In this document: positions 1 to 64,000 of the stretch, one piece after another
Layout of the letters: every line of letters begins with the position of its first letter
Numbering within the stretch: the stretch's first letter is position 1
NCBI GenBank assembly: GCA_016795565.1
Contig: JAEUGW010000017.1
Span: forward strand, 12,433 to 76,432
Reading direction: 5' to 3'
DNA from: Opitutaceae bacterium
Lineage (GTDB): Bacteria > Verrucomicrobiota > Verrucomicrobiia > Opitutales > Opitutaceae
Length of the DNA: 64,000 nucleotides
Notes under the pieces: generated by a model
Database searches by the model: none
The model's input: only the letters and a program-made list of their open reading frames with translations
What the model was told of the DNA's origin: nothing
Made by a program: the position numbers and the translations under genes

Positions 1-310
1 GTTTTGCGGCGAGGCGGCTCGCCGGCTCGGCAAAAAAGATCCGGGCGAGGTGGTGCTCGATGAATTCGCGGTGATGCCGCTGGTGTTCCTCGGCTGGCGC
101 GCGGGTTATGCGGCCGGCCTGGCCGACTGGGTCGCACTTCTGGCCGGGTTCGGGCTTTTCCGTCTGTTCGACATCCTCAAGCCGCTGGGCATCTCCCGAC
201 TGCAGCGCTGGCCGGGTGGGTGGGGCATCGTGGCGGACGACTTTGCGGCCGCGCTGGCGGCTTGCGGCGCGTTGCACCTAGGCGCATGGCTCTGGGTGCT
301 GGCGCACTGA
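1..310 (+). CDS. pgpA: Phosphatidylglycerophosphatase A, C-terminal part (5' end lies outside the window)
   Basis: Frame 2 is open from the window edge to the TGA at 308-310. It contains ...[16 protein letters not shown]..., hydrophobic helices and GWGIVADD, as in the PgpA family. Confidence 0.75.
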
Positions 311-345
311 GGATCTGTCCGAATATCCCCGAATGACCGGTAACA

Positions 346-416
346 TGTAGCGGCGGTCTATGACCGCCGACCGATAGCCGCGCAGCACCCGACGGCGGTC
401 ACAGACCGCCGCTACA
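346..416. repeat. REP-like palindromic element, family A
   Basis: 23-nt arms TGTAGCGGCGGTCTATGACCGCC / GGCGGTCACAGACCGCCGCTACA flank a 25-nt loop. Each arm contains the sub-palindrome GGCGGTC..GACCGCC. A second copy sits at 8440..8510. Confidence 0.85.
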
Positions 417-455
417 GAAAACCAGGCAACCGGATGTGGGCTATTCGGATAGGCG

Positions 456-1382
456 CTAGGGCGCGGTGGGCTCTTTCGGCTTGGTGCGCTCGCGGATGTT
501 CTTCATCAGCTGGCGAAAGGTGATCTCGGCGCGGACGCGGGTGCGGAAGCTGATATCGGTGCCGTCCGGGCCCCAACTCGTGCGGATGCCGAAGCTCGCG
601 ATCCACTGGGTCTTCGAATTGAAGGTAAACTTGCGCGGCACATACCACTGCACGCCCGGCTGCAGGTAGCAGAAATGGTCCGTCACCTCGCCGATCACGG
701 CGGTCGTTGCGTAGGTGGCGGAGAAGGTATACTTGAGCTGGCCGAGGTCGTAGATGAGGCCGACGGTGCCGTTGACGGAATCCTCGTGTGGCTGGTTGGT
801 GCCGAAGCGGCCGGGGATGTCGCTGGCGTCGATCAGGTCCAGACCGAGGCCGGCGAAGGCGGTGATGCGGCGGTATTGCGGCAGCTTGCGCTGCACGATG
901 AAGCTCGGGGTGAGGTGATACTGGCCGTCGGTCATGTCGAACGGCGGGTTGCCGACCGGCGCGTCCATGGTCAGCGCCAAACTGGTGTCGTAGCCGGTGC
1001 GCGGCCAGTCGTTGAGGAGGTAGCGGGAGCCGAGGCGCACGCGCCCGATGCCGTAGCCGTCGCTGGTATTGTCATCGAGGCCGTGCGTGAAATAGACCGA
1101 GGCCTCGGCGCTGATGTCGAACTTCTCGTTCAGCGCCCAGCGCAGGCCGGTCTCGGTGCGCATGTAGTCGCGGCGGGTGAGGTCGCCGAAATGCGGCCGG
1201 AGGATGATCTTGAAGGTGCCGGGGACATCGAGCTGCGGCAGGTCGTCGAAGATGCCGCTGATGCGGGAGAGGACGGGGCGGCTTTCGGCGGCCTCACCTT
1301 CGGCGAGCTTGGCGGGCGGAGTGGACTGGGCCGAGGCGAGGGCGGAGCCGAGGAGGAAGAGGGAAATCAGGCGGCGGGCCAT
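456..1382 (-). CDS. Hypothetical outer-membrane beta-barrel protein with signal peptide
   Basis: 308-aa ORF with an N-terminal signal peptide (MARRLISLFLLGSALASAQS). It has alternating amphipathic beta-strand-like segments rich in aromatic residues and Gly. It lies 9 nt downstream of the NusG-like gene. Confidence 0.6.
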   Translation of the reverse strand: MARRLISLFLLGSALASAQSTPPAKLAEGEAAESRPVLSRISGIFDDLPQLDVPGTFKIILRPHFGDLTRRDYMRTETGLRWALNEKFDISAEASVYFTHGLDDNTSDGYGIGRVRLGSRYLLNDWPRTGYDTSLALTMDAPVGNPPFDMTDGQYHLTPSFIVQRKLPQYRRITAFAGLGLDLIDASDIPGRFGTNQPHEDSVNGTVGLIYDLGQLKYTFSATYATTAVIGEVTDHFCYLQPGVQWYVPRKFTFNSKTQWIASFGIRTSWGPDGTDISFRTRVRAEITFRQLMKNIRERTKPKEPTAP

Positions 1383-1391
1383 GGGAGATGG

Positions 1392-1904
1392 TCAGGGCAG
1401 GAGCTGGAGGCTTTCCAGCGGTAACCGGACGAGCAAGCCTTGTTGCAGCACGTCCACCGACACCACAATGCCCCGCGGGTTCGCGGGGTCGTCGACATAA
1501 CCTTCCAATCCATGCAACGGACCGCCCTGCACACGGACGTGGGTGCCTTTGCGGACCAGCGGATGGAGGGCGGCCTCCAGGCCCGAGGCGCAGACGGCCT
1601 TCACGTCCTCCATCTGTCGCAGGAAGACCGCCTCGTTCTCCACCATCATCGCGCGGACGAGGAGATCCTGCTGGTAGATGCGGTCCTTGCGGGCCGGCTC
1701 CAGGCGCGCAAACACATAGCCGGCAAACAGCGGCTTGGTGAAAGTCTTTTTCTGTGCGCCGTAGCGACGGACACTCTGGATGAGTGCCAGGTAGTGTGCG
1801 AAGTGTTCACGCCCGAGCAGGTCGGCGAATTTCTTCTCGCAGCGCGGCTTCGTGTGGCAGACGAACCACCGCGGCTCGGCAAAGTCGGGCAGATGCTGGC
1901 CCAT
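1392..1904 (-). CDS. NusG-family transcription antitermination paralog (RfaH/UpxY-like)
   Basis: 170 aa. The NGN-like N-terminus reads WFVCHTKPRCEKKFADLL...PLFAGYVFARL. The C-terminal KOW-like stretch reads GTHVRVQGGPLHGLEGYV. There is no ribosomal or secE context. Confidence 0.7.
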   Translation of the reverse strand: MGQHLPDFAEPRWFVCHTKPRCEKKFADLLGREHFAHYLALIQSVRRYGAQKKTFTKPLFAGYVFARLEPARKDRIYQQDLLVRAMMVENEAVFLRQMEDVKAVCASGLEAALHPLVRKGTHVRVQGGPLHGLEGYVDDPANPRGIVVSVDVLQQGLLVRLPLESLQLLP

Positions 1905-1908
1905 GCGG

Positions 1909-2337
1909 TCAGAGTTTCGCCAGCTGACGCAGCGCCGCGACGTAACCCGGGAAGCCCTGGCCGGAGATCATCGCGATGCAGGCGCCGGCGGTCATCGACT
2001 TGTGGCGGAATTTCTCGCGCTGCTTGATGTCGGAGATGTGAACTTCGACCGCGGGCAGGCCTGAAGCTGAGAGGGCGTCACGCAGGGCGATGCTGGTGTG
2101 GGAGTAGGCGCCGAAGTTGACGATGAAGGCGTCGATGCCGCGGTCCGTCAGCGCGTGGATCTTGTCCACCAGCGCGCCTTCATGGGCGGACTGGAAGAAC
2201 ACGGTGGAAAAGCCAAGTTTCCGGGCCTCAGTGCGGATGAGCTGCTCGAGATCCTTGAGCGTGGCGCGGCCATAGATTTCGGGTTCGCGCTTGCCGAGGC
2301 GGTCGAGGTTGGGGCCGTGGAGGATGGCGATTTTCAT
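1909..2337 (-). CDS. aroQ: 3-dehydroquinate dehydratase, type II
   Basis: MKIAILHGPNLDRLGKREPEIYG...GAYSHTSIALRDA...VEVHISDI motifs. The start is set at the internal ATG (MKIAIL), because the 13 upstream codons of the track ORF run into an intergenic hairpin. Confidence 0.9.
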   Translation of the reverse strand: MKIAILHGPNLDRLGKREPEIYGRATLKDLEQLIRTEARKLGFSTVFFQSAHEGALVDKIHALTDRGIDAFIVNFGAYSHTSIALRDALSASGLPAVEVHISDIKQREKFRHKSMTAGACIAMISGQGFPGYVAALRQLAKL

Positions 2338-2348
2338 CAGGAGGAGAG

Positions 2349-2419
2349 TCACCACGAAACACACCAAATACACCAAAGGAGGAGGGCCCTTTTCGTGTGT
2401 TTGGTGTTTTTCGTGGTGG
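2349..2419. repeat. Intergenic imperfect hairpin (CACCACGAAACACACCAAA... / ...TTTGGTGTTTTTCGTGGTGG)
   Basis: Roughly 25-nt imperfect inverted arms lie between the NIF3-family stop (2420) and the aroQ start (2337). No T-run follows, so I do not call it a terminator. Confidence 0.6.
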
Positions 2420-3172
2420 TCATAAGGGGTTTTCGGTTTCGATGAATTCCCAGGGCAGGCGGAATTTTTTGGCGAGTTCGGCGGCGAGCGCCTTTACACC
2501 ATGGACCTCGGTCGCATAGTGGCCGCAACAGATGAGGTTGAGACGGTGCTCCTGCGCGTAGTTGAACCATTCCTCGCGGAGTTCGCCGGTGATGAGCGTG
2601 TCCACGCCGGCCGCGACCAGCTGGGGCACCGCGCTGTTGCCGCTCCCACTGCAGAAGGCGATCTGCCTCGGGGTCGCGGAGCCGCAGTCGATCGAGACGA
2701 CGCGCGGGTAGAGTTCCTCGAGGCGGGCGTGAAGCTGGGAACGCTTGAACCTGTTGGGCGCGATGCAGCCGATGAACTCGCCCTCGTGCGGCAGGAAGCG
2801 GCCTTTCGGCTTCAGGCCGAGCTGGCGGGCGAGGATGACGTTATTGCCCAGCTCCTCGTGGGCGTCGAGGGGCAGGTGGCTGGAGTAAACGGCGCAATTG
2901 CCGCGCACCAGGGCGGCGAAGCGGCTGTAGGTCGGGCCGGTCAGCGGCTGGGCACCGCCCCAGAACAGGCCGTGGTGCACGAGGAGGAAATCCACGCCCC
3001 GCTCGGCGGCGGTCTCGAACGGCACAAGCCCCGCATCCACGGCGGCACCGATGCGGGTCACGCGGCCGTCGTTGGCGACCTGTAGCCCGTTGCTGGCGCC
3101 GGGGAAATCCTTGAACGCCGGGCGACGGGTGCGTTTGTCGCAGTAGTCCACGAGATGCTGGAGCGAGACCAT
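2420..3172 (-). CDS. Nif3-family dinuclear metal center protein (GTP cyclohydrolase 1 type 2 homolog)
   Basis: Motifs LLVHHGLFW, SSHLPLDAH and CCGHYATE, with the length typical of NIF3/YbgI. The start could be 3172 (MVSLQHL) or 3208. Confidence 0.8.
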   Translation of the reverse strand: MVSLQHLVDYCDKRTRRPAFKDFPGASNGLQVANDGRVTRIGAAVDAGLVPFETAAERGVDFLLVHHGLFWGGAQPLTGPTYSRFAALVRGNCAVYSSHLPLDAHEELGNNVILARQLGLKPKGRFLPHEGEFIGCIAPNRFKRSQLHARLEELYPRVVSIDCGSATPRQIAFCSGSGNSAVPQLVAAGVDTLITGELREEWFNYAQEHRLNLICCGHYATEVHGVKALAAELAKKFRLPWEFIETENPL

Positions 3173-3279
3173 GGGGCGGAGGTTGGAGGGCGGTGTTGCC
3201 GCGTGCAAGCCGCCGGTGCGGTGATTGCGCGGCCCGCGTTCCCCCTTGCCAGGCGCGCGGTGTTTCCCACCGTTGGGGC

Positions 3280-3759
3280 ATGGCCGCTGGCAAAAAGCAG
3301 ACCCCGATCGACCTCATCACGCAGGCCACGGAGGCCTTCCCGCACCGCCCGAGCTGGGACGAGTATTTCATGGCGACGGCCAAGCTGATTGCCTCCCGGT
3401 CGAACTGCCACCGGCTCAATGTCGGTTGTGTCATCGTCTCGTCGGGCGCGCGCAAGAACCGGCTGATCGCCGCCGGCTACAACGGCTGGCTGCCGGGCAC
3501 CCCCCACGCCTCGCGGATGCGCGACGGCCACGAGCAGGCCACGGTTCATGCCGAGCAGAACGCCATTGCCGACGCGGCCCGCCGGGGCTCGAGCGTGGAC
3601 GGCTGCACGGCCTACGTGAGCCATTACCCCTGCATCAACTGCGCCAAGATTCTCGCGGCCGCCGGCATCGCCGAAATCAAGTATCACGAGGACTACCACA
3701 ACGATCCTCTGGTGCGCCCTATCCTGAAGGATGCCGGCGTGAAAATCATCAAGCTCTGA
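3280..3759 (+). CDS. Deoxycytidylate (dCMP) deaminase, ComEB-like
   Basis: SWDEYFM start of the domain, and the zinc motifs HAEQNAI and PCINCAK. The start is placed at MAAGKKQT, because the longer track ORF overlaps the divergent NIF3 gene. Confidence 0.85.
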   Translation: MAAGKKQTPIDLITQATEAFPHRPSWDEYFMATAKLIASRSNCHRLNVGCVIVSSGARKNRLIAAGYNGWLPGTPHASRMRDGHEQATVHAEQNAIADAARRGSSVDGCTAYVSHYPCINCAKILAAAGIAEIKYHEDYHNDPLVRPILKDAGVKIIKL

Positions 3760-3777
3760 CGGCGTGTTGCCCCGCCC

Positions 3778-4341
3778 ATGAAGGAAAGGCGCACCGCTAA
3801 AAAGAACGACAGCCTCGCCGGGCAGTTGCTGCTGGCACACCCGGCGCTGCGTGAACCCAGTTTTTCGCGCACGGTCATCCTCCTCTCGGCGCATGGCGGC
3901 GAGGGGGCCATGGGCGTGGTGCTGAACCGGCCGCTGGACAAGCAACTCGGGGAGCTGAACACCGAATTCGCCCTCGGCGCGCTGGCCGGGGTGCCCGTAT
4001 ACGCCGGGGGCCCGGTGGAGCCGGAGCAACTGATCATTGTCTCCTGGCGTTGGCTGGAGAAGGAGCGTGCCTTTCAGCTGCATTTCGGAATCGAGCCCGC
4101 CCAGGCGGCTGAACTGGTGGGAGCGCCCGGCGTGACGCTCCGCGCCTTTCTCGGCTACGCCGGATGGGGCCGGGGGCAGCTCGAAAAGGAGTTGCGGCAC
4201 GACACTTGGGTGGTCACGACCGTCGAGGGCGAGATTCTCGGGCAAAGCGACGGCACCGCACTCTGGCGGCAAATTCTGGGGGCAATCGATCCGGAGCTGA
4301 AACTGCTGGCCGAGGAACCTGAGGACCCGACGGTAAACTAG
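3778..4341 (+). CDS. YqgE/AlgH family protein (UPF0301)
   Basis: 187 aa with GQLLLAHPALREPSFSRTVILL..H...GAMGVVLNRP and YAGWGRGQLEKEL, the characteristic family signature. Confidence 0.8.
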   Translation: MKERRTAKKNDSLAGQLLLAHPALREPSFSRTVILLSAHGGEGAMGVVLNRPLDKQLGELNTEFALGALAGVPVYAGGPVEPEQLIIVSWRWLEKERAFQLHFGIEPAQAAELVGAPGVTLRAFLGYAGWGRGQLEKELRHDTWVVTTVEGEILGQSDGTALWRQILGAIDPELKLLAEEPEDPTVN

Positions 4342-4492
4342 GGGCATCAGCAGGTTAGGGCGTTTGTCCGAATCTCTGTTATTGCCAATCAGGCCCGACG
4401 CAGCCCGGCTGTCGCCCGGGGCGCGCAGGTTTGCCCACAAAAATCTTTTCCTTTGACAGGGTAGGCTGCCGCCATCTTCTTCTGTCTCTTTT

Positions 4493-4618
4493 ATGAAAGT
4501 CGTTTCCTCCATCAAATCCGCCAAGCTGCGTCACCCGGCCTGCCAGGTGGTCCGTCGCAAGGGCAAGATCTACGTCATCAACAAGGTCGAGCCGCGTTAC
4601 AAGGCGCGCCAAGGCTAA
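4493..4618 (+). CDS. rpmJ: 50S ribosomal protein L36, Cys-poor YkgO-like form
   Basis: The gene is absent from the ORF track because it is under 60 aa. My hand translation is [41 protein letters not shown], which closely resembles E. coli YkgO (as I recall it). Confidence 0.85.
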
Positions 4619-4637
4619 TTAACTCATCCTCTTTACC

Positions 4638-4892
4638 GTGAAGACCGAAGGCCATCCCGCTCTCAACAACGTCTGCTTCCTCGATATCGGAACAGGCAAG
4701 AAGTTCCTGACCAAGTCCACGATGAAGTCCGCCCGCACCGAGAAGATCGACGGCCAGGACTACTTCGTCATCGTGCGCGACGTGACCATGGATTCGCATC
4801 CCGCCTACACCGGCGAGAAGCGCCTCGTCGACACCGCCGGCCGCGTCGAGAAGTTCACCTCGAAGTTCAAGCGCGCCACCAAGGTCAAGTAA
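4638..4892 (+). CDS. rpmE2: 50S ribosomal protein L31, type B (no CxxC zinc ribbon)
   Basis: GTG start, 84 aa. It contains HPA...SHPAYTGEKRLVDTAGRVEKFTSKF and lacks the paired Cys motifs of type A. Confidence 0.85.
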   Translation: MKTEGHPALNNVCFLDIGTGKKFLTKSTMKSARTEKIDGQDYFVIVRDVTMDSHPAYTGEKRLVDTAGRVEKFTSKFKRATKVK

Positions 4893-4916
4893 GCCGGCCC
4901 CGCGCCGCCTTTGCGA

Positions 4917-4942
4917 AGCCCTCCGCGCGGAGGGCTTTTTTG
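4917..4942 (+). terminator. Rho-independent terminator after rpmE2
   Basis: The stem AGCCCTCC / GGAGGGCT with loop GCGC is followed by TTTTTT, about 25 nt after the stop codon. Confidence 0.8.
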
Positions 4943-4985
4943 TTGGGCAAATTCGCCGCGGATGACGCGGATGTCGCGAATAATA

Positions 4986-6123
4986 CCTATAGCCGCTAGC
5001 TTTTACGCTTCCCAAGCAGGCTGAATGCGTGCTGTAAAAGAAGATGGCCCGCAAATTACCGCCGCTGGGAGAAGAATTGGTGAAGGAAATCGAAGCCGCG
5101 TGGGAGCAGCCACAGGCAGACTGGGCGCGGCAGCGGCTGCTGGTGGTGCGGTTGATTGCGCAGCATGAGCTGACGACGGAGCAGATCGCGAAAGTCGCCG
5201 GGGTGAGCCGAAAGAGTGTCTTCAACTATCGGGACAAGGTGGAGCGTGGCGGGGTGGCCGAGTTGCTCACGCGGGACTGGGCCGGGGCCCGGACGCCGGC
5301 GGTGCGAGGGGCGGTGGCCGAAGAATTTATCGCGCGGCTGGAGGCGGGGCAGTTCCGGCAGGCGAAAGACGCGCAGGCGTGGATCAAAAAGCGAACCCGC
5401 AAGACGCTGAGCGTGAGCGGGGCGCTCAAGGTTTTGCGGCGATTGGGCGGAAAACTAAAAGTCCCGCGCAAGTCGCACGCGAAAAAGGATCCGGTCAAAG
5501 CGGCCAAGTTTAAGGTGGAACTGCCCGCGCGGTTGCGGGAGGTGGCCGGTTCCGCGCCTACGCAACCCGTGCGGGTGTGGGTGCTCGACGAGCATCGTTA
5601 CGGACTGTTGCCGGTGATCCGCCGGGTCTGGGGCCGTCGCGGCGTGCGGGTGCATGCGCCTTACGCGACGCGTTACCAATGGGGTTACTTGCACGAGGCC
5701 TTGGAAGTCGACGGTGCACACGCCGTCGAACTGTTGTTCACCCCGGCCATCGACCGCGACATCCACGCGCTCTTTCTCCAGCAGATCGCCGACTCCGACC
5801 CCAAGACGCTCCATGTCGTCATCGCTGATCAAGCTGGCTTCCATCTGCCCGTGGATGATGCCCGCTTGCCGGCCAATCTGCGGCTGTTGCCGCTGCCGCC
5901 CTACTGCCCCGAACTCAATCCGGTCGAACGCTTCGGCGGCCTGCTCAAAACCGCCGTCGCCAACCGGCTCTATCCGACGTTGCGCCGGCTCGAGGAGCAT
6001 CTCGCTGCCGCGGCGCGCCCTTGGTCCACCCCGGCCGCAGTCTCCTCTCTCATCCACACCTGGCTCGTCGATCAGGTAAACTCTGGCGCGCCAGCCTAAA
6101 GTGTATTAGCTAGCGGCGTTTGG
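4986..6123 (+). mobile_element. IS630-family insertion sequence (1138 bp), apparently intact
   Basis: The imperfect terminal inverted repeats are CCTATAGCCGCTAGCTTTTACGCTT (left) and CCAAACGCCGCTAGCTAATACACTT (reverse complement of the right end). They match at 19 of 25 positions by hand count. A TA dinucleotide flanks both ends (4984-4985 and 6124-6125). The element holds a single transposase ORF. Confidence 0.85.
5044..6099 (+). CDS. IS630-family DDE transposase
   Basis: 351 aa with an N-terminal HTH region (LTTEQIAKVAGVSRKSVFNY). Catalytic-type residues occur in VLDEHRYGL, VVIADQAGFH and CPELNPVERFGG, with about 33 residues between the second D and the E. This fits the DD34-35E pattern of the IS630/Tc1 family. 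Confidence 0.9.
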   Translation: MARKLPPLGEELVKEIEAAWEQPQADWARQRLLVVRLIAQHELTTEQIAKVAGVSRKSVFNYRDKVERGGVAELLTRDWAGARTPAVRGAVAEEFIARLEAGQFRQAKDAQAWIKKRTRKTLSVSGALKVLRRLGGKLKVPRKSHAKKDPVKAAKFKVELPARLREVAGSAPTQPVRVWVLDEHRYGLLPVIRRVWGRRGVRVHAPYATRYQWGYLHEALEVDGAHAVELLFTPAIDRDIHALFLQQIADSDPKTLHVVIADQAGFHLPVDDARLPANLRLLPLPPYCPELNPVERFGGLLKTAVANRLYPTLRRLEEHLAAAARPWSTPAAVSSLIHTWLVDQVNSGAPA

Positions 6124-6142
6124 TATAAGGCGAACCTCCATG

Positions 6143-6228
6143 CCGTCATTCTGAGCGAAGCGAAGAATCCAGTATGCTATGCGCTGGCGTTCATGCTGCT
6201 GGATCCTTCGCTTCACTCAGGATGACGG
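6143..6228. repeat. REP-like palindromic element, family B
   Basis: Arms CCGTCATTCTGAGCGAAGCGAAGAATCC / GGATCCTTCGCTTCACTCAGGATGACGG. Related copies occur at 43399..43480 and 63918..64000. Confidence 0.85.
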
Positions 6229-6304
6229 TTTCCTGGATTTATCCGTGTTCATCCGCATCATCCGCGGGCAAAAAGCCTTTCCACGCGCCATATCTACGTG
6301 TTCC

Positions 6305-6961
6305 GTGTGTGCCGTGCCCGCGTCCAAGCTCATCATTTTCGACTGCGATTCCACGCTCAGCGCCATCGAGGGCATCGATGAACTGGCGCGCGGGCGCGGG
6401 CCCAGGGTCTTCGCCGAGGTCGAGGCCATGACGACCGCCGCCATGGAGGGCAAAATCGCCGTGGAGGACGTCTTTGCCAAGCGGCTCGCCATCATCCAGC
6501 CGCGCCGGGAGGACGTGGCCGCAGTCGGCCGGCAATATGTCGAGCGCGTCGAGCCCACGGCGCTTGCCACGATCGAGCAGCTCAAGGCCGCCGGCTGGAC
6601 GCCGGTGATTCTCAGCGGCGGGTTCCGCCAGATCATCGAGCCGCTGGCGGCGCACCTCGGCATCGCCCGCATTGAGGCCGTGGATTTGTATTTCAATGCG
6701 TCCGGCGACTACACCGGCTTTGACGCCAAATTCCCCACGACCCGCTCCGGCGGGAAGCCCGAGTGCATCGCCGGGCTCAAGCGCGAGCTGGCGCCGGCGC
6801 GCACCGTGATGGTCGGCGACGGTGTGAGCGACCTTGAAACCAAGCCGGTGGTGGATCTGTTCGTCGGTTACGGTCGCTACACCGAGCGCGCCAAGGTGAA
6901 GGCCGGGGCGCACGCGTTCATCCACAGCCTGGCCGATCTGCCGGGCCTGCTTGGCCAATGA
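6305..6961 (+). CDS. HAD-IB family hydrolase, phosphoserine phosphatase-like
   Basis: HAD motifs IIFDCDSTL (DxDxT), LSGGF and GDGVSD. The start is uncertain (GTG at 6305 or 6314). The track ORF start at 6179 reads through the REP hairpin. Confidence 0.75.
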   Translation: MCAVPASKLIIFDCDSTLSAIEGIDELARGRGPRVFAEVEAMTTAAMEGKIAVEDVFAKRLAIIQPRREDVAAVGRQYVERVEPTALATIEQLKAAGWTPVILSGGFRQIIEPLAAHLGIARIEAVDLYFNASGDYTGFDAKFPTTRSGGKPECIAGLKRELAPARTVMVGDGVSDLETKPVVDLFVGYGRYTERAKVKAGAHAFIHSLADLPGLLGQ

Positions 6962-8298
6962 TCTTCCCCCCGGCGCTCTCCTCCTATGTCGACCCGCCGA
7001 ATGGCGGCATGTGGGATGTCATCAAAGCCCGCGCGGTCGCCGAGCCATTCAACGTCACGGTGACGGTGATCTTTCTGCTGGCGGTGCTGCACACGTTTTT
7101 TTGCCCGAAACTGATGCATCTGTCGCACACGGCGCCGAAACCCAGCCCCCGCGCCATCATCCTTCACATCCTGGGCGAGGTGGAGCTGGTCTTTGCGCTG
7201 TGGGTGGTCGTGCTGGCCGGGGCGTTCGCCCTGGCGAAGGGGCCCGGAGCCCTGTTCGGCTATTTGGGCAAGGTGAGTTACACGGAGCCGCTCTTCGTGA
7301 TCGTCATCATGGCGGTGGCGGCGACGCGCCCGGTCATGCGCCTCGCCGAGCAGAGCCTGCGGCTGGTGGCGGCGCTTGGTGGCGGCCGCCCGGTGGCGTG
7401 GTGGTTTTCCATTCTCACGGTCGCCCCGTTGCTTGGCTCGTTCATCACCGAGCCCGCCGCGATGACCATCGCGGCGCTGTTGCTGGCGAATCAATTCTAC
7501 GAGCTTAAGCCGCCGATGAAACTGGCCTACGCGACGTTGGGCCTGCTGTTCGTGAACGTTTCCATCGGCGGCACGCTGACGCACTTCGCCGCCCCGCCGG
7601 TGCTGATGGTGGCGGCGCCGTGGGGTTGGGACATGACCTACATGTTCACGCACTTCGGCTGGCACGCCATCTCCGGCATCGTGCTGTCCAACGTGGTTTA
7701 CTTTCTCTTCTTCCGAAAGGACCTGCTGGCGCTGAAGACGTCGACCGCTACGGCGGAGAAAGCGACCGGAGTGCCGGTGTGGGTGACGCTGGCGCACCTC
7801 GTGTTCCTCGGTTTCATCGTCTGGGCGGCGCATCATCCGCTTTGGTTCATCCCGGCCTTTGTGGTGTTCATCGCTTTCGTCCGAGCGACGATCCGCCACC
7901 AAGACCCGATAGGCTATCGGAGCCCGCTGCTGGTCGGCCTCTTCCTCGCCGGGCTTGTCGTGCATGGCGGCCTGCAAGGCTGGTGGATCGAACCGGTGCT
8001 CGGCCGGCTGGGCGAGGTGCCGCTGTTTGCCGGCGCGACGATCCTGACCGCGTTCAACGACAACGCCCTCATCACCTACCTCGCCACGCTCGTGCCGGGA
8101 TTCAGCGAAGAGCTGAAGTTCGCGGTCGTGGCCGGTGCCGTGACGGGCGGCGGGCTCACCGTCATTGCCAACGCGCCGAACCCCGCCGGTCAGTCGATCC
8201 TGCAACGCTATTTCCCGGACGGCGTGTCGCCTTTGGGCCTGTTCCTCGGCGCGCTGGTGCCAACGCTGATCGTGGCGTTCTCGTTCATGGTGTTGTGA
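6958..8298 (+). CDS. Polytopic inner-membrane protein, possibly a DUF1504-type putative Na+/H+ antiporter
   Basis: 446 aa with about 11-12 hydrophobic segments. Its start overlaps the upstream stop (ATGA). The family assignment is from memory of the general architecture only. Confidence 0.45.
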   Translation: MIFPPALSSYVDPPNGGMWDVIKARAVAEPFNVTVTVIFLLAVLHTFFCPKLMHLSHTAPKPSPRAIILHILGEVELVFALWVVVLAGAFALAKGPGALFGYLGKVSYTEPLFVIVIMAVAATRPVMRLAEQSLRLVAALGGGRPVAWWFSILTVAPLLGSFITEPAAMTIAALLLANQFYELKPPMKLAYATLGLLFVNVSIGGTLTHFAAPPVLMVAAPWGWDMTYMFTHFGWHAISGIVLSNVVYFLFFRKDLLALKTSTATAEKATGVPVWVTLAHLVFLGFIVWAAHHPLWFIPAFVVFIAFVRATIRHQDPIGYRSPLLVGLFLAGLVVHGGLQGWWIEPVLGRLGEVPLFAGATILTAFNDNALITYLATLVPGFSEELKFAVVAGAVTGGGLTVIANAPNPAGQSILQRYFPDGVSPLGLFLGALVPTLIVAFSFMVL

Positions 8299-8310
8299 GG
8301 GTGTGCCGGT

Positions 8311-8379
8311 GGAGGGCCCGCGTCCCTGCGGGCCGCGGGTTGTGATGTTCGCAACGTCTCGCAGGGACGCGCGCCCTCC
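8311..8379. repeat. GC-rich palindromic element
   Basis: GGAGGGCCCGCGTCCCTGCG (8311-8330) and CGCAGGGACGCGCGCCCTCC (8360-8379) are near-perfect inverted repeats. Confidence 0.75.
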
Positions 8380-8439
8380 CCAGGCACCGAGGCGGCGTGG
8401 AACCTAGCCGAAAAACCTATTCCCGACAGCTTGGTTTTT

Positions 8440-8510
8440 TGTAGCGGCGGTCTGTGACCGCCGTCGAGCATGGCGTGGTGATCGTTCGGCGGTCATAGAC
8501 CGCCGCTACA
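8440..8510. repeat. REP-like palindromic element, family A, second copy
   Basis: TGTAGCGGCGGTCTGTGACCGCC ... GGCGGTCATAGACCGCCGCTACA. The arm variants are swapped relative to 346..416, so the orientation is opposite. The 25-nt loop is related to the first copy when reverse-complemented. Confidence 0.85.
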
Positions 8511-8535
8511 GGGTAGGCCATTAGTCGGATAGCTC

Positions 8536-9804
8536 TTACGGGAACAACCCGCGCTGGGCCTTGGCCTCGGAGACGCGCGCGATGCCGAGCACGAGGGCGG
8601 CGGTGCGGTGGCTGCACTTGTATTTCTTCGCCGTCTCGTCCACCGAGGCCTTCGCCTTGGCGAGCATGCGGTAGAGTTTGTCGAAGACCTCGCCCTTGGT
8701 CCAATAGTAGTTCTGCAGGTTCTGCAGCCACTCGAAGTAGGAGACGATGACGCCGCCGGAGTTGCAGAGCACATCCGGGATGATGTGGATGTCGCCGCGC
8801 TGGCGGATGATCTGGTCGGCCTCGTAAGTCGTCGGGCCGTTGGCACCCTCGGCGAGGATGCGGCACTGCAGCTTGGCGGCATTCTTCTCGGTGATGACGC
8901 GCTCGAGCGCGGCCGGGATGAGGACGGTGCACGGCAGCTCCATGAGCTGCTCGTTGGTGAGGGCGTCGCCGCCCGGGAAGCCCTGGAGGTTCTTGTTTTT
9001 CTGCACGTAGTCGAGGGCGGCCTTGAGGTCGATGCCCTTGGGGTTGTGGATGCCGCCGGTGTAATCGGAGATGCCGATGACTTCCGCGCCCCAGTCGTAG
9101 AGGGCAAGGGCGGCCTCGCTGCCGACATTGCCGAAGCCCTGGATGACCACTTTCGTCTGCTCGGGCTTGATGCCGAAGTCCTGAAGGTAGGCCTTCACGA
9201 ACCACGCCACGCCCTCGCCGGTGGCTTCCTTGCGGCCGAGCGAGCCGCCGAGGGAGATGGGTTTGCCGGTGATGACGCCCGGGTCGTAGAAGCCCTTGTG
9301 ATTGGAATAGGTGTCCATCATCCAGGCCATGACCTGGGCATCCGTGCCGACATCGGGCGCCGGGATGTCCACGTTGGGCCCGATGAACGGCAGGATTTCC
9401 TGCATGTAGCGGCGGGAGAGGCGCTCGAGTTCGGTCTTGGAGAGTTTCCGGGGATCGACGATCACACCCCCCTTGCCACCGCCGTAGGGGAGGCCGGCAA
9501 GCGAACATTTCCAGCTCATCCACATGGCCAGCGCGGCGACCTCGCCGAGCGTCACCTCGTGGTGGAAGCGGATGCCGCCCTTGGCCGGGCCGGTCGAGAG
9601 GTTGTGCTGCACCCGGTAGCCCTCGAAAATCTCGATCCGCCCGTCATCCATGCGCACGGGCATGGAGACGACCACGCAGCGTCGGGGGCGCTTGGTGCGT
9701 TCGCGGAGTCCGGCGTCCATGCCGAGGATGTCGGCGGCGGCGTCAAACTGGTTGCAGGCCTGTTGGAAAACAGGTGAATGGTAGATGCTTTGGTTGAGGG
9801 CCAT
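8536..9804 (-). CDS. gdhA: Glutamate dehydrogenase (Glu/Leu/Phe/Val dehydrogenase family)
   Basis: Motifs GPAKGGIRFH and LPYGGGKGG, plus the NAD(P) fold GFGNVGS. The start is set at MALNQSIY (9804). The longer track ORF extends through the intergenic region. Confidence 0.9.
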   Translation of the reverse strand: MALNQSIYHSPVFQQACNQFDAAADILGMDAGLRERTKRPRRCVVVSMPVRMDDGRIEIFEGYRVQHNLSTGPAKGGIRFHHEVTLGEVAALAMWMSWKCSLAGLPYGGGKGGVIVDPRKLSKTELERLSRRYMQEILPFIGPNVDIPAPDVGTDAQVMAWMMDTYSNHKGFYDPGVITGKPISLGGSLGRKEATGEGVAWFVKAYLQDFGIKPEQTKVVIQGFGNVGSEAALALYDWGAEVIGISDYTGGIHNPKGIDLKAALDYVQKNKNLQGFPGGDALTNEQLMELPCTVLIPAALERVITEKNAAKLQCRILAEGANGPTTYEADQIIRQRGDIHIIPDVLCNSGGVIVSYFEWLQNLQNYYWTKGEVFDKLYRMLAKAKASVDETAKKYKCSHRTAALVLGIARVSEAKAQRGLFP

Positions 9805-9927
9805 GGGGAGTGGGGCAGGGAAGCCCGGGGGTTTTGTTGGCCCGAGGTTGCGGCATCCGCGGGCGTTTAGCAATTGGCTTCGGGATTCAATGAAACAATC
9901 TAATCCCGCATGAAGTCTGCGTGATTT

Positions 9928-11337
9928 ATGGGGCTCTTGGCTCGAATCCTCTCGTGGTGCTCGCACAAGCTCGTGTTTGGCGCGCTGCTGGCTGTGGTCA
10001 CATTGGCCGGCTTTGGCTTCTGGGTCTATTTCCGCGACGTGGTGGATTTCGATCTGCGCCGGCTGGAGATTATCCGGGCCCTGACCGGTGAGACCGCCAA
10101 GCTTCGGTCCGCCCTGGCGGATGTCGAGGCCCGCATGGCGGCGATGCGGACGGAGATCGCGGCGCAACAGGACCGCAGTGCCCAGGCCGCCCGGGTCTCG
10201 GCTGAACTTGAGCACCTGAGCACCGGATTGAACCGCCTGAGCACGACCGCAGCCCAGTTGCGTGAAAACGAGGAGCGGCTCGGGCGGATGCGGCAGATGC
10301 AGGCCGAGTCACGGGTGCGGGCGGCTGAATTGGAGGAAAGCCTCAAGCGCACGCAGTGGGAAAAGGACGGCCTGGAGATCGCGCTCGGCCGGATGCAAGT
10401 GCAGCTAAAGTCAGCGGAGGAGCACAAGTCGAAGATGGTTCACTACGTCCGCGAAGCCTGGGCCCGGCACGGGCCGTATGTGTTGCTGGTCGTGGGGCTG
10501 TATCTGCTCGGGCCGCCGCTGGCCCGGATACTCGCGTATCTGGTTTTCGCCCCCTTGGTCTCAGGCCGCGCGCCCGTGCGCCTGGGGGTGGAATCGGAGG
10601 CGTTGCCGGAGATCACCACGAGCCGGTCCTCCATGGACCTGACCCTCGGGCCCGGTGACACGCTGTGGGTGAAGGAAAAGTTCCTGCAAGCGTCGGACGA
10701 GGGCCTGAGGAAGCAGACCAAGTCGGTGCTCGACTGGCGCATGCCCCTGACCTGCCTGGCTGCCGGACTCACGGAACTCATCGAAATGCGCAACATGACG
10801 AGGGAGGCCGCTTACCGGGCGACATTTTCAAGCCAGGAGAATCCCAATACGGAACTCGTGCTGGTTACCGTGCCACCCGGTGCCTCGCTGGTGATGCGGC
10901 CGAGTTTTCTGGCCGGTGCCATCGGGTTGGGCGGCAACAAGCTTCGCATCCGGCGGCACTGGCGGCTGTTCACCATGCAATCGTGGGTGACGGGGCAATT
11001 CCGGTATTTCGAGTTCGTGGGGCCGTGCCGGTTGTTGGTATCAGGAAGCCGCGGCGTGCGGGCGGAGACCTTGACTGCAGCTGCGGGCAATCCGTTGCCG
11101 GCCCGGCGAACGAATCAGGACGCCACCATCGGCTTCACGCCGGGCCTGGCCTACCGGCCGGTGCGGGCCGAGACATTCTGGGCGTATTTCCGGGGCATGA
11201 ACCCGCTGTTCGACGACCTCTTCGAGGGCGAAGGCCTGTTTCTATGTCAGGAAACCTCAGCCAAGGGGCCGCAGGAGGAAGCGCGGAAATTCTGGGCCGG
11301 CGTGCGGAGCAGTGTGCTGCGGATGTTCGGGCTGTAG
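9928..11337 (+). CDS. Hypothetical membrane protein: TM, about 140 aa of coiled coil, TM hairpin, then a beta-rich C-terminal domain (possibly AIM24/DUF124-like)
   Basis: 469 aa. It has hydrophobic segments at about residues 15-35 and 181-211. Heptad-like charged sequence lies between them (ETAKLRSALADVEARMAAMRTEIAAQQDRS...). The C-terminal 250 aa carry G-x-G and aromatic patterns (FEFVGPCRLLVSGSRG, FEGEGLFLCQE). Confidence 0.6.
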   Translation: MGLLARILSWCSHKLVFGALLAVVTLAGFGFWVYFRDVVDFDLRRLEIIRALTGETAKLRSALADVEARMAAMRTEIAAQQDRSAQAARVSAELEHLSTGLNRLSTTAAQLRENEERLGRMRQMQAESRVRAAELEESLKRTQWEKDGLEIALGRMQVQLKSAEEHKSKMVHYVREAWARHGPYVLLVVGLYLLGPPLARILAYLVFAPLVSGRAPVRLGVESEALPEITTSRSSMDLTLGPGDTLWVKEKFLQASDEGLRKQTKSVLDWRMPLTCLAAGLTELIEMRNMTREAAYRATFSSQENPNTELVLVTVPPGASLVMRPSFLAGAIGLGGNKLRIRRHWRLFTMQSWVTGQFRYFEFVGPCRLLVSGSRGVRAETLTAAAGNPLPARRTNQDATIGFTPGLAYRPVRAETFWAYFRGMNPLFDDLFEGEGLFLCQETSAKGPQEEARKFWAGVRSSVLRMFGL

Positions 11338-11347
11338 AAATTGAATT

Positions 11348-11783
11348 ACTCAGAAGCCAAGAAGCCATGGAATCGAACCGACCGGACTTGAGTGGAAAGA
11401 TCATCGGCGCGGCTATTCGCGTGCATCAGGAGCTGGGGCCTGGATTTCTTGAGTCGATCTACGAGGAGGCTTTGTGCATCGAACTGGATGCGATTGGGCT
11501 GAAGTATGTGAGGCAATATCCCGTGACCATATTGTATCGGAAGAAACCAGTGGGAGAGCACAGGCTCGACCTCCTGGTGGAAGGAACGGTGGTTGTGGAG
11601 CTGAAAACCGTGGTAGAATTCGACCCGATTCATTTTGCCATCACGCGGTCCTACCTGAAGGCCACGAATTGTGATCTCGGACTATTGCTGAATTTCGCCG
11701 CACCCACCCTGGCTGTGAAAAGGGTGGGGCGGGAGTGGCATTCATGAAGCCACTAGCCTTTTCTGGTTTCTTGGCTTCTGAAT
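11348..11783. repeat. 20-bp inverted repeats bracketing the GxxExxY gene (cassette-like unit)
   Basis: ACTCAGAAGCCAAGAAGCCA (11348-11367) matches the reverse complement of 11764-11783 (ATTCAGAAGCCAAGAAACCA) at 18 of 20 positions. The unit fills the whole gap between the 9928..11337 stop and the uvrB start. Confidence 0.75.
11367..11747 (+). CDS. GxxExxY family protein (PD-(D/E)XK nuclease-like fold)
   Basis: 126 aa. It has KIIGAAIRVHQELGPGFLESIYEEAL (the G-F-L-E-S-I-Y signature), then DLLVEGTVVVELK and GLLLNF. GC content is visibly lower than the flanking genes (33 of the first 60 nt are G/C by hand count). Confidence 0.85.
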   Translation: MESNRPDLSGKIIGAAIRVHQELGPGFLESIYEEALCIELDAIGLKYVRQYPVTILYRKKPVGEHRLDLLVEGTVVVELKTVVEFDPIHFAITRSYLKATNCDLGLLLNFAAPTLAVKRVGREWHS

Positions 11784-11791
11784 AGAGAGCC

Positions 11792-13810
<2,019 letters not shown>

Positions 13811-13822
13811 CGGTTCCTCACC

Positions 13823-14488
13823 TCACTCGGGCAGGGAATCGTCGCAGCCATCACCTTGACGACACTCGTTCATGACGCGCAGCCAGATCTCCCGCAGGTC
13901 GAACAGCCGGGGTAGCGCGTAATCACGATAGCGCAGCGCGGACGGAGCGGTTGTGACATCGTCGGCCCCCAGCCGGGCCATGGTCAGGTTCAACTCGCCC
14001 AAGGCGCGCTTGAAGAAGCAGACGGCAAGGGTGTAGTCACCCATTTCCAGGGCCTGGACCGCCTGCAGGGCCTGTTCATTGCCACGGTAAAGCAGTGCCT
14101 GAACCGCGAGGCCGAGCGCCGCGGGCACGCCGTCAGGCTGGACAGCGACGCGCTCCCAGTGGGCCAGCAGGCTGACATAGAGGGCGCGGGTCGAGATGTA
14201 GACCGGGTTGCGGTGCAGGGTGTAGGGATCCCAATCACCAGTGAACAGCTCGTCCGCATCCTCTTCCTCCGCGCTGCCCGGGGCCTCAGTCAGCTCCCAA
14301 CCCATCCGCCGAGCCGCCTCGTCGATCCGGTCCATCCCGGCGGGTATCTGGTCGTAGTGCTTGATGTATTGGTGGACGGCCGCCTCTTGTGTGCCGAGGT
14401 ATTTCTGCCAATCCAGCTCGGTCCAGGCGAGCTCGCCGCGGTCTTCCCAATCGTTATCGAACAACCCGTCGGAATCAGAATTGGTCAT
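13823..14488 (-). CDS. Hypothetical acidic protein
   Basis: The ORF is coherent in length with normal-complexity composition, in contrast to the Arg/Pro-rich shadow ORFs elsewhere. I recognise no motif. The start is either 14488 (MTNSDSD) or 14548. Confidence 0.5.
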   Translation of the reverse strand: MTNSDSDGLFDNDWEDRGELAWTELDWQKYLGTQEAAVHQYIKHYDQIPAGMDRIDEAARRMGWELTEAPGSAEEEDADELFTGDWDPYTLHRNPVYISTRALYVSLLAHWERVAVQPDGVPAALGLAVQALLYRGNEQALQAVQALEMGDYTLAVCFFKRALGELNLTMARLGADDVTTAPSALRYRDYALPRLFDLREIWLRVMNECRQGDGCDDSLPE

Positions 14489-14616
14489 GTAATGAAGGCA
14501 CCTTGCGGCGTCGGAACCAGACAGTGCTGGGGCGATGTCCGCTGGCAAATAAAATTACCGCCGGACCCACCCGAGGTTGGTGTTGAACCGGCCCGGGGCG
14601 GTGTTTTTCTGCCTTC

Positions 14617-14892
14617 ATGCCGGAAGTCCATCATGCCACGGTCTTTTTCACGGGCCGCGTCCAGGGCGTGGGTTTCCGTTACCAGGCCCTGCAGGTGGCC
14701 AAGGGTTTCGAGATTTCCGGATTTGTGCTGAACCTGCCGGACGGACGCGTGCAATTGGAGGCGGAGGGTGCGGCGGGCGAGGTCACGGAATTTATCACCG
14801 CGGTGCAGGAGCGGATGGAGGGCTACATTCGCAAGACGGAGCAATCGGCGGGCCGGCGCGCGCCGCGGTTCCAAGGCTTCAACATCCGATGA
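14617..14892 (+). CDS. acyP: Acylphosphatase
   Basis: 91 aa with the [14 protein letters not shown] signature and the [17 protein letters not shown] pattern. Confidence 0.85.
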
Positions 14893-15653
14893 GCGAGGCG
14901 GCGACCTGGGCGGTTGAGGTGGACGATTTCTCCAAAAGCTATCGTCGCAGCTGGACGGGGCAGCGGGCTTGCGCCGTGCAGGCCGTGTCGCTGCGCCTGG
15001 CTCCGGGCCAGGTGCTGGGCCTGCTCGGGCCCAACGGTTCGGGCAAGAGCACGCTGCTCAAGGCCCTGGCGGGATTGATCCGGCCGACCGCCGGCCGGTG
15101 TCTGGTCGGCGGCCATCCGGCCGGCAGCGATGCCGCGCGCGCCCTGACCGGTTACCTGCCCGAGTCGCCGCGCTTGGCGACGCACCAGACCGGGCGCGAG
15201 TTTCTCGCCTACTGCGCCGGGCTCAGCGCGATGAAACCCGGGTTGATCGTGCGGCGCCTCGGCGAGGTGCTGGAGTGGAGCGAACTAGGCGCGGCGGCCG
15301 ACCGGCCGCTGGACACCTATTCCAAGGGCATGCTGCAGCGCATCGGCCTGGCGCAGGCCGTCCTGCACGACCCCGCCGTGGTGCTGCTGGACGAGCCGGC
15401 CAGCGGGCTCGACCCGCAGGGCCGGCTGGCGCTGGCCGGACTGGTCCGCGGCTTGGCGGGACGCGGCAAGGCCGTGGTGTTCAGCTCGCACCTGCTGGGA
15501 CAGGCCGAGGGCCTGTGCGACCGGCTGGCCTTGCTGGGGCAGGGCCGGATCCTCGCGGAGGGCCCGACCAGGGAGCTGATCGGCACCGGGCCGTCGATGG
15601 CCCACGCGCCGTCGCGATTGGAACAACTCTATCTGGAGAAATTGCGCCCGTGA
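14889..15653 (+). CDS. ABC transporter ATP-binding protein
   Basis: Walker [10 protein letters not shown], signature YSKGMLQR, Walker B VVLLDEP and an H-loop SSH. The ATGA overlaps the acyP stop. Confidence 0.9.
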
Positions 15654-16408
15654 ACCCGGCGATCCAACGCATCCGGCTCATCGCCGGTCAGACGGCCGGC
15701 GAGGCGCTCCGCCATCGGCTGGTGCTGCTGCTGGCTGCGGTTGCCGCGCTGTTGCTGTTTGGCTCGCGCTGGCTGCGCGAATTCAACTTTGGGGCGGCCG
15801 AGTTGGCGTTCATTGGCGACTTCGGCCTCGGCGTGATTGGGCTGATGGGCACGCTGGTGGCCGCGCTCGCCACCGCGCACTTGTTCTTCGACGACCTTGC
15901 CGGCGCGGCCGCCTGCGTCCTGACCCGACCCGTGCGCCGGTGGGAATACATCGTGGGCAAACTCGCCGGTGTCGCCGGCCTGCTTGCGCTCTTCACCGCC
16001 GCACTCGGCGCGCTGCTTGGCGCGCTGATCTTCTGGCGGGCGCAGCAGCTCGGCGTGGTGCCCGCGGCGCTGCCGGTCTTTCTCACGGCCTGCGCGATGC
16101 AATGGATGAAGTTCACGCTCGTGACAGCGATGACGCTGTGCGTCAGCGCTTACGCCGGGTCGGCGCTGTTTGCATCCTGCGCCGGCCTGATGCTCGCGGT
16201 GATCGGGCACCTGCGGCCTTTCGCCACCGGTGGTCTGCAGTGGCTGCGGGTGTGGCCAAACCTCGGGCTGTTCGATGCCGAGGCCTTGTTGGGGGCTGGA
16301 CAACCCCTCACCGCGGCCGGGCTGCTCTCGGTGACTGCCTACTGGCTGGTGTGTGTCGTGTGTCTGCTGGGGCTGGCATCCTATGCTTTCAAGCACCGCG
16401 AGTTTTAA
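15650..16408 (+). CDS. ABC-2 type transporter permease
   Basis: About 252 aa with 6 hydrophobic segments. The GTG start overlaps the ATPase stop (GTGA). Confidence 0.7.
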   Translation: MNPAIQRIRLIAGQTAGEALRHRLVLLLAAVAALLLFGSRWLREFNFGAAELAFIGDFGLGVIGLMGTLVAALATAHLFFDDLAGAAACVLTRPVRRWEYIVGKLAGVAGLLALFTAALGALLGALIFWRAQQLGVVPAALPVFLTACAMQWMKFTLVTAMTLCVSAYAGSALFASCAGLMLAVIGHLRPFATGGLQWLRVWPNLGLFDAEALLGAGQPLTAAGLLSVTAYWLVCVVCLLGLASYAFKHREF

Positions 16409-16421
16409 TTTCGGGAGAGTG

Positions 16422-17117
16422 ATGCTGCCGGCCGTGGCCATAGTCGGCATGGGCATGCTTTTGCGTGCGCTGGAGCCGGTGGTGGCGTCTTCGTTTCAAG
16501 AGCGCGGCGAACAGCTCGCGGCGCTGGCCGGGCAGGGTGGGATGCCGGCGGTGCTCGGGGGCCTCCGGTCGGTAGTAGCGAGCGGCTATTGGTTGCGAGC
16601 CCAGCGCGCGTGGGAACAGCGGGATGCGACCGGCATGGAGATGCTCATTGACCTGACGGTGGCGGCCGACGAACGCCCGCTTTATTTTTGGCTGAACGGG
16701 GCACGCATGCTGGCCCATGATGTGCCCGCGTGGCTGCCGGTCACAACGCCCGAGAGCGTCAAGCGCCGGCTGGGCGAGGAGCAGGCCCGGCGGGCGGTGC
16801 GGCTCCTGGAGCGCGGCCTGCGGTGGCACGGCACTGACGCCAGCCTGTATGTGGAAATGGCCAACATTCATTTGCACCGGCTGGGTGATCCGGCCACAGC
16901 GGCGCACTGCTATCGTCAGGCCGCCGCGCAGCCCGGCGCCCCGTATTACGCGGCGCGGATCCATGCGGAACTGCTGCGGGAACTGGGGCGCCCCCGGGAG
17001 GCGCTGGCGTGGCTCCGCCAACTGCTGCCGACCCTGCCTGCGACCGACCCGGCTGCGCGGCGTGACGTGGTTTTGGGGCGGATTCAGGCGCTCGAGCAGG
17101 AATTGGCGGAGCCTTGA
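16422..17117 (+). CDS. TPR-like repeat protein with N-terminal membrane anchor or signal
   Basis: Hydrophobic N-terminus (MLPAVAIVGMGMLL). Helical repeat sequence with A/L/R/Y patterns (AHCYRQAAAQPGAPYYAARIHAELLRELGRPREALAWL). Confidence 0.5.
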   Translation: MLPAVAIVGMGMLLRALEPVVASSFQERGEQLAALAGQGGMPAVLGGLRSVVASGYWLRAQRAWEQRDATGMEMLIDLTVAADERPLYFWLNGARMLAHDVPAWLPVTTPESVKRRLGEEQARRAVRLLERGLRWHGTDASLYVEMANIHLHRLGDPATAAHCYRQAAAQPGAPYYAARIHAELLRELGRPREALAWLRQLLPTLPATDPAARRDVVLGRIQALEQELAEP

Positions 17118-17196
17118 TAGTGAACCCGGGCGACGCGGAGGGCAGCCCCGGCTGGGACCTGCGGCGTTCCGGCAAATGGGTGACGATGCCTTTGAC

Positions 17197-17898
17197 ATGA
17201 CAGCTTCCGGCGCTTGGACTGCCCCGACAACCATGCCTGAACAACTGACGATCAACTGGCCCTACCTGCTCATCGCCGTGGCCATGCTGTGGTTTCCGCG
17301 ACAGTGGCTGCGCACCGGCGCACGGGTCCTGAAAAAGCGGCACAAGCCCGACGGAGCCATGGAGCGGCTCGCCGGCATGGGTGCACGTGATCCGGAGGAC
17401 AAGTCCGTGCAGCCGGGTCGGGAGTTCGCCAATTTCCGCAATTACATCGACCTGTTCCGGGCCTTGGCCGGCAGTTACGGCCTGAGCCAGTTCGCCTGCA
17501 ATGCCGGCACCGAAGACGCGGAGCTGGCCGTGTTCATCGGCCAGACGGTGATTCTGCTGGTGGCCGTGTTGATTCAATCGGTCCGGTTCGACGGGCGCCT
17601 GAGTTTCTTCGCCCCCATATTCTATTTTGTCGGCATGAGCGTGGGGACGAGCGGGGTCTACACGGGGTTGTTTGCCTTTGCCCTCGTGCTGGCCATCAAC
17701 CCGGTCATCCCGACACCCCGGATGTTTCTGACCGCCTACAGTCTGCTGCTCCTGCCGTTCGGATTCGTTTTCAGCGCACCCCTCGATCTGCTGACAACGA
17801 ATATCGTGCTGATGCTGCTGCCGCCGCTGTGGAGTTTGCTGGCGAAACGGCCGCTGGTCATCTTCACGCGCAAGCCGAAGGCCGCCCGAGCCACCTGA
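17197..17898 (+). CDS. Hypothetical polytopic membrane protein
   Basis: About 5 hydrophobic segments and no recognised motif. The start is uncertain (17197 or 17233). Its stop overlaps the menA start (TGATG). Confidence 0.5.
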   Translation: MTASGAWTAPTTMPEQLTINWPYLLIAVAMLWFPRQWLRTGARVLKKRHKPDGAMERLAGMGARDPEDKSVQPGREFANFRNYIDLFRALAGSYGLSQFACNAGTEDAELAVFIGQTVILLVAVLIQSVRFDGRLSFFAPIFYFVGMSVGTSGVYTGLFAFALVLAINPVIPTPRMFLTAYSLLLLPFGFVFSAPLDLLTTNIVLMLLPPLWSLLAKRPLVIFTRKPKAARAT

Positions 17899-18785
17899 TG
17901 GGTGTTTCCTCATGGCGACATTGGCTGGAAGCGGCGCGGCCTCGGACGCTGCCGGCGGCAGTTATTCCCGTCGCGGTCGGCACCGCACTGGCGGTTGCGC
18001 ACCACGCGGCGCACTACGGGAAGGCCGTCATCTGCCTAGTCTTTGCCATGCTGGTGCAGGTGGGAACGAATTTCGCGAACGACTACTTTGATTTCATCAA
18101 GGGGGCCGACACGCCGGCGCGGGTCGGCCCGCGCCGGGCCGTGGCGGCAGGACTGATTGCGCCGAAAGCCATGGTTGCCGGCGCGGGGCTGGTGCTGGGT
18201 CTGGCCTTCATGACGGGGTTGGTGCTGGTTCGGGAGGGGGACTGGGTGTTGCTGCCAATCGGCATAATCAGCATTCTCTGCGCGCTGGGCTACACCGGCG
18301 GGCCTTACCCCTTGGCTTATCACGGTCTGGGTGACGTGTTTGTCTTTGTCTTTTTCGGCCTGGTGGCGGTTGCCACCACGTTCTATGTGCAAGCCGGCGG
18401 GCTGGCCCCGGATGTTATCTCCGCAGCGGCAGCAGTGGGGCTGCTGACCGCAAATATTCTGGTCGTGAACAACTATCGGGATGCGGACACGGACGCGCGG
18501 GTGGGGAAGCGAACGCTGGTCGTGCGCTTCGGCCGCAGGTTCGCGGTGTGGCAATACGGCCTGTCGCACGGCCTGGCTCTGTTGTGTCCGCCAGCGCTGC
18601 TGTTGGCCGGCTATCGCTGGCCGGTGCTGTTGCCGCTGCTCCTCGCGCCGTGGGCCGCGATCCTGACCAACCGGCTGGCGGTGTCCCGCGAACCGGCCGT
18701 CCAGATCCGGCTGCTCGGTGCGACCGCCGGCTATCTGTCCGTGTTCGGGGTGCTGCTCTGCGCGGGCTTGGTGTTCGGCCGGTAG
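17898..18785 (+). CDS. menA: 1,4-dihydroxy-2-naphthoate polyprenyltransferase
   Basis: UbiA-family motifs NFANDYFDFIKGAD and NNYRDADTDARVGKRTL, with about 8-9 TM segments. Confidence 0.85.
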   Translation: MGVSSWRHWLEAARPRTLPAAVIPVAVGTALAVAHHAAHYGKAVICLVFAMLVQVGTNFANDYFDFIKGADTPARVGPRRAVAAGLIAPKAMVAGAGLVLGLAFMTGLVLVREGDWVLLPIGIISILCALGYTGGPYPLAYHGLGDVFVFVFFGLVAVATTFYVQAGGLAPDVISAAAAVGLLTANILVVNNYRDADTDARVGKRTLVVRFGRRFAVWQYGLSHGLALLCPPALLLAGYRWPVLLPLLLAPWAAILTNRLAVSREPAVQIRLLGATAGYLSVFGVLLCAGLVFGR

Positions 18786-18788
18786 GAA

Positions 18789-18815
18789 ACAAAAACGGCG
18801 CTCACTGAGCGCCGT
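18789..18815 (-). terminator. Rho-independent terminator of trxA (hairpin also lies just after menA)
   Basis: The stem ACGGCGCTC / GAGCGCCGT (18795-18803 / 18807-18815) is followed, on the minus strand, by a T-run (complement of AAAAA at 18791-18795). Confidence 0.7.
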
Positions 18816-18840
18816 GGGGAAAGCCGAACTGGGGTTGGCC

Positions 18841-19164
18841 TCAAATCTTGCCGACGAGCTTCGCCTTGAGCGAGGCCTTGTCCATCATGCCGACAAACTG
18901 TTCGGCGAGCTGGCCGCCCTTGAACAGGAGCATGGTGGGGATGGCGCGGACGCCATATTTCGCGGCGAGGTCGCCATTGTCGTCAACGTTGACCTTGGCG
19001 ATCTTCAACTTGCCATCCAGTTCGGTGGCGAGCTCGTCGAGAATGGGGGCGATGGCCTTGCAGGGGCCGCACCACGGGGCCCAAAAATCCACGAGGACGG
19101 GAGTGGCACCGGCGATGCCGGCGGCGAAGTTGGCGGTGTCGAGTTGGGCGATTTTTTCTGACAT
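18841..19164 (-). CDS. trxA: Thioredoxin
   Basis: 107 aa with the VDFWAPWCGPCK active site. Confidence 0.95.
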   Translation of the reverse strand: MSEKIAQLDTANFAAGIAGATPVLVDFWAPWCGPCKAIAPILDELATELDGKLKIAKVNVDDNGDLAAKYGVRAIPTMLLFKGGQLAEQFVGMMDKASLKAKLVGKI

Positions 19165-19208
19165 GGTGGGGAGTAAAGTTGTCGGTCGGGAAAAGGCAAG
19201 TCGGCTGC

Positions 19209-19463
19209 TCAGCGCGGCGTGGAGCGATTGATGATCTCGGCGAGTTCCTGCGGTTCCACGGCCTGGAGGGCCTTGCCGCGGCTCTTGAGTTCCTCGAAGG
19301 TCTTGATGACGGTCTCGGTCATCCGGGTGTGGGTCTCGTCGGAGCCGCCGACGATGGTGAACTGCTCGGCGGAGGTGAGGCGCTTGTGGCCGTCGGAGTT
19401 GTCGAGGCCGAGGCCCAGCAGGTGGGCGGACTTAGCTTTGCGGCGGCGGGGAGACTTCTTCAT
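19209..19463 (-). CDS. Small hypothetical protein with a basic N-terminus
   Basis: 84 aa from MKKSPRRRKAK. Its start overlaps the scpA 3' end by about 32 nt. I recognise no motif. Confidence 0.4.
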   Translation of the reverse strand: MKKSPRRRKAKSAHLLGLGLDNSDGHKRLTSAEQFTIVGGSDETHTRMTETVIKTFEELKSRGKALQAVEPQELAEIINRSTPR

Positions 19464-20241
19464 CGGAAACGGGCACCGTGTTCGGCACGGCGGGAGTTTC
19501 AAGCGGGATTTCCTCCACCGCGGTGCAGAGGATGTCGGTGAAGGCCTCGGTCTGCTGCAGTTGCAGCTTCTTGAGGCGGGTCAGCTCCAGCACGGCGAGA
19601 AAAGTGGCGACCAGCCGGCGCAGGGAAATCTTTTCGGGGAAGAGGGCGGAGAAGACAAAGACCTTCCGCGTCTGCAGCTGGCCGAGCACATATTCCATCT
19701 GGTCGGCGACCGTGACCTGCTCGGCGTGGATCTCACCCACGACCAGCTTCTCGGCGAGGCGACGCAGGACGAGGTTGAACGAGTTCCACAGGTCAATCCG
19801 GTCCACGTGTTTCAGCGGCCGCTCCGAGGCGGGGGCAAAGGCGGAGGCGGAGCGGCCGTGCTGGTTCTGGGCATCCAGCGACATCTGGCCCAGCTGGCCG
19901 GCGGCTTCCTTGAATTTCTTGTATTGGAGCAGTTGGTGCACGAGCTCCCAGCGGGGATCGAGATCGTCCTCCTCGGCGTTGGGGTCGATCGCCTGCTGGT
20001 GCTTGGGGAGCAGCAGGCGGCTTTTGATCTCCATCAGCGTGGCGGCCATGACGAAGAACTCGCCGGCGACCTCGATCTGGAGCTCCTTCATCGCGTAGAT
20101 GGCGTCCAGATACTGTTTGGTCACCGTGGAGATGGGAATGTCGTAGATATCCAGCTCGTTCTTCCGGAGAAGGAAGAGGAGCAGGTCCAGCGGCCCCTCA
20201 AAGACGGGCAGTTTGATGCGATAGTCAGCTTCGGCAACCAC
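19432..20241 (-). CDS. scpA: Segregation and condensation protein A
   Basis: FEGPLDLLLFLLRKNELDIYDIPI and the EFFVMAATLMEIKSRLLLP signature. GTG start. Confidence 0.9.
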   Translation of the reverse strand: MVAEADYRIKLPVFEGPLDLLLFLLRKNELDIYDIPISTVTKQYLDAIYAMKELQIEVAGEFFVMAATLMEIKSRLLLPKHQQAIDPNAEEDDLDPRWELVHQLLQYKKFKEAAGQLGQMSLDAQNQHGRSASAFAPASERPLKHVDRIDLWNSFNLVLRRLAEKLVVGEIHAEQVTVADQMEYVLGQLQTRKVFVFSALFPEKISLRRLVATFLAVLELTRLKKLQLQQTEAFTDILCTAVEEIPLETPAVPNTVPVSDEEVSPPPQS

Positions 20242-20304
20242 GGGGGCAGTCGAGGGATGGGCGGGACGGCGTGCAACCGGAAAAATCCGCTCCGGACATG
20301 CCGG

Positions 20305-21657
20305 CTAGGCTTGCCGGGCGGAACGGCGCAGGAGAGCCACGTAGAATCCGTCGGTGTTCAAGGTGCCGGGGAGGAGCAAGGTGCCGAGACCATCAAAGAC
20401 GCCGCCGTGGCTTTGCGGAGGGGGCTCGGCGGCAAACCTGGGGTGCGCCCGCAGGAAGGCGGCGGTGACGTCGTGGTTCTCGTGATGGCTGAGTGAGCAG
20501 GTGGCGTAGATGAGCAGGCCGCCGGGTTTCACCCGTGCGGCGTTGGCCGCAAGGATGTCCCGCTGGGTCTGCGCGAAGGCGGCGATGGTCTCGGGCTTCA
20601 CATACCACTTGAGGTGGGGCTGGCGGCGCCAGGTGCCGGAACCGGAGCAGGGCGCGTCCACCAGGATGCCGTCGTATTGGCCGGTGGGCTGCGCCACGAT
20701 CGTGATGTTGTCGAGGCGGGCGCGTTTGGCGCGGTCGGCCAGTTCGTCCAGGATATCCAGGCGAATGTCGGTGGCGTCCACGTGGCCGCCGGCACCGAGC
20801 AGGCGCGCGAGTTGGAGCGTCTTGCCACCGGCCCCAGCGCAGGCGTCGAGCCAGCGGCCAGTCGGCGGCTGCGGGGCGTGGGCCAGCACGAGTTGGGAGC
20901 CGAGGTCCTGGATCTCGACGAAGCCGCGGCGGTAGGCGTCGGAAGTGGCGACGTCTGCGTTGGGCGGCAGGCAAAGGGCGTCGGGCAATCCGGCGGGTGA
21001 CTCGATGGGCCAGCCCTGCGCGCTGAATTCATCCAGCACCAGATTGCGGTCCAGGCACTGGAGGCGGACCCAGAGGTTGGCGCGGGTGTTGAGAGCGTCG
21101 AGGTGGGGCGGGGTGAAGGCGGCGGGGCAATGCTCGCGAAACCAAGAGGGCAACAAAGCCGGCGGATCGAAAAGGTGGAACCCGGCCTCTGGACGGGTTG
21201 GGTTGGCTGCCGGCGATCCTGAGAGCGTGCGCGGAGCGCCCGCTCCACCCAAGAGTTGAGCCAAGAGGGCGGATTTTTCGGCGAGGGTTGCGGGCACGGC
21301 GGGCCAGTCGGAACAGTGGGCGGCGCGGTAGGCTGAAGTCGGCTTCAACTCGGGGGCCAGCCACGCCGTGAGCTTGGCGGCGGTGGCGGGGTCGGTATCC
21401 AGCAGCGGGTCAATCCACGGGTGGTAGCGGAGCCAGGTGTAAACGAGCTCCCGGTAGAGCTTGCGGTCGCGGGAGCCGATGGCGCGATGGCGGGCCATGA
21501 GTTCCTTGATGCGGTGGGGCAGGGAGCTGTCGCGGCCGACATGGGGACGCAACTGCGCGACGAATTGCAGGAACAGGCGCTGCTGGTTGGCGGCGATGTG
21601 AGGATGCACAGGAGCGAGGGGCGGGAAGTGAGGGGCGGGAACGGGACGGAGCGGCAT
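20305..21657 (-). CDS. RsmB/NOP2-family SAM-dependent RNA cytosine-C5 methyltransferase
   Basis: Motifs LDACAGAGGKT, ILVDAPCSGSGTWRR and LIYATCS. Confidence 0.8.
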   Translation of the reverse strand: MPLRPVPAPHFPPLAPVHPHIAANQQRLFLQFVAQLRPHVGRDSSLPHRIKELMARHRAIGSRDRKLYRELVYTWLRYHPWIDPLLDTDPATAAKLTAWLAPELKPTSAYRAAHCSDWPAVPATLAEKSALLAQLLGGAGAPRTLSGSPAANPTRPEAGFHLFDPPALLPSWFREHCPAAFTPPHLDALNTRANLWVRLQCLDRNLVLDEFSAQGWPIESPAGLPDALCLPPNADVATSDAYRRGFVEIQDLGSQLVLAHAPQPPTGRWLDACAGAGGKTLQLARLLGAGGHVDATDIRLDILDELADRAKRARLDNITIVAQPTGQYDGILVDAPCSGSGTWRRQPHLKWYVKPETIAAFAQTQRDILAANAARVKPGGLLIYATCSLSHHENHDVTAAFLRAHPRFAAEPPPQSHGGVFDGLGTLLLPGTLNTDGFYVALLRRSARQA

Positions 21658-21698
21658 CAGGATTCCCGCTGCCGCATTCTCGCTCCCCGCTGCTTTGG

Positions 21699-23780
21699 TC
21701 AGAATTTCAGCAGCTCGACTTCGAGATTGATGGCGAAGGAGCTTTCGCGACGCGGCCCGTTGAACCAGGAGACCTCATACTTCACGGCCCAAGTCTGGCC
21801 CAAACGCTGCCAGACGCCATAGCTCTGCTCGTTGAACCGATGGTTGCGGGCGTCGTAGCGCCAGAGGGCGGTGACGTCATAGACCTCGTTGAGACGCTGG
21901 CGATACTCGACGAAATATTCCTCGTAATTGGCGCGGAGGTAGTGGGTGGCGAGGCGGACGGACCACCATTCCTGGTCGTGGATTTCCAACGCGGTGTTCA
22001 GCTCCTGCTGCCGGGGCGCGTGTGGGTCAACCCGGTGAAACACTTCCCAGCGCAGCCAGGGGGCCGGGGTGAGGGCAAGCTCGGTATAAAGATCCGAGAG
22101 CGGCCGCTGGCCGGGATGGTCGAACCGGTAGTCGGCGGCGAAGTTGAGCGAGGCGAGGTTGCGTGAGCCGTAGGACGGGTCGCGCGTCTGCAACGTGTTG
22201 TTCAGGGAAACGCGCAGGGTGTTCAACGGACCGAGGTCGTCGAGGAAGCGCGCGTCTCCGATGGAAAGCGGCGCGAGGTAGGTGGAGAAGGCCCGGCGAT
22301 CAACGGCCGGGATGTAGGCGCGGCCCCGCTCGGCCTCCGGGGCGTAGCGATACGAAAGCTTCGGTTCAACGAGGTGGCGGAGCCCGTCTATCTCCCAGAC
22401 GGCGTTCTTGTAGTCAAAAGTGCCGCTGGCGAGCAACCGGGCGTCGAAGCCCACCTCGCCGAGAGTGCGGGTGTAGTCGTCTTTTCCGGCGAGCGCCCGG
22501 GTGTAATGGGTCACGCGGCCTCCGGCGACGGGGGTGAAGGTGAGCCATGGGGTTGGAGCGATGGGGCGGGACAGCCCGTAGTAGGCGTCAAGGCGCCGGG
22601 TGCGGACTTCGGGGTCGGGGCCGAAGGCGTCGGATTGCAGGATGGCGGCGCTGAGGCTGGCGCGCTCGGAAAGGCCGCCGGGAAGGGCGAGCGGCATCAG
22701 GTCGAAGCGGAGTTCCGGCAGTCGTTCCTGGACGCGGTGGTATTGATTGGGGTGGACGCGGCCGAAGGCGCTGAGCGCCCAGTTGTTGGCGGTGTAGGCG
22801 GCCTCCATGAAGGAGTCGGGCTGCTGCCGGCGGTCGAAATCCTTGTGGCGGAAGTCGCGCAGCACCTCGGAATCGCTCCAATAGTTGAACTCGCCGTCGA
22901 GAGTGAAGTGTTCGCCGGCACGCTGGCGATGCTGCCACGCGAAGTAGGAACGGTCGCGCGGGACGGGCCGGCCGAGGATATCGGACTTCCGGTCGCCATG
23001 GTCGCTGATGTAGCCCGAGTGGAAGAACCCCCGAACCGAGCCGGTGCCGGAACTGCGTTCGTAGCTGCCGGAAGGTCCGACCATGACGCCGCGTGCGGTG
23101 TAGAGGCCGAGATCGGCCCCGAGTTGGACGCCCTCGGCGAGCGGCACGTGGAGGCCCAATTCGGCGAAGGCTCCCAGGTTGCCGCGGTAACCCAGGTGGG
23201 CGCTGATGTAGGAGACGAAATCCACGTCGAGGGCCTGCTCGAAGCGGGGAAACGAGAGAAAATGCCCGCCGCGCAGGCCCAGGCTCAGGCCCTCGGCGCG
23301 GACGATCCGGCCGCGGGCATAGGTGAGCTTGCTGGCCTTGAGGGAAGGCGTGTAGCTGGCGTTCTCGCGGAAGAAGACGCTGGCGTTGGTGAACACGAGT
23401 TCATCGAGCGTGCCGGTGACGGTGTCGCCCGAGACGTAAACGGGGAATTCGCCGATCCGGAGGTTGCTGACGTTGATCTCACGGGTGGAGAGATTGTAGG
23501 TGCCGGAGTCGGCCACGAGCCGGCGGCGGCCGGAAGTGAGCACGAAGTGGCCGGTGGCCGTGGCGGCGCCGGTGGCGGAGTTATAGCGGATCTCATCGGC
23601 GCGCAGGACAGTGTCGCCATTGACCAATTGGGCGTTGCCGGTGAGCACCGTCTCCTTCGTGACGTCGTCGTAGACCGTCCTGTCCGCGGTAACCCTCAGC
23701 TGGGCCGGCTGGGCAGGTGCAAGCCCGGGAAAGAGGCACAGCGTGCCGAACAAAACGATGAGGTGGCTGACCCGAAACAT
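21699..23780 (-). CDS. lptD: LPS-assembly outer-membrane protein LptD-like
   Basis: Signal peptide. The OstA-like N-terminal domain contains YDDVTKETVLTGNAQL..GDTVLRADEIRYN. A large aromatic-rich beta-barrel region ends in ...EVELLKF. Confidence 0.7.
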   Translation of the reverse strand: MFRVSHLIVLFGTLCLFPGLAPAQPAQLRVTADRTVYDDVTKETVLTGNAQLVNGDTVLRADEIRYNSATGAATATGHFVLTSGRRRLVADSGTYNLSTREINVSNLRIGEFPVYVSGDTVTGTLDELVFTNASVFFRENASYTPSLKASKLTYARGRIVRAEGLSLGLRGGHFLSFPRFEQALDVDFVSYISAHLGYRGNLGAFAELGLHVPLAEGVQLGADLGLYTARGVMVGPSGSYERSSGTGSVRGFFHSGYISDHGDRKSDILGRPVPRDRSYFAWQHRQRAGEHFTLDGEFNYWSDSEVLRDFRHKDFDRRQQPDSFMEAAYTANNWALSAFGRVHPNQYHRVQERLPELRFDLMPLALPGGLSERASLSAAILQSDAFGPDPEVRTRRLDAYYGLSRPIAPTPWLTFTPVAGGRVTHYTRALAGKDDYTRTLGEVGFDARLLASGTFDYKNAVWEIDGLRHLVEPKLSYRYAPEAERGRAYIPAVDRRAFSTYLAPLSIGDARFLDDLGPLNTLRVSLNNTLQTRDPSYGSRNLASLNFAADYRFDHPGQRPLSDLYTELALTPAPWLRWEVFHRVDPHAPRQQELNTALEIHDQEWWSVRLATHYLRANYEEYFVEYRQRLNEVYDVTALWRYDARNHRFNEQSYGVWQRLGQTWAVKYEVSWFNGPRRESSFAINLEVELLKF

Positions 23781-23838
23781 GCTGACTGGAGTGGCGGGCG
23801 GCAAGGGTCAGGGCAATGAGATTTCCCGGTGACTTCCG

Positions 23839-26160
23839 GTGGTGGCGATAAGTTCCCGGTGGCGCGAGTGGTTCGGAGGCGCGCGAGCGATCACCGCTTT
23901 CGGGCTAGACGCTGAAACCCAGTCCGGCAAAGTGCTTGCACCCGCCGTGATCATACCTGCCAAAGAACTGCACGCGTTTTTGGAGAATCATCAGGCCAAT
24001 CCGCATGGCTGGCTGGGCATGCATCCGCTGACGCACGAAGGGGTGGCCGGCGTGGTGGTGCGGGCGTTCGTGCGCGCGGCGGTCAAATGCGCGGTGGTCG
24101 AGCTCGACGGGCCCGGGGCGCCGGCGCACCCGATGACGATGATCGCGCCCGAGGGATTCTTCGAGCTGTTCATCCCGGGCAAAAAGGTCTTCCGCTACCA
24201 GCTGCGTTACGAGGTCTCGTGGGGCGACATTCATCAGGTGCACAACGCCTACTCCTTCCTCCCGTCGCTCTCGGAGCAGGACCTCTACCTTTTCAATGAG
24301 GGCAACGAGCACCGGATATATGAGAAACTGGGCGCCCACCAGCGGTTGATGGGGGAGGTGCCCGGGGTCGCCTTTGCGGTGTGGGCGCCCACGGCATCAC
24401 GCGTGTCGCTGGTGGGCAATTTCAACGGGTGGGACCCGCGCTATCATCCGATGCGGCCGCTGGGGGCGTCCGGCGTGTGGGAGTTGTTCGTGCCCGGCGT
24501 GGGGCCGGGTGAGCTCTACAAGTTTGCGATCTGGGACCGCGCGGGACAAATGCGGATGAAGACGGATCCCTACGGCACGTATTTCGAGGCGCCGCCGACC
24601 AATGCCGCGATTGTCCATGACACCACCCGCCACCGGTGGAGTGACTCCGACTGGATCAGCCGCCGCGCCGCCCACGCCGGCAACCTGGACCGGCCGCTGT
24701 CGATCTACGAGGTTCACCTTGGCTCGTGGAAACGGAACCTGGCCGAGGCCAACCGCCCGTTCACCTACCGCGAGTTGGCCCCACTGCTGGCCGACTACGT
24801 GACGGAGATGGGGTTCACCCACATCGAGGTGCTGCCGGTGAGTGAGTTTCCGTTCACCGGTTCGTGGGGATACCAGGTGACGGGCTACTTCGCTCCGACG
24901 CACCGCTGGGGCACGCCCGAGGACTTCCAGTTCATGGTGGATCACCTGCATCAGCGGGGCATCGGCATCATCGTGGACTGGGTGCCGGCCCATTTCCCGC
25001 GCGACAGCTTCGCCTTGGCCCAGTTTGACGGCACCCACCTCTACGAGCATGCCGATCCCCGGCAGGGCGCGCACATGGACTGGGGCACGCTGATTTTCAA
25101 CTACGGGCGTCCCGAGGTGCGCTGCTTCCTCATCGCCAGCGCGCTGTCGTGGTTCGAACGCTACCACATCGACGGCCTGCGGGTGGATGCGGTCGCTTCC
25201 ATGCTCTACCTCGACTACTCCCGCAAGGCCGGGGAGTGGATCCCCAACCGGCACGGCGGACGCGAGAACCTCGAGGCGATTGCCTTTCTGCGCCAGGTAA
25301 ACGACCTCGTGCACGACTACTATCCGGGTGCGCTGATGATCGCGGAGGAGTCCACGGCGTTTCCGCTGGTGAGCCGGCCGACCAAGGACGGGGGCCTCGG
25401 CTTCGACTACAAATGGAACATGGGCCTGATGCACGACACCCTGGCCTATTTCCAGAAGGACGCGCTGCACCGCAAATGGGCGCATGACAAGCTGACCTTC
25501 GGGATGATCTACCAGTATTCGGAGAACTTTGTGTCCGCCTACTCGCACGACGAGGTCGTGCACCTGAAGGCCTCCATGCTGGGCAAGATGGCGGCGAGCA
25601 GCATCGCGGACAAGGCGGCCAACCTGCGCTCGCTCTACGGCTACATCTGGATGTATCCGGGCAAGAAGCTGCTCTTCATGGGCGGCGAGTTTGGCCAGCG
25701 CACCGAATGGAACCACGACGGCAGCCTCGACTGGCCGCGCCTGCAGGAACCGGAGCATGAGGGCCTGCGTCTGCTGGTGCGCGACTTGAACAAGCTATAC
25801 GCCGGGGATCCGATCCTGAGCGCCAACGATTTCCGGCCGGAGGCGTTCCGCTGGGTCAATTGCCACGATGGCGACCACAGCGTGCTCAGCTTCGTGCGCC
25901 TGGATGAAGCGGAGAAAGCCGCCTATCTGGTGGTGGGCAACTTCACTCCCGTCACGCGCACCCGCTATGTGGTGGGTGTTCCCTATCGCGGCCATTGGAA
26001 GGAGATACTGAACACGAATTCGGCCTATTATGGCGGCGCGGGATTCGGCAACCATGGCGGCAGGCAGGCGACCACGGCGCAGGCGGACGGTTATGAGCAG
26101 TCGGTGAGCCTGACACTTCCCGGGTTGACCACCCTGATATTCCGCTGGCAGGCGAAGTGA
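23839..26160 (+). CDS. glgB: 1,4-alpha-glucan branching enzyme
   Basis: GH13 motifs GIGIIVDWVPAHF, GLRVDAVASMLY, MIAEEST and YSHDEV. The GTG start is uncertain. Confidence 0.93.
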   Translation: MVAISSRWREWFGGARAITAFGLDAETQSGKVLAPAVIIPAKELHAFLENHQANPHGWLGMHPLTHEGVAGVVVRAFVRAAVKCAVVELDGPGAPAHPMTMIAPEGFFELFIPGKKVFRYQLRYEVSWGDIHQVHNAYSFLPSLSEQDLYLFNEGNEHRIYEKLGAHQRLMGEVPGVAFAVWAPTASRVSLVGNFNGWDPRYHPMRPLGASGVWELFVPGVGPGELYKFAIWDRAGQMRMKTDPYGTYFEAPPTNAAIVHDTTRHRWSDSDWISRRAAHAGNLDRPLSIYEVHLGSWKRNLAEANRPFTYRELAPLLADYVTEMGFTHIEVLPVSEFPFTGSWGYQVTGYFAPTHRWGTPEDFQFMVDHLHQRGIGIIVDWVPAHFPRDSFALAQFDGTHLYEHADPRQGAHMDWGTLIFNYGRPEVRCFLIASALSWFERYHIDGLRVDAVASMLYLDYSRKAGEWIPNRHGGRENLEAIAFLRQVNDLVHDYYPGALMIAEESTAFPLVSRPTKDGGLGFDYKWNMGLMHDTLAYFQKDALHRKWAHDKLTFGMIYQYSENFVSAYSHDEVVHLKASMLGKMAASSIADKAANLRSLYGYIWMYPGKKLLFMGGEFGQRTEWNHDGSLDWPRLQEPEHEGLRLLVRDLNKLYAGDPILSANDFRPEAFRWVNCHDGDHSVLSFVRLDEAEKAAYLVVGNFTPVTRTRYVVGVPYRGHWKEILNTNSAYYGGAGFGNHGGRQATTAQADGYEQSVSLTLPGLTTLIFRWQAK

Positions 26161-26229
26161 GGCAGGGCCGCATCACGCACCCATGCCGTGCCGAGGCGGC
26201 GGGAAGCCAATGCAACCCACCGAGCCCTC

Positions 26230-27879
26230 TTACTTGCCGTCCTTTCGGGTGAGGAGATAGGTCGGCATGGGCGAGGAGTTCTTGATCTCGATGACGCCGA
26301 CAGGCGTGAACTCGTATTTGCCCGCGAGGAGCTTGCGGGTCGCCTCCGAGACCTGAATCTTGCCCGGCTGCCCATGTGATTCCATGCGGCTGGCGATGTT
26401 CACCGTGTCGCCCCAGAGGTCGTAGGAGAATTTCTTGGTGCCGATAATGCCGGCGACCACGGGGCCGCTGTTCATGCCGATGCGGATGGCCCAATCAAGC
26501 GAGTGCCGCCGATTGAAGACCTTCACCGCCTCCAGGAACTCGAAGGCGGCCTCGGTGCAGGCCTCGGCGTGGTCGGGGCGGTTGACGGGCACGCCGCCGG
26601 CCAGCATGTAGGCATCGCCGATGGTCTTGACCTTTTCGAGTTCGCGCTGCTCGGCGATGCGGTCGAAGCCGGAGAAAAGCTCGTTGAGCAGCTGCACCGT
26701 GCGATGGGGCGACTGCCGGGAGGCAATGCGGGTGAAGCCGACGATGTCGGCAAAGAGGACGGTGGAGTCGATGAAGCTGTCCACGATCGTGCGCTGGCCG
26801 GCCTTGAGGCGCTCCGCAATGGCCTTGGGCAGCACATTGAGGAGCAGGCGCTCGGACTTGGAGCGCTCGATTTGCAGTTGCGCGAGGAAAGCCTGTTCCT
26901 GGTCGCGCAGCCGCTTCTTTTCGAGCGAGGCGGAGATGCGGGCGCGAAGCACGGTCGGATTGAAGGGCTTCGGCACGTAGTCCTCGGCGCCGGCCTCGAT
27001 GCAGCGCACCGTGCTGGCGACATCGTCAAGGGCGGTCAGCATGATGACGGGCACGTGCCGGAGGCGGGGATCGGCCTTCATGAACTCGAGGGTCTGGAAG
27101 CCGTCGAGGTCGGGCATGAGGATGTCGAGGAGGACGAGATCGAAGTTGCCGTCTTTCAGCTTTTGCAGGGCCTCGCGGCCATTGGCGGCGTCCGTGACTT
27201 CATAGCCCAGCTTGTCGAGGCGACGCGCCAGCATGTCGCGATTCATGGGGTCGTCGTCGACCGCGAGCAGCTTGGCGCTGGGCATGGGCTGCGCGGACAT
27301 GCCAAAATCCGCTGCGGTCAGCGGACGCGAACCGACCGAGTCGAGCAGGCCGGTGTCGGACATGCCCCCAGCTTGCCTGGCTCCCGTGGGGCTGATGATC
27401 AGCTCCTCGGCGTAGCCTTCGCCTTGGAAGAGTTTCTCCAGATTCTGGGCCGCCGAGAGGATTTTCCCCAGGTCATTCACGAGTTCGCCGTGGCCGCTGG
27501 CTTGGGATTTTTCGACGCAGAGTCCGGTTTGGGTCAGGATGGCCGCCAGCGGGTCGTGCATGGCGAGGCGCATGCCGGGAAAGTCAATTTTGCCGCTGTC
27601 GATCCGCCACGGGGCCAGGGCGTCATTGATGAGGGCCAGCAACTGCCCGCCGCAGGAGTGAATGCGCTTGAGATCGGGGAGGATGGACTCGGCGTTGTTC
27701 TCCGCCGCCGATTCCATGAGCATCTCGCTGTAGCCGATGATCTGATTCAGCGGGGTGCGCAGCGCGTGCCGCAGCTTCGAGAGGGTCTCCAGGTCGCCGG
27801 TCTTGAGGGCCTTGATGATGGGGGTGAGCGACGAGGGGGACGCGCCGGACGCCGGAGAACTGGAACCGGGATCGCTCAT
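26230..27879 (-). CDS. Kinase-less HisKA(DHp)-receiver-class III adenylate cyclase fusion
   Basis: The H-box-like LRHALRTPLNQIIGYSEML has no downstream HATPase N/G boxes. The REC domain contains LLAVDDDP...LVLLDILMPDLDG...KP. The cyclase domain contains VLFADIVGFT, KTIGDAYM and YDLWGDTVNIASRMES. The Lys and Asp specificity positions suggest ATP as substrate. Confidence 0.85.
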   Translation of the reverse strand: MSDPGSSSPASGASPSSLTPIIKALKTGDLETLSKLRHALRTPLNQIIGYSEMLMESAAENNAESILPDLKRIHSCGGQLLALINDALAPWRIDSGKIDFPGMRLAMHDPLAAILTQTGLCVEKSQASGHGELVNDLGKILSAAQNLEKLFQGEGYAEELIISPTGARQAGGMSDTGLLDSVGSRPLTAADFGMSAQPMPSAKLLAVDDDPMNRDMLARRLDKLGYEVTDAANGREALQKLKDGNFDLVLLDILMPDLDGFQTLEFMKADPRLRHVPVIMLTALDDVASTVRCIEAGAEDYVPKPFNPTVLRARISASLEKKRLRDQEQAFLAQLQIERSKSERLLLNVLPKAIAERLKAGQRTIVDSFIDSTVLFADIVGFTRIASRQSPHRTVQLLNELFSGFDRIAEQRELEKVKTIGDAYMLAGGVPVNRPDHAEACTEAAFEFLEAVKVFNRRHSLDWAIRIGMNSGPVVAGIIGTKKFSYDLWGDTVNIASRMESHGQPGKIQVSEATRKLLAGKYEFTPVGVIEIKNSSPMPTYLLTRKDGK

Positions 27880-28256
27880 GCCTTGGGCGGGAATTTCTTC
27901 AACAATTCTTCAATCTTGGTGAGGAGGCGCGGGAGTTCGACGGGCTTGGTGTCGAAATCGTCGCACCCGGCTTCCAGGGCCTTTTGCCGGTCGCTTTCCA
28001 TGGCATGCGCGGTCAGGGCGATGACGGGGATCCCCTTGGTGGCCGGATCGGCCTTGACCTGGCGGGTGGCGTCCCAGCCGTCCAGCACGGGGAGGCTCAT
28101 GTCCATCAGGATGAGGTCGGGGAGTTCGCTCTTGGCCAGCGCGACGCCCTGGCCGCCGTCAACGGCCAGCGTGAGGGTGTAGCCGCGTTTCTCCAGCCGG
28201 CGGGAGAGCATGTCGCGGTTCATTTCATTGTCTTCGACGAGGAGAATTTTGGGCAT
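27876..28256 (-). CDS. Single-domain response regulator (CheY-like)
   Basis: 126 aa with ILLVEDNEMN, LILMDMSLPVLDG and DFDTKP. Its stop overlaps the downstream start (ATGA). Confidence 0.9.
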   Translation of the reverse strand: MPKILLVEDNEMNRDMLSRRLEKRGYTLTLAVDGGQGVALAKSELPDLILMDMSLPVLDGWDATRQVKADPATKGIPVIALTAHAMESDRQKALEAGCDDFDTKPVELPRLLTKIEELLKKFPPKA

Positions 28257-28282
28257 GGCAGGGAGTGTTCAATACGGGGAAG

Positions 28283-30646
28283 TCACGCTTCCGCAAGCGC
28301 ACAGGACTGCAGCGCCGGGCGGATGAGGTTGGCCAGTTGCTCGCGGGTGAACTGGCCTTTGCGCAGGGTGCCCAAGGTTCTCCGGGCCAGCAGGTCATGC
28401 ATGTCCTGCGTGATATCCATCGACGTGAGAATGACGACGGGGATTTTTTCCCAGTCCTGGGTCTGGCCGAGCACCTCGAGGAATTCGAGGCCGCTCATGC
28501 CGGGCATCTTCAGGTCGAGGACAATGATGGCGGGGCGCCGCTTGCGGATGGTGCGGATGGCGGACTTGCCACTGATGACCGAGCGGGATTGCCAGCCTTC
28601 GCGCTCGAAATGGCGGGTGAGCAGGTTGCGCGAGTCGGCATCGTCCTCGACGTGCAGGACGTAGCATTTGGGCAGCGGGCTCAGCTGGGTGGCGATCTCT
28701 GAGGTGAGCTGGCCGGCATCCACGGGTTTGAGCAGGACGGCGGCGGCTCCGAGGGACATGGCCATCTCCGTGTCACCGGAGGCGCCGAGGACAATGACGG
28801 GGACGTCGGCCAGCTTCGGGTTGTCCTGCAGCTTGGAAAGCACGGTCCATCCATCAGTGCCCGGCATCTGCACATCAAAGATGATGAGATGCGGGACAAA
28901 GCGGCTGACGTGATCCAGACCCTGCTGGCCGGACGCGGCCTCGACCACATCGTAGCCGCTCGTGCTGAGCACTTCCGACAGGACGGAGCGCGCCTCCTTG
29001 TCATGATCGATGACGAGCACCTTGGGCCGGTTCTGCTGGCCGGGGAAGGGGGAGCGGGTGAGCTTGTTGGTCGCCTGATTGACAACCTTGGGCTGCTTGC
29101 TGAGCACCTTGGCGGGCATCCGGATGGTGAAGGTGGAGCCGACCCCCGGGGTGCTGGTGACGGTGATATCGCCCTGCATCATCTGCGCGAATTGTTTTGA
29201 AATCGCGAGACCGAGGCCTGTGCCGCCATACTTGCTGGTGGTCGAGGCGTCGGCCTGGCTGAAAGCTTGGAACAGGCGGCTGAGCTGCTCGGGAGTCATG
29301 CCAATGCCGGTGTCCACCACGGAGAGTTCCATCGTGTCGGCGTCGTCGCCGATGACGCGCACGGCCTTGAGGGTGACCGTGCCCTTCTCGGTGAACTTGC
29401 TGGCGTTGCTGAGGAGGTTGAGGAGCATCTGCCGCAGCTTGGTGGCGTCGGCGTGCATCGCGCCGATGTCGGCGGGACAGTCGATGGCGAGGGCGTTGCC
29501 CTTTTTGGAGACGAGGGGGGAGGCGGTGGCGATGACCTCGTTGATGAGCTTGGTCAGGTCGAAGGTCTCGAGGAAGAGCTCCATCTTGCCCGCCTCGATC
29601 TTGGAAATGTCCAGCACGTCGTTGATCAGGCCGAGCAGGTGGCGGGCGGCGTTGAGCACCTTGTCCAAATCCTCGGCGCGCGCCGTCTCGCCGTCGTCGG
29701 TGGCGTCTTCCTTCATGATCTCGCTGTAGCCGATGATGGCGTTGAGCGGCGTGCGGAGCTCGTGGCTCATCTTGGCGAGGAAGCTGCTCTTGGCCTTGCT
29801 GGCCTCCTCGGCGTCCTTCACGGCCTTGGCCAGCAGGCGGGTGCGGTCGTCCACGCGGGCCTCCAGGGTGCGGTTGGCCTCCTCCAACTGGTCGTGGGCC
29901 TGGGTGATTTTTTCATGCGCATCCTCGGCCGCCACGCGGGCGCGTTCCAGCTCGGAGGTGTTGGACTGGATGGTGTCCAGCATGGCGTTGAACGATTCGA
30001 TCAGGTCGCCGATCTCGCCGCTGGCCGGCGTTTGCACCCGGGCGCTGTAATCCCGGTCGCGCTGCACGGCGGAGGAGACGCGGGCCAGGGCGGTGATGGG
30101 GCCGGTGATGCGGCCTTGGAAGCGCCAGGCCATGGCCGCCGCCAGCAGGCCGGAGGCGAGGAAGACGATGAGGGAGCCGCGCAGGAGGTTGGCGAGGCGA
30201 TCCTGATCGTCCTCGTTCAGTTCCGCCTTGAGGTAGAGGGTGCCCAGCTGCCGGGTGCCGCCGCTGACGGGGGTCCAGAGAACCCCGCGTTGGCTGACAT
30301 CCAGCAGCCGGGTGATACGCGGGGTGGGCGGAATGACCTCGGTCAGGCCGGTCCGGACATACCGGGCAAGAATCTTGCCATCGGCCGAATACACGGCCGC
30401 CGCCGCGATCTGCCCGTCCACCCCGAGGGAGCTGGGCTGCAAGTCCGGTGCCTTGGGGTTTTGCTCCAGCAGCGGCACCAGGTTTTCGATCATCAGCATC
30501 TGGGTCTTTTCCAGACGCGATTGGACCTCATTGTTAAACTGGCGGACGTCGTAAAGGTAGAAGCCCGCAAACGCGAGTGACAGCGTCACGCCGCAGGTCA
30601 GCAGGATGAACAGGATCAGTTGCCAGCGAAACGAGAGACTTTTCAC
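28283..30646 (-). CDS. Hybrid sensor histidine kinase (2 TM periplasmic sensor, HAMP, HisKA, HATPase_c, two receiver domains)
   Basis: Motifs SHELRTPLNAIIGYSE, NLLSNASKFT, DTGIGM and GGTGLGL. REC1 has HLIIFDVQMPGTDG and REC2 has IIVLDLKMPGMSG. The start is GTG at 30646 (VKSLSFRW) or TTG at 30670. Confidence 0.9.
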   Translation of the reverse strand: MKSLSFRWQLILFILLTCGVTLSLAFAGFYLYDVRQFNNEVQSRLEKTQMLMIENLVPLLEQNPKAPDLQPSSLGVDGQIAAAAVYSADGKILARYVRTGLTEVIPPTPRITRLLDVSQRGVLWTPVSGGTRQLGTLYLKAELNEDDQDRLANLLRGSLIVFLASGLLAAAMAWRFQGRITGPITALARVSSAVQRDRDYSARVQTPASGEIGDLIESFNAMLDTIQSNTSELERARVAAEDAHEKITQAHDQLEEANRTLEARVDDRTRLLAKAVKDAEEASKAKSSFLAKMSHELRTPLNAIIGYSEIMKEDATDDGETARAEDLDKVLNAARHLLGLINDVLDISKIEAGKMELFLETFDLTKLINEVIATASPLVSKKGNALAIDCPADIGAMHADATKLRQMLLNLLSNASKFTEKGTVTLKAVRVIGDDADTMELSVVDTGIGMTPEQLSRLFQAFSQADASTTSKYGGTGLGLAISKQFAQMMQGDITVTSTPGVGSTFTIRMPAKVLSKQPKVVNQATNKLTRSPFPGQQNRPKVLVIDHDKEARSVLSEVLSTSGYDVVEAASGQQGLDHVSRFVPHLIIFDVQMPGTDGWTVLSKLQDNPKLADVPVIVLGASGDTEMAMSLGAAAVLLKPVDAGQLTSEIATQLSPLPKCYVLHVEDDADSRNLLTRHFEREGWQSRSVISGKSAIRTIRKRRPAIIVLDLKMPGMSGLEFLEVLGQTQDWEKIPVVILTSMDITQDMHDLLARRTLGTLRKGQFTREQLANLIRPALQSCALAEA

Positions 30647-30867
30647 GGGGTTGATTGCAACAAACCCCAAGCCAAAGGATTACGGCACAAAGTCAACGGG
30701 ATAGCTCCCCAGAGGGTTGCTGGCCAACCCGCCCGTGCCAATCCGTGCGCTGAGCGCTGCGGCGAGGGCGAATTGTCGGGCGATTCGTGAACAACGTCGG
30801 CTTGGCGGCTGATGGAACGGCGTTCTAAGAAAGCGCGCGGCTGTGCGTCTGAGGTTTGGAGGCGCCC

Positions 30868-31548
30868 ATGAACATCCACAAATATCTGCTGCCCGCTTCG
30901 ATCGCCGCGACGATGCACGTCGCGCTTCTCTGGCTCATGCCCGACCAGCCCTATACCCGGATTATGGAACTGCCTCTGAACACGGACTGGGGGCTGACAA
31001 AACCGCCCGAGGATTCACCGGTGACAACCGAGGATCCGGTCGAGCGCGAGAGCACTCCGGAGCAGGTCAAACCCCTGAAGGGCAACCCGGCACCGCCGGA
31101 GTTGCCGAACGTGCCGGCCAGGTTGCCTGAGGGCCCACTCGTCATCCCGATCGAGAATCGATCGTCGAAATTCGACCGCAGCATCACCGTGATTCCGGAA
31201 AATATTGGAACCGGGAACGGCGTGCCCGACGGCCTCGATTTTGCCTCCGCCGGGATTTTTCCTACGGACGCGCTGGATCGCGTGCCTGATGCGAGGGTGC
31301 AGATCCCGCCCGACTATCCGTATGCGATGAAGCAATCCGGCACCAGCGGCTCGGTGGTGGTGCGGTTCGACGTGGACACTGCGGGGCACGTGGTGCGCGT
31401 GGAGGCGGTCAGCTGGACGGACCGTGAGTTTGTCGAGCCGGCATTGCGAGCGGTCCGGAAATGGCGGTTCGAGCCCGGGCGGCGCAACGGCCGGGCCGTG
31501 CCCTTCCGCATGGCGGTGCCGATCGAGTTCGGCATCGAGAACAACTGA
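30868..31548 (+). CDS. TonB-family energy transducer-like protein
   Basis: N-terminal anchor, a Pro-rich linker (NPAPPELPNVP) and a TonB C-terminal domain (PPDYPYAMKQSGTSGSVVVRFDVD..G.V..V). GGAGG lies 5 nt upstream of the ATG. Confidence 0.75.
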   Translation: MNIHKYLLPASIAATMHVALLWLMPDQPYTRIMELPLNTDWGLTKPPEDSPVTTEDPVERESTPEQVKPLKGNPAPPELPNVPARLPEGPLVIPIENRSSKFDRSITVIPENIGTGNGVPDGLDFASAGIFPTDALDRVPDARVQIPPDYPYAMKQSGTSGSVVVRFDVDTAGHVVRVEAVSWTDREFVEPALRAVRKWRFEPGRRNGRAVPFRMAVPIEFGIENN

Positions 31549-31560
31549 GACGTGGTGCGT

Positions 31561-31944
31561 TCAGCCGGCGCGCGCGTGCAGCAGGTGGTTCACGCGCGCG
31601 ACCAGCTCCGCCGGGCTGAAGGGCTTGGTGATGTAGTCCAGCGCGCCGAGTTCCAGGCCAAGGTTGCGCGAGTCGGCCGAGGCCCAGGCGGACACGATGA
31701 TGATGGGAATGGTGGCGGTCGCCGGATCACGGCGCAGAATTTCACAGACCCCGAAGCCGTCGAGATCAGGCAGCATGAGGTCGAGCAGGATGATGTCAGG
31801 CCGGTTGGTGCGGACGGCATGGATGGCCTCCCAGCCGTTGGCGGCGGTCGTCACATCATGTCCGGCCCGCACCAGGTGATACTGCATCAGGTCGGTCAGG
31901 TCGGGTTCGTCGTCGACGGCGAGGATCTTGGCTACGTGGGGCAT
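31561..31944 (-). CDS. Single-domain response regulator
   Basis: 127 aa with ILAVDDEPD, IILLDLMLPDLDG and YITKPF. Confidence 0.9.
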   Translation of the reverse strand: MPHVAKILAVDDEPDLTDLMQYHLVRAGHDVTTAANGWEAIHAVRTNRPDIILLDLMLPDLDGFGVCEILRRDPATATIPIIIVSAWASADSRNLGLELGALDYITKPFSPAELVARVNHLLHARAG

Positions 31945-32013
31945 GGTGGGATCATGCCAGACCCGCGTGACGGTCCGGTGGGCGTCTGGTGACGATTGGG
32001 CAACGACCGGGCC

Positions 32014-32478
32014 TTACCAGCGGTGGTAGGCGGGATGGCCCGGAGTCACGGCGACGAAGGTGCCGCGGCAGGTGGCGCGCGGTTTGCCGGCGGCCGTGAG
32101 GGTGCCCTCGATGGTCGCGCGATCGGCCGATGACTCGATGACGCGGGCAATCAGCTCAACCGGATCGGCGGTCGGGGTGGGGCGGAGGAGCTTGATGGCG
32201 TAGTCGGCGGTCACCGTGCAGGGTGGCTTCTCAAGGCGGCCCAGCTGCATCAGGTGCCAGGCGGCGGTCCAGTTGCAGTGGCAGTCAAGGAGGGAGCCGA
32301 TGATGCCGCCGTTAAGCATGCCCGGAAAGGCCTCGTGATGGGGCTCCGGCTGCCAGGCCGCCACGACCTGATCGCCCTGGACAAAGCTGCGGATACGCAG
32401 GCCTTTCGCGTTGGCCGGCCCACAGCCAAAGCAACTGCTGGCGGGCGCATACCTTTCCTGCAGGCACATCTCGTTCAT
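32014..32478 (-). CDS. PaaI-family hotdog-fold thioesterase
   Basis: 154 aa with CFGCGPANAKGL, MLNGGIIGSLLD and a hotdog-length C-terminus. Confidence 0.7.
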   Translation of the reverse strand: MNEMCLQERYAPASSCFGCGPANAKGLRIRSFVQGDQVVAAWQPEPHHEAFPGMLNGGIIGSLLDCHCNWTAAWHLMQLGRLEKPPCTVTADYAIKLLRPTPTADPVELIARVIESSADRATIEGTLTAAGKPRATCRGTFVAVTPGHPAYHRW

Positions 32479-32591
32479 GGGCCCACTCAGACCGAAAGGA
32501 AGGAGGGGCGGAATCTCAAAGTTCGTAGGATTTTTAACTGGCGCCCGTCGCGGCCTCTGCCATGGTGTCGCCCGATGATACCTTTCCCCCT

Positions 32592-33485
<894 letters not shown>

Positions 33486-33508
33486 GTTTCACGCCAACAC
33501 CCTTTACC

Positions 33509-34480
33509 ATGGCCAAGTTCACCAGCACCGAATGGGACGATATCCGCAAAAAGTTCCGCAATTCCATCATGGCGGACACCGCCCTGATCAGCCTCGCGCA
33601 GAACCTCGACACCAAGGAGTGGCCGCACTCCGGCGATGACGAGAAGCCGTCCAAATACATCGAGTTCAGCTACGACGAATTGCTCATGCTGCCGGAGCTC
33701 GCCGGCAATGCCGACAAGGCCGACCACCTGATCGGTATCCTCAAGGAGACCCTGGCCTTTGATGATCCGTTTGGCGACATGGTCGCCCAAGTCGAGGAGA
33801 CCGCCGCCAAGGACAATCCCATCCTCAAGACCCTGGCCCGCCTCAACATCCCTGCGGCCTACCCGATGGCGCTGGCGAATTTCAGCGAAGGCACGCGCAT
33901 CGTCTGCGCATCCGAGGGCGTCAAGACAGTCGGCGAATTTGCCAACCTCGGCCAGCAGATGGCAACCCGCGTGGTGCTCGGGGGCGATTTCCGCAATGCC
34001 CTGAATGCCCTGACCCAGGGTGATGAGGAGGGGATCGGTCAATTCCTGCCCTTCCGCAAGGGCTCCACCGGCCTGCACCTGGCCGAGGCGATTGGCCTGG
34101 TGGCGGCCGGACTGCCGCGGCCTGATCAACTCGGCTTGGCCAAGGCCTATGGCGCCAAGCTCAGCCCGTCCGATGCCGCCGCCGCCAAGACGCTCACGAA
34201 GGAGCAAATCACGAAGCTGGAGTCGGGCCTCCGCGTGACGGCCACGGCCGCCTTTGAGTGGTTCAAGGACCAGAAGGAGGCGATGAGCAAGCTGCTGGAG
34301 AGCGGTGATTCCACCTACGAGCGCTATTTTGTCGTGATCAATGACCCCGCGCGGGAGGCCATTGCCGTGAAGCTGGCGACGGCCATCCACCCGGTATCAC
34401 GCAAGTCTGGCCCCGTGGCTTCCGCGCCAGCCGAAGCCAAGAAGGGCGGTCTGTTCGGCCGCCTGTTTGGCAAGCGCTGA
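33509..34480 (+). CDS. Hypothetical protein, candidate ParA partner, with a C-terminal basic amphipathic tail
   Basis: 323 aa, starting 23 nt after the ParA-like stop. It ends ...AEAKKGGLFGRLFGKR. It has an HhH-like stretch, GVKTVGEFANLG. I recognise no family. Confidence 0.65.
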   Translation: MAKFTSTEWDDIRKKFRNSIMADTALISLAQNLDTKEWPHSGDDEKPSKYIEFSYDELLMLPELAGNADKADHLIGILKETLAFDDPFGDMVAQVEETAAKDNPILKTLARLNIPAAYPMALANFSEGTRIVCASEGVKTVGEFANLGQQMATRVVLGGDFRNALNALTQGDEEGIGQFLPFRKGSTGLHLAEAIGLVAAGLPRPDQLGLAKAYGAKLSPSDAAAAKTLTKEQITKLESGLRVTATAAFEWFKDQKEAMSKLLESGDSTYERYFVVINDPAREAIAVKLATAIHPVSRKSGPVASAPAEAKKGGLFGRLFGKR

Positions 34481-34498
34481 TCCGGCTAACTCTATTTC

Positions 34499-35251
34499 GT
34501 GGATTCGCAGACCCCAGTTCCTCCGGGGGCGCCGGTTCCGCCGTCGCCGGTCTTCCCGCCAGCCTCGGCCCCCTCGTTTCCCAAGCCTCCGGGTGCGTCC
34601 TTTCCTCCTCCGGGTGGCGGCCTGGGTGCTGTCCGCCCCGGTGGACTGAAGCCGCTCGTCCTGCCGCGCCGTCCGAGCCCATTGCAGCGCGCGCAGGAGG
34701 CCACGCAGGCCAGCGCCGAAGCGCGCAAATCGATCAACACGATCATTTCCCAGTCGCGCCCGCCCTGGGGCGGCACGCCCTCGCTGAACGGCTCGCAAGT
34801 GGAGGCCTTGGAAAAAGCCTTGCGCGCCCTGGAGGCCAAATCCGCCGAGCGGGAGATGGCCATGGCGGAACTCGAGAACAAGCTCGCCGAGCGTGATCGC
34901 GCCTTGGCGGAGACGGAGGCACTGTTGCAGGCCCGCGAAAAAATCATCGACGCCATGCGGAAGGAAAAACCCGCCCAGGGCGAAGGCGGCGGCAGCGCCG
35001 AGGAGATTGCCGCCCTGACCAAGCTCAAGGAGGAACTCGACCGCCAGGAGGCCAGTATCAAGGAGGGTCGCGCGGCCCTGCAGGAGCGCGAGGAATTCCT
35101 TAATCAGAGCGAGACGGCGCTCTTCGAGAAGATGCAGGCCCAGCAGGAGAAGGAAACTGAACTCGAGCAGAAGGCCGAGGACATCAAAAAGGCCATGCAG
35201 AAGGCCGGCTTGGCGCCGGCCGAAGCCAAGGGCCCGGTCGAGAAGGCCTGA
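34499..35251 (+). CDS. Hypothetical Pro-rich plus coiled-coil protein
   Basis: GTG start 18 nt after the upstream stop. About 90 aa of P/G-rich low-complexity sequence is followed by about 150 aa of charged heptad-like sequence. There is no TM segment or signal peptide. Confidence 0.6.
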   Translation: MDSQTPVPPGAPVPPSPVFPPASAPSFPKPPGASFPPPGGGLGAVRPGGLKPLVLPRRPSPLQRAQEATQASAEARKSINTIISQSRPPWGGTPSLNGSQVEALEKALRALEAKSAEREMAMAELENKLAERDRALAETEALLQAREKIIDAMRKEKPAQGEGGGSAEEIAALTKLKEELDRQEASIKEGRAALQEREEFLNQSETALFEKMQAQQEKETELEQKAEDIKKAMQKAGLAPAEAKGPVEKA

Positions 35252-35299
35252 GATGGAACCTCGTCCAGTTTGACCTTTCCAAGACCGCACCCCGACCCT

Positions 35300-36595
35300 A
35301 TGTCCATTTCCTCCATGCCTTCCCGTCTGTTCAAACCTGCCGTCATTCTGGCCTTGCTCACCCTGCCGGTCACGCTCCCGGCCCAGACCAGCAGCAGCGA
35401 GGAAGAACGCCTGCAAAAGCTCCTGACCGACTCGACCCAGTGGTATGTGCCGAAAACCACGGTCTCCATCGGGTTCCGGTTGCTCACCTCCGGCGGCAAT
35501 GTGCGATACGGCAATCTTGGCCGCGTCGATTCTGGCTTGGAAGCAGTGGCACCGGCTTCCGCCGGCGTCGTCACGCGTATTTACAACAACGGCATCGTCG
35601 GGGCCGATGCGGTCCGGGCCAGCGAAAAGGACGCCAACGGCAACCAGATACCTCCCGATGTAAACGGCCGTTACCAGACATTTGGCACCACCACCGCCGC
35701 AGATGGCTCCACCATCACCGTCCAGACCGGCGACTACCGCAGCTATGTTGCCGGACTCACCCGCAACTGGAACTACGCGTCGGCCGATCAGGTGACCGCC
35801 GATGGGCGCATCGGCTTCAGCACCTACCGCGCGACCAGCAACGGCGGCTCCGCGATGAAGGACACCGCCGGCTCCGGCGGCGTTGATTTCCAGGTCACGC
35901 GCGCTCTCGGGAAATTCTCCAGCCACACCGAGTGGGGGCTGACGGCGGGCATCGCGCTCAACGGCATCAACAACAAGACCAGCGGCACGGTTGTTTCCAC
36001 CCTGCATACGAACACCGACTACTATTCCCTGAACGGGCAGCCGGCTCCCACGGCTCCCTACGACAGCACCACCGCGCTGACCGACTTTACCAACAGCCAG
36101 GGCACGGTGTTCCCGTCCTCCTTGGAGACCTCGGTGCCGCTGGCCGCCTTGCCCGGTTCATCCACTTCGTCCGAAGTGGTGGGCGGAACGACGGTGAACG
36201 GCAACTGGCAGATCAAGGGGGCCTATTTCCTCATGCGCATCGGGCCCAGCGTGCGGGCGCAGTTGACGCAGCGGCTCGGTCTTAGCGCCAGCCTGGGCGT
36301 CGCCGGGGCCTACTCGGGCAGCACCTATAGCGTGATCGAAACTTTTGTCGCACCGGACAGCAACGGGGTCGTCATCAGCACCCCGGACCCCGAGAAGAGC
36401 AGCACCAGCGAGTTCCTCACCGGCTACTATGCTGACCTGAACCTCGATTGGGCGGTTTCGGAGCGCACCGGCTTCTTTGGCGGGCTCAGCGCCCAGCAAC
36501 TGGGCGACTACGATCAGGTGCTCAACGGCCGCACCGCCCACATTGACCTCGGCAATTCCGTCGGCATCCGCGGTGGCATCAGCATCAAGTTCTGA
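35300..36595 (+). CDS. Hypothetical outer-membrane beta-barrel protein
   Basis: Signal peptide (LFKPAVILALLTLPVTLPAQT). The sequence is S/T/G/N-rich with alternating strands. The C-terminus ...GIRGGISIKF ends in Phe, as is typical of OMPs. Confidence 0.65.
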   Translation: MSISSMPSRLFKPAVILALLTLPVTLPAQTSSSEEERLQKLLTDSTQWYVPKTTVSIGFRLLTSGGNVRYGNLGRVDSGLEAVAPASAGVVTRIYNNGIVGADAVRASEKDANGNQIPPDVNGRYQTFGTTTAADGSTITVQTGDYRSYVAGLTRNWNYASADQVTADGRIGFSTYRATSNGGSAMKDTAGSGGVDFQVTRALGKFSSHTEWGLTAGIALNGINNKTSGTVVSTLHTNTDYYSLNGQPAPTAPYDSTTALTDFTNSQGTVFPSSLETSVPLAALPGSSTSSEVVGGTTVNGNWQIKGAYFLMRIGPSVRAQLTQRLGLSASLGVAGAYSGSTYSVIETFVAPDSNGVVISTPDPEKSSTSEFLTGYYADLNLDWAVSERTGFFGGLSAQQLGDYDQVLNGRTAHIDLGNSVGIRGGISIKF

Positions 36596-38315
36596 TCCCG
36601 CCAAATCCAGCCAGCACGGTCTCGATGCTGTGCAGTTGGGAGGCAGGGAAGAGAGAGTTGATCCGTGTCACCACCTGCTGCACCAGGCCGTCGGGGCATG
36701 AGGCGCCGCCGGTGATCAGGACCCGCTTCGGGGCGTCGTCGTTGGGCCAGAGGGGATGGATTTCTGTGTGGCCGCCCGCTCCCTGGTGCGCCGCCGCAAA
36801 CACGTAGTGCTCGATCTCGTCACGGGATCGAATGTTAGCCTCGGATTGGATGAAAAACGCGCGCGTTCCCAGCTTCTGCTCGCAGAGCCGGTAAAGCTGG
36901 TAGGTGTTGGAGCTGTTCTTGCCCCCGATGATGAAGGCGGCGTCAAGCGGCTCCGCCAGGGCGCGTTGCAAGGCATCCTGATTGACCTGGGTGGCGTAGC
37001 ACAGCGTGTCCTTTTTTCCGGCGCCGCCGACGTGCGCCGGGCCGTCGGTCTCGCCATATTTGGCCACAAAGACGGACTTGAAATAGTCGATGATCGCGGC
37101 CGTCTCATTCATGAGCAGCGTCGTCTGGTTGACGACGGCCAGCCGATCGAGATGCCGGGCCGGATCCAGGTCAGGGGTGTGCAGGCCGTTGAAGCGGGTC
37201 AGCAGAGCGGCCCGTTTGTCCTCGGTGGGTGCGGCGATGTAGTCGCCCAGCAGCCGGGCTTCCGCCAGGTTGCGGATAATGATCGAGGGCGCGTGCCGGC
37301 GGCTGTTGGAGAACGTGGCCTTCGTCTCCTCGTGCTCGCTCTTGCCGTGAATCACGACGGTGTAGCCTTCGCGGCCAAACGAGCGCGCCGCCTTCCACAC
37401 CTTCTCCACCAGCATGCAGGTGGCGTCGTATTGCGCGACCCGGATGCCTTTGCGCACGAGCCGTTTCTTGTCCTCGTCCGTCGCACCAAAGGCGGGGATG
37501 ATGACAATATCCTCGCTCGTGAGCGTGTTCCAGAGCGTCGGGGCACCGTCGGTGGCGATCTTTCCGTCCGGTCCGAACGGCTGTCCCTTGTCGGTTTGGA
37601 GAAAACGCAACCCGCGGCGCAACAGATCCTCGTTCACGAAGGGATTGTGGATGAGTTCGCTGAGCATGAACACGCGCCGCCCGGGGTTTTCCGCGAGGGT
37701 TTCATAGGCGCGTTCGATGGCGTTCTTCACCCCGAGGCAGAATCCGAAATGGCTGGGGATGACGTAATTCACCGCCCCGAAATCCAACCGCGCCGGTCGA
37801 GTCGCCGACCGCTCGTTGGTGCGGGCCAGCGCCTTGATCGCCTCACACAGCCGGCTTTGGTAGAGGGCGCGCGCGGCGGCGTCCTGCTGGTAGATGTCGC
37901 GATTGCGGTCCCGTTCGACGCGAAATTTGTAGATGTAGTCGTTTTCGCCGAGATGCAGGTAGGGAATCTCGATGAGGTGCGGCTCAAGGTGCGCCACCAC
38001 GGCGGCCAGAGCCGGGGTCGGTTTGCCGCATTGCCCCAAGGCCAGCGGCTCGAGCGAGAAAAAGCAGACATCTGGCGCTAGGGATTCAGCCGGTGTCTGG
38101 GTGAAGGAGACATGATGGCGGACCCCCTCGATGTCGCAGGTGAAATATTCCGCCGGCGGCGTGTGCGCCGGAAACCCGGCGGTCAGCCGGGCGAGGGCCG
38201 CCGCCGCATCGCTGCCCGCATGGGCCAAGCCGAGTTGCCCGCCCTCGCGCCGCACGGCGAGCTGATTGTTGGCGTTGAACGCAAGGATGGCGAATGCCTG
38301 GGCAGGAGCGGACAT
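36585..38315 (-). CDS. ispH: 4-hydroxy-3-methylbut-2-enyl diphosphate reductase, long form with an extra N-terminal region
   Basis: Motifs FGFCLGV, IHNPFVN, ATCMLV, VVNQTT and IGGKNSSNT. A YQSRLCEAIK stretch resembles the cyanobacterial/plant N-terminal conserved domain. About 125 further N-terminal residues are unassigned. The start is taken at MSAPAQ (38315). Confidence 0.85.
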   Translation of the reverse strand: MSAPAQAFAILAFNANNQLAVRREGGQLGLAHAGSDAAAALARLTAGFPAHTPPAEYFTCDIEGVRHHVSFTQTPAESLAPDVCFFSLEPLALGQCGKPTPALAAVVAHLEPHLIEIPYLHLGENDYIYKFRVERDRNRDIYQQDAAARALYQSRLCEAIKALARTNERSATRPARLDFGAVNYVIPSHFGFCLGVKNAIERAYETLAENPGRRVFMLSELIHNPFVNEDLLRRGLRFLQTDKGQPFGPDGKIATDGAPTLWNTLTSEDIVIIPAFGATDEDKKRLVRKGIRVAQYDATCMLVEKVWKAARSFGREGYTVVIHGKSEHEETKATFSNSRRHAPSIIIRNLAEARLLGDYIAAPTEDKRAALLTRFNGLHTPDLDPARHLDRLAVVNQTTLLMNETAAIIDYFKSVFVAKYGETDGPAHVGGAGKKDTLCYATQVNQDALQRALAEPLDAAFIIGGKNSSNTYQLYRLCEQKLGTRAFFIQSEANIRSRDEIEHYVFAAAHQGAGGHTEIHPLWPNDDAPKRVLITGGASCPDGLVQQVVTRINSLFPASQLHSIETVLAGFGGIRT

Positions 38316-38398
38316 TGCCACCACGGAAGCAAAACACCGCCGAGCGTCAACTGCCGGGATATGGCCAGGCCGCATGGGGATGATGCTGCGCTATAGGC

Positions 38399-38665
38399 TC
38401 AGGTGAAGCCTGGGGGCAGGCACGGGGCGATGCGCTGCAGAATGGTGATGGTCGCGGGAAAGTCGTTTGGCAGCGTGGCATTGGCGGCATCGGTGGTGCG
38501 CCGCATGCGTTGGATAAGCGTCAAGTCGGCGAGTCCGGTCGTCGCGATCGCGAGGAAACGCTTCCGGTCGAAGTCGGAATGTTCCGCGGCGAGCAGGTCG
38601 GCCACCCGGCGGTAATACGCCGGGTTGAACATGGCCCGGAGTTCGAAGGGAGCGTCGGTGGCCAT
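38399..38665 (-). pseudogene. Probable truncated remnant of an AlkC/AlkD-type HEAT-repeat DNA alkylation repair protein
   Basis: The 88-aa ORF contains MFNPAYYRRVADLLAAEHSDFDRKRFLAIATTGLADLTLIQRMRRTTDAANATLPNDF. This resembles only the N-terminal part of the much longer family, judged from memory of the family pattern. Confidence 0.4.
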
Positions 38666-38672
38666 CGGGTAT

Positions 38673-38726
38673 TGTAGGGGCGTTCCTTGTGAACGCCCGC
38701 GGGCGGCGTCAAGCGCCGTCCCTACA
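38673..38726. repeat. GC-rich palindromic element (TGTAGGGGCG... / ...CGTCCCTACA)
   Basis: Inverted arms TGTAGGGGCGTTCCTTGTGAACGCC and GGCGTCAAGCGCCGTCCCTACA. The element overlaps the alaS stop codon by a few nt. Confidence 0.7.
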
Positions 38727-41388
38727 GCTTGAGGGCGTCAGCCAGCCTGGAGGCGTCACCGCCGCCGCCTTGGGCGTAGTCGGGCTTGCCGCCGCCCTTG
38801 CCGCCAAGCTTCGTGGCGAGGGCACCGATGAGCTTGCCGGCCGCCTGGCCGACCTTGATGGCTTCGGGCGAACAATAGGCGACGAGCGACACCTTGCCGT
38901 CCATGACCGCGCCGAGCTGGACGACGGCACCGGCACCGACCTTGTGCAGCACCTGGCTGCCGAGGGAACGCAGGGCATCGGTGTTGTCGGCGGTGACGAT
39001 GGCGGAGACCCACTTGAGGCCGTCCTTGGCGACGGCCGTGGTGGAAAGTTCCTCGGCGAGACCGGCGGAAGCCTTGGCCTCGAACGCCTTCAGCTTCTTC
39101 TCAAGTTCCTTCTGGTGGTTGAGGACGGACTCGAGCTTGGCGGCGACGTCGTGCGGGCCTGCGCCAAGGCGGGCGTTGACGGCCTTGAGGGCTTCTTCCT
39201 CGTGGACGACGAAATTGAGCGCGGCCTGGCCGGCGGCGGCCTCGATGCGGCGGGTGCCGGCGGCGATGGCCATCTCGGCGGTGATCTTGATGAGGCCGAT
39301 CTCGCCCGTGGTGGTCACGTGCGTGCCACCGCAGAGTTCCTTGGAATAGCCGCCGATGTCCACGAGGCGGACGAACTTGCCGTATTTGTCGCCGAAGAAG
39401 GCGAGGACATCATCCGGCTTTTTCGCGTATTCGATCTCGGCGGAGACCACCTTCGCGTTGTCGATGACCTTCTCGTTCACCATCTGCTCGACCTCGCGGA
39501 GCTGGGCGTGCGTGAGCTGCTCGAAGTGGGTGAAGTCGAAGCGGAGGCGGTCCGGCGTCTTGTGCGTGCCGAACTGGCGGACATGCGTGCCGAGCACCTT
39601 GCGCAGCGCCCAGTGGATGAGGTGCGCGGCGCTGTGATGGCGGTTGATGGCGCGGCGACGGTTGAAATCGATCTGGAGCGCAGCGGCGGCCCCGGCGGCG
39701 ACGGGGGTGTCCTTGGCTACCTTGTGCAGGTGACGGCCGGACTTGTCCTTCACGGTGTCGAGGATGTCCACCTTGGCGCCGTTGATGAGCGCATGGCCGG
39801 TGTCGCCGACCTGGCCGCCCATCTCGCCGTAGAACGGCGTCTGGTCGAACACGAGGTAGGTGTCCTTCTCGGTCTTCACGACATCCACGAGCTTGGCGTG
39901 GGTGGCGTGAGCGGCGTCGATCTCGTAGCCGGTGAACTTGGTTGCCTCGGCCGTAGCCTCGCCCTCTGTGGCGGCCACGATGACATCGGTCTTGCGCGCC
40001 GCGCGGCCGCGCTCGCGCTGCTTTTCCATTTCGGTCTCAAAGCCGGCAGAATCGACCGACAGGCCGCGCTCGGTGGCGAGCAGTTGGGTCATGTCCAGCG
40101 GGAAACCGTAGGTGTCGTAGAGTTCGAAGGCGGCGGCACCGGTGATGGAGCCGGCCGCAGCGGACTTGTTGAAAATCTGCAGGCCCTTGTCGAGCGTGCG
40201 GCCGAAGGACTCCTCCTCGGCGCGGATGGCCTTCTCGACCATGACGCGCTGCGTCTTGAGTTCGGGGAAGACGTCGCCGAGGGACTCGATGACGGGCGCG
40301 ACGAGCGCCGAGAAATCGCCCGTCTTCAGGCCGAGGTTCTTCTGACCATACATGATGCCGCGGCGGAGGATGCGGCGGATGACGTAGTTGCGGCCCTCGT
40401 TGCCGGGGAGGATGCCGTCGGCGATGGCGCAGGACACGCAGCGGGCGTGGTCGGCGAGGACCCGGAACGTCACGTCGAGGGTTTCTTGCTTATTAAGCAA
40501 GGAACGGGTTTCCGGCACGGTGCCGGTGTAGGCCTGGCCGGAGAGGGCGGCGATCTTGTCGAAGGTCGGCTGGAAGACGTCGGCGTTGTAGTTCGAGGGC
40601 TCGGCGGAGAAATCCTTGAAGCCCTTCGTCGTGGCGTGGATGCCGGCGACGCGCTCGAAGCCCATGCCGGTGTCCACGTGCTTGGCCGCGAGCGGCGCGA
40701 AGGTGCCGTCGGCGTTCGCGTTGAACTGGATGAAGACGTGGTTCCAGATCTCGATACAGCGCGGGCTCGAGCTGTTCACGAGCTTGCGGCCCTCGGCCTC
40801 GTCATCGGAGGGGAGGAGGTTGAAATGGATCTCGGAGCAGGGGCCGCAGGGGCCGGTGTCGCCCATCATCCAGAAATTGTCCTTCTTGTTGCCGTTGACG
40901 ATGTGGACGGCGGGATCGAGGCCTTCCTTTTTGAATATCTCGGCCCAGATCGCGCAGGCTTCCTCGTCGCGGTCAGCGGGGTCGCCCTTGGACTTGTCGG
41001 GATTGTAGATGGTGGCGAAGAGGCGCTTCGGCGGGATGCCCCAGACCTTGGTGAGCAGTTCCCAGCCCCACTGGATGGACTCCTTCTTGAAGTAGTCGCC
41101 GAAGGACCAGTTGCCCAGCATCTCGAACATCGTGTGGTGGTAGGTATCGAAGCCGACGTCCTCGAGGTCGTTGTGCTTGCCGCCGGCGCGGATGCACTTC
41201 TGGGTATCGGCCACGCGCTTCCACGGGGCGGCCTGGTCGCCGAGGAAGTAGGGCACGAACTGATTCATGCCGGCGTTCGTGAACAGCAGGTTCGGGGCGG
41301 TCGGCATCAGCGATGACGACGGCACGATGGCGTGCTGCTTGGACTTGAAGAAGTCGAGGAACGACTGGCGGATCTGGGCGGAGGTCAT
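38722..41388 (-). CDS. alaS: Alanine--tRNA ligase
   Basis: 888 aa with FTNAGMNQF and the editing-domain motifs HSAAHLIHWALR and CGGTH, plus a C-terminal DHHA1-like region. Confidence 0.97.
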   Translation of the reverse strand: MTSAQIRQSFLDFFKSKQHAIVPSSSLMPTAPNLLFTNAGMNQFVPYFLGDQAAPWKRVADTQKCIRAGGKHNDLEDVGFDTYHHTMFEMLGNWSFGDYFKKESIQWGWELLTKVWGIPPKRLFATIYNPDKSKGDPADRDEEACAIWAEIFKKEGLDPAVHIVNGNKKDNFWMMGDTGPCGPCSEIHFNLLPSDDEAEGRKLVNSSSPRCIEIWNHVFIQFNANADGTFAPLAAKHVDTGMGFERVAGIHATTKGFKDFSAEPSNYNADVFQPTFDKIAALSGQAYTGTVPETRSLLNKQETLDVTFRVLADHARCVSCAIADGILPGNEGRNYVIRRILRRGIMYGQKNLGLKTGDFSALVAPVIESLGDVFPELKTQRVMVEKAIRAEEESFGRTLDKGLQIFNKSAAAGSITGAAAFELYDTYGFPLDMTQLLATERGLSVDSAGFETEMEKQRERGRAARKTDVIVAATEGEATAEATKFTGYEIDAAHATHAKLVDVVKTEKDTYLVFDQTPFYGEMGGQVGDTGHALINGAKVDILDTVKDKSGRHLHKVAKDTPVAAGAAAALQIDFNRRRAINRHHSAAHLIHWALRKVLGTHVRQFGTHKTPDRLRFDFTHFEQLTHAQLREVEQMVNEKVIDNAKVVSAEIEYAKKPDDVLAFFGDKYGKFVRLVDIGGYSKELCGGTHVTTTGEIGLIKITAEMAIAAGTRRIEAAAGQAALNFVVHEEEALKAVNARLGAGPHDVAAKLESVLNHQKELEKKLKAFEAKASAGLAEELSTTAVAKDGLKWVSAIVTADNTDALRSLGSQVLHKVGAGAVVQLGAVMDGKVSLVAYCSPEAIKVGQAAGKLIGALATKLGGKGGGKPDYAQGGGGDASRLADALKL

Positions 41389-41489
41389 TATACGGAGGAC
41401 AGAGGACAGAAGTCAGCGGACAGACGGGGGGAAGGCAAGAACAGGAATTTACGTTTGCGGCCGGGGCACCGTCGGAGCATCTAGGCGCA

Positions 41490-42134
41490 GTGAAAATCCA
41501 CCTGCTGCCGTCCGGCCCGATCCAGACCATCGGTTACCTGTTGACCGAGCCCAAGCTGGGCGAGGCCGTGCTGGTGGACGCTCCCGGCGGCATCATGGCC
41601 CGTATCCAGCCCCTGCTCGAACAGGAGGGCTGCACGCTCAAGGAGCTCTGGCTGACGCACGGGCATTGGGACCACACGCAGGACGCGGCGAAGGTCGTGC
41701 GGGAGACCGGAGCGCAGGTGCTTGCCCATCGCGACGACCAGGTGCTTTACGAAAATCCCGCGATCATGGAGGAACGCCTCGGCCGCAAGCTCGGCCTGGA
41801 ACCGGTGCGCATCGATCGGTGGGTGGCGCAGGGGGACACCGTTCAGGCGCTCGGCCGCGAGTTTACCGTGCGCCACGTGCCGGGGCATTGTCCGGGCAAT
41901 ATCCTCTTTTACCAACCGGAGGCAAAGGCCGCCTTCGTGGGCGACGCGTTGTTCAAGGCCGGGGTCGGACGCTGGGACCTGCCCGGCGGCGATTTCGACA
42001 TGCTGGCGATGAGCATCCGCGAGCAGATCTATACGCTGCCGGACGACACCATCGTCTTTCCGGGGCACGGCCCGCGCACCTCGGTGGGCGCGGAGAAATC
42101 CGGCAATCCCTACGTGGCGGCGGTCGCACGATGA
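41490..42134 (+). CDS. MBL-fold metallo-hydrolase (glyoxalase II-like)
   Basis: Motifs LWLTHGHWDH, VPGHCPG and FPGHG. GTG start. Confidence 0.85.
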   Translation: MKIHLLPSGPIQTIGYLLTEPKLGEAVLVDAPGGIMARIQPLLEQEGCTLKELWLTHGHWDHTQDAAKVVRETGAQVLAHRDDQVLYENPAIMEERLGRKLGLEPVRIDRWVAQGDTVQALGREFTVRHVPGHCPGNILFYQPEAKAAFVGDALFKAGVGRWDLPGGDFDMLAMSIREQIYTLPDDTIVFPGHGPRTSVGAEKSGNPYVAAVAR

Positions 42135-43300
42135 ATCCGGGCGACCATGAGACGTTCATGCGCCGGGCGATCGACGCCGCGAAGCGGGGCTGGGGTGACA
42201 CCCATCCGAACCCGCTCGTCGGCGCCCTGATCGTGGAAAACGGCTTGGTGGCGGCCGAAGGCCACCACGCGCGTGCGGGCGAGGCCCACGCCGAGATCAA
42301 CGCCCTCCAGGCGCTCGGCCGGAAACCCGCACCCGGGGCGACGCTGTATGTGACGCTCGAGCCCTGCTGCACGCACGGCCGCACGCCCCCGTGCACCGAG
42401 GCCATAGCCAAGGCGGGCATCACGCGCGTGGTCGTCGGTGCCACCGACCCCAACCCGGCGCACGCCGGCAAGGGTTTCGATCTCCTGCGCGCCACCGGTG
42501 TCGAGGTCGTGCCCGGCGTGCTCGCCGACGACTGCGCCGACCTGAACCTGATCTTCAACCACTGGATCACCACCGGCCGGCCGCTGTTCGCGGCCAAGTC
42601 CGGCGTGACGCTCGACGGCAAGGTGGCGACCCGCACCGGCGACTCCCGCTGGATCACCGGGGAGCAGGCGCGCGCCGACGGGCACCGCTGGCGCCGGCTT
42701 TTCCCGGCCATCGCGGTCGGGGCCGGCACCGTGCGCGCCGACAATCCGCGCCTGACGGCGCGACTCGACGGCAAGGAATGGTGTCCCTGGCGCTTCGTCT
42801 TCGACGGCCTGCTCCGCACGGTGGCGGACAAGGCGATGCCCAATGTTTACACCGACGAGTTTCGCGAGCGCACCATCGTGGTGACCACGGTGCACGGCGG
42901 CATGGGCTACGTGCGGAAATTGCAGGCGCTGGGCGTCAAGACGTGGGTGCTGTCGGGGCAGTCGCCCAAGGTGGGCTTCGCGGACTTCCGCGCCCGCTGT
43001 GCCACCGAGGGCATCACCGGGGTATTTTTCGAGGGAGGCGCGCAGTTGTTGAGTGAAGCGCTGCAGGCGCGTGAACTCGACTACCTGTTCACCTATCACG
43101 CGCCGGTGCTCCTGGCGGATGAGAAGGGCAAGGGTCTCCTGCGCGGCCTGCGCACGGAGACTCTCGCCGACGCGATCCGCCTCACGCGGGTCCGCCATGA
43201 GGTGCTGGGCGATGATTCGCTGATGCGCGGTTTCGTGCAATACCCCGGGAAGATGTTTGTGGACGAGGCGACGTTTAGCAGGAAACTCTACGGCGAATGA
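42131..43300 (+). CDS. ribD: Bifunctional riboflavin biosynthesis deaminase/reductase
   Basis: The deaminase part has HAEINAL and PCCTHGRTPPC. The reductase part has TLDGKVATRTGDSRWITG. The ATGA overlaps the upstream stop. Confidence 0.92.
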   Translation: MNPGDHETFMRRAIDAAKRGWGDTHPNPLVGALIVENGLVAAEGHHARAGEAHAEINALQALGRKPAPGATLYVTLEPCCTHGRTPPCTEAIAKAGITRVVVGATDPNPAHAGKGFDLLRATGVEVVPGVLADDCADLNLIFNHWITTGRPLFAAKSGVTLDGKVATRTGDSRWITGEQARADGHRWRRLFPAIAVGAGTVRADNPRLTARLDGKEWCPWRFVFDGLLRTVADKAMPNVYTDEFRERTIVVTTVHGGMGYVRKLQALGVKTWVLSGQSPKVGFADFRARCATEGITGVFFEGGAQLLSEALQARELDYLFTYHAPVLLADEKGKGLLRGLRTETLADAIRLTRVRHEVLGDDSLMRGFVQYPGKMFVDEATFSRKLYGE

Positions 43301-43325
43301 GCAACTCCGAGAGATTTCACTCCCG

Positions 43326-43485
43326 GTTTGTCATTCTCGGGCTGGGCAGCAAGCCGCTAGGCTGGCGTGGGACTCGCCAATGAACATTCCGTGTCATTGT
43401 CATGCTGAGCGCAGCGAAGCATCCATCATGATATCCGCAGGCGGTCGTGCCGATGGATTCTTCGCTGCGCTCAGCATGACGGATT
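43326..43485. repeat. About 160-bp composite repeat unit that includes a family B palindrome
   Basis: This unit aligns by eye along most of its length with 63843..64000. The shared blocks are GTCATTC..GCAAGCCG..GGCTGGCGTGG..., then GTCATGCTGAGCG.AGCGA.GCATCCATC ... GATGGAT. The internal palindrome lies at 43399..43480. Confidence 0.8.
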
Positions 43486-43518
43486 GGGATGCTTAACGGG
43501 CCAGACGGCATCATTTCT

Positions 43519-44133
43519 GTGAGCCCAGTCATCACCATTCATCTGGCAACGGGCAACGCGCACAAGGTGCAGGAGATGCAGGCGCTGGCCGTGGCTTCAG
43601 CGCTGCCGCTGAACATCGTCGCGGCGGCGGGGATGCCACCCGTGACGGAGGACACCGGCACCTTCACGGGCAACGCCCGGAAAAAAGCCGCCGCGCTCAA
43701 GGCCGTGCTGCCTCCCGATGTCTGGGTGTTGGCGGACGACAGCGGGCTCTGTGTGGACGCGCTGGACGGAGCGCCCGGGGTGGAGTCGGCCTACTATGCC
43801 GGCCCGGCGGGCGACAGCGCGGCCAACCTGGCGAAACTGGTTGCCGTGATGCGGGCCGTGCCGCCGGGTCGGCGCGGGGCGCACTTCGCCTGTGTGCTGG
43901 TGCTGTTGGGACCCGGCGGGACGGAACAGGTGTTTGAGGGGCGCAGTCCGGGCACGCTGCGCGTGGAGCCGGCCGGTGGGTTGGGATTCGGCTATGATCC
44001 GCTTTTTGTCCCGGAGGGCTTTGACCGCACCTACGCGGAGCTTTCGGCGACCGAGAAAAACAAAGCCAGCCACCGCGGACGCGCGTGGCTGGCCTTGGCG
44101 GAGTGGTGGCGGCTTACGGTTATTATGGAATAG
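43519..44133 (+). CDS. rdgB: Non-canonical purine NTP pyrophosphatase (RdgB/HAM1 family)
   Basis: Motifs ATGNAHKVQE, ETG.TF..NA..KA, DDSGL.VDAL.G.PG..SA, GFGYDP.F and SHRG.A. The start is uncertain (GTG at 43519, or 43489). Confidence 0.85.
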   Translation: MSPVITIHLATGNAHKVQEMQALAVASALPLNIVAAAGMPPVTEDTGTFTGNARKKAAALKAVLPPDVWVLADDSGLCVDALDGAPGVESAYYAGPAGDSAANLAKLVAVMRAVPPGRRGAHFACVLVLLGPGGTEQVFEGRSPGTLRVEPAGGLGFGYDPLFVPEGFDRTYAELSATEKNKASHRGRAWLALAEWWRLTVIME

Positions 44134-47100
44134 CCGGGAGGCTCTCGATATAGGCCTTGCGGACAGCGTAGTCGGAGGAAGAAAGCTCGCGGAAACCGAG
44201 GCGATCCGCGCCGATGACGAGCGGCTCGAGCGGGATATCGTGCTCGGCGATTGTGAAGCCGTAATGCAGACCCCAGAAGCGGTTGGGCGCAGCATAGCAG
44301 CGGATATTCCAGGGCTCCATGGCCACGCGGCTTTCAAAGAGAGCGATCATGGAGCCACGAATGTAGAGGGAAGCATTGCTGCTGATGCTCGAGTCCATGT
44401 CGGAGTGCCAGTCTTCAATCAGGCGGGGAAAGTTGTGGGCTCCGCCACTGTATTGGGCATTGGCGGCGGCCAGGGGAGGCCGGTCAGTCAGGCCGTTGGC
44501 GTTGTGATTGCTGGGGATCATGCCCATGAGCAGCGCGGTGGAGAACTCTGTGGCGGCGGGCGGCGGTAATTTGGTCTTCCAGAGCGTAGCACCGCCGGTG
44601 CCGGGGGTGCTGCTCGTGGGCAGGGCACCCGGCTTGATGCCCGTGGCATCAGTGCCCAGGCCCTCGTATTGATTGGAGGAAGAGGGGGCCGCCGTGTCCC
44701 AGGTGCTGACCCAGCTGCTGTTGGTTATGCGAAAGGCGCTCACGGCGTCATTCCAGCCATTGGTCTGGAAATAAGGCGCGCTGGCATTGCTGTAGGTCGG
44801 TTGGGAAAGCAGCGTGATGGCGTCGGCCATGACGGAGGCCAGCTTTTCGTTCGCCGAATCGGGGTAGGTGGCGCTGAAGCCGCCGTAGAAATTGGGTGTG
44901 CCGGTGCCGGTGTCGCTGGTTGAGCTGTCGATCGTGCCGTCGGCATTGAAGTGGCCGATAATATAGGCGGCGTCGTTGGTCACAAAGGTAAACCCGGTCT
45001 TGGTCGCGGTGGTGTAAGTGGCGGCGGGTCCGCGGCCATTGATCAGACGCACACCGGAGTCAATTCGGTCGTTCTTGCCGGCGGTGATGGTCTGGGCGCG
45101 GCGCTCGGCATCGACCGAATGAATGTAGATCGCGACGCCGTCATACCAGGCGAGAGCGAGATCGGGGGCGGGGACGATGAGTGTGCGCGGATCTGCGGGG
45201 ACAAGGCCCGGGGTGCTGGGAGTGAGATACGCCGGCGTGTAGTAGAGCTGGAACGGATCGGGCCGGTTCATGTCCTCGGCGGTGCCGGTCGTCGGAAACA
45301 CTGTGTAGGAAAATGCGGCGGCCAGGTCGCTATCGGTGCCGAGGTCGAGGGTCGTAGGCACGCCGCCAGCGTTAAATATGGAGTTGGTCCAGTTGCCCGC
45401 CACCGGGGCGGCGGTGTTGTAGCCTGAGCTGGTGATGGCGCTGGAGACCACGCGGCTGAACATCATCTTGAAGCGGGCCATGTCGAAATCGATCTTGGCG
45501 ATCGCCCGGGGCTTGTAATTGGTGGTGGAACGCGCGGTGCCGCCGACGATGTTCGAGTTGTAGCCGACATTGCCGTTGGCCCGTCGTGCATCGAAGAAGT
45601 AGGCATCGGCTGGGTAGGGTTGCGTGGCATTCTCGGCCGGGAAGTTGTCCCCTGAACCACCAATGACGCTGTAGCCAGTGTAGGGCAGCGGGTCGACAGT
45701 GACGACAGTATTGTCTGCGACGGGGGCAGCCAGACCTGGAACAATGGTGATCACGCCGCCGTTAAGCGACGATGCGACCAGATATTTGTCCGAGCCGATA
45801 TGAAGGATGTTGCCTGCATGAATGGTGCCGACGCCAGTGTCCAGCACCAGGGTCTGGGCACCAGCGGGGTAACCGGCGGCGTTGTTGACAAAGTAATTCT
45901 TGCCTGTGCCCATGGCGCTGCTGTTCGCGTCGATGGTGACGGGGGCATTGTCAGCCGCGCCGGCAGCCGGGCGGATGCCGGGCGAGGCGATACCGATGGG
46001 ATAAACGGTGGCGGTGGTGGCGGGAGCCGCCACGGGGGCGCGGGTGACCAGATAGCGGTGGGGGTTAATGTAAACCATGTTCCCGGGCAGGATGGTCTTC
46101 GTGTCACCATCAAGGTTGAGGCTGGTGGCATTCTGCGCGGCGGCGCCGGCCATCACGAAAGTCGTGCCCGTGCCGCGGGCCGGGGGCGTGACAGTGACAA
46201 CCGCGTTGTCCGCCACCGCAACGGCGAGGCCGGGTTGGCAAAGTTTGAGCACTCCGCCCACAAGGTCGGCCTGCACCAGGTAACGGTAAGCGCCAATGGT
46301 CACCATCTCGCCGGCCCGGATGAGGCCGGTGCCGGTATCGACAGCGAGGTCGGTGGTGCCGGCCGCGTAGCCGCTGGCGTTGTTGACGAGGTAACCAGTT
46401 CCAAGGTTGTAGCCTTGCTGGACAGTGCGGACGACTTGGTTGGATCCCACCACTGTGCCCTCGGTGTAGCGGTTGGGCAGCACATTGTCATACATCGTGT
46501 CATCCGCCATGAGGGCGGGGGTGGTGCCGGGGGTGCTGCCTTGGTTCCAGCCATAGGAGGGCTGGCCGGGCAGGACGACTTCGCGAAGGGTATGCGTGCC
46601 GTCACCGTTGATGATGTTGAGCCACGAGCGGTAGGAGCGGGGCAAAATGGGCTGATCCGTGCCGTCGGGCAGTTTGCCGGTGCGGATGGTGTCGTCGGGG
46701 TTGACAACGATGTAGAGTCCAGCCTTGCGGGCGATTTTCAGCGCCTTGGTGGCATCATTGTCGCTCGTGACCTCCCAGAGTGCGGTGGAGTTATTCCATT
46801 TGTAGGGGTTCCGCGGCTCGATGAGCTGGCGGCCGCTATCGCGGTCGTCCTCAGGCGTGGTGGGGAGGTTGGTCTCATTGTAGGAACCGATGCCGGGAAG
46901 CTCCAGCTTGGAGACGCCGTGGACGTTGGTGCGGACATTGCCGCCGTAGGTCGTCGTGGCAAAGGTGCGGAACTGATTCTGGGTGGTAGTCGTCTCGGTT
47001 GCGGTGCCGTATTTTTGATCCCGCCACACGCCGCCGGAGGACTTCAGATTCACCCCGGCACCGGAAACGGGCTTGTAGAAAACGCCGCCGGTGCCCCCGG

Positions 47101-47863
47101 CACCAGCCGACGTGTCGCCGGCGCGCTTGATGTAGGTGGCCTTCATCTGGCCGTCGGCATACAGGCCGCCGGCGGCCGTGACGCGGCTGGTGAAAGTGAT
47201 GGTGCCCGAACCGCCGTTCTCACCCCGGGCGGTCAGGCGGTTGTTGGTGTGGACAGGGCCGGCGATGGTCATGTTGGGGCCGGGAAAGAGCTCCAGATCC
47301 ATGTTGTAGAAAATGCCGAACTGGAAGAGGGGCGTGAGGCTAAGCTGCATGTCCTGCTCGGCGTAGGAGCTGACGGAGCCCATACCGGGGTGGGAGGCCG
47401 TGGCCTTGGCGATGATCGGGATCTTGGCGGTGCTGACCTGGAGGCCGTTGTTGGGGCTGGTCACATCAGTGATCAGGACGTAGGGCGAGGCACTCTCGAT
47501 GGCGGCGCGCATCTCCATGCCGACGGAGCTGCTCGTATATGTCGTGTCGAGGATGCTGCTGGGCGGCATGTGGATGCGATTGCTGCTCGTGCCGGTCCAA
47601 GGGAACTTGCCGACCGGGGCGGAACCCATGCGGTTGAGCTTTGGGATGAGCTGCTCGGCGGAGTAGAGCGCGATGTTCTCGGACATGTTCTTGGCCCGGA
47701 GAATCAGACGATTGCGCTCGTTGCCGCGCCGCTCATTCATGCTATAGCTAAGCATGCTGGCGGTGAGCAAAGCCATCATGGCTGTCAGCATCACGACGGT
47801 GAGCAGGGCGGACCCTTTCTTACTGGCGGGAAAAGTAGCGGTGCAGTTAGGGGTTGAGTGCAT
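44123..47863 (-). CDS. Giant PilX-N-like pseudopilin-associated protein (1246 aa) with three internal repeats
   Basis: The N-terminus KKGSALLTVVMLTAMMALLTASMLSY resembles the PilX N-terminal hydrophobic helix and lacks Glu at +5. The sequence is T/G/S/N-rich. Three related modules of about 75 aa occupy residues about 486-725. The gene starts 6 nt after the upstream prepilin-like gene. Confidence 0.8.
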   Translation of the reverse strand: MHSTPNCTATFPASKKGSALLTVVMLTAMMALLTASMLSYSMNERRGNERNRLILRAKNMSENIALYSAEQLIPKLNRMGSAPVGKFPWTGTSSNRIHMPPSSILDTTYTSSSVGMEMRAAIESASPYVLITDVTSPNNGLQVSTAKIPIIAKATASHPGMGSVSSYAEQDMQLSLTPLFQFGIFYNMDLELFPGPNMTIAGPVHTNNRLTARGENGGSGTITFTSRVTAAGGLYADGQMKATYIKRAGDTSAGAGGTGGVFYKPVSGAGVNLKSSGGVWRDQKYGTATETTTTQNQFRTFATTTYGGNVRTNVHGVSKLELPGIGSYNETNLPTTPEDDRDSGRQLIEPRNPYKWNNSTALWEVTSDNDATKALKIARKAGLYIVVNPDDTIRTGKLPDGTDQPILPRSYRSWLNIINGDGTHTLREVVLPGQPSYGWNQGSTPGTTPALMADDTMYDNVLPNRYTEGTVVGSNQVVRTVQQGYNLGTGYLVNNASGYAAGTTDLAVDTGTGLIRAGEMVTIGAYRYLVQADLVGGVLKLCQPGLAVAVADNAVVTVTPPARGTGTTFVMAGAAAQNATSLNLDGDTKTILPGNMVYINPHRYLVTRAPVAAPATTATVYPIGIASPGIRPAAGAADNAPVTIDANSSAMGTGKNYFVNNAAGYPAGAQTLVLDTGVGTIHAGNILHIGSDKYLVASSLNGGVITIVPGLAAPVADNTVVTVDPLPYTGYSVIGGSGDNFPAENATQPYPADAYFFDARRANGNVGYNSNIVGGTARSTTNYKPRAIAKIDFDMARFKMMFSRVVSSAITSSGYNTAAPVAGNWTNSIFNAGGVPTTLDLGTDSDLAAAFSYTVFPTTGTAEDMNRPDPFQLYYTPAYLTPSTPGLVPADPRTLIVPAPDLALAWYDGVAIYIHSVDAERRAQTITAGKNDRIDSGVRLINGRGPAATYTTATKTGFTFVTNDAAYIIGHFNADGTIDSSTSDTGTGTPNFYGGFSATYPDSANEKLASVMADAITLLSQPTYSNASAPYFQTNGWNDAVSAFRITNSSWVSTWDTAAPSSSNQYEGLGTDATGIKPGALPTSSTPGTGGATLWKTKLPPPAATEFSTALLMGMIPSNHNANGLTDRPPLAAANAQYSGGAHNFPRLIEDWHSDMDSSISSNASLYIRGSMIALFESRVAMEPWNIRCYAAPNRFWGLHYGFTIAEHDIPLEPLVIGADRLGFRELSSSDYAVRKAYIESLPAIP

Positions 47864-47869
47864 GGCGGG

Positions 47870-48694
47870 TTATTTCCGGGGGGAGATGGTGTAATTGAAG
47901 CTACTGCTGGAGAGCATGTTGTTCACGGTGCTGCCATTGATGAACTCGACATTGATGGAGATGAAGCCGTCGGATGGGGTGGAGGTCGGCGACTCGGTGG
48001 AGAAGATCGGGTAGAGGTCGCCAGAGACATAGGGACCGTTGGGATAGGTGCCGGTCACCGGACTAACAGGCACGGCGCGACCTTTGCTGCGGGCATTCAG
48101 CAAGCGGGTGCCGGCGCGGCTCGGGTTGGAGTTCAGGTTGATGGCGCTCAACTCGGCGGCGATGCCGCTGAAGGGGTGGCCGTTGGAGGATGCTGCGGAG
48201 CCTTCACCCCAGTCGTCGGTCTCATAATAGCGGACCGGCGCCTCCGCGTTCACTCCCGCCTGGTTCGTCGTGACCCGGTAATAGATGCGGATCTGTCGGA
48301 TGTCGGTGTTGCGGTAGAGCGAGGTCTGGGTCACCAGGACGATACAGTCGCCGTGGGCGATCCACTTGTCATAGTCGTTGTCGGCGGAATCGATCTCAGG
48401 ACCCGTCGGGAAGATCGGATCGGTGGTCACATTCACCGAAGTGTCGAGCTTCGTGTAGTAATCGAAAAGGTAGAAGGTCGAGGCGTCGAGGGTCTCCTTG
48501 GTGATTTGCGCCGTGAACGCCCGGAGGCTGGCGTTGGTCGCCAGGCGCTGGGTATCTTTATACATGGTGCGCAGGCCGAAGAGGAAGGTGCTCATGGTCA
48601 TACCCAGCACCAGCACGACGATGGTCATGCTGATCATGACCTCGGCCAATGTGAAACCGGAGGTCGCTAGGCGGAGATTGCGGGTGGTTTTCAT
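47870..48694 (-). CDS. Prepilin-type N-terminal cleavage/methylation domain protein (274 aa)
   Basis: MKTTRNLRLATSG|FTLAEVMISMTIVVLVLG matches the G-F-T-L-x-E type IV prepilin motif, followed by a hydrophobic helix. Confidence 0.85.
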   Translation of the reverse strand: MKTTRNLRLATSGFTLAEVMISMTIVVLVLGMTMSTFLFGLRTMYKDTQRLATNASLRAFTAQITKETLDASTFYLFDYYTKLDTSVNVTTDPIFPTGPEIDSADNDYDKWIAHGDCIVLVTQTSLYRNTDIRQIRIYYRVTTNQAGVNAEAPVRYYETDDWGEGSAASSNGHPFSGIAAELSAINLNSNPSRAGTRLLNARSKGRAVPVSPVTGTYPNGPYVSGDLYPIFSTESPTSTPSDGFISINVEFINGSTVNNMLSSSSFNYTISPRK

Positions 48695-48803
48695 GCGCTG
48701 TGGATCCGATACGCCGAAGATTGCTTAGGCTCGGCTGGAGGAAGGGGATTGAGGGTGGATTGCATGGGGCTCGGACGTTATTGGGGACTTGCCTGAGTAT
48801 CTT

Positions 48804-49496
48804 TTACTTATCAAAGCGGCTGCGGAGGAACACCTCCCGGTCGCGCACGGTGCGGGTGGCCGCACCGTCCTCAAAGGAGTAAGTGTAGACGATGGTGATC
48901 TTCTTCACCTCGGAGACATTGCCGTCGGGGACCTCGTCGATCCAGATCCAGAGATTCAGGTTGATCTGCTGGGACATCGAGCCGGTCACGGTGGAGAGGG
49001 GCATGGCACCGATCCAATTGTCGATGGCATCCGATCCGTCGGCACCCGCGCCAGCCGCCGGCGCATTGGGAGCGGGAGTGGTGGTGGGGCCCTTGGGCGT
49101 ATCGGCGCTGCCATCGGCCAGAGTCGGGGTGTAAACGACGCGCAGCCACTTGACCGTGTTCTGGTTGATGCGGACCCGAACATTCGGTGCGGGTGTCGCT
49201 GCCGCGTCGGTGGGGTCCACCACCTGATTGGGGAGCAGCTCGGTATATTCAAGCTGCTTGATCTGCTCGACAATGCCGTAGACCACGCTGGTGCAGGCGG
49301 CATGGAGGACGCTGGCCTCTGTCGTGCGACGCGACTGGATGAAGGTGCCGATGAAGCTGAGCATCACCGTCGCCATGAGCGTCAGTGACACCATGACTTC
49401 GACGAGCGTCAGGCCGCGTTCGTGCAGGGCGGCAGCGCGATGGCGGGACCGCGCGGAGTCGGGCAAGGCAGGGAGGGGTGCGGGGTGGTGTGGCAT
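48804..49496 (-). CDS. Prepilin-type N-terminal cleavage/methylation domain protein (about 230-242 aa)
   Basis: HERG|LTLVEVMVSLTLMATVML matches the prepilin motif. The start is 49496 (MPHHP) or 49532, which gives an unusually long leader. Confidence 0.75.
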   Translation of the reverse strand: MPHHPAPLPALPDSARSRHRAAALHERGLTLVEVMVSLTLMATVMLSFIGTFIQSRRTTEASVLHAACTSVVYGIVEQIKQLEYTELLPNQVVDPTDAAATPAPNVRVRINQNTVKWLRVVYTPTLADGSADTPKGPTTTPAPNAPAAGAGADGSDAIDNWIGAMPLSTVTGSMSQQINLNLWIWIDEVPDGNVSEVKKITIVYTYSFEDGAATRTVRDREVFLRSRFDK

Positions 49497-49601
49497 TGCA
49501 CACCCATCTTGCCAGAAATACGGCCCGGGCAAAACAGACGTAAGGCCTGTGCATTAGCCTCTATCCTGGCCAGAGGCCAAAGCCTCTAACCACGGAAGGC
49601 C

Positions 49602-50273
49602 TCAGGATGCGCGCCCGCGCCCGGCCTCGGCGTAGAGGGCGGCGGCTTGGGAGCGTCGGGCGATGTCCAGCTTCGTGAAAATCGTGGCCAGGTAGTTCTT
49701 CACCGTTTTCTCGGTCAAACCCAGGCGGTCGCCGATTTCCTTGTTGGTGAGCCCCTCCGCGAGGAAGGCGACGACCCGGCGTTCCTGCGGGGACAATTGG
49801 TCAAGCTTGGCCGCCGCAGATTTTTCGCCGCGGTGCTTCATGAGGTTCAGCACCTGGCCGGACATCGAGGGATCGAGAACCGCCTGCCCCCCCGCGACGG
49901 CGCGGAGGGCGCTGGCGAGGGCCTGGCCGTCGTTGTCCTTGAGCAGGTAGCCCTGCGCGCCGGCGCTCATGGCCTCCTGCAAATTGTGCGCGTTGCTGCT
50001 GGAGGTGAGGATGAGCACCTGGGTCTGGGCGCGGGATTTCTTGATCTCCCGGCAAGTCACCACGCCGTCCCTGTCGGGCAGGTGGAGATCGAGCAGGGCG
50101 ATGTCGGGCTTGAGCTTCGCGACAGCGGCGAGCCCTTCGGCCGAAGAGCCGGCTTCGCCGACAATCTGGATGTCGGGGCAATCCTCCAGGGCGCTGCGCA
50201 GACCGAGCCGGATGATCGGGCTGTCGTCGATCAGCAGCACGCGGATCAGGCGGGTGCTCGGAGGGGCGTTCAT
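49602..50273 (-). CDS. NarL/FixJ-family response regulator (REC + LuxR HTH)
   Basis: Motifs VLLIDDSPI, IALLDLHLPDRDG and LSPQERRVVAFLAEGLTNKEIGDRLGLTEKTVKNY. Confidence 0.92.
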   Translation of the reverse strand: MNAPPSTRLIRVLLIDDSPIIRLGLRSALEDCPDIQIVGEAGSSAEGLAAVAKLKPDIALLDLHLPDRDGVVTCREIKKSRAQTQVLILTSSSNAHNLQEAMSAGAQGYLLKDNDGQALASALRAVAGGQAVLDPSMSGQVLNLMKHRGEKSAAAKLDQLSPQERRVVAFLAEGLTNKEIGDRLGLTEKTVKNYLATIFTKLDIARRSQAAALYAEAGRGRAS

Positions 50274-51523
50274 GCGGGCGACGCAACCGGGAGGGTCAGT
50301 AAAACGCGAGTCCCTTTTCCCACGGCGGATTCGATGCGCAGGCTGCCTCCGAGTGCGGCGGCGCGCGCCTCCATGTTGACCAGGCCGTGCCCGCCCGGGC
50401 TGCCCGCCTGCGGGACAAATCCGCGTCCGTCATCCTGCACCGCCAGCGCCACCTGCTGATCCCCCCGTCCAACCAACAGGGTGAGCCGGCGCGCCTGGCC
50501 GTGACGCAGGCTGTTGCTCAGCGCCTCGCGGAGGATGTTCATGATCTCGGCGATTTGCAGCGGCGGGATCAGCGCCACCGCGTCCGCGTCAATGCGCTGT
50601 TCGATCTGCACCTCCTGCCCGGCGGTGAAAGTGCCGATCAGTTCCTCGAGGGCCCCCGCGAAAGTCTGCGTCGTCACGCGGGTCGGCTCCAACTCCTCCA
50701 AGTAGGCGCGCACTTCGCGATTGAGGCGGCGCAGTTCGCCCATGCACTGGGCGAGGCGGCCCTGCAACTCGGGGGCCAGGGCGGATTTCTTCTGCACGCT
50801 CTCCAGGGTCAGACAGACGGCATAAAGGGTCTGGCAGATGTTGTCGTGCAACTCCCGCCCGAGGCGGACCCGCTCGGCCACCGAGTGGCCCAGGAGCGAG
50901 CGGTTCACCTGGAGATCCTCCTCGGCGCGGACCCGGGCCCCGTGTTCCTCGGCCAGGGCGGTGCCCCGCTCGTGCGAGATCTTGGCCAGGTGCTCCAGGC
51001 CGGCGGCTTGGGCCCGGGAGGCGTCCCATGGCGCGCGGCTGCCCGCCTCACCGGCCGGATGTCGCCGGGCGGCCATGATCACGAGGAGCAGCGGCACCAG
51101 CGCCAGCAGCAGCGACAGCAGGATGATCACGGCGGTCACGCGCTGATGGAGCATCTGCGCCTTCAACAGGGCCGGCGGGGCGAAGGATACCCGCACCTGC
51201 CAGCCGGGGGCCGCGCCCAGTTGTTCGGTAAACGTCAGGGCCCCGCGCGCCGGGTTGGTGGCGAAGGGAGCATCAATCCGGCTCAGCTCGATGGCTCCGC
51301 CGAGCATGGCGCCCAGCTCACGCTGGAAGCCCGCATCCCAGCTTTCCGGCGGGCGGCCGCTCACCGTGACGGCCCGGTTGAGGCGTTCCCGCGCCTCGGT
51401 CACCGCTATGCCCTGCAATTGCCGTGTCTCCCGCCGCAGCCACCATTGGAGGGTGATCGTCGCCCCGAGGAAGAGCAGCAGGAACAGCAGGGCCAGGCCG
51501 AGCGTGCGGGTGGAGAAATTCAT
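50270..51523 (-). CDS. Sensor histidine kinase, HisKA_3 (NarX/DegS-like) type
   Basis: Two TM segments and an H-box ELHDNICQTLYA. The ATPase motifs are LREALSNSLRHG, DDGRGF and HGLVNMEARA. The ATGA overlaps the response regulator gene. Confidence 0.9.
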   Translation of the reverse strand: MNFSTRTLGLALLFLLLFLGATITLQWWLRRETRQLQGIAVTEARERLNRAVTVSGRPPESWDAGFQRELGAMLGGAIELSRIDAPFATNPARGALTFTEQLGAAPGWQVRVSFAPPALLKAQMLHQRVTAVIILLSLLLALVPLLLVIMAARRHPAGEAGSRAPWDASRAQAAGLEHLAKISHERGTALAEEHGARVRAEEDLQVNRSLLGHSVAERVRLGRELHDNICQTLYAVCLTLESVQKKSALAPELQGRLAQCMGELRRLNREVRAYLEELEPTRVTTQTFAGALEELIGTFTAGQEVQIEQRIDADAVALIPPLQIAEIMNILREALSNSLRHGQARRLTLLVGRGDQQVALAVQDDGRGFVPQAGSPGGHGLVNMEARAAALGGSLRIESAVGKGTRVLLTLPVASPA

Positions 51524-51619
51524 ACAGGGGCGCTTACCGGGTGCAGGCTAGAGTGTTCCGGGCGGGTGCGTCAAAACCTTCGACAAACGTCCGCCGACAG
51601 GTAGGTTTTTGACCCTTTT

Positions 51620-53148
<1,529 letters not shown>

Positions 53149-53152
<4 letters not shown>

Positions 53153-54564
53153 GGGTTCTCCCGGTCAACCCGGAGGCGAATGCCACGCCCGAGTCGCTGC
53201 GGGCGTTTCTGACGCAGTGCGCCGCCCTGGCCGGAGAGGCGGGGCGCCCGCAGTTGGTCAGCATCAGCCTGTCGGTCGAGCATCTCGATCCGCTGGCGGT
53301 GCTCGAATCCATCTTTGAGCCGACTCACCTGCATTTCTACGCGGAGCGCCCCGCGCAGGGATTTGCCGTGGCCGGGGCGGAGGCCGTGCTGGAATTCACC
53401 GCCACCGGTCCCGGGCGCTTTGCCGCCGCCCAAGCCTTCATCGCCCGGACGCTGGCCGACGCGATAGCGATTGGCCCGCTGGAAGAGGCGTTTGCCGGCC
53501 CACATTTCTTTTTCGCCAGCAGCTTTGCCGATGAGGTGCCGGCCGACGCCGCGTTCCCGGCGTTGCGCCTGTTTGTGCCGCGATGGCAGGTGGCCCGGCG
53601 GGAGGATCGCACGGTGGCGGTGGCCAACCTGCTCATCACGCCGGATGCCCCCATCGATGTGTTGGCGGCAAAAGTCTGGAAAGCCCACGCCAAGTTCCGC
53701 GCCTTCGACTACGGCCGGGCCAAGCGGCGGGAGCGGCCGTCCGCGCCCAAGGAGACCGCGGAACTCGGCGGCGATTACCCGGGCGCGGTGGCGCAGGCGC
53801 TGCAGGAGATCGCCGGGGGGGATTACCACAAGGTGGTGCTGGCCCGGGCCCGACGGCTCGCCACCCGCGAGCAGTTTCACCCGCTCAGCGTGCTCAATCA
53901 CCTGCGACAGCACTACCCGGAATGCTACGCCTTCTCGATCGGGAACGGTCGCGGGGCGAGTTTCATCGGGGCGAGTCCCGAGCGGTTGGTGCGCGTGGCC
54001 GGCGGGCGCATGCACACCGAGGCGCTGGCCGGCTCGGCACCCCGGGGTGACTCGGCAAGCGCGGACGCGGCCTGCGCCCGGGAGCTGTTGCACAGCGAAA
54101 AGGACCTGCGCGAGCACCGGCTCGTGCTCGAGTCCATCGCCCGCCGCGTGGCCGACCTGGGACTGAAGCTGGAACACGCCGCCCAGCCGCGCGTGCTGGG
54201 CTTGGCCAACGTGCAGCATCTGCACCTGCCGATCAGCGCCACGCTGCCGGCGGGCGTGCAGATCCTCGATCTCGTGGCCCGCCTGCACCCGACCCCGGCG
54301 GTGGGGGGCACGCCGCGCGCGGCGGCCGTCTCCGCCATCGCGCGGCTGGAGGGGTTCTCCCGCGGGCTCTACGCCGGCCCGCAGGGCTGGGTGGATCACC
54401 GCGGAGGCGGGGAATTCTTCGTCGGCATCCGCTCGGCGCTGGTTGACGGACGCACGGCGACCGTCTTTGCCGGGGCGGGCATCGTGGCGGGTTCGTCCCC
54501 CGAGAAGGAATTTGCCGAGACCGAGCTGAAATTCCAGGCTCTGATCAAAGCCCTCACCGACTGA
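53149..54564 (+). CDS. menF: Isochorismate synthase (menaquinone-specific)
   Basis: Chorismate-binding signature LHPTPAVGG.P, then GLYAGP.GW and GIRSAL. The GTGA overlaps the metG stop. menD follows. Confidence 0.85.
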
Positions 54565-54579
54565 TGCAAGGGATTAAGC

Positions 54580-54640
54580 ATGGAACTCAGAAAATCAGGA
54601 ACGGAACTCGGCCTTTGCTTCCTGATTTCCTGAGTTCCAT
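54580..54640. repeat. Intergenic 22-nt-arm hairpin between menF and menD
   Basis: ATGGAACTCAGAAAATCAGGAA (54580-54601) pairs with TTCCTGATTTCCTGAGTTCCAT (54619-54640), with one mismatch. Weaker flanking symmetry (GATTAAGC / GCTTAACC) extends the structure. Confidence 0.75.
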
Positions 54641-54658
54641 ATTCCATTCCGCTTAACC

Positions 54659-56374
54659 ATGTCCCTCGACTTCCGAAACACCAACAGCCTGTGGGCCAGC
54701 GTGCTCGTCGAGACACTGTATCGGCTGGGCCTGCGCGAAGCCGTGATCTCCCCGGGCTCGCGCTCGACTCCGCTGACGATGGCCTTCGCCCGGCACGCGG
54801 GCATCGAGGCGATTCCCGTGCTGGACGAACGCTCGGCCGCCTTCTTTGCGCTGGGCCTGGCGCGCCAGCATCAGCGTCCCGTCGTGCTGCTCTGCACCAG
54901 CGGCACGGCCGGGGCCAATTACCTGCCCGCGCTCATCGAGGCGCAGGAAAGCGGCGTGCCGCTGCTCGTCATCACCGCCGACCGGCCGCCCGAGATGCGC
55001 GCGTGCCGCTCCGGCCAGACCATCGACCAGCAGAAGCTTTTCGGCGGCCACGTGAATTTTTATCATGAGTTCGCGGTGCCGCAGGCGACCCTGCCGATGC
55101 TCCGCTACCTGCGTCAGACGGTCGCCCACGCCTGGGAGCGCAGCCAATGGCTGTGCTCCGGCCCCGTGCACCTCAATGCTCCGTTCCGCGATCCGCTGCC
55201 GCCGATCGAGGATGGCAGCACGGACGCGGTGCGCCCGGCGCTCAACGAACGGAAGTTTTTCGCCGCGCTTCGCCCGCCGCAACACGGGGAGTCGCAGTTG
55301 ACCTCCGCCGTGCGCCTTGGTGGTCGCGGGATCATCGTGGCCGGACAGGTCCGCCCGGGCGACCCGGCGGCGTATGCCCGCGCGGTCGGGCAACTGGCGC
55401 GGCGGCTCGGCTGGCCCGTGCTGGCCGACGCCTTGTCGCCGCTGCGGCACCAGGCGCACCTCGTGCCCAACCTGGTCGCAACCTATGATGCCATCGCCCG
55501 CTCGGCCGGTCTGACGAAACGGCTCCAGCCGGATCATGTTCTGTGTCTGCACGACTGGCCGACGAGCAAGGCGCTGCGCCAGTGGCTGACGGCGGAGGAC
55601 ACGGCCGTCACCATGGTGCGCAGCGACAGCCAGAACCCCGACGCCCTGCACAGTCGCACGACACTGATTCGCACTTCCGTGGAATCGCTGGCGGCCACGG
55701 TCCGTCCCGGTCCGAAGGAGAGGGGCTGGCTGGAGGCATGGATGGCGGGTGAGCGGAGCATGGCCCGCCGCCTTCGGAGCGGGCTGGCCGTGACATCAGG
55801 ACTATTCGAGGGCCGCGCGAGTGCGCTCCTGCCGGGCCTGCTGCCGAAGGGCACGCCGCTGTTCGTGGCGAACAGCATGCCGGTGCGCGATCTGGAGTAT
55901 TTCTGCCCGGCGAACAGCCGCGGCCTTGACGTGCACTGCAACCGGGGGGCCAACGGCATTGATGGCACGCTCTCGACGGCTCTCGGGGTGGCGCATGGCA
56001 ACCAACCGGCCGTTCTCCTGACCGGGGATCTCGCGCTGCTGCATGACACGAACGGGTTTCTCTCCAGCCCCAAGTTCAAGGGCAGCCTGACCATCGTGCT
56101 CATCAACAACCGGGGCGGCGGCATCTTCGGGCATCTGCCGGTGGCGCGGTTCGATCCGCCCTTCGAGGAGTATTTCGCCACGCCGCAGCGCGCCGATTTC
56201 GGCAAGCTGGCTGCCGCCTACGGTGTCCGGCATGTGGTGGTGCGCGACTGGCGGCATTTCGCGCAACTGCTCGGGAGGCTGCCGGCGCGCGGCATCCGCG
56301 TGCTGGAGGTGCGCACGGACCGCCAGCGGGATGCCCGGACGCGACGGGAAATGTTTGCGCGCCTGGCCCGCTGA
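54659..56374 (+). CDS. menD: 2-succinyl-5-enolpyruvyl-6-hydroxy-3-cyclohexene-1-carboxylate synthase
   Basis: ThDP-enzyme layout with N-terminal NTNSLWASVLVETL..GL.....SPGSRSTPL and the C-terminal ThDP motif GDLALLHD...N. The menF context supports the call. Confidence 0.9.
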   Translation: MSLDFRNTNSLWASVLVETLYRLGLREAVISPGSRSTPLTMAFARHAGIEAIPVLDERSAAFFALGLARQHQRPVVLLCTSGTAGANYLPALIEAQESGVPLLVITADRPPEMRACRSGQTIDQQKLFGGHVNFYHEFAVPQATLPMLRYLRQTVAHAWERSQWLCSGPVHLNAPFRDPLPPIEDGSTDAVRPALNERKFFAALRPPQHGESQLTSAVRLGGRGIIVAGQVRPGDPAAYARAVGQLARRLGWPVLADALSPLRHQAHLVPNLVATYDAIARSAGLTKRLQPDHVLCLHDWPTSKALRQWLTAEDTAVTMVRSDSQNPDALHSRTTLIRTSVESLAATVRPGPKERGWLEAWMAGERSMARRLRSGLAVTSGLFEGRASALLPGLLPKGTPLFVANSMPVRDLEYFCPANSRGLDVHCNRGANGIDGTLSTALGVAHGNQPAVLLTGDLALLHDTNGFLSSPKFKGSLTIVLINNRGGGIFGHLPVARFDPPFEEYFATPQRADFGKLAAAYGVRHVVVRDWRHFAQLLGRLPARGIRVLEVRTDRQRDARTRREMFARLAR

Positions 56375-56385
56375 GTGCGTCCGGC

Positions 56386-57477
56386 CTATTCCCTCAGCGG
56401 CAGTTGCAGGGTGAAGGTCGTCCCGGCGCGGGTGGAGTGAAAGTCGATCGCCCCATGGTGCGCCTCGACGACGGACTTGGCGATGGCCAGGCCGAGGCCG
56501 GTGCCGCCGATTTTGCCCTGGCTGACGAATGGTTCAAAAAGAGTCGTCTGGATGGCCCGTGGGACACCCGGCCCGTTGTCCGCGACGGTGATCACGCAAT
56601 GGCTCTTCACGCGGCGGGCGGCGACGGTTATCCGGCCGCCCGGTTGCTTGCCCAGTGCCTCGCGGGCGTTGGTAACCAGGTTTTGCAGCACCCGGAGGAG
56701 GCGGTCGGGGTCGAGCGGCAGCTTGAGGGCGGTGGGCCTGACGCGCAGCTTCACGCCCACCTGCTCGAACGCGACGATGTTGTTCTCTTGCAACTGGGCG
56801 AACACCTCCCCCAACGGCGCGATGCGCAGGGACAGTCGGGTTTCGCCGCGGGCGAAGTCCAGCACGCCCTCCACCATGTCGCCCAGCCGGCCGACCTGCC
56901 GGAGGATCATGGCGCAGAGCTCCTGCGTGCCGGGCTGGCGGTCGCGCTTGGCGATGAGCTCGGCCGCGAGCTTGATGGTGGAGAAGGGGCCGCGAAAATC
57001 ATGCACCATGCCGTTGGCCATCTCGCCAATCAGGGAGAGCTTCTCCTTGCGCACGACCTCGGTGACGTAACGCGCGTTCGTGGCCCGCAGGTCCTCGCTG
57101 ATGTGGCTGAAGAGCCGGAGCACGGTGTGCCAGGAGGACCGGGCGAGCAGTTGCAGAAAGGGGCGGGGGGCGATGCGGCCGAGCTGGACCGGGCCGTCGG
57201 CCACCGCCGAGGTGCTGCGGGTGGAGCCGTCCAGCACGCCGAGTTCGCCAAAATAATCGTCGGGCCCCTTGTAGGCGATGATCTGCGCGGCGCCGCCGGG
57301 GGACTGCTTGGTCAGGGCCACCCGGCCGTGCAGCACGAGGTAGATGCAGTTCGATTCGCTGCCTTCCTCGAAAATGACGGCCTGATGGGGGAAACGGACG
57401 AGACGCACCGCCTTGGCCAGCACGGCCCCCTGGGCGGCGGGGAAATGGCTGATGAAGCGGTGCGAGCGGACATCCAT
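56386..57477 (-). CDS. Cyclic-nucleotide-binding domain histidine kinase (soluble)
   Basis: The N-terminal cNMP-binding-like region contains IFEEGSESNCIYLVLHGRV...FGELGVLDG..RSTSA. An H-box-like MVHDFRGP follows. The HATPase motifs are NLVTNAREA, DNGPGV and GTGLGL. There are no TM segments. Confidence 0.8.
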   Translation of the reverse strand: MDVRSHRFISHFPAAQGAVLAKAVRLVRFPHQAVIFEEGSESNCIYLVLHGRVALTKQSPGGAAQIIAYKGPDDYFGELGVLDGSTRSTSAVADGPVQLGRIAPRPFLQLLARSSWHTVLRLFSHISEDLRATNARYVTEVVRKEKLSLIGEMANGMVHDFRGPFSTIKLAAELIAKRDRQPGTQELCAMILRQVGRLGDMVEGVLDFARGETRLSLRIAPLGEVFAQLQENNIVAFEQVGVKLRVRPTALKLPLDPDRLLRVLQNLVTNAREALGKQPGGRITVAARRVKSHCVITVADNGPGVPRAIQTTLFEPFVSQGKIGGTGLGLAIAKSVVEAHHGAIDFHSTRAGTTFTLQLPLRE

Positions 57478-57549
57478 GGCAATAGCGCAGCAAGGCGGAA
57501 ACGCCGCACGACGAAAAGGCTGAAAAGCGCGGAGCAGCCGCCGGGGCCG

Positions 57550-59442
57550 TTACAACTGGATCGGCAGGCCGACCTCGATGATTTGCATGGGCGGCAGGCG
57601 ATAGTAGTCGCGCACCGGCCGGGCATTGCGGCTCAGCAGCGAATACAGGCGCTTTTGCCAGTGCCACATCCGGGTGTCGCCGCCGGTGATGATCATCTCG
57701 CGGTTGAAATAGTAGGTGGCCTCATTGAGCTTCACCGGCACGCCGGCCGCGCGCACCTGCTCCATCAAATGCTCGACGTCGGGCGACTCCATGTAGCCGT
57801 AGCGGGCGATGACCCGCCAGACGCCGTTGCCGGAGCCGATCTCCCGGACCTCCAGGCGCTCCGCTCCCGGCACCGAGGGCACCTCCGCCGTGACCACGCT
57901 CAGCAGCACGACGGTGTCATGCAGCACCTTGTTGGCTTTCACATGATGGAGCAGCACGAGGGGTGTGCCCGTCGCATTGCCCGCCATGAACACGGCGGTG
58001 CCGCGCACCCGGGCGATGCGGCCGGAGCTGGCGACGTTGCACAGCTCGTCCTCGGTCACCTCGTTGGCGTAGATGCGGCGGAAAATCTCGTCCTTGCCCT
58101 TTTTCCACGTGTGCATGACGGCGATGATGCCGGCCGCGATGAAGATCGGGAACCAGCCGCCGTCGGCGAACTTGTGGACATTGGAGGCGAAGAGCGGCAC
58201 GTCCACGAGCAGGAACAAGCCGCAGAGGAGGCCGGCCGCCCACATCGGCCAGCGCCAGTGGCTGCGCAGCACGGCATAGAACGCCACCGATGTGACGACC
58301 ATCGTGCCCGTGACGGCGATGCCGTAGGCGGCGGCGAGCCGCTCGCTGGAGCCGAAGGCGAGCACGACATAGATTGACCCGGCCGCCAGCAAGCCGTTGA
58401 CCAGCGGCAGGTAGATCTGTCCGGACTGGTCGGGATTGGTGTAGGTGATCTTGAGGCGCGGAAAGAAACCGAGCTGGATGGCCTGCCGGGTGATGGAAAA
58501 CGTGCCCGTAATCATGGCCTGGCTGGCGATGATGGCGGCCAAGATGGAAAGCACGGTCAGCGCCAGCCGGGGCAAGCCCTCGGGCACCATGGCGAAAAAG
58601 GTGTGGCCCGTGTCGTCGGGATTGGCCAGCACCCGCGCACCTTGACCGAAATAATTCAGGATGAGGGCGGGATACGCGCAGCAATACCAAGCGCGCGCAA
58701 TGGCGCTGCGGCCGAAGTGGCCCATGTCGGCGTAAAGTGCCTCGGCGCCCGTGATGGCCAGCACGACCGAACCCAGCAGGGCGGCGGCCTGGCTGGGATG
58801 CTCGGTCAGCAGTCGCAGCCCCAGCAGCGGATTGAGCGCCTCGACCACCTGCGGGGCGGCGACGATGTGCCACGCGCCGAGCGCCCCAATGGTGAAGAAC
58901 CAAAAGAGCATCGTCGGGCCGAAAATGCGCCCGATGCTTTTGGTGCCCTTGTATTGCACGGCGAAGAGCCCGGCGAGAATGACGACGGATATAAACGGCA
59001 CCTTGCTGGCAAAGCGGGGATCAAAGGTGTTCAGGCCTTCCACCGCGCTCAGCACGGAGACGGCCGGGGTGATGATGCCATCGCCATACAGCAGTGCCGC
59101 GCCGAGCAGAATCACCAGCGTGAGGATGCCGATGCCTCCGGGCGTCTTGGCCCGCTCGCCGTGACTCAGGGAGAGCAGGGCGAAAATCCCGCCCTCGCCG
59201 CGATTGTCCGCACGGGTGACGAAGCACAGATACTTGCCGACCACCACGAGCGTCATGGCCCAGAAGACCAGCGACAGGGCCCCCAGGACACCGGCGGCGC
59301 GCTCCACCGGCGGCAGATAATTCAGGCACTCGCGCAAGGCATAGAGCGGGCTGGTGCCGATGTCGCCAAATACCACGCCCAGCGCCCCCATGGTCAGGCC
59401 GGCCTTGGCTGCGGCACTTGCGGTTGGTGCATGAGAGCTCAT
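57550..59442 (-). CDS. kup: KUP/HAK/KT-family potassium transporter
   Basis: Motifs GVVFGDIGTSPLYAL and GGWFPI, with about 12 TM segments plus a cytoplasmic C-terminal domain. The start is set at MSSHAPT. Confidence 0.93.
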   Translation of the reverse strand: MSSHAPTASAAAKAGLTMGALGVVFGDIGTSPLYALRECLNYLPPVERAAGVLGALSLVFWAMTLVVVGKYLCFVTRADNRGEGGIFALLSLSHGERAKTPGGIGILTLVILLGAALLYGDGIITPAVSVLSAVEGLNTFDPRFASKVPFISVVILAGLFAVQYKGTKSIGRIFGPTMLFWFFTIGALGAWHIVAAPQVVEALNPLLGLRLLTEHPSQAAALLGSVVLAITGAEALYADMGHFGRSAIARAWYCCAYPALILNYFGQGARVLANPDDTGHTFFAMVPEGLPRLALTVLSILAAIIASQAMITGTFSITRQAIQLGFFPRLKITYTNPDQSGQIYLPLVNGLLAAGSIYVVLAFGSSERLAAAYGIAVTGTMVVTSVAFYAVLRSHWRWPMWAAGLLCGLFLLVDVPLFASNVHKFADGGWFPIFIAAGIIAVMHTWKKGKDEIFRRIYANEVTEDELCNVASSGRIARVRGTAVFMAGNATGTPLVLLHHVKANKVLHDTVVLLSVVTAEVPSVPGAERLEVREIGSGNGVWRVIARYGYMESPDVEHLMEQVRAAGVPVKLNEATYYFNREMIITGGDTRMWHWQKRLYSLLSRNARPVRDYYRLPPMQIIEVGLPIQL

Positions 59443-59585
59443 GGAAAAGCGGCCATTGTCTGGCCAGAGTCTCATACTCCAAGCTGATTTGAGATGTCGG
59501 CCTAAAGTAGCTTGACCGGTTTTGGTAAAAACGAGCCGTTTGCGAAAACGGTTGCGGCTCAAGCCTGTTAGCACAGCTTGGTGGC

Positions 59586-60419
59586 ATGTCCACCGCCTGG
59601 AAAACCGCCAAGAAATACGACGATATCCACTACCACAAGGCCGCCGGCATGGCCCGGATCACGATCAACCGGCCGGACAAGCGCAACGCCTTCCGCCCGC
59701 AGACAGTCGCCGAGATGCGCGACGCGCTGATGGATGCCCAGGAGGACCAGTCCGTCGGAGTGGTTTTCCTGACCGGGGCCGGCCCGGCCAAGGATGGCAA
59801 ATACGCCTTTTGTGCGGGCGGCGACCAGTCGGTGCGCGGCCATGGTGGCTACATCGACGGCCAGGGCGTGCCGCGCCTCAACGTGCTCGAGGTGCAGAAA
59901 CTCATCCGCTCGATGCCCAAGGTCGTCATCGCGCTGGTGGCCGGCTACGCCATCGGCGGCGGCCACGTGCTGCACGTCATGTGTGACCTCACCATCGCGG
60001 CCGACAATGCGATCTTCGGGCAGGTCGGGCCCAAGATGGGCAGTTTCGACGGCGGCTTCGGGTCGAGTTATCTCGCCCGCATGGTCGGCCAGAAGAAGGC
60101 GCGCGAGATCTGGTTCCTCTGCCGCCAATACAGCGCCCATGAAGCGCTCGACATGGGCCTCGTGAACAAGGTCGTGCCCGTGGCGCAGCTCGAGGAGGAG
60201 GGGGTGGCCTGGGCCAAGGAGATTCTCCAACGCAGCCCGCTCGCCATCCGCTGCCTCAAGGCGGCGTTCAACGCCGAACTCGACGGCCAGAGCGGCATCC
60301 AGGAACTCGCCGGCAACGCGACCATGCTCTATTACATGACCGAGGAGGCGAAGGAGTTCATGACCGCCCAGAAGGAAAAGCGGAAGCCGAAGGCGGAGAA
60401 ATTCCCCTGGCTGCCGTGA
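59586..60419 (+). CDS. menB: 1,4-dihydroxy-2-naphthoyl-CoA synthase
   Basis: Crotonase fold with [34 protein letters not shown] and the C-terminal ...FPWLP. Confidence 0.93.
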
Positions 60420-60431
60420 GCACCGGCTGAG

Positions 60432-60863
60432 TCAGCCGCTCTTTCCGCCGTTCTCCGCCGCCCAGACCACGAGCCAGCCGCTTTCGTTGTCCACGTAGGC
60501 GATGGTCGGCGTGGCGTTCTCATCGGCGGCCGGAGCGGGGCGGGTGACGAAGAACGCGACAGCCAGCGCGGCCGCGGCTGTCAGCGGGGCGCCGAACCAG
60601 ATGACGGGGGCGAGCGGACTCTTTCTCGGCTTGGCGGGCTGGTGGAGCTGGGCGCGGACGGTGCGCCATTCCTTGTCTGCGTCGGGCACCGCGACGTTGG
60701 CCGCATCCGTCTTCAGGAAGGTGACCGCCTCGCCGTAGATGGCGCGCTCCCGCCGGCAGGCGGGGCAGGCCGCGACATGCTTCGCGAGGTCGGCGTGCTG
60801 CTCGGGAGTCAGCACGCCGTCTCGTTCGGCCAGGAGCAGGGGCTCGATGTCGCGGCAGTTCAT
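60432..60863 (-). CDS. Anti-sigma factor (zf-HC2 type), single-pass membrane protein
   Basis: The N-terminal H-x3-C-x2-C motif is HVAACPACR. A single TM (VIWFGAPLTAAAALAVAFFV) is followed by a short extracytoplasmic tail. Confidence 0.75.
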   Translation of the reverse strand: MNCRDIEPLLLAERDGVLTPEQHADLAKHVAACPACRRERAIYGEAVTFLKTDAANVAVPDADKEWRTVRAQLHQPAKPRKSPLAPVIWFGAPLTAAAALAVAFFVTRPAPAADENATPTIAYVDNESGWLVVWAAENGGKSG

Positions 60864-60886
60864 GGGATGGAAAAATACGGACCGAA

Positions 60887-61107
60887 ACCGCTAATCTTCG
60901 CTAATGGGCGCTATTAAGATTCGCGTAATAGACTTACGCTCGTGTTTCCGAAGGTAGGGCGGGGCGGCCCGCCCCGCCGCGAATAGGATATCGCGCTCCC
61001 GGCGCACCGGGCCGGTGCGCTACCCCTGTCAGTCAGATAGGCGAGGCTCAATAATTCGGAAGAAAGTCCGCGGCTTGGATTAGCGTTCATTAGCGTCAAT
61101 TAGCGGT
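60887..61107. mobile_element. MITE-like element (221 bp) with about 39-bp imperfect terminal inverted repeats
   Basis: The left arm is ACCGCTAATCTTCGCTAATGGGCGCTATTAAGATTCGCG (60887-60925). It matches the reverse complement of 61069-61107, ACCGCTAATTGACGCTAATGAACGCTAATCCAAGCCGCG. The core holds the GC palindromes GGGCGGGGCGGCCCGCCCCGCC and GCGCACCGGGCCGGTGCGC. There is no ORF. Confidence 0.65.
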
Positions 61108-61119
61108 TGTTGGGTTGTT

Positions 61120-61545
61120 TCAGCGGCCCCGGCCGTAATCCCGGCGGTGATCGTGCCGGTCATAACGGTCGCTGCGATCGTAGGAGACCCAGACGCGGTC
61201 GGTGCGGAAGGTGTAGTGGCCGCTGATGTAGCGCTTGTGGGAGTGCCCGTGGTGGCTGCGCTCAACCACCCAGCAGCCGGGCACCCAGACCCTCACGCTG
61301 ACATCCTTCCAGTAGCCGTCGTCGCCGCAGTCGTCACGATCGCGGCGGCCATTGACAATGACGGTGGTGCTGCGGTGCGGGTAGTCGGACGAGTGACGGC
61401 TTTCGTGGATGGCAGAGCCAATGATCAGCCCGCCGATTAGGCCGCCCACGATGGCCAGCTCCTTGTCACCGGCCTTGGCAGGCTTCGGCGCGAGGGAGAG
61501 GGCGGTGGTGGCGATGAGAGCGAGAGCGGTGATTTTGTTTTTCAT
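61120..61545 (-). CDS. Secreted/periplasmic hypothetical protein with a glycine zipper and a His/Arg/Asp-rich tail
   Basis: Signal peptide MKNKITALALIATTALSLAPKPAKA and the glycine zipper GGLIGGLIIG. The C-terminus is rich in H, R and D (HHGHSHKR...DRYDRHDHRRDYGRGR). Confidence 0.55.
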   Translation of the reverse strand: MKNKITALALIATTALSLAPKPAKAGDKELAIVGGLIGGLIIGSAIHESRHSSDYPHRSTTVIVNGRRDRDDCGDDGYWKDVSVRVWVPGCWVVERSHHGHSHKRYISGHYTFRTDRVWVSYDRSDRYDRHDHRRDYGRGR

Positions 61546-61641
61546 GTGTCCTCCAAGGTTGCGGTTCACTCCTTGGGACGCGGCTCGCCGCGCATTTATT
61601 CATTTTTCCCGGACAATCGGGCAAACGGCTGTTGGGCAATG

Positions 61642-62055
61642 CTATCGGGCAATAAGCAACACGGCCCGCACTTCGCCTCCACGGCTGGGACCCACGAGCA
61701 ACGTGGTGCCGCCGCCGCGTTGCACGACGATGTCCTGCCGCGCCGAGCCCCAGCGGGCCCTGAGCACGACGGTCTTGCCGTCGGCGCTTTCGGTGGAGAG
61801 TTGCACGCCAAAGGAAAGCCCGCCGCTGGCGGGCACGGCCAGCGAGGTCGAATCCTCGTCAACCAACTGGAAGCTTTCGGCACGCAGGATGCGCTTGAGG
61901 TTGGCGAGGTAGGGCGCGAGACGGGTGTCGGACTCGCCGGGCTCGTTGGAACCGGCGACGAGCAGGCCGCGCACGGAGACGGCATCGGCGGCGCGGGCGA
62001 GGGTGGCCAGGCCGGCGAGGCTGGCGAGCAGGAGGATGAGTCGGATGGTCTTCAT
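61642..62055 (-). CDS. Secreted hypothetical protein
   Basis: Signal peptide MKTIRLILLLASLAGLATLARA. Its start overlaps the ECF sigma stop by 4 nt. Confidence 0.55.
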   Translation of the reverse strand: MKTIRLILLLASLAGLATLARAADAVSVRGLLVAGSNEPGESDTRLAPYLANLKRILRAESFQLVDEDSTSLAVPASGGLSFGVQLSTESADGKTVVLRARWGSARQDIVVQRGGGTTLLVGPSRGGEVRAVLLIAR

Positions 62056-62639
62056 GGTTTGGCTCCTAGTTTTTGCGCCAGCAGGCGGCGGGCGTGATAA
62101 AGGCGGGACATGACGGTGCCGGTGGGAATGTCGGACGCGGCGGCGATCTCCTCGTAAGAAAGCCCCTCGACCTCGCGCAAGGCAAGCACGGCGCGCAGCT
62201 TCGGCGGCAGGGCCGCGATGGCGGCTTGGAGTTGCGCCTTTCGCTCGCCGCCCTCGGCCAACTGGCCGGCGTCCTCGGTGGTGACGGGCTCGGGCGAGGA
62301 TTCGACCGCAGCGTCGTTCGTGTCGAAGGGCAGGAAGCGGTCGAACCAGCGGCGGCGCTTGCGCAGGTGGTCGAGCGCGCGCCGGGTGGCGATGGGATGC
62401 AGCCAGGTGGTGAACCGGGCGTCGCCGCGAAATTTCGGCAGTTCGCGCCAGACGGTGAGCCAGATATCCTGGCAGACATCCCGGGCATCCGCCTCGTGCC
62501 GGACGATGGCATAGACGAGCCGGAAGGTGCGCTCGTAGTGGCTACGCATGATGACGCCAAAGGCGGCCTCGTCGCCGGACTGTGCTCGCCGCAGCAAGTC
62601 GGCATCTGGCTCGGGGTGGGGCGGCTGGGTGTTGGGCAC
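62052..62639 (-). CDS. ECF-type RNA polymerase sigma-70 family factor
   Basis: Region 2 contains FGVIMRSHYERTFRLVYAIVRHEADARDVCQDIWLTVW. Region 4 contains LREVEGLSYEEIAAASDIPTGTVMSRLYHAR. Confidence 0.9.
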   Translation of the reverse strand: MPNTQPPHPEPDADLLRRAQSGDEAAFGVIMRSHYERTFRLVYAIVRHEADARDVCQDIWLTVWRELPKFRGDARFTTWLHPIATRRALDHLRKRRRWFDRFLPFDTNDAAVESSPEPVTTEDAGQLAEGGERKAQLQAAIAALPPKLRAVLALREVEGLSYEEIAAASDIPTGTVMSRLYHARRLLAQKLGAKP

Positions 62640-62663
62640 AGGGGCGAACAGACAAGTGACTGG

Positions 62664-63839
62664 TCAGGCCGGTTCCGTATCGGACCGGATGATGCTCGCC
62701 TCGAACGGCAGGTCCACATGCACGAGGCTGCGGTTCAGGGCGGCCGGGTCGGGTGGACGCTGGCAGAATCCGTAGGCTTCGCCGAGGGCGATGTGACTGG
62801 TGGCGTTCTCGTCGAGCAGCGGGTGGTAGAAGAGTCGGTTTGCCCGGCCAAGCGGGGTCTGCTCCGGGACGATGGCCACCTCGCCCAGGCGGACGGAGCC
62901 CTCGTCGGTGTCGAGCAAACGCTCCAGCAGGTCGGCGCCGGTCCGGGCGGACGCGGCCACGACGGCGCCGCGCTTGAACTCGAGTTTGATACCCTCAATG
63001 AGCGCGCCGCTGTAGCTGATGGGCCGGGAAACGCGCACGTGGCCCTCGGCCGAGTCGCGGTGTGGTGCCGTGAATATCTCCTCCGTGGGCAGATTGGCCA
63101 CGAAGGGCAGGCCGGACTTGGTGGCAAGCTGCGCGGTGCACCAGACATGCCCCGGCGGCAGCGCGACGGTCAGGTCGGTGCCTTCGCCCTTGTAGCGCAG
63201 GGTGCGGAGGCGCTGTTGGTTCAGGCTGGCGCATTCCCGCCGCAGCAGGCGCAAGTGGAGCTCCCAAGCCGCGACCGGGGAAGGTTCGTTGACCCGGGTG
63301 GCGGTGAACACGTCCTGCCAGAGCGCGGCGAGACGCTGGTCCGAGGGCAAATCGGGATAGGCGGCGTGGGCCCAGGCGGGACTCGGGGCCGGCGCGACAG
63401 ACCAGTTGGTGGCACCCTGCACGAGCTGTTGCGCCACCGGGCCGAAATTCTCCCAGCCGATGCGGCGCAGCGCGGCGACGCGTTCGGGCGGCAGGCCGTC
63501 GAGCAGCCGGGGCTGGCTGCCTTGGAGGAAGAGCAGGGCGTCGCCGCGGCGGATGCCCTCGGCGAGCCGCTTCGCATTGCCGGCGGCGAGCTGGTTGAAG
63601 CCGCGCCAGTCGGCTTTCTCCGCGAACTCTCGGAGCCGCGGGCCGTCGCCCCAGATGACCTCGGCGTCGGTGGCGGCCGCCTTGATAATGGATTCGACGA
63701 TCACCTCGGCGCTGCGCGCCACGCCTTGCAGTTCGTAGGGCTCGGCAATGAGCAGGCGCTGGCCGGGCTGCAGGTTCAGACCGACCCGAACGATGACCTC
63801 GGCAAAGGCGTGGAGGCGCGGCTCAAAGTCAGCTATCAT
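62664..63839 (-). CDS. Aminopeptidase, M29 (AmpS/PepS-like) family
   Basis: 391 aa. It has the LAEVIVRVGLNLQPGQ-type N-terminus, PTEEIFTAP, G.V....P......I.G..L.F..G and HIALGEAY. Confidence 0.75.
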   Translation of the reverse strand: MIADFEPRLHAFAEVIVRVGLNLQPGQRLLIAEPYELQGVARSAEVIVESIIKAAATDAEVIWGDGPRLREFAEKADWRGFNQLAAGNAKRLAEGIRRGDALLFLQGSQPRLLDGLPPERVAALRRIGWENFGPVAQQLVQGATNWSVAPAPSPAWAHAAYPDLPSDQRLAALWQDVFTATRVNEPSPVAAWELHLRLLRRECASLNQQRLRTLRYKGEGTDLTVALPPGHVWCTAQLATKSGLPFVANLPTEEIFTAPHRDSAEGHVRVSRPISYSGALIEGIKLEFKRGAVVAASARTGADLLERLLDTDEGSVRLGEVAIVPEQTPLGRANRLFYHPLLDENATSHIALGEAYGFCQRPPDPAALNRSLVHVDLPFEASIIRSDTEPA

Positions 63840-63842
63840 AAC

Positions 63843-64000
63843 CGTTTCGTGTCATTCCGAGACCCAGAAGCAAGCCGGCGGCTGGCGTGGCATTTGCGCT
63901 GAACAGACCAAGGCATTGTCATGCTGAGCGTAGCGATGCATCCATCGAGATGGCCGCCGACGGTTGTGCCGATGGATGAGGATGTCGCTTCGCTCGGCAC
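63843..64000. repeat. Second copy of the about 160-bp composite repeat (truncated by the window end)
   Basis: It aligns with 43326..43485. The internal family B palindrome begins GTCATGCTGAGCGTAGCGATGCATCCATC (63918-63946). The partner arm starts at 63971 and runs off the window. Confidence 0.8.

What the first reader, a model, noticed from the sequence alone, without database searches (positions are those of the whole stretch)
44123..49532. Three-gene prepilin / PilX-like cassette ending in a 1246-aa protein, with no pilus or T2SS machinery nearby
Seen:
- Three consecutive minus-strand genes are present.
- Two have canonical prepilin cleavage/methylation N-termini (RG|LTLVEVMVSL... and SG|FTLAEVMISM...).
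- The third starts 6 nt after the second. It has a PilX-N-like hydrophobic N-terminus (KKGSALLTVVMLTAMMALLTASML) without Glu5, followed by more than 1200 aa of T/G/S/N-rich sequence.
- No secretin, PilB/GspE ATPase, PilC/GspF platform or prepilin peptidase is in the window.
- By eye the cassette looks slightly less GC-rich than the flanking housekeeping genes.

Established, from memory and to be verified: TIGRFAMs lists 'Verru_Chthon cassette proteins A-D'. Protein A is very large and B-D carry prepilin-type N-termini. These are multi-copy cassettes of unknown function in Verrucomicrobia.

Inference: this is probably such a cassette with one small member missing or diverged. It would encode a minor-pilin-like priming complex that displays a giant tip protein (adhesin or enzyme). 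No function has been described for it.
Basis: partly seen in the sequence, partly recalled or inferred. Interest (0 to 1): 0.7.

Follow-up and report, generated by a model that had tools for sequence, protein, structure and literature searches.

The report
Pilus-tip gene cassette with giant cap
Three co-oriented genes in an Opitutaceae (Verrucomicrobiota) genome most likely encode the tip complex of a type IV pilus-like filament whose cap subunit has grown to 1,246 residues, apparently switched on through a conserved palindromic DNA site by the two-component regulator next door; it is a new variant of a known kind of system, not the 'Verru_Chthon cassette' first suggested.

Summary
Three minus-strand genes (48804-49496, 47870-48694, 44123-47863) encode two prepilins that keep Glu5 and a 1,246-aa protein with a GspK/PilX-type N-terminus lacking Glu5. 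The window holds no pilus or T2SS machinery.

The Verru_Chthon assignment fails: models B and C score far below cut-off and model A does not hit. By weak, N-terminal-only profile matches the genes fall in the order PilV/GspI/ComGE-like, ComGF-like (GspJ/PilW position), GspK/ComGG-like. The giant is a distant, partial homologue of cyanobacterial HpsA (40/40 members, 62 vs 400 bits), recently described as an expanded tip pilin, 'PilX_EPS'.

The gene order holds in 59-60 of 60 assessable Opitutaceae cassettes. The wider superfamily has at least 3,042 clusters. A confident AlphaFold model of the giant (pLDDT 86, pTM 0.88) has no PDB neighbour. Its variable centre holds 0, 3 or 4 copies of an ~80-aa domain.

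Two new links were found. An 18-bp palindrome (TAGAGGC-N4-GCCTCTA) lies between the adjacent NarL-type regulator and pilin1, in 34/68 cassettes against ~2 expected. In at least 11 relatives the cassette lies within 10 kb of a secretin operon.

Best reading: a regulated filament-priming tip complex displaying a giant adhesin-like cap (confidence ~0.6). It is a new variant of a known kind.

The parts
50270..51523 (-). Sensor histidine kinase (417 aa; HisKA_3 + HATPase_c) with two predicted membrane segments flanking a ~110-aa periplasmic loop. It is the first gene of the co-oriented block.
   Evidence: Pfam. Hydrophobic segments at about residues 7-25 and 128-150. A homologous kinase lies upstream on the same strand in 29/52 assessable cassettes.
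49602..50273 (-). NarL/LuxR-type response regulator (223 aa; Response_reg + GerE), overlapping the kinase gene by 4 nt.
   Evidence: Pfam. Upstream on the same strand in 28/30 loci syntenic with the window and 8/26 loci in other chromosomal contexts.
49571..49588 (.). 18-bp palindrome TAGAGGCTTTGGCCTCTG (7-4-7 inverted repeat) in the regulator-pilin1 gap. Candidate operator for the NarL-type regulator.
   Evidence: Only match in the 64-kb window. All exact matches in the loci lie just upstream of pilin1. Present with <=2 mismatches within 300 nt upstream of pilin1 in 34/68 cassettes, against 0.027 per 300 nt elsewhere. Variants do not restore pairing. No Rfam match. Coordinates.
49557..49563 (-). 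Third TAGAGGC half-site, a direct repeat of the left arm, 7 nt downstream of the palindrome.
   Evidence: Conserved column block in the alignment of 20 orthologous gaps. Coordinates.
48804..49496 (-). pilin1: prepilin of 230 aa with a 28-aa leader, cleavage site ERG|LTLVE, Glu5 kept. PilV / GspI / ComGE-type minor pilin.
   Evidence: N_methyl 23.8 > 21.2. Family members match PilV TIGR02523 in 43/45 (best 2.3e-10), ComGE in 41/45 and GspI in 16/45, all below cut-offs. Start codon conserved.
47870..48694 (-). pilin2: prepilin of 274 aa with a 13-aa leader, cleavage site TSG|FTLAE, Glu5 kept. Minor pilin in the PilW / GspJ / ComGF position.
   Evidence: TIGR02532 16.5 > 16.3. ComGF in 38/47 members and PRK10557 in 27/47, N-terminal region only. 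AlphaFold model pLDDT 80 with a 55-residue N-terminal helix followed by beta-strands. 505 homologous clusters, all listed ones ~250-285 aa.
44123..47863 (-). Giant cap subunit (1246 aa). It has a 17-aa leader, a GspK/PilX-type N-terminus KKG|SALLTV without Glu5, a conserved N-module (~1-480), a variable centre and a conserved C-module (~756-1246). Distant, partial homologue of HpsA.
   Evidence: HpsA NF038301 61.6 bits (cut-off 400), E 3e-17; 40/40 members. hhalign N-terminus vs E. coli GspK 40% identity, E 4.4e-4. Never Glu at +5 in 65 cassettes. AlphaFold pLDDT 85.8, pTM 0.88. No PDB neighbour.
45683..46405 (-). Three tandem ~80-aa repeats inside the giant protein (residues 487-727). This is its most variable part. 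Copy number is 0, 3 or 4 in relatives.
   Evidence: r1 vs r3 55% identity, E 2e-25. Copy number against size class and per-region identity (0.35-0.43 vs 0.5-0.67). Match to a stretch of phage major head protein family phrog_283, E 2.9e-8.

Best explanation
The three genes encode the tip (priming) complex of a type IV pilus-like filament, in the canonical order: a PilV/GspI-like subunit, a PilW/GspJ-position subunit, then a PilX/GspK-like cap.

Shown:
- Both small proteins have class III (prepilin) signal sequences with Glu5.
- The third has the cap-type N-terminus without Glu5.
- The order is invariant across the family.
- The cap is a distant homologue of HpsA.

Inferred mechanism:
- A prepilin peptidase encoded elsewhere cleaves after the Gly.
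- The three N-terminal helices bundle in the inner membrane.
- The cap, which cannot accept a further subunit above it, takes the distal position.
- The trimer nucleates polymerisation of a major pilin by an ATPase, platform and secretin machine encoded elsewhere.
- The ~1,200-residue ectodomain therefore ends up at the filament tip.
- There it most likely serves as a plug and adhesin or ligand-binding head. The 0/3/4-copy ~80-aa domains form its variable, exposed part.

Inferred regulation: the adjacent membrane histidine kinase and NarL-type regulator switch the cassette on by binding the conserved 18-bp palindrome plus third half-site upstream of pilin1.
For: - Prepilin motifs and model hits.
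- Family-wide classification in the order V/I/GE, then GF (J/W position), then K/GG.
- N-terminus of the giant aligns with E. coli GspK residues 4-64 at 40% identity, E 4.4e-4.
- Glu5 is kept in pilin1 and pilin2 and never present in the giant, across 65 cassettes from several genera.
- The gene order is present in 59/59 and 60/60 assessable cassettes. It is also kept in a 25%-identical 769-aa paralogue.
- The genes are tightly spaced (6 nt in the window) or overlapping (4 nt between pilin1 and pilin2 in relatives).
- The HpsA model is hit by 40/40 members plus 10/10 distant relatives. Matched stretches are collinear: N-terminal region to profile ~290-330, residues 932-1021 to 957-1063, C-terminal region to ~1335-1400.
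- The preprint 10.64898/2026.02.12.705559 reports HpsA-like proteins as PilX with an expanded inserted domain. They co-occur with PilV, and deleting the locus abolishes motility.
- ComZ shows that a large domain inserted in a GspK-like pilin fold forces tip location.
- The giant's model begins with a long helix and strands and ends with a long strand plus helix. This fits a fold interrupted near its C-terminal strand.
- The cassette lies within 10 kb of a 4-gene + secretin operon in at least 11 relatives.
- T4P genes including PilT are reported in Opitutaceae genomes.
- Regulation: the palindrome is enriched about 18-fold upstream of pilin1. It is unique in the window and is kept even where no regulator gene is adjacent.
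Against: - All profile matches to named minor pilins cover only the N-terminal helix and stay below the curated cut-offs.
- Foldseek found no GspI/J/K, PilX, ComZ or any other significant PDB neighbour for the giant or for pilin2.
- No fourth (GspH/FimU/FimT-type) adapter pilin lies in or next to the cassette.
- No machinery, major pilin or peptidase is in the window, and the rest of this genome could not be read.
- The four genes before the relatives' secretin have no detectable similarity to PilM/HofM.
- The secretin matches GspD slightly better than PilQ.
- Binding of the regulator to the palindrome is inferred from position and symmetry only.
- Half of the cassettes lack a recognisable palindrome.
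Confidence: 0.6

Rival explanations
1. It is the tip of a short periplasmic T2SS-type or Hps-type pseudopilus rather than a surface pilus. The giant GspK-like cap stays under or in the secretin. It acts as the piston head or gate that pushes a substrate, for example an exopolysaccharide or a protein, through the outer membrane.
For: - The giant's N-terminus matches GspK.
- The relatives' neighbouring secretin matches GspD best, at 1e-43.
- HpsA was first defined genetically as required for hormogonium polysaccharide secretion.
- In Horticoccus a Poly_export (Wza-like) gene lies ~1.4 kb from the cassette.
Against: - pilin1 matches PilV in more members than GspI: 43/45 against 16/45.
- The operon next to the secretin has the sizes and order of pilMNOPQ (346/213/188/151/633 aa), not gspC-gspD.
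- The preprint reinterprets HpsA-type proteins as caps of long adhesive motility pili.
- No glycosyltransferase or polysaccharide genes accompany the cassette in the window.
- Variable repeat copy number is more typical of exposed adhesins.
Confidence: 0.17
2. It is the tip receptor of a competence (DNA-uptake) pilus, analogous to ComZ-PilA2 of Thermus or ComGE-GF-GG of Firmicutes. The giant cap would bind DNA.
For: - The best and most frequent named matches include the ComG series: ComGE 41/45, ComGF 38/47, ComGG 7/40.
- ComZ is a precedent for a large inserted domain in a tip pilin that binds DNA.
Against: - The matches are N-terminal only.
- Foldseek did not retrieve ComZ.
- The giant relates to the HpsA/'EPS' branch of PilX, not the 'Com' branch described in the preprint.
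- The protein has few basic residues (K 2.6%, R 4.3%).
- No competence genes are nearby.
Confidence: 0.07
3. The giant protein is not a filament subunit. It is a membrane-anchored or secreted enzyme or adhesin (signal-anchor N-terminus) that merely shares an operon with two pseudopilins, for example as their cargo.
For: - Many invariant polar residues lie in the conserved N- and C-modules, as in an active or binding site.
- There is no structural match to any pilin.
- The protein is large for passage as a folded cap.
Against: - The cleavage-type motif R(G/A)|SAL(I/L)TV is conserved in 65 cassettes. It mirrors GspK's RG|VALLIV rather than a Sec signal.
- The gene order is invariant and the coupling to pilin2 is tight.
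- It is homologous to HpsA, which the preprint classes as PilX.
- There is no Pfam enzyme domain.
Confidence: 0.08
4. It is a member of the TIGRFAMs 'Verru_Chthon cassette' (proteins A-D) with one small member lost.
For: - It resembles that cassette in concept: prepilin-type small proteins next to a very large protein in Verrucomicrobiota, sometimes in several copies.
- There are weak N-terminal hits of pilin2 members to TIGR02599 (16/47) and TIGR02598 (10/47).
Against: - Scores are 14.7 vs 256.5 and 13.6 vs 51.4 bits.
- There is no hit to protein A or D models at E <= 1.
- Distant relatives of the giant also hit only HpsA.
- The three-gene form is the conserved state, not a degraded four-gene one.
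Confidence: 0.03

Closest known systems
HpsA / 'PilX_EPS' with HpsB-D pseudopilins of filamentous cyanobacteria (NCBIfam NF038301; bioRxiv 10.64898/2026.02.12.705559)
   Same: - A very large protein with a PilX-type N-terminus is encoded next to prepilin-type minor pilins.
- Sequence homology is detectable in every family member (E down to 4e-20) and is collinear over several stretches.
- The proposed role is a cap, plug or adhesin of a type IV filament.
   Different: - It scores only ~60 bits against a 400-bit cut-off, so it is not an HpsA equivalog.
- It occurs in a different phylum.
- The gene order is reversed: pilins first and giant last, against hpsA first.
- No hps glycosyltransferase genes are nearby.
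- It has its own 0/3/4-copy repeat module.
- It has a dedicated NarL-type two-component system and a palindromic operator.
- The predicted fold gave no beta-solenoid hit in Foldseek.
GspI-GspJ-GspK pseudopilus tip complex of type II secretion (PDB 3CI0) and PilV-PilW-PilX of type IVa pili
   Same: - Three consecutive genes with the same order of subunit types.
- The last subunit lacks Glu5 and carries an inserted domain.
- The giant's N-terminal 58 residues are 40% identical to E. coli GspK.
   Different: - The cap is 4-6 times larger.
- No GspH/FimU adapter gene is present.
- No machinery genes share the operon.
- The globular domains are unrecognisable by sequence or Foldseek.
ComZ-PilA2 tip receptor of the Thermus thermophilus competence pilus (PMC6561018)
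   Same: It is a precedent for a large domain inserted into a GspK-like pilin fold that can only sit at the filament tip, encoded beside a partner minor pilin.
   Different: - ComZ is ~550 aa with a triangular beta-solenoid and binds DNA.
- No structural or sequence match to it was found here.
fimS-algR two-component system next to fimU-pilVWXY1Y2E in Pseudomonas aeruginosa (from established knowledge, not tested here)
   Same: A two-component system is encoded directly beside a minor-pilin/tip-protein operon and controls it. A ~120-kDa tip-associated protein (PilY1) is present.
   Different: - AlgR is a LytTR-type regulator, not NarL-type.
- PilY1 is a separate non-pilin protein, whereas here the large module is fused to the cap pilin itself.
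Verru_Chthon cassette proteins A-D (TIGR02600/02598/02599/02596)
   Same: It is the same general idea: prepilin-type proteins plus a very large protein, in Verrucomicrobiota, in multiple copies in some genomes.
   Different: All four models fail. This family lies in Opitutaceae and relates to HpsA instead.

Membership tests
Verru_Chthon cassette (TIGRFAMs A-D) | Large protein matches TIGR02600 (protein A) above cut-off | tested here: not met
   No hit at E <= 1 for the window protein. At E <= 0.001, 40 family members and 10 distant relatives hit no Verru_Chthon model; HpsA is the only large-protein family they match.
Verru_Chthon cassette (TIGRFAMs A-D) | Small proteins match TIGR02598 (B), TIGR02599 (C) and TIGR02596 (D) above cut-off | tested here: not met
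   C scores 14.7 vs 256.5 bits and B 13.6 vs 51.4, over the N-terminal ~70 residues only. D gives no hit. Family-wide, 16/47 and 10/47 members give weak hits.
Type IV pilin-like proteins (class III signal peptide) | Short basic leader ending in Gly/Ala, then a ~20-residue hydrophobic segment with Glu at +5; N_methyl / TIGR02532 match | tested here: met
   pilin1: N_methyl 23.8 > 21.2. pilin2: TIGR02532 16.5 > 16.3, but Pfam 20.8 < 21.2, so borderline. The motif with Glu5 is conserved in about 60 orthologues of each.
Type IV pilin-like proteins (class III signal peptide) | Pilin 'lollipop' fold: long N-terminal helix packed on an antiparallel beta-sheet | tested here: inconclusive
   The pilin2 model has a helix at 16-70 followed by 7 strands (pLDDT 80). 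Foldseek gave no significant PDB hit.
Type IV pilin-like proteins (class III signal peptide) | Cleavage and N-methylation by a prepilin peptidase (PilD/GspO) | not testable with these tools
   No peptidase gene lies in the window, and the rest of the genome is not available.
GspK / PilX / ComGG-type cap subunit | Prepilin-like N-terminus lacking Glu5 | tested here: met
   KKG|SALLTV in the window. R(G/A)|SAL(I/L)TV in 65 cassettes, with Thr, Val or Ser at +5 and never Glu.
GspK / PilX / ComGG-type cap subunit | Sequence match to the family models | tested here: inconclusive
   GspK NF037980 scores 17.2 vs 130 bits, and ComGG 14.6 vs 40. 9/40 and 7/40 members match. hhalign vs E. coli GspK gives E 4.4e-4, probability 33%, over 58 N-terminal residues. 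Pfam PilX_N gives no hit.
GspK / PilX / ComGG-type cap subunit | Pilin fold interrupted by an inserted domain | tested here: inconclusive
   The secondary-structure order of the confident model fits this: an N-terminal helix and strands, and a long strand plus helix at the C-terminus.
Core tip complex (GspH-I-J-K / FimU-PilV-W-X) | Consecutive genes in the order I/V, J/W, K/X | tested here: met
   The order is supported by family-wide best matches. It is conserved in 59/59 and 60/60 cassettes.
Core tip complex (GspH-I-J-K / FimU-PilV-W-X) | A fourth adapter pilin (GspH/FimU/FimT) in the set | tested here: not met
   There are only two prepilin motifs in the window. No third prepilin lies within the cassette in any locus.
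Core tip complex (GspH-I-J-K / FimU-PilV-W-X) | Assembly machinery (ATPase, platform, secretin) in the same genome | not testable with these tools
   It is absent from the window. In relatives a secretin operon lies within 10 kb of the cassette. T4P genes are reported in Opitutaceae.
HpsA (NCBIfam NF038301, equivalog) | Whole-protein score above 400 bits | tested here: not met
   61.6 bits, E 3.1e-17. The best family member reaches E 4.2e-20.
HpsA (NCBIfam NF038301, equivalog) | Encoded with pseudopilins (hpsB-D) and glycosyltransferases (hpsE-G) | tested here: not met
   Two prepilins are adjacent, so that part is met. No glycosyltransferase lies in the cassette or its flanks.
NarL/LuxR-family two-component regulation | HisKA_3 kinase plus REC-GerE regulator, and an inverted-repeat operator at the target promoter | tested here: inconclusive
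   The domains are present. The 7-4-7 palindrome is enriched upstream of pilin1. Binding was not tested.

The most novel reading that the evidence does not exclude
The conserved core of the giant cap, which has no counterpart among solved structures, is a new kind of tip module. It does more than stick. One possibility is that it recognises or processes the cell's own exopolysaccharide. Another is that it acts as a surface or mechanical sensor whose assembly state is read in the membrane by the adjacent histidine kinase. Such a kinase-regulator-operator-cassette circuit would be a self-contained 'tip-complex sensing' loop. It would be specific to Verrucomicrobiota and replicated in the large (at least 3,000-cluster) superfamily.
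Probability: 0.15. Interest if true: 0.75.

Novelty: new variant of a known kind. Interest (0 to 1): 0.5.

Why it matters
Type IV filaments owe their versatility largely to what sits at their tip. Tip proteins are known in detail only for a few Proteobacteria, Thermus and, very recently, cyanobacteria. This cassette extends the 'cap pilin expanded into a giant head' design (HpsA/PilX_EPS) to Verrucomicrobiota, an abundant and little-studied soil and freshwater phylum.

It also provides several things to work with:
- a large, well-conserved family with a confident predicted structure and no solved relative;
- a modular variable region;
- a simple, testable regulatory circuit of kinase, NarL-type regulator and an 18-bp operator;
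- a recurrent link to a secretin operon.

If confirmed, it gives a handle on how Opitutaceae attach to or move over polysaccharide-rich surfaces. It also offers an independent lineage in which to test whether giant PilX-type caps replace PilY1-type adhesins. And it corrects a tempting but wrong database assignment.

Tried and rejected
- **Verru_Chthon membership:** rejected on model scores. A shorter prepilin/prepilin/DUF7305 set next to the cassette in L006, tried as a possible true Verru_Chthon example, also fails those models.
- **Horizontal acquisition, suggested by the lower GC:** rejected. GC3 is typical, and the cassette is syntenic across genera.
- **Structure-based identification:** Against viral models it gave only weak local hits, with TM <= 0.08. 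pilin2 gave no PDB hit.
- **Sequence searches of all three families against PDB:** nothing useful.
- **Word-indexed profile search:** it added no distant relatives.
- **PilM identity of the 346-aa gene next to the relatives' secretin:** not demonstrable. There is no Pfam hit on record, no PDB hit with the sequence or a profile, and hhalign against E. coli HofM is negative.
- **RNA explanation for the palindrome:** there is no Rfam match. Sequence variants do not restore pairing. I therefore read it as a protein-binding site.
- **Promoter and terminator scan:** nothing above the shuffled expectation.
- **Literature:** no paper in the library mentions Verru_Chthon cassettes or such cassettes in Verrucomicrobia.

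Full report
**1. The observation**

The window carries three consecutive minus-strand ORFs at 48804-49532, 47870-48694 and 44123-47863 (242, 274 and 1,246 aa).
- The first two have prepilin-type N-termini, HERG|LTLVEVMVSL and TSG|FTLAEVMISM. They reach or nearly reach the curated thresholds. N_methyl scores 23.8 and 20.8 bits against 21.2, and TIGR02532 scores 16.4 and 16.5 against 16.3.
- No other prepilin motif exists in any frame of the 64 kb.
- The third gene starts 6 nt after the second. It begins MHSTPNCTATFPASKKG|SALLTVVMLTAMMALLTASML, with Thr rather than Glu at +5. It is rich in A, T, G, S and N.
- Pfam scans of 40 other coding-like ORFs found housekeeping and signalling genes. They found no secretin, secretion ATPase, platform protein or prepilin peptidase.
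- A GspE-type Walker A motif, validated on E. coli GspE, is absent from all frames.
- GC is slightly lower over the cassette (0.61-0.63 against 0.65-0.69). Third-position GC is typical of the genome, and the deficit is in first positions. This reflects amino-acid composition, not foreign DNA.
- The alignment of orthologous upstream regions shows a conserved ATG that corresponds to 49496. pilin1 is therefore probably 230 aa with a 28-residue leader.

**2. The family it was filed under**

The Verru_Chthon models do not recognise these proteins.
- Protein C scores 14.7 bits against 256.5, and protein B 13.6 against 51.4. Both cover only the generic N-terminal helix.
- The giant protein does not hit protein A, and nothing hits protein D, even at E <= 1.
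- Family-wide, only 16/47 and 10/47 pilin2 members give such weak hits.
- Ten distant relatives of the giant hit no Verru_Chthon model.
- A shorter prepilin/prepilin/DUF7305 set that neighbours the cassette in one relative also fails these models.

Membership is therefore rejected. The conceptual resemblance remains.

**3. What the three proteins are**

Scanning whole alignments of orthologues gives a consistent, though sub-threshold, pattern.
- pilin1 matches PilV in 43/45 members (best E 2.3e-10), ComGE in 41/45 and GspI in 16/45.
- pilin2 matches ComGF in 38/47 and an E. coli prepilin-peptidase-dependent protein model in 27/47.
- The giant matches the GspK N-terminus in 9/40 and ComGG in 7/40. 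Its first ~58 residues align with E. coli GspK residues 4-64 at 40% identity (hhalign E 4.4e-4).

ComGE-GF-GG, GspI-J-K and PilV-W-X are the same three positions of a type IV filament tip complex, in the same gene order. This equivalence is established knowledge and is summarised in the papers read.

Across 65 cassettes from several Opitutaceae genera, pilin1 and pilin2 always keep Glu5. The giant always has R(G/A)|SAL(I/L)TV with Thr, Val or Ser at +5. Loss of Glu5 is the hallmark of the terminal cap subunit.

All these matches concern the N-terminal segment. The globular parts are not recognisable by sequence or by Foldseek.

**4. The giant protein**

Every one of 40 family members, and ten more distant relatives, match the HpsA model (best E 4e-20). 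The matches are several collinear stretches, far below the 400-bit equivalog cut-off.

HpsA is the large protein of the cyanobacterial hps locus and is encoded next to pseudopilins. A 2026 preprint classifies HpsA-like proteins as PilX cap pilins with a greatly expanded inserted domain ('PilX_EPS'). These strictly co-occur with a PilV subfamily and are proposed to plug the tip and act as an adhesin. Deleting such a locus in Thermosynechococcus abolished motility. ComZ of Thermus is the structural precedent. It has a large domain inserted between the penultimate and last strands of a GspK-like fold, which can only be accommodated at the tip.

AlphaFold2 gives a confident, compact model of residues 47-1246 (pLDDT 85.8, pTM 0.88). 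Its element order fits such an interrupted pilin fold: a long helix and long strands at the start, and a long strand plus helix at the very end. The model has no significant neighbour in the PDB, and no PDB sequence matches the family profile.

Conservation is high in residues ~1-480 and ~756-1246, with many invariant polar residues. It is lowest in residues ~500-750. That region consists of three tandem ~80-aa repeats.
- Relatives have none (~1,000-aa class), three (~1,160-1,280 aa) or four (~1,310 aa).
- The repeat matches an ~80-residue stretch of a phage major-head-protein family (E 2.9e-8). This agrees with the weak local hits to phage structural proteins.
- I infer that it is a small, exposed, modular domain of the decoration type.

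**5. Distribution and conservation**

- The close family has about 280 clusters at 90% identity, none with an informative name. Some are labelled 'Tfp pilus assembly protein PilX' by JGI.
- Among species-representative genomes, 248 stretches encode a relative. The best 80 all come from Opitutaceae or Opitutales: Lacunisphaera (79% identity, the closest), Oleiharenicola, Horticoccus, Opitutus, Didemnitutus and Cephaloticoccus.
- pilin2 lies directly upstream of the giant in 60/60 assessable cassettes, and pilin1 in 59/59.
- Whole cassettes are duplicated in tandem in some genomes (L039, L061, L031, L047).
- A 769-aa paralogue only 25% identical keeps the same pilin-pilin-giant layout.
- An exhaustive profile search finds 3,042 clusters (50% identity) at E <= 0.001 and 1,476 at E <= 1e-10. 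Many are 650-950 aa and match the N- and C-modules without the central insert. The members sampled that carry source names are Verrucomicrobia or Opitutaceae hypothetical proteins.

**6. Links to machinery**

The window has none, and the rest of its genome is not available. In a relative whose giant is 74% identical, the cassette sits ~1.1 kb from a convergent operon of 346, 213, 188 and 151-aa genes followed by a 633-aa secretin.
- The secretin is genuine: GspD 1e-43 and PilQ 3e-36.
- Homologues of this operon lie within 10 kb of the cassette in at least 11 loci, and none lies in the window.
- The sizes and order match pilMNOPQ (from established knowledge). However, the 346-aa protein shows no detectable similarity to PilM/HofM. 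I report it only as a secretin operon.
- A published genome study reports type IV pilus genes, including PilT, in Opitutaceae.

**7. Regulation**

A HisKA_3 kinase with two membrane segments, and a NarL-type regulator, lie directly upstream on the same strand.
- The regulator is there in 28/30 loci syntenic with the window and in 8/26 loci with other contexts.
- The 105-nt gap between the regulator and pilin1 contains a perfect 7-4-7 palindrome, TAGAGGCTTTGGCCTCTG (49571-49588). A third TAGAGGC half-site lies 7 nt downstream (49557-49563). Further conserved boxes follow before the start codon.
- The palindrome core occurs once in the window. In the loci, every exact match lies just upstream of pilin1.
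- With <=2 mismatches it is found within 300 nt upstream of pilin1 in 34/68 cassettes, against 0.027 per 300 nt elsewhere. This includes three loci that lack an adjacent regulator gene.
- Variants change bases without restoring pairing, and Rfam has no match. A protein-binding operator is the better reading.

That the neighbouring regulator binds it is an inference from position and from the known preference of GerE-type dimers for inverted repeats.

**8. Explanation and rivals**

The best-supported reading (about 0.6) is a regulated tip or priming complex of a type IV pilus-like filament, whose cap subunit displays a ~1,200-residue head.
- A periplasmic T2SS/Hps-type pseudopilus tip involved in secretion is the main rival (about 0.17).
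- A competence-pilus receptor (0.07), a non-filament enzyme or adhesin (0.08) and true Verru_Chthon membership (0.03) are less likely.

The weaknesses are these. Similarity to named minor pilins is N-terminal only. There are no structural neighbours. The adapter pilin is missing. Machinery in this genome is unseen. Operator binding is untested.

**9. Novelty**

This is a new variant of a known kind. The design principle of a cap pilin expanded into a giant head is known from ComZ and, since 2026, from HpsA/PilX_EPS. The following appear undescribed in the searched literature:
- the verrucomicrobial family itself;
- its fold, which has no solved relative;
- its repeat module;
- its dedicated two-component system with a conserved operator;
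- its recurrent pairing with a secretin operon.

Noticed in passing
window 48695-48803: A 109-nt non-coding spacer separates pilin1 and pilin2 in this genome. In the relatives whose gene calls were listed the two genes overlap by 4 nt (ATGA). The spacer has lower GC and no recognisable feature.
   Followed up: partly
L006 5793-8411; also L045, L048, L051, L052, L054, L065: A second, shorter kind of minor-pilin set occurs near the cassette, sometimes in several copies. It has a PilV-like gene of ~130-190 aa, a second prepilin of ~180-200 aa and a ~440-490-aa PilX-like protein with Pfam DUF7305. In L006 it lies between the two-component genes and the giant cassette. It does not match the Verru_Chthon models.
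   Followed up: partly
L079 4025-7497 (-), 8445-12883 (+), 15460-19918 (+): Three pilin-pilin-giant cassettes of different subfamilies (giants 25-39% identical to the window's) lie within 20 kb of one uncultured verrucomicrobial contig, one of them inverted.
   Followed up: partly
L083 8468-9049; L010 14079-14717; L012 11711-12730: An Rce1-like (CPBP family) intramembrane protease gene follows the giant gene in the three close relatives whose cassette lies beside the secretin operon. It is absent next to the window's cassette. Its relation to the cassette is unknown.
   Followed up: no
window 26230-27879 (-) and 28283-30670 (-): A protein combining HisKA, a receiver domain and an adenylate/guanylate cyclase domain lies downstream of a hybrid histidine kinase (HAMP-HisKA-HATPase-two receivers) on the same strand. 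A small ORF (27876-28256) separates them. This could be a phosphorelay ending in cyclic-nucleotide synthesis.
   Followed up: no
window 56386-57477 (-): A histidine kinase with an N-terminal cyclic-nucleotide-binding domain sits next to the Kup potassium transporter gene. The pair is conserved in relatives (L001, L007, L084).
   Followed up: no
window 5044-6099 (+): A DDE_3-type transposase with winged-helix domains (IS630-like) is the only obvious mobile-element gene in the window. It lies far from the cassette.
   Followed up: no
window 9928-11337 (+), 33305-34480 (+), 35270-36595 (+), 456-1382 (-): Four coding-like ORFs of 308-469 aa have no Pfam match at E <= 1e-4.
   Followed up: no
L003 14413-15910: In Horticoccus, a copy of the cassette that lacks the adjacent kinase has a Poly_export (Wza-like) gene and a REC-GerE regulator on the opposite strand, ~1.4-2.2 kb downstream of the giant gene. 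This may hint at a link to polysaccharide export.
   Followed up: no
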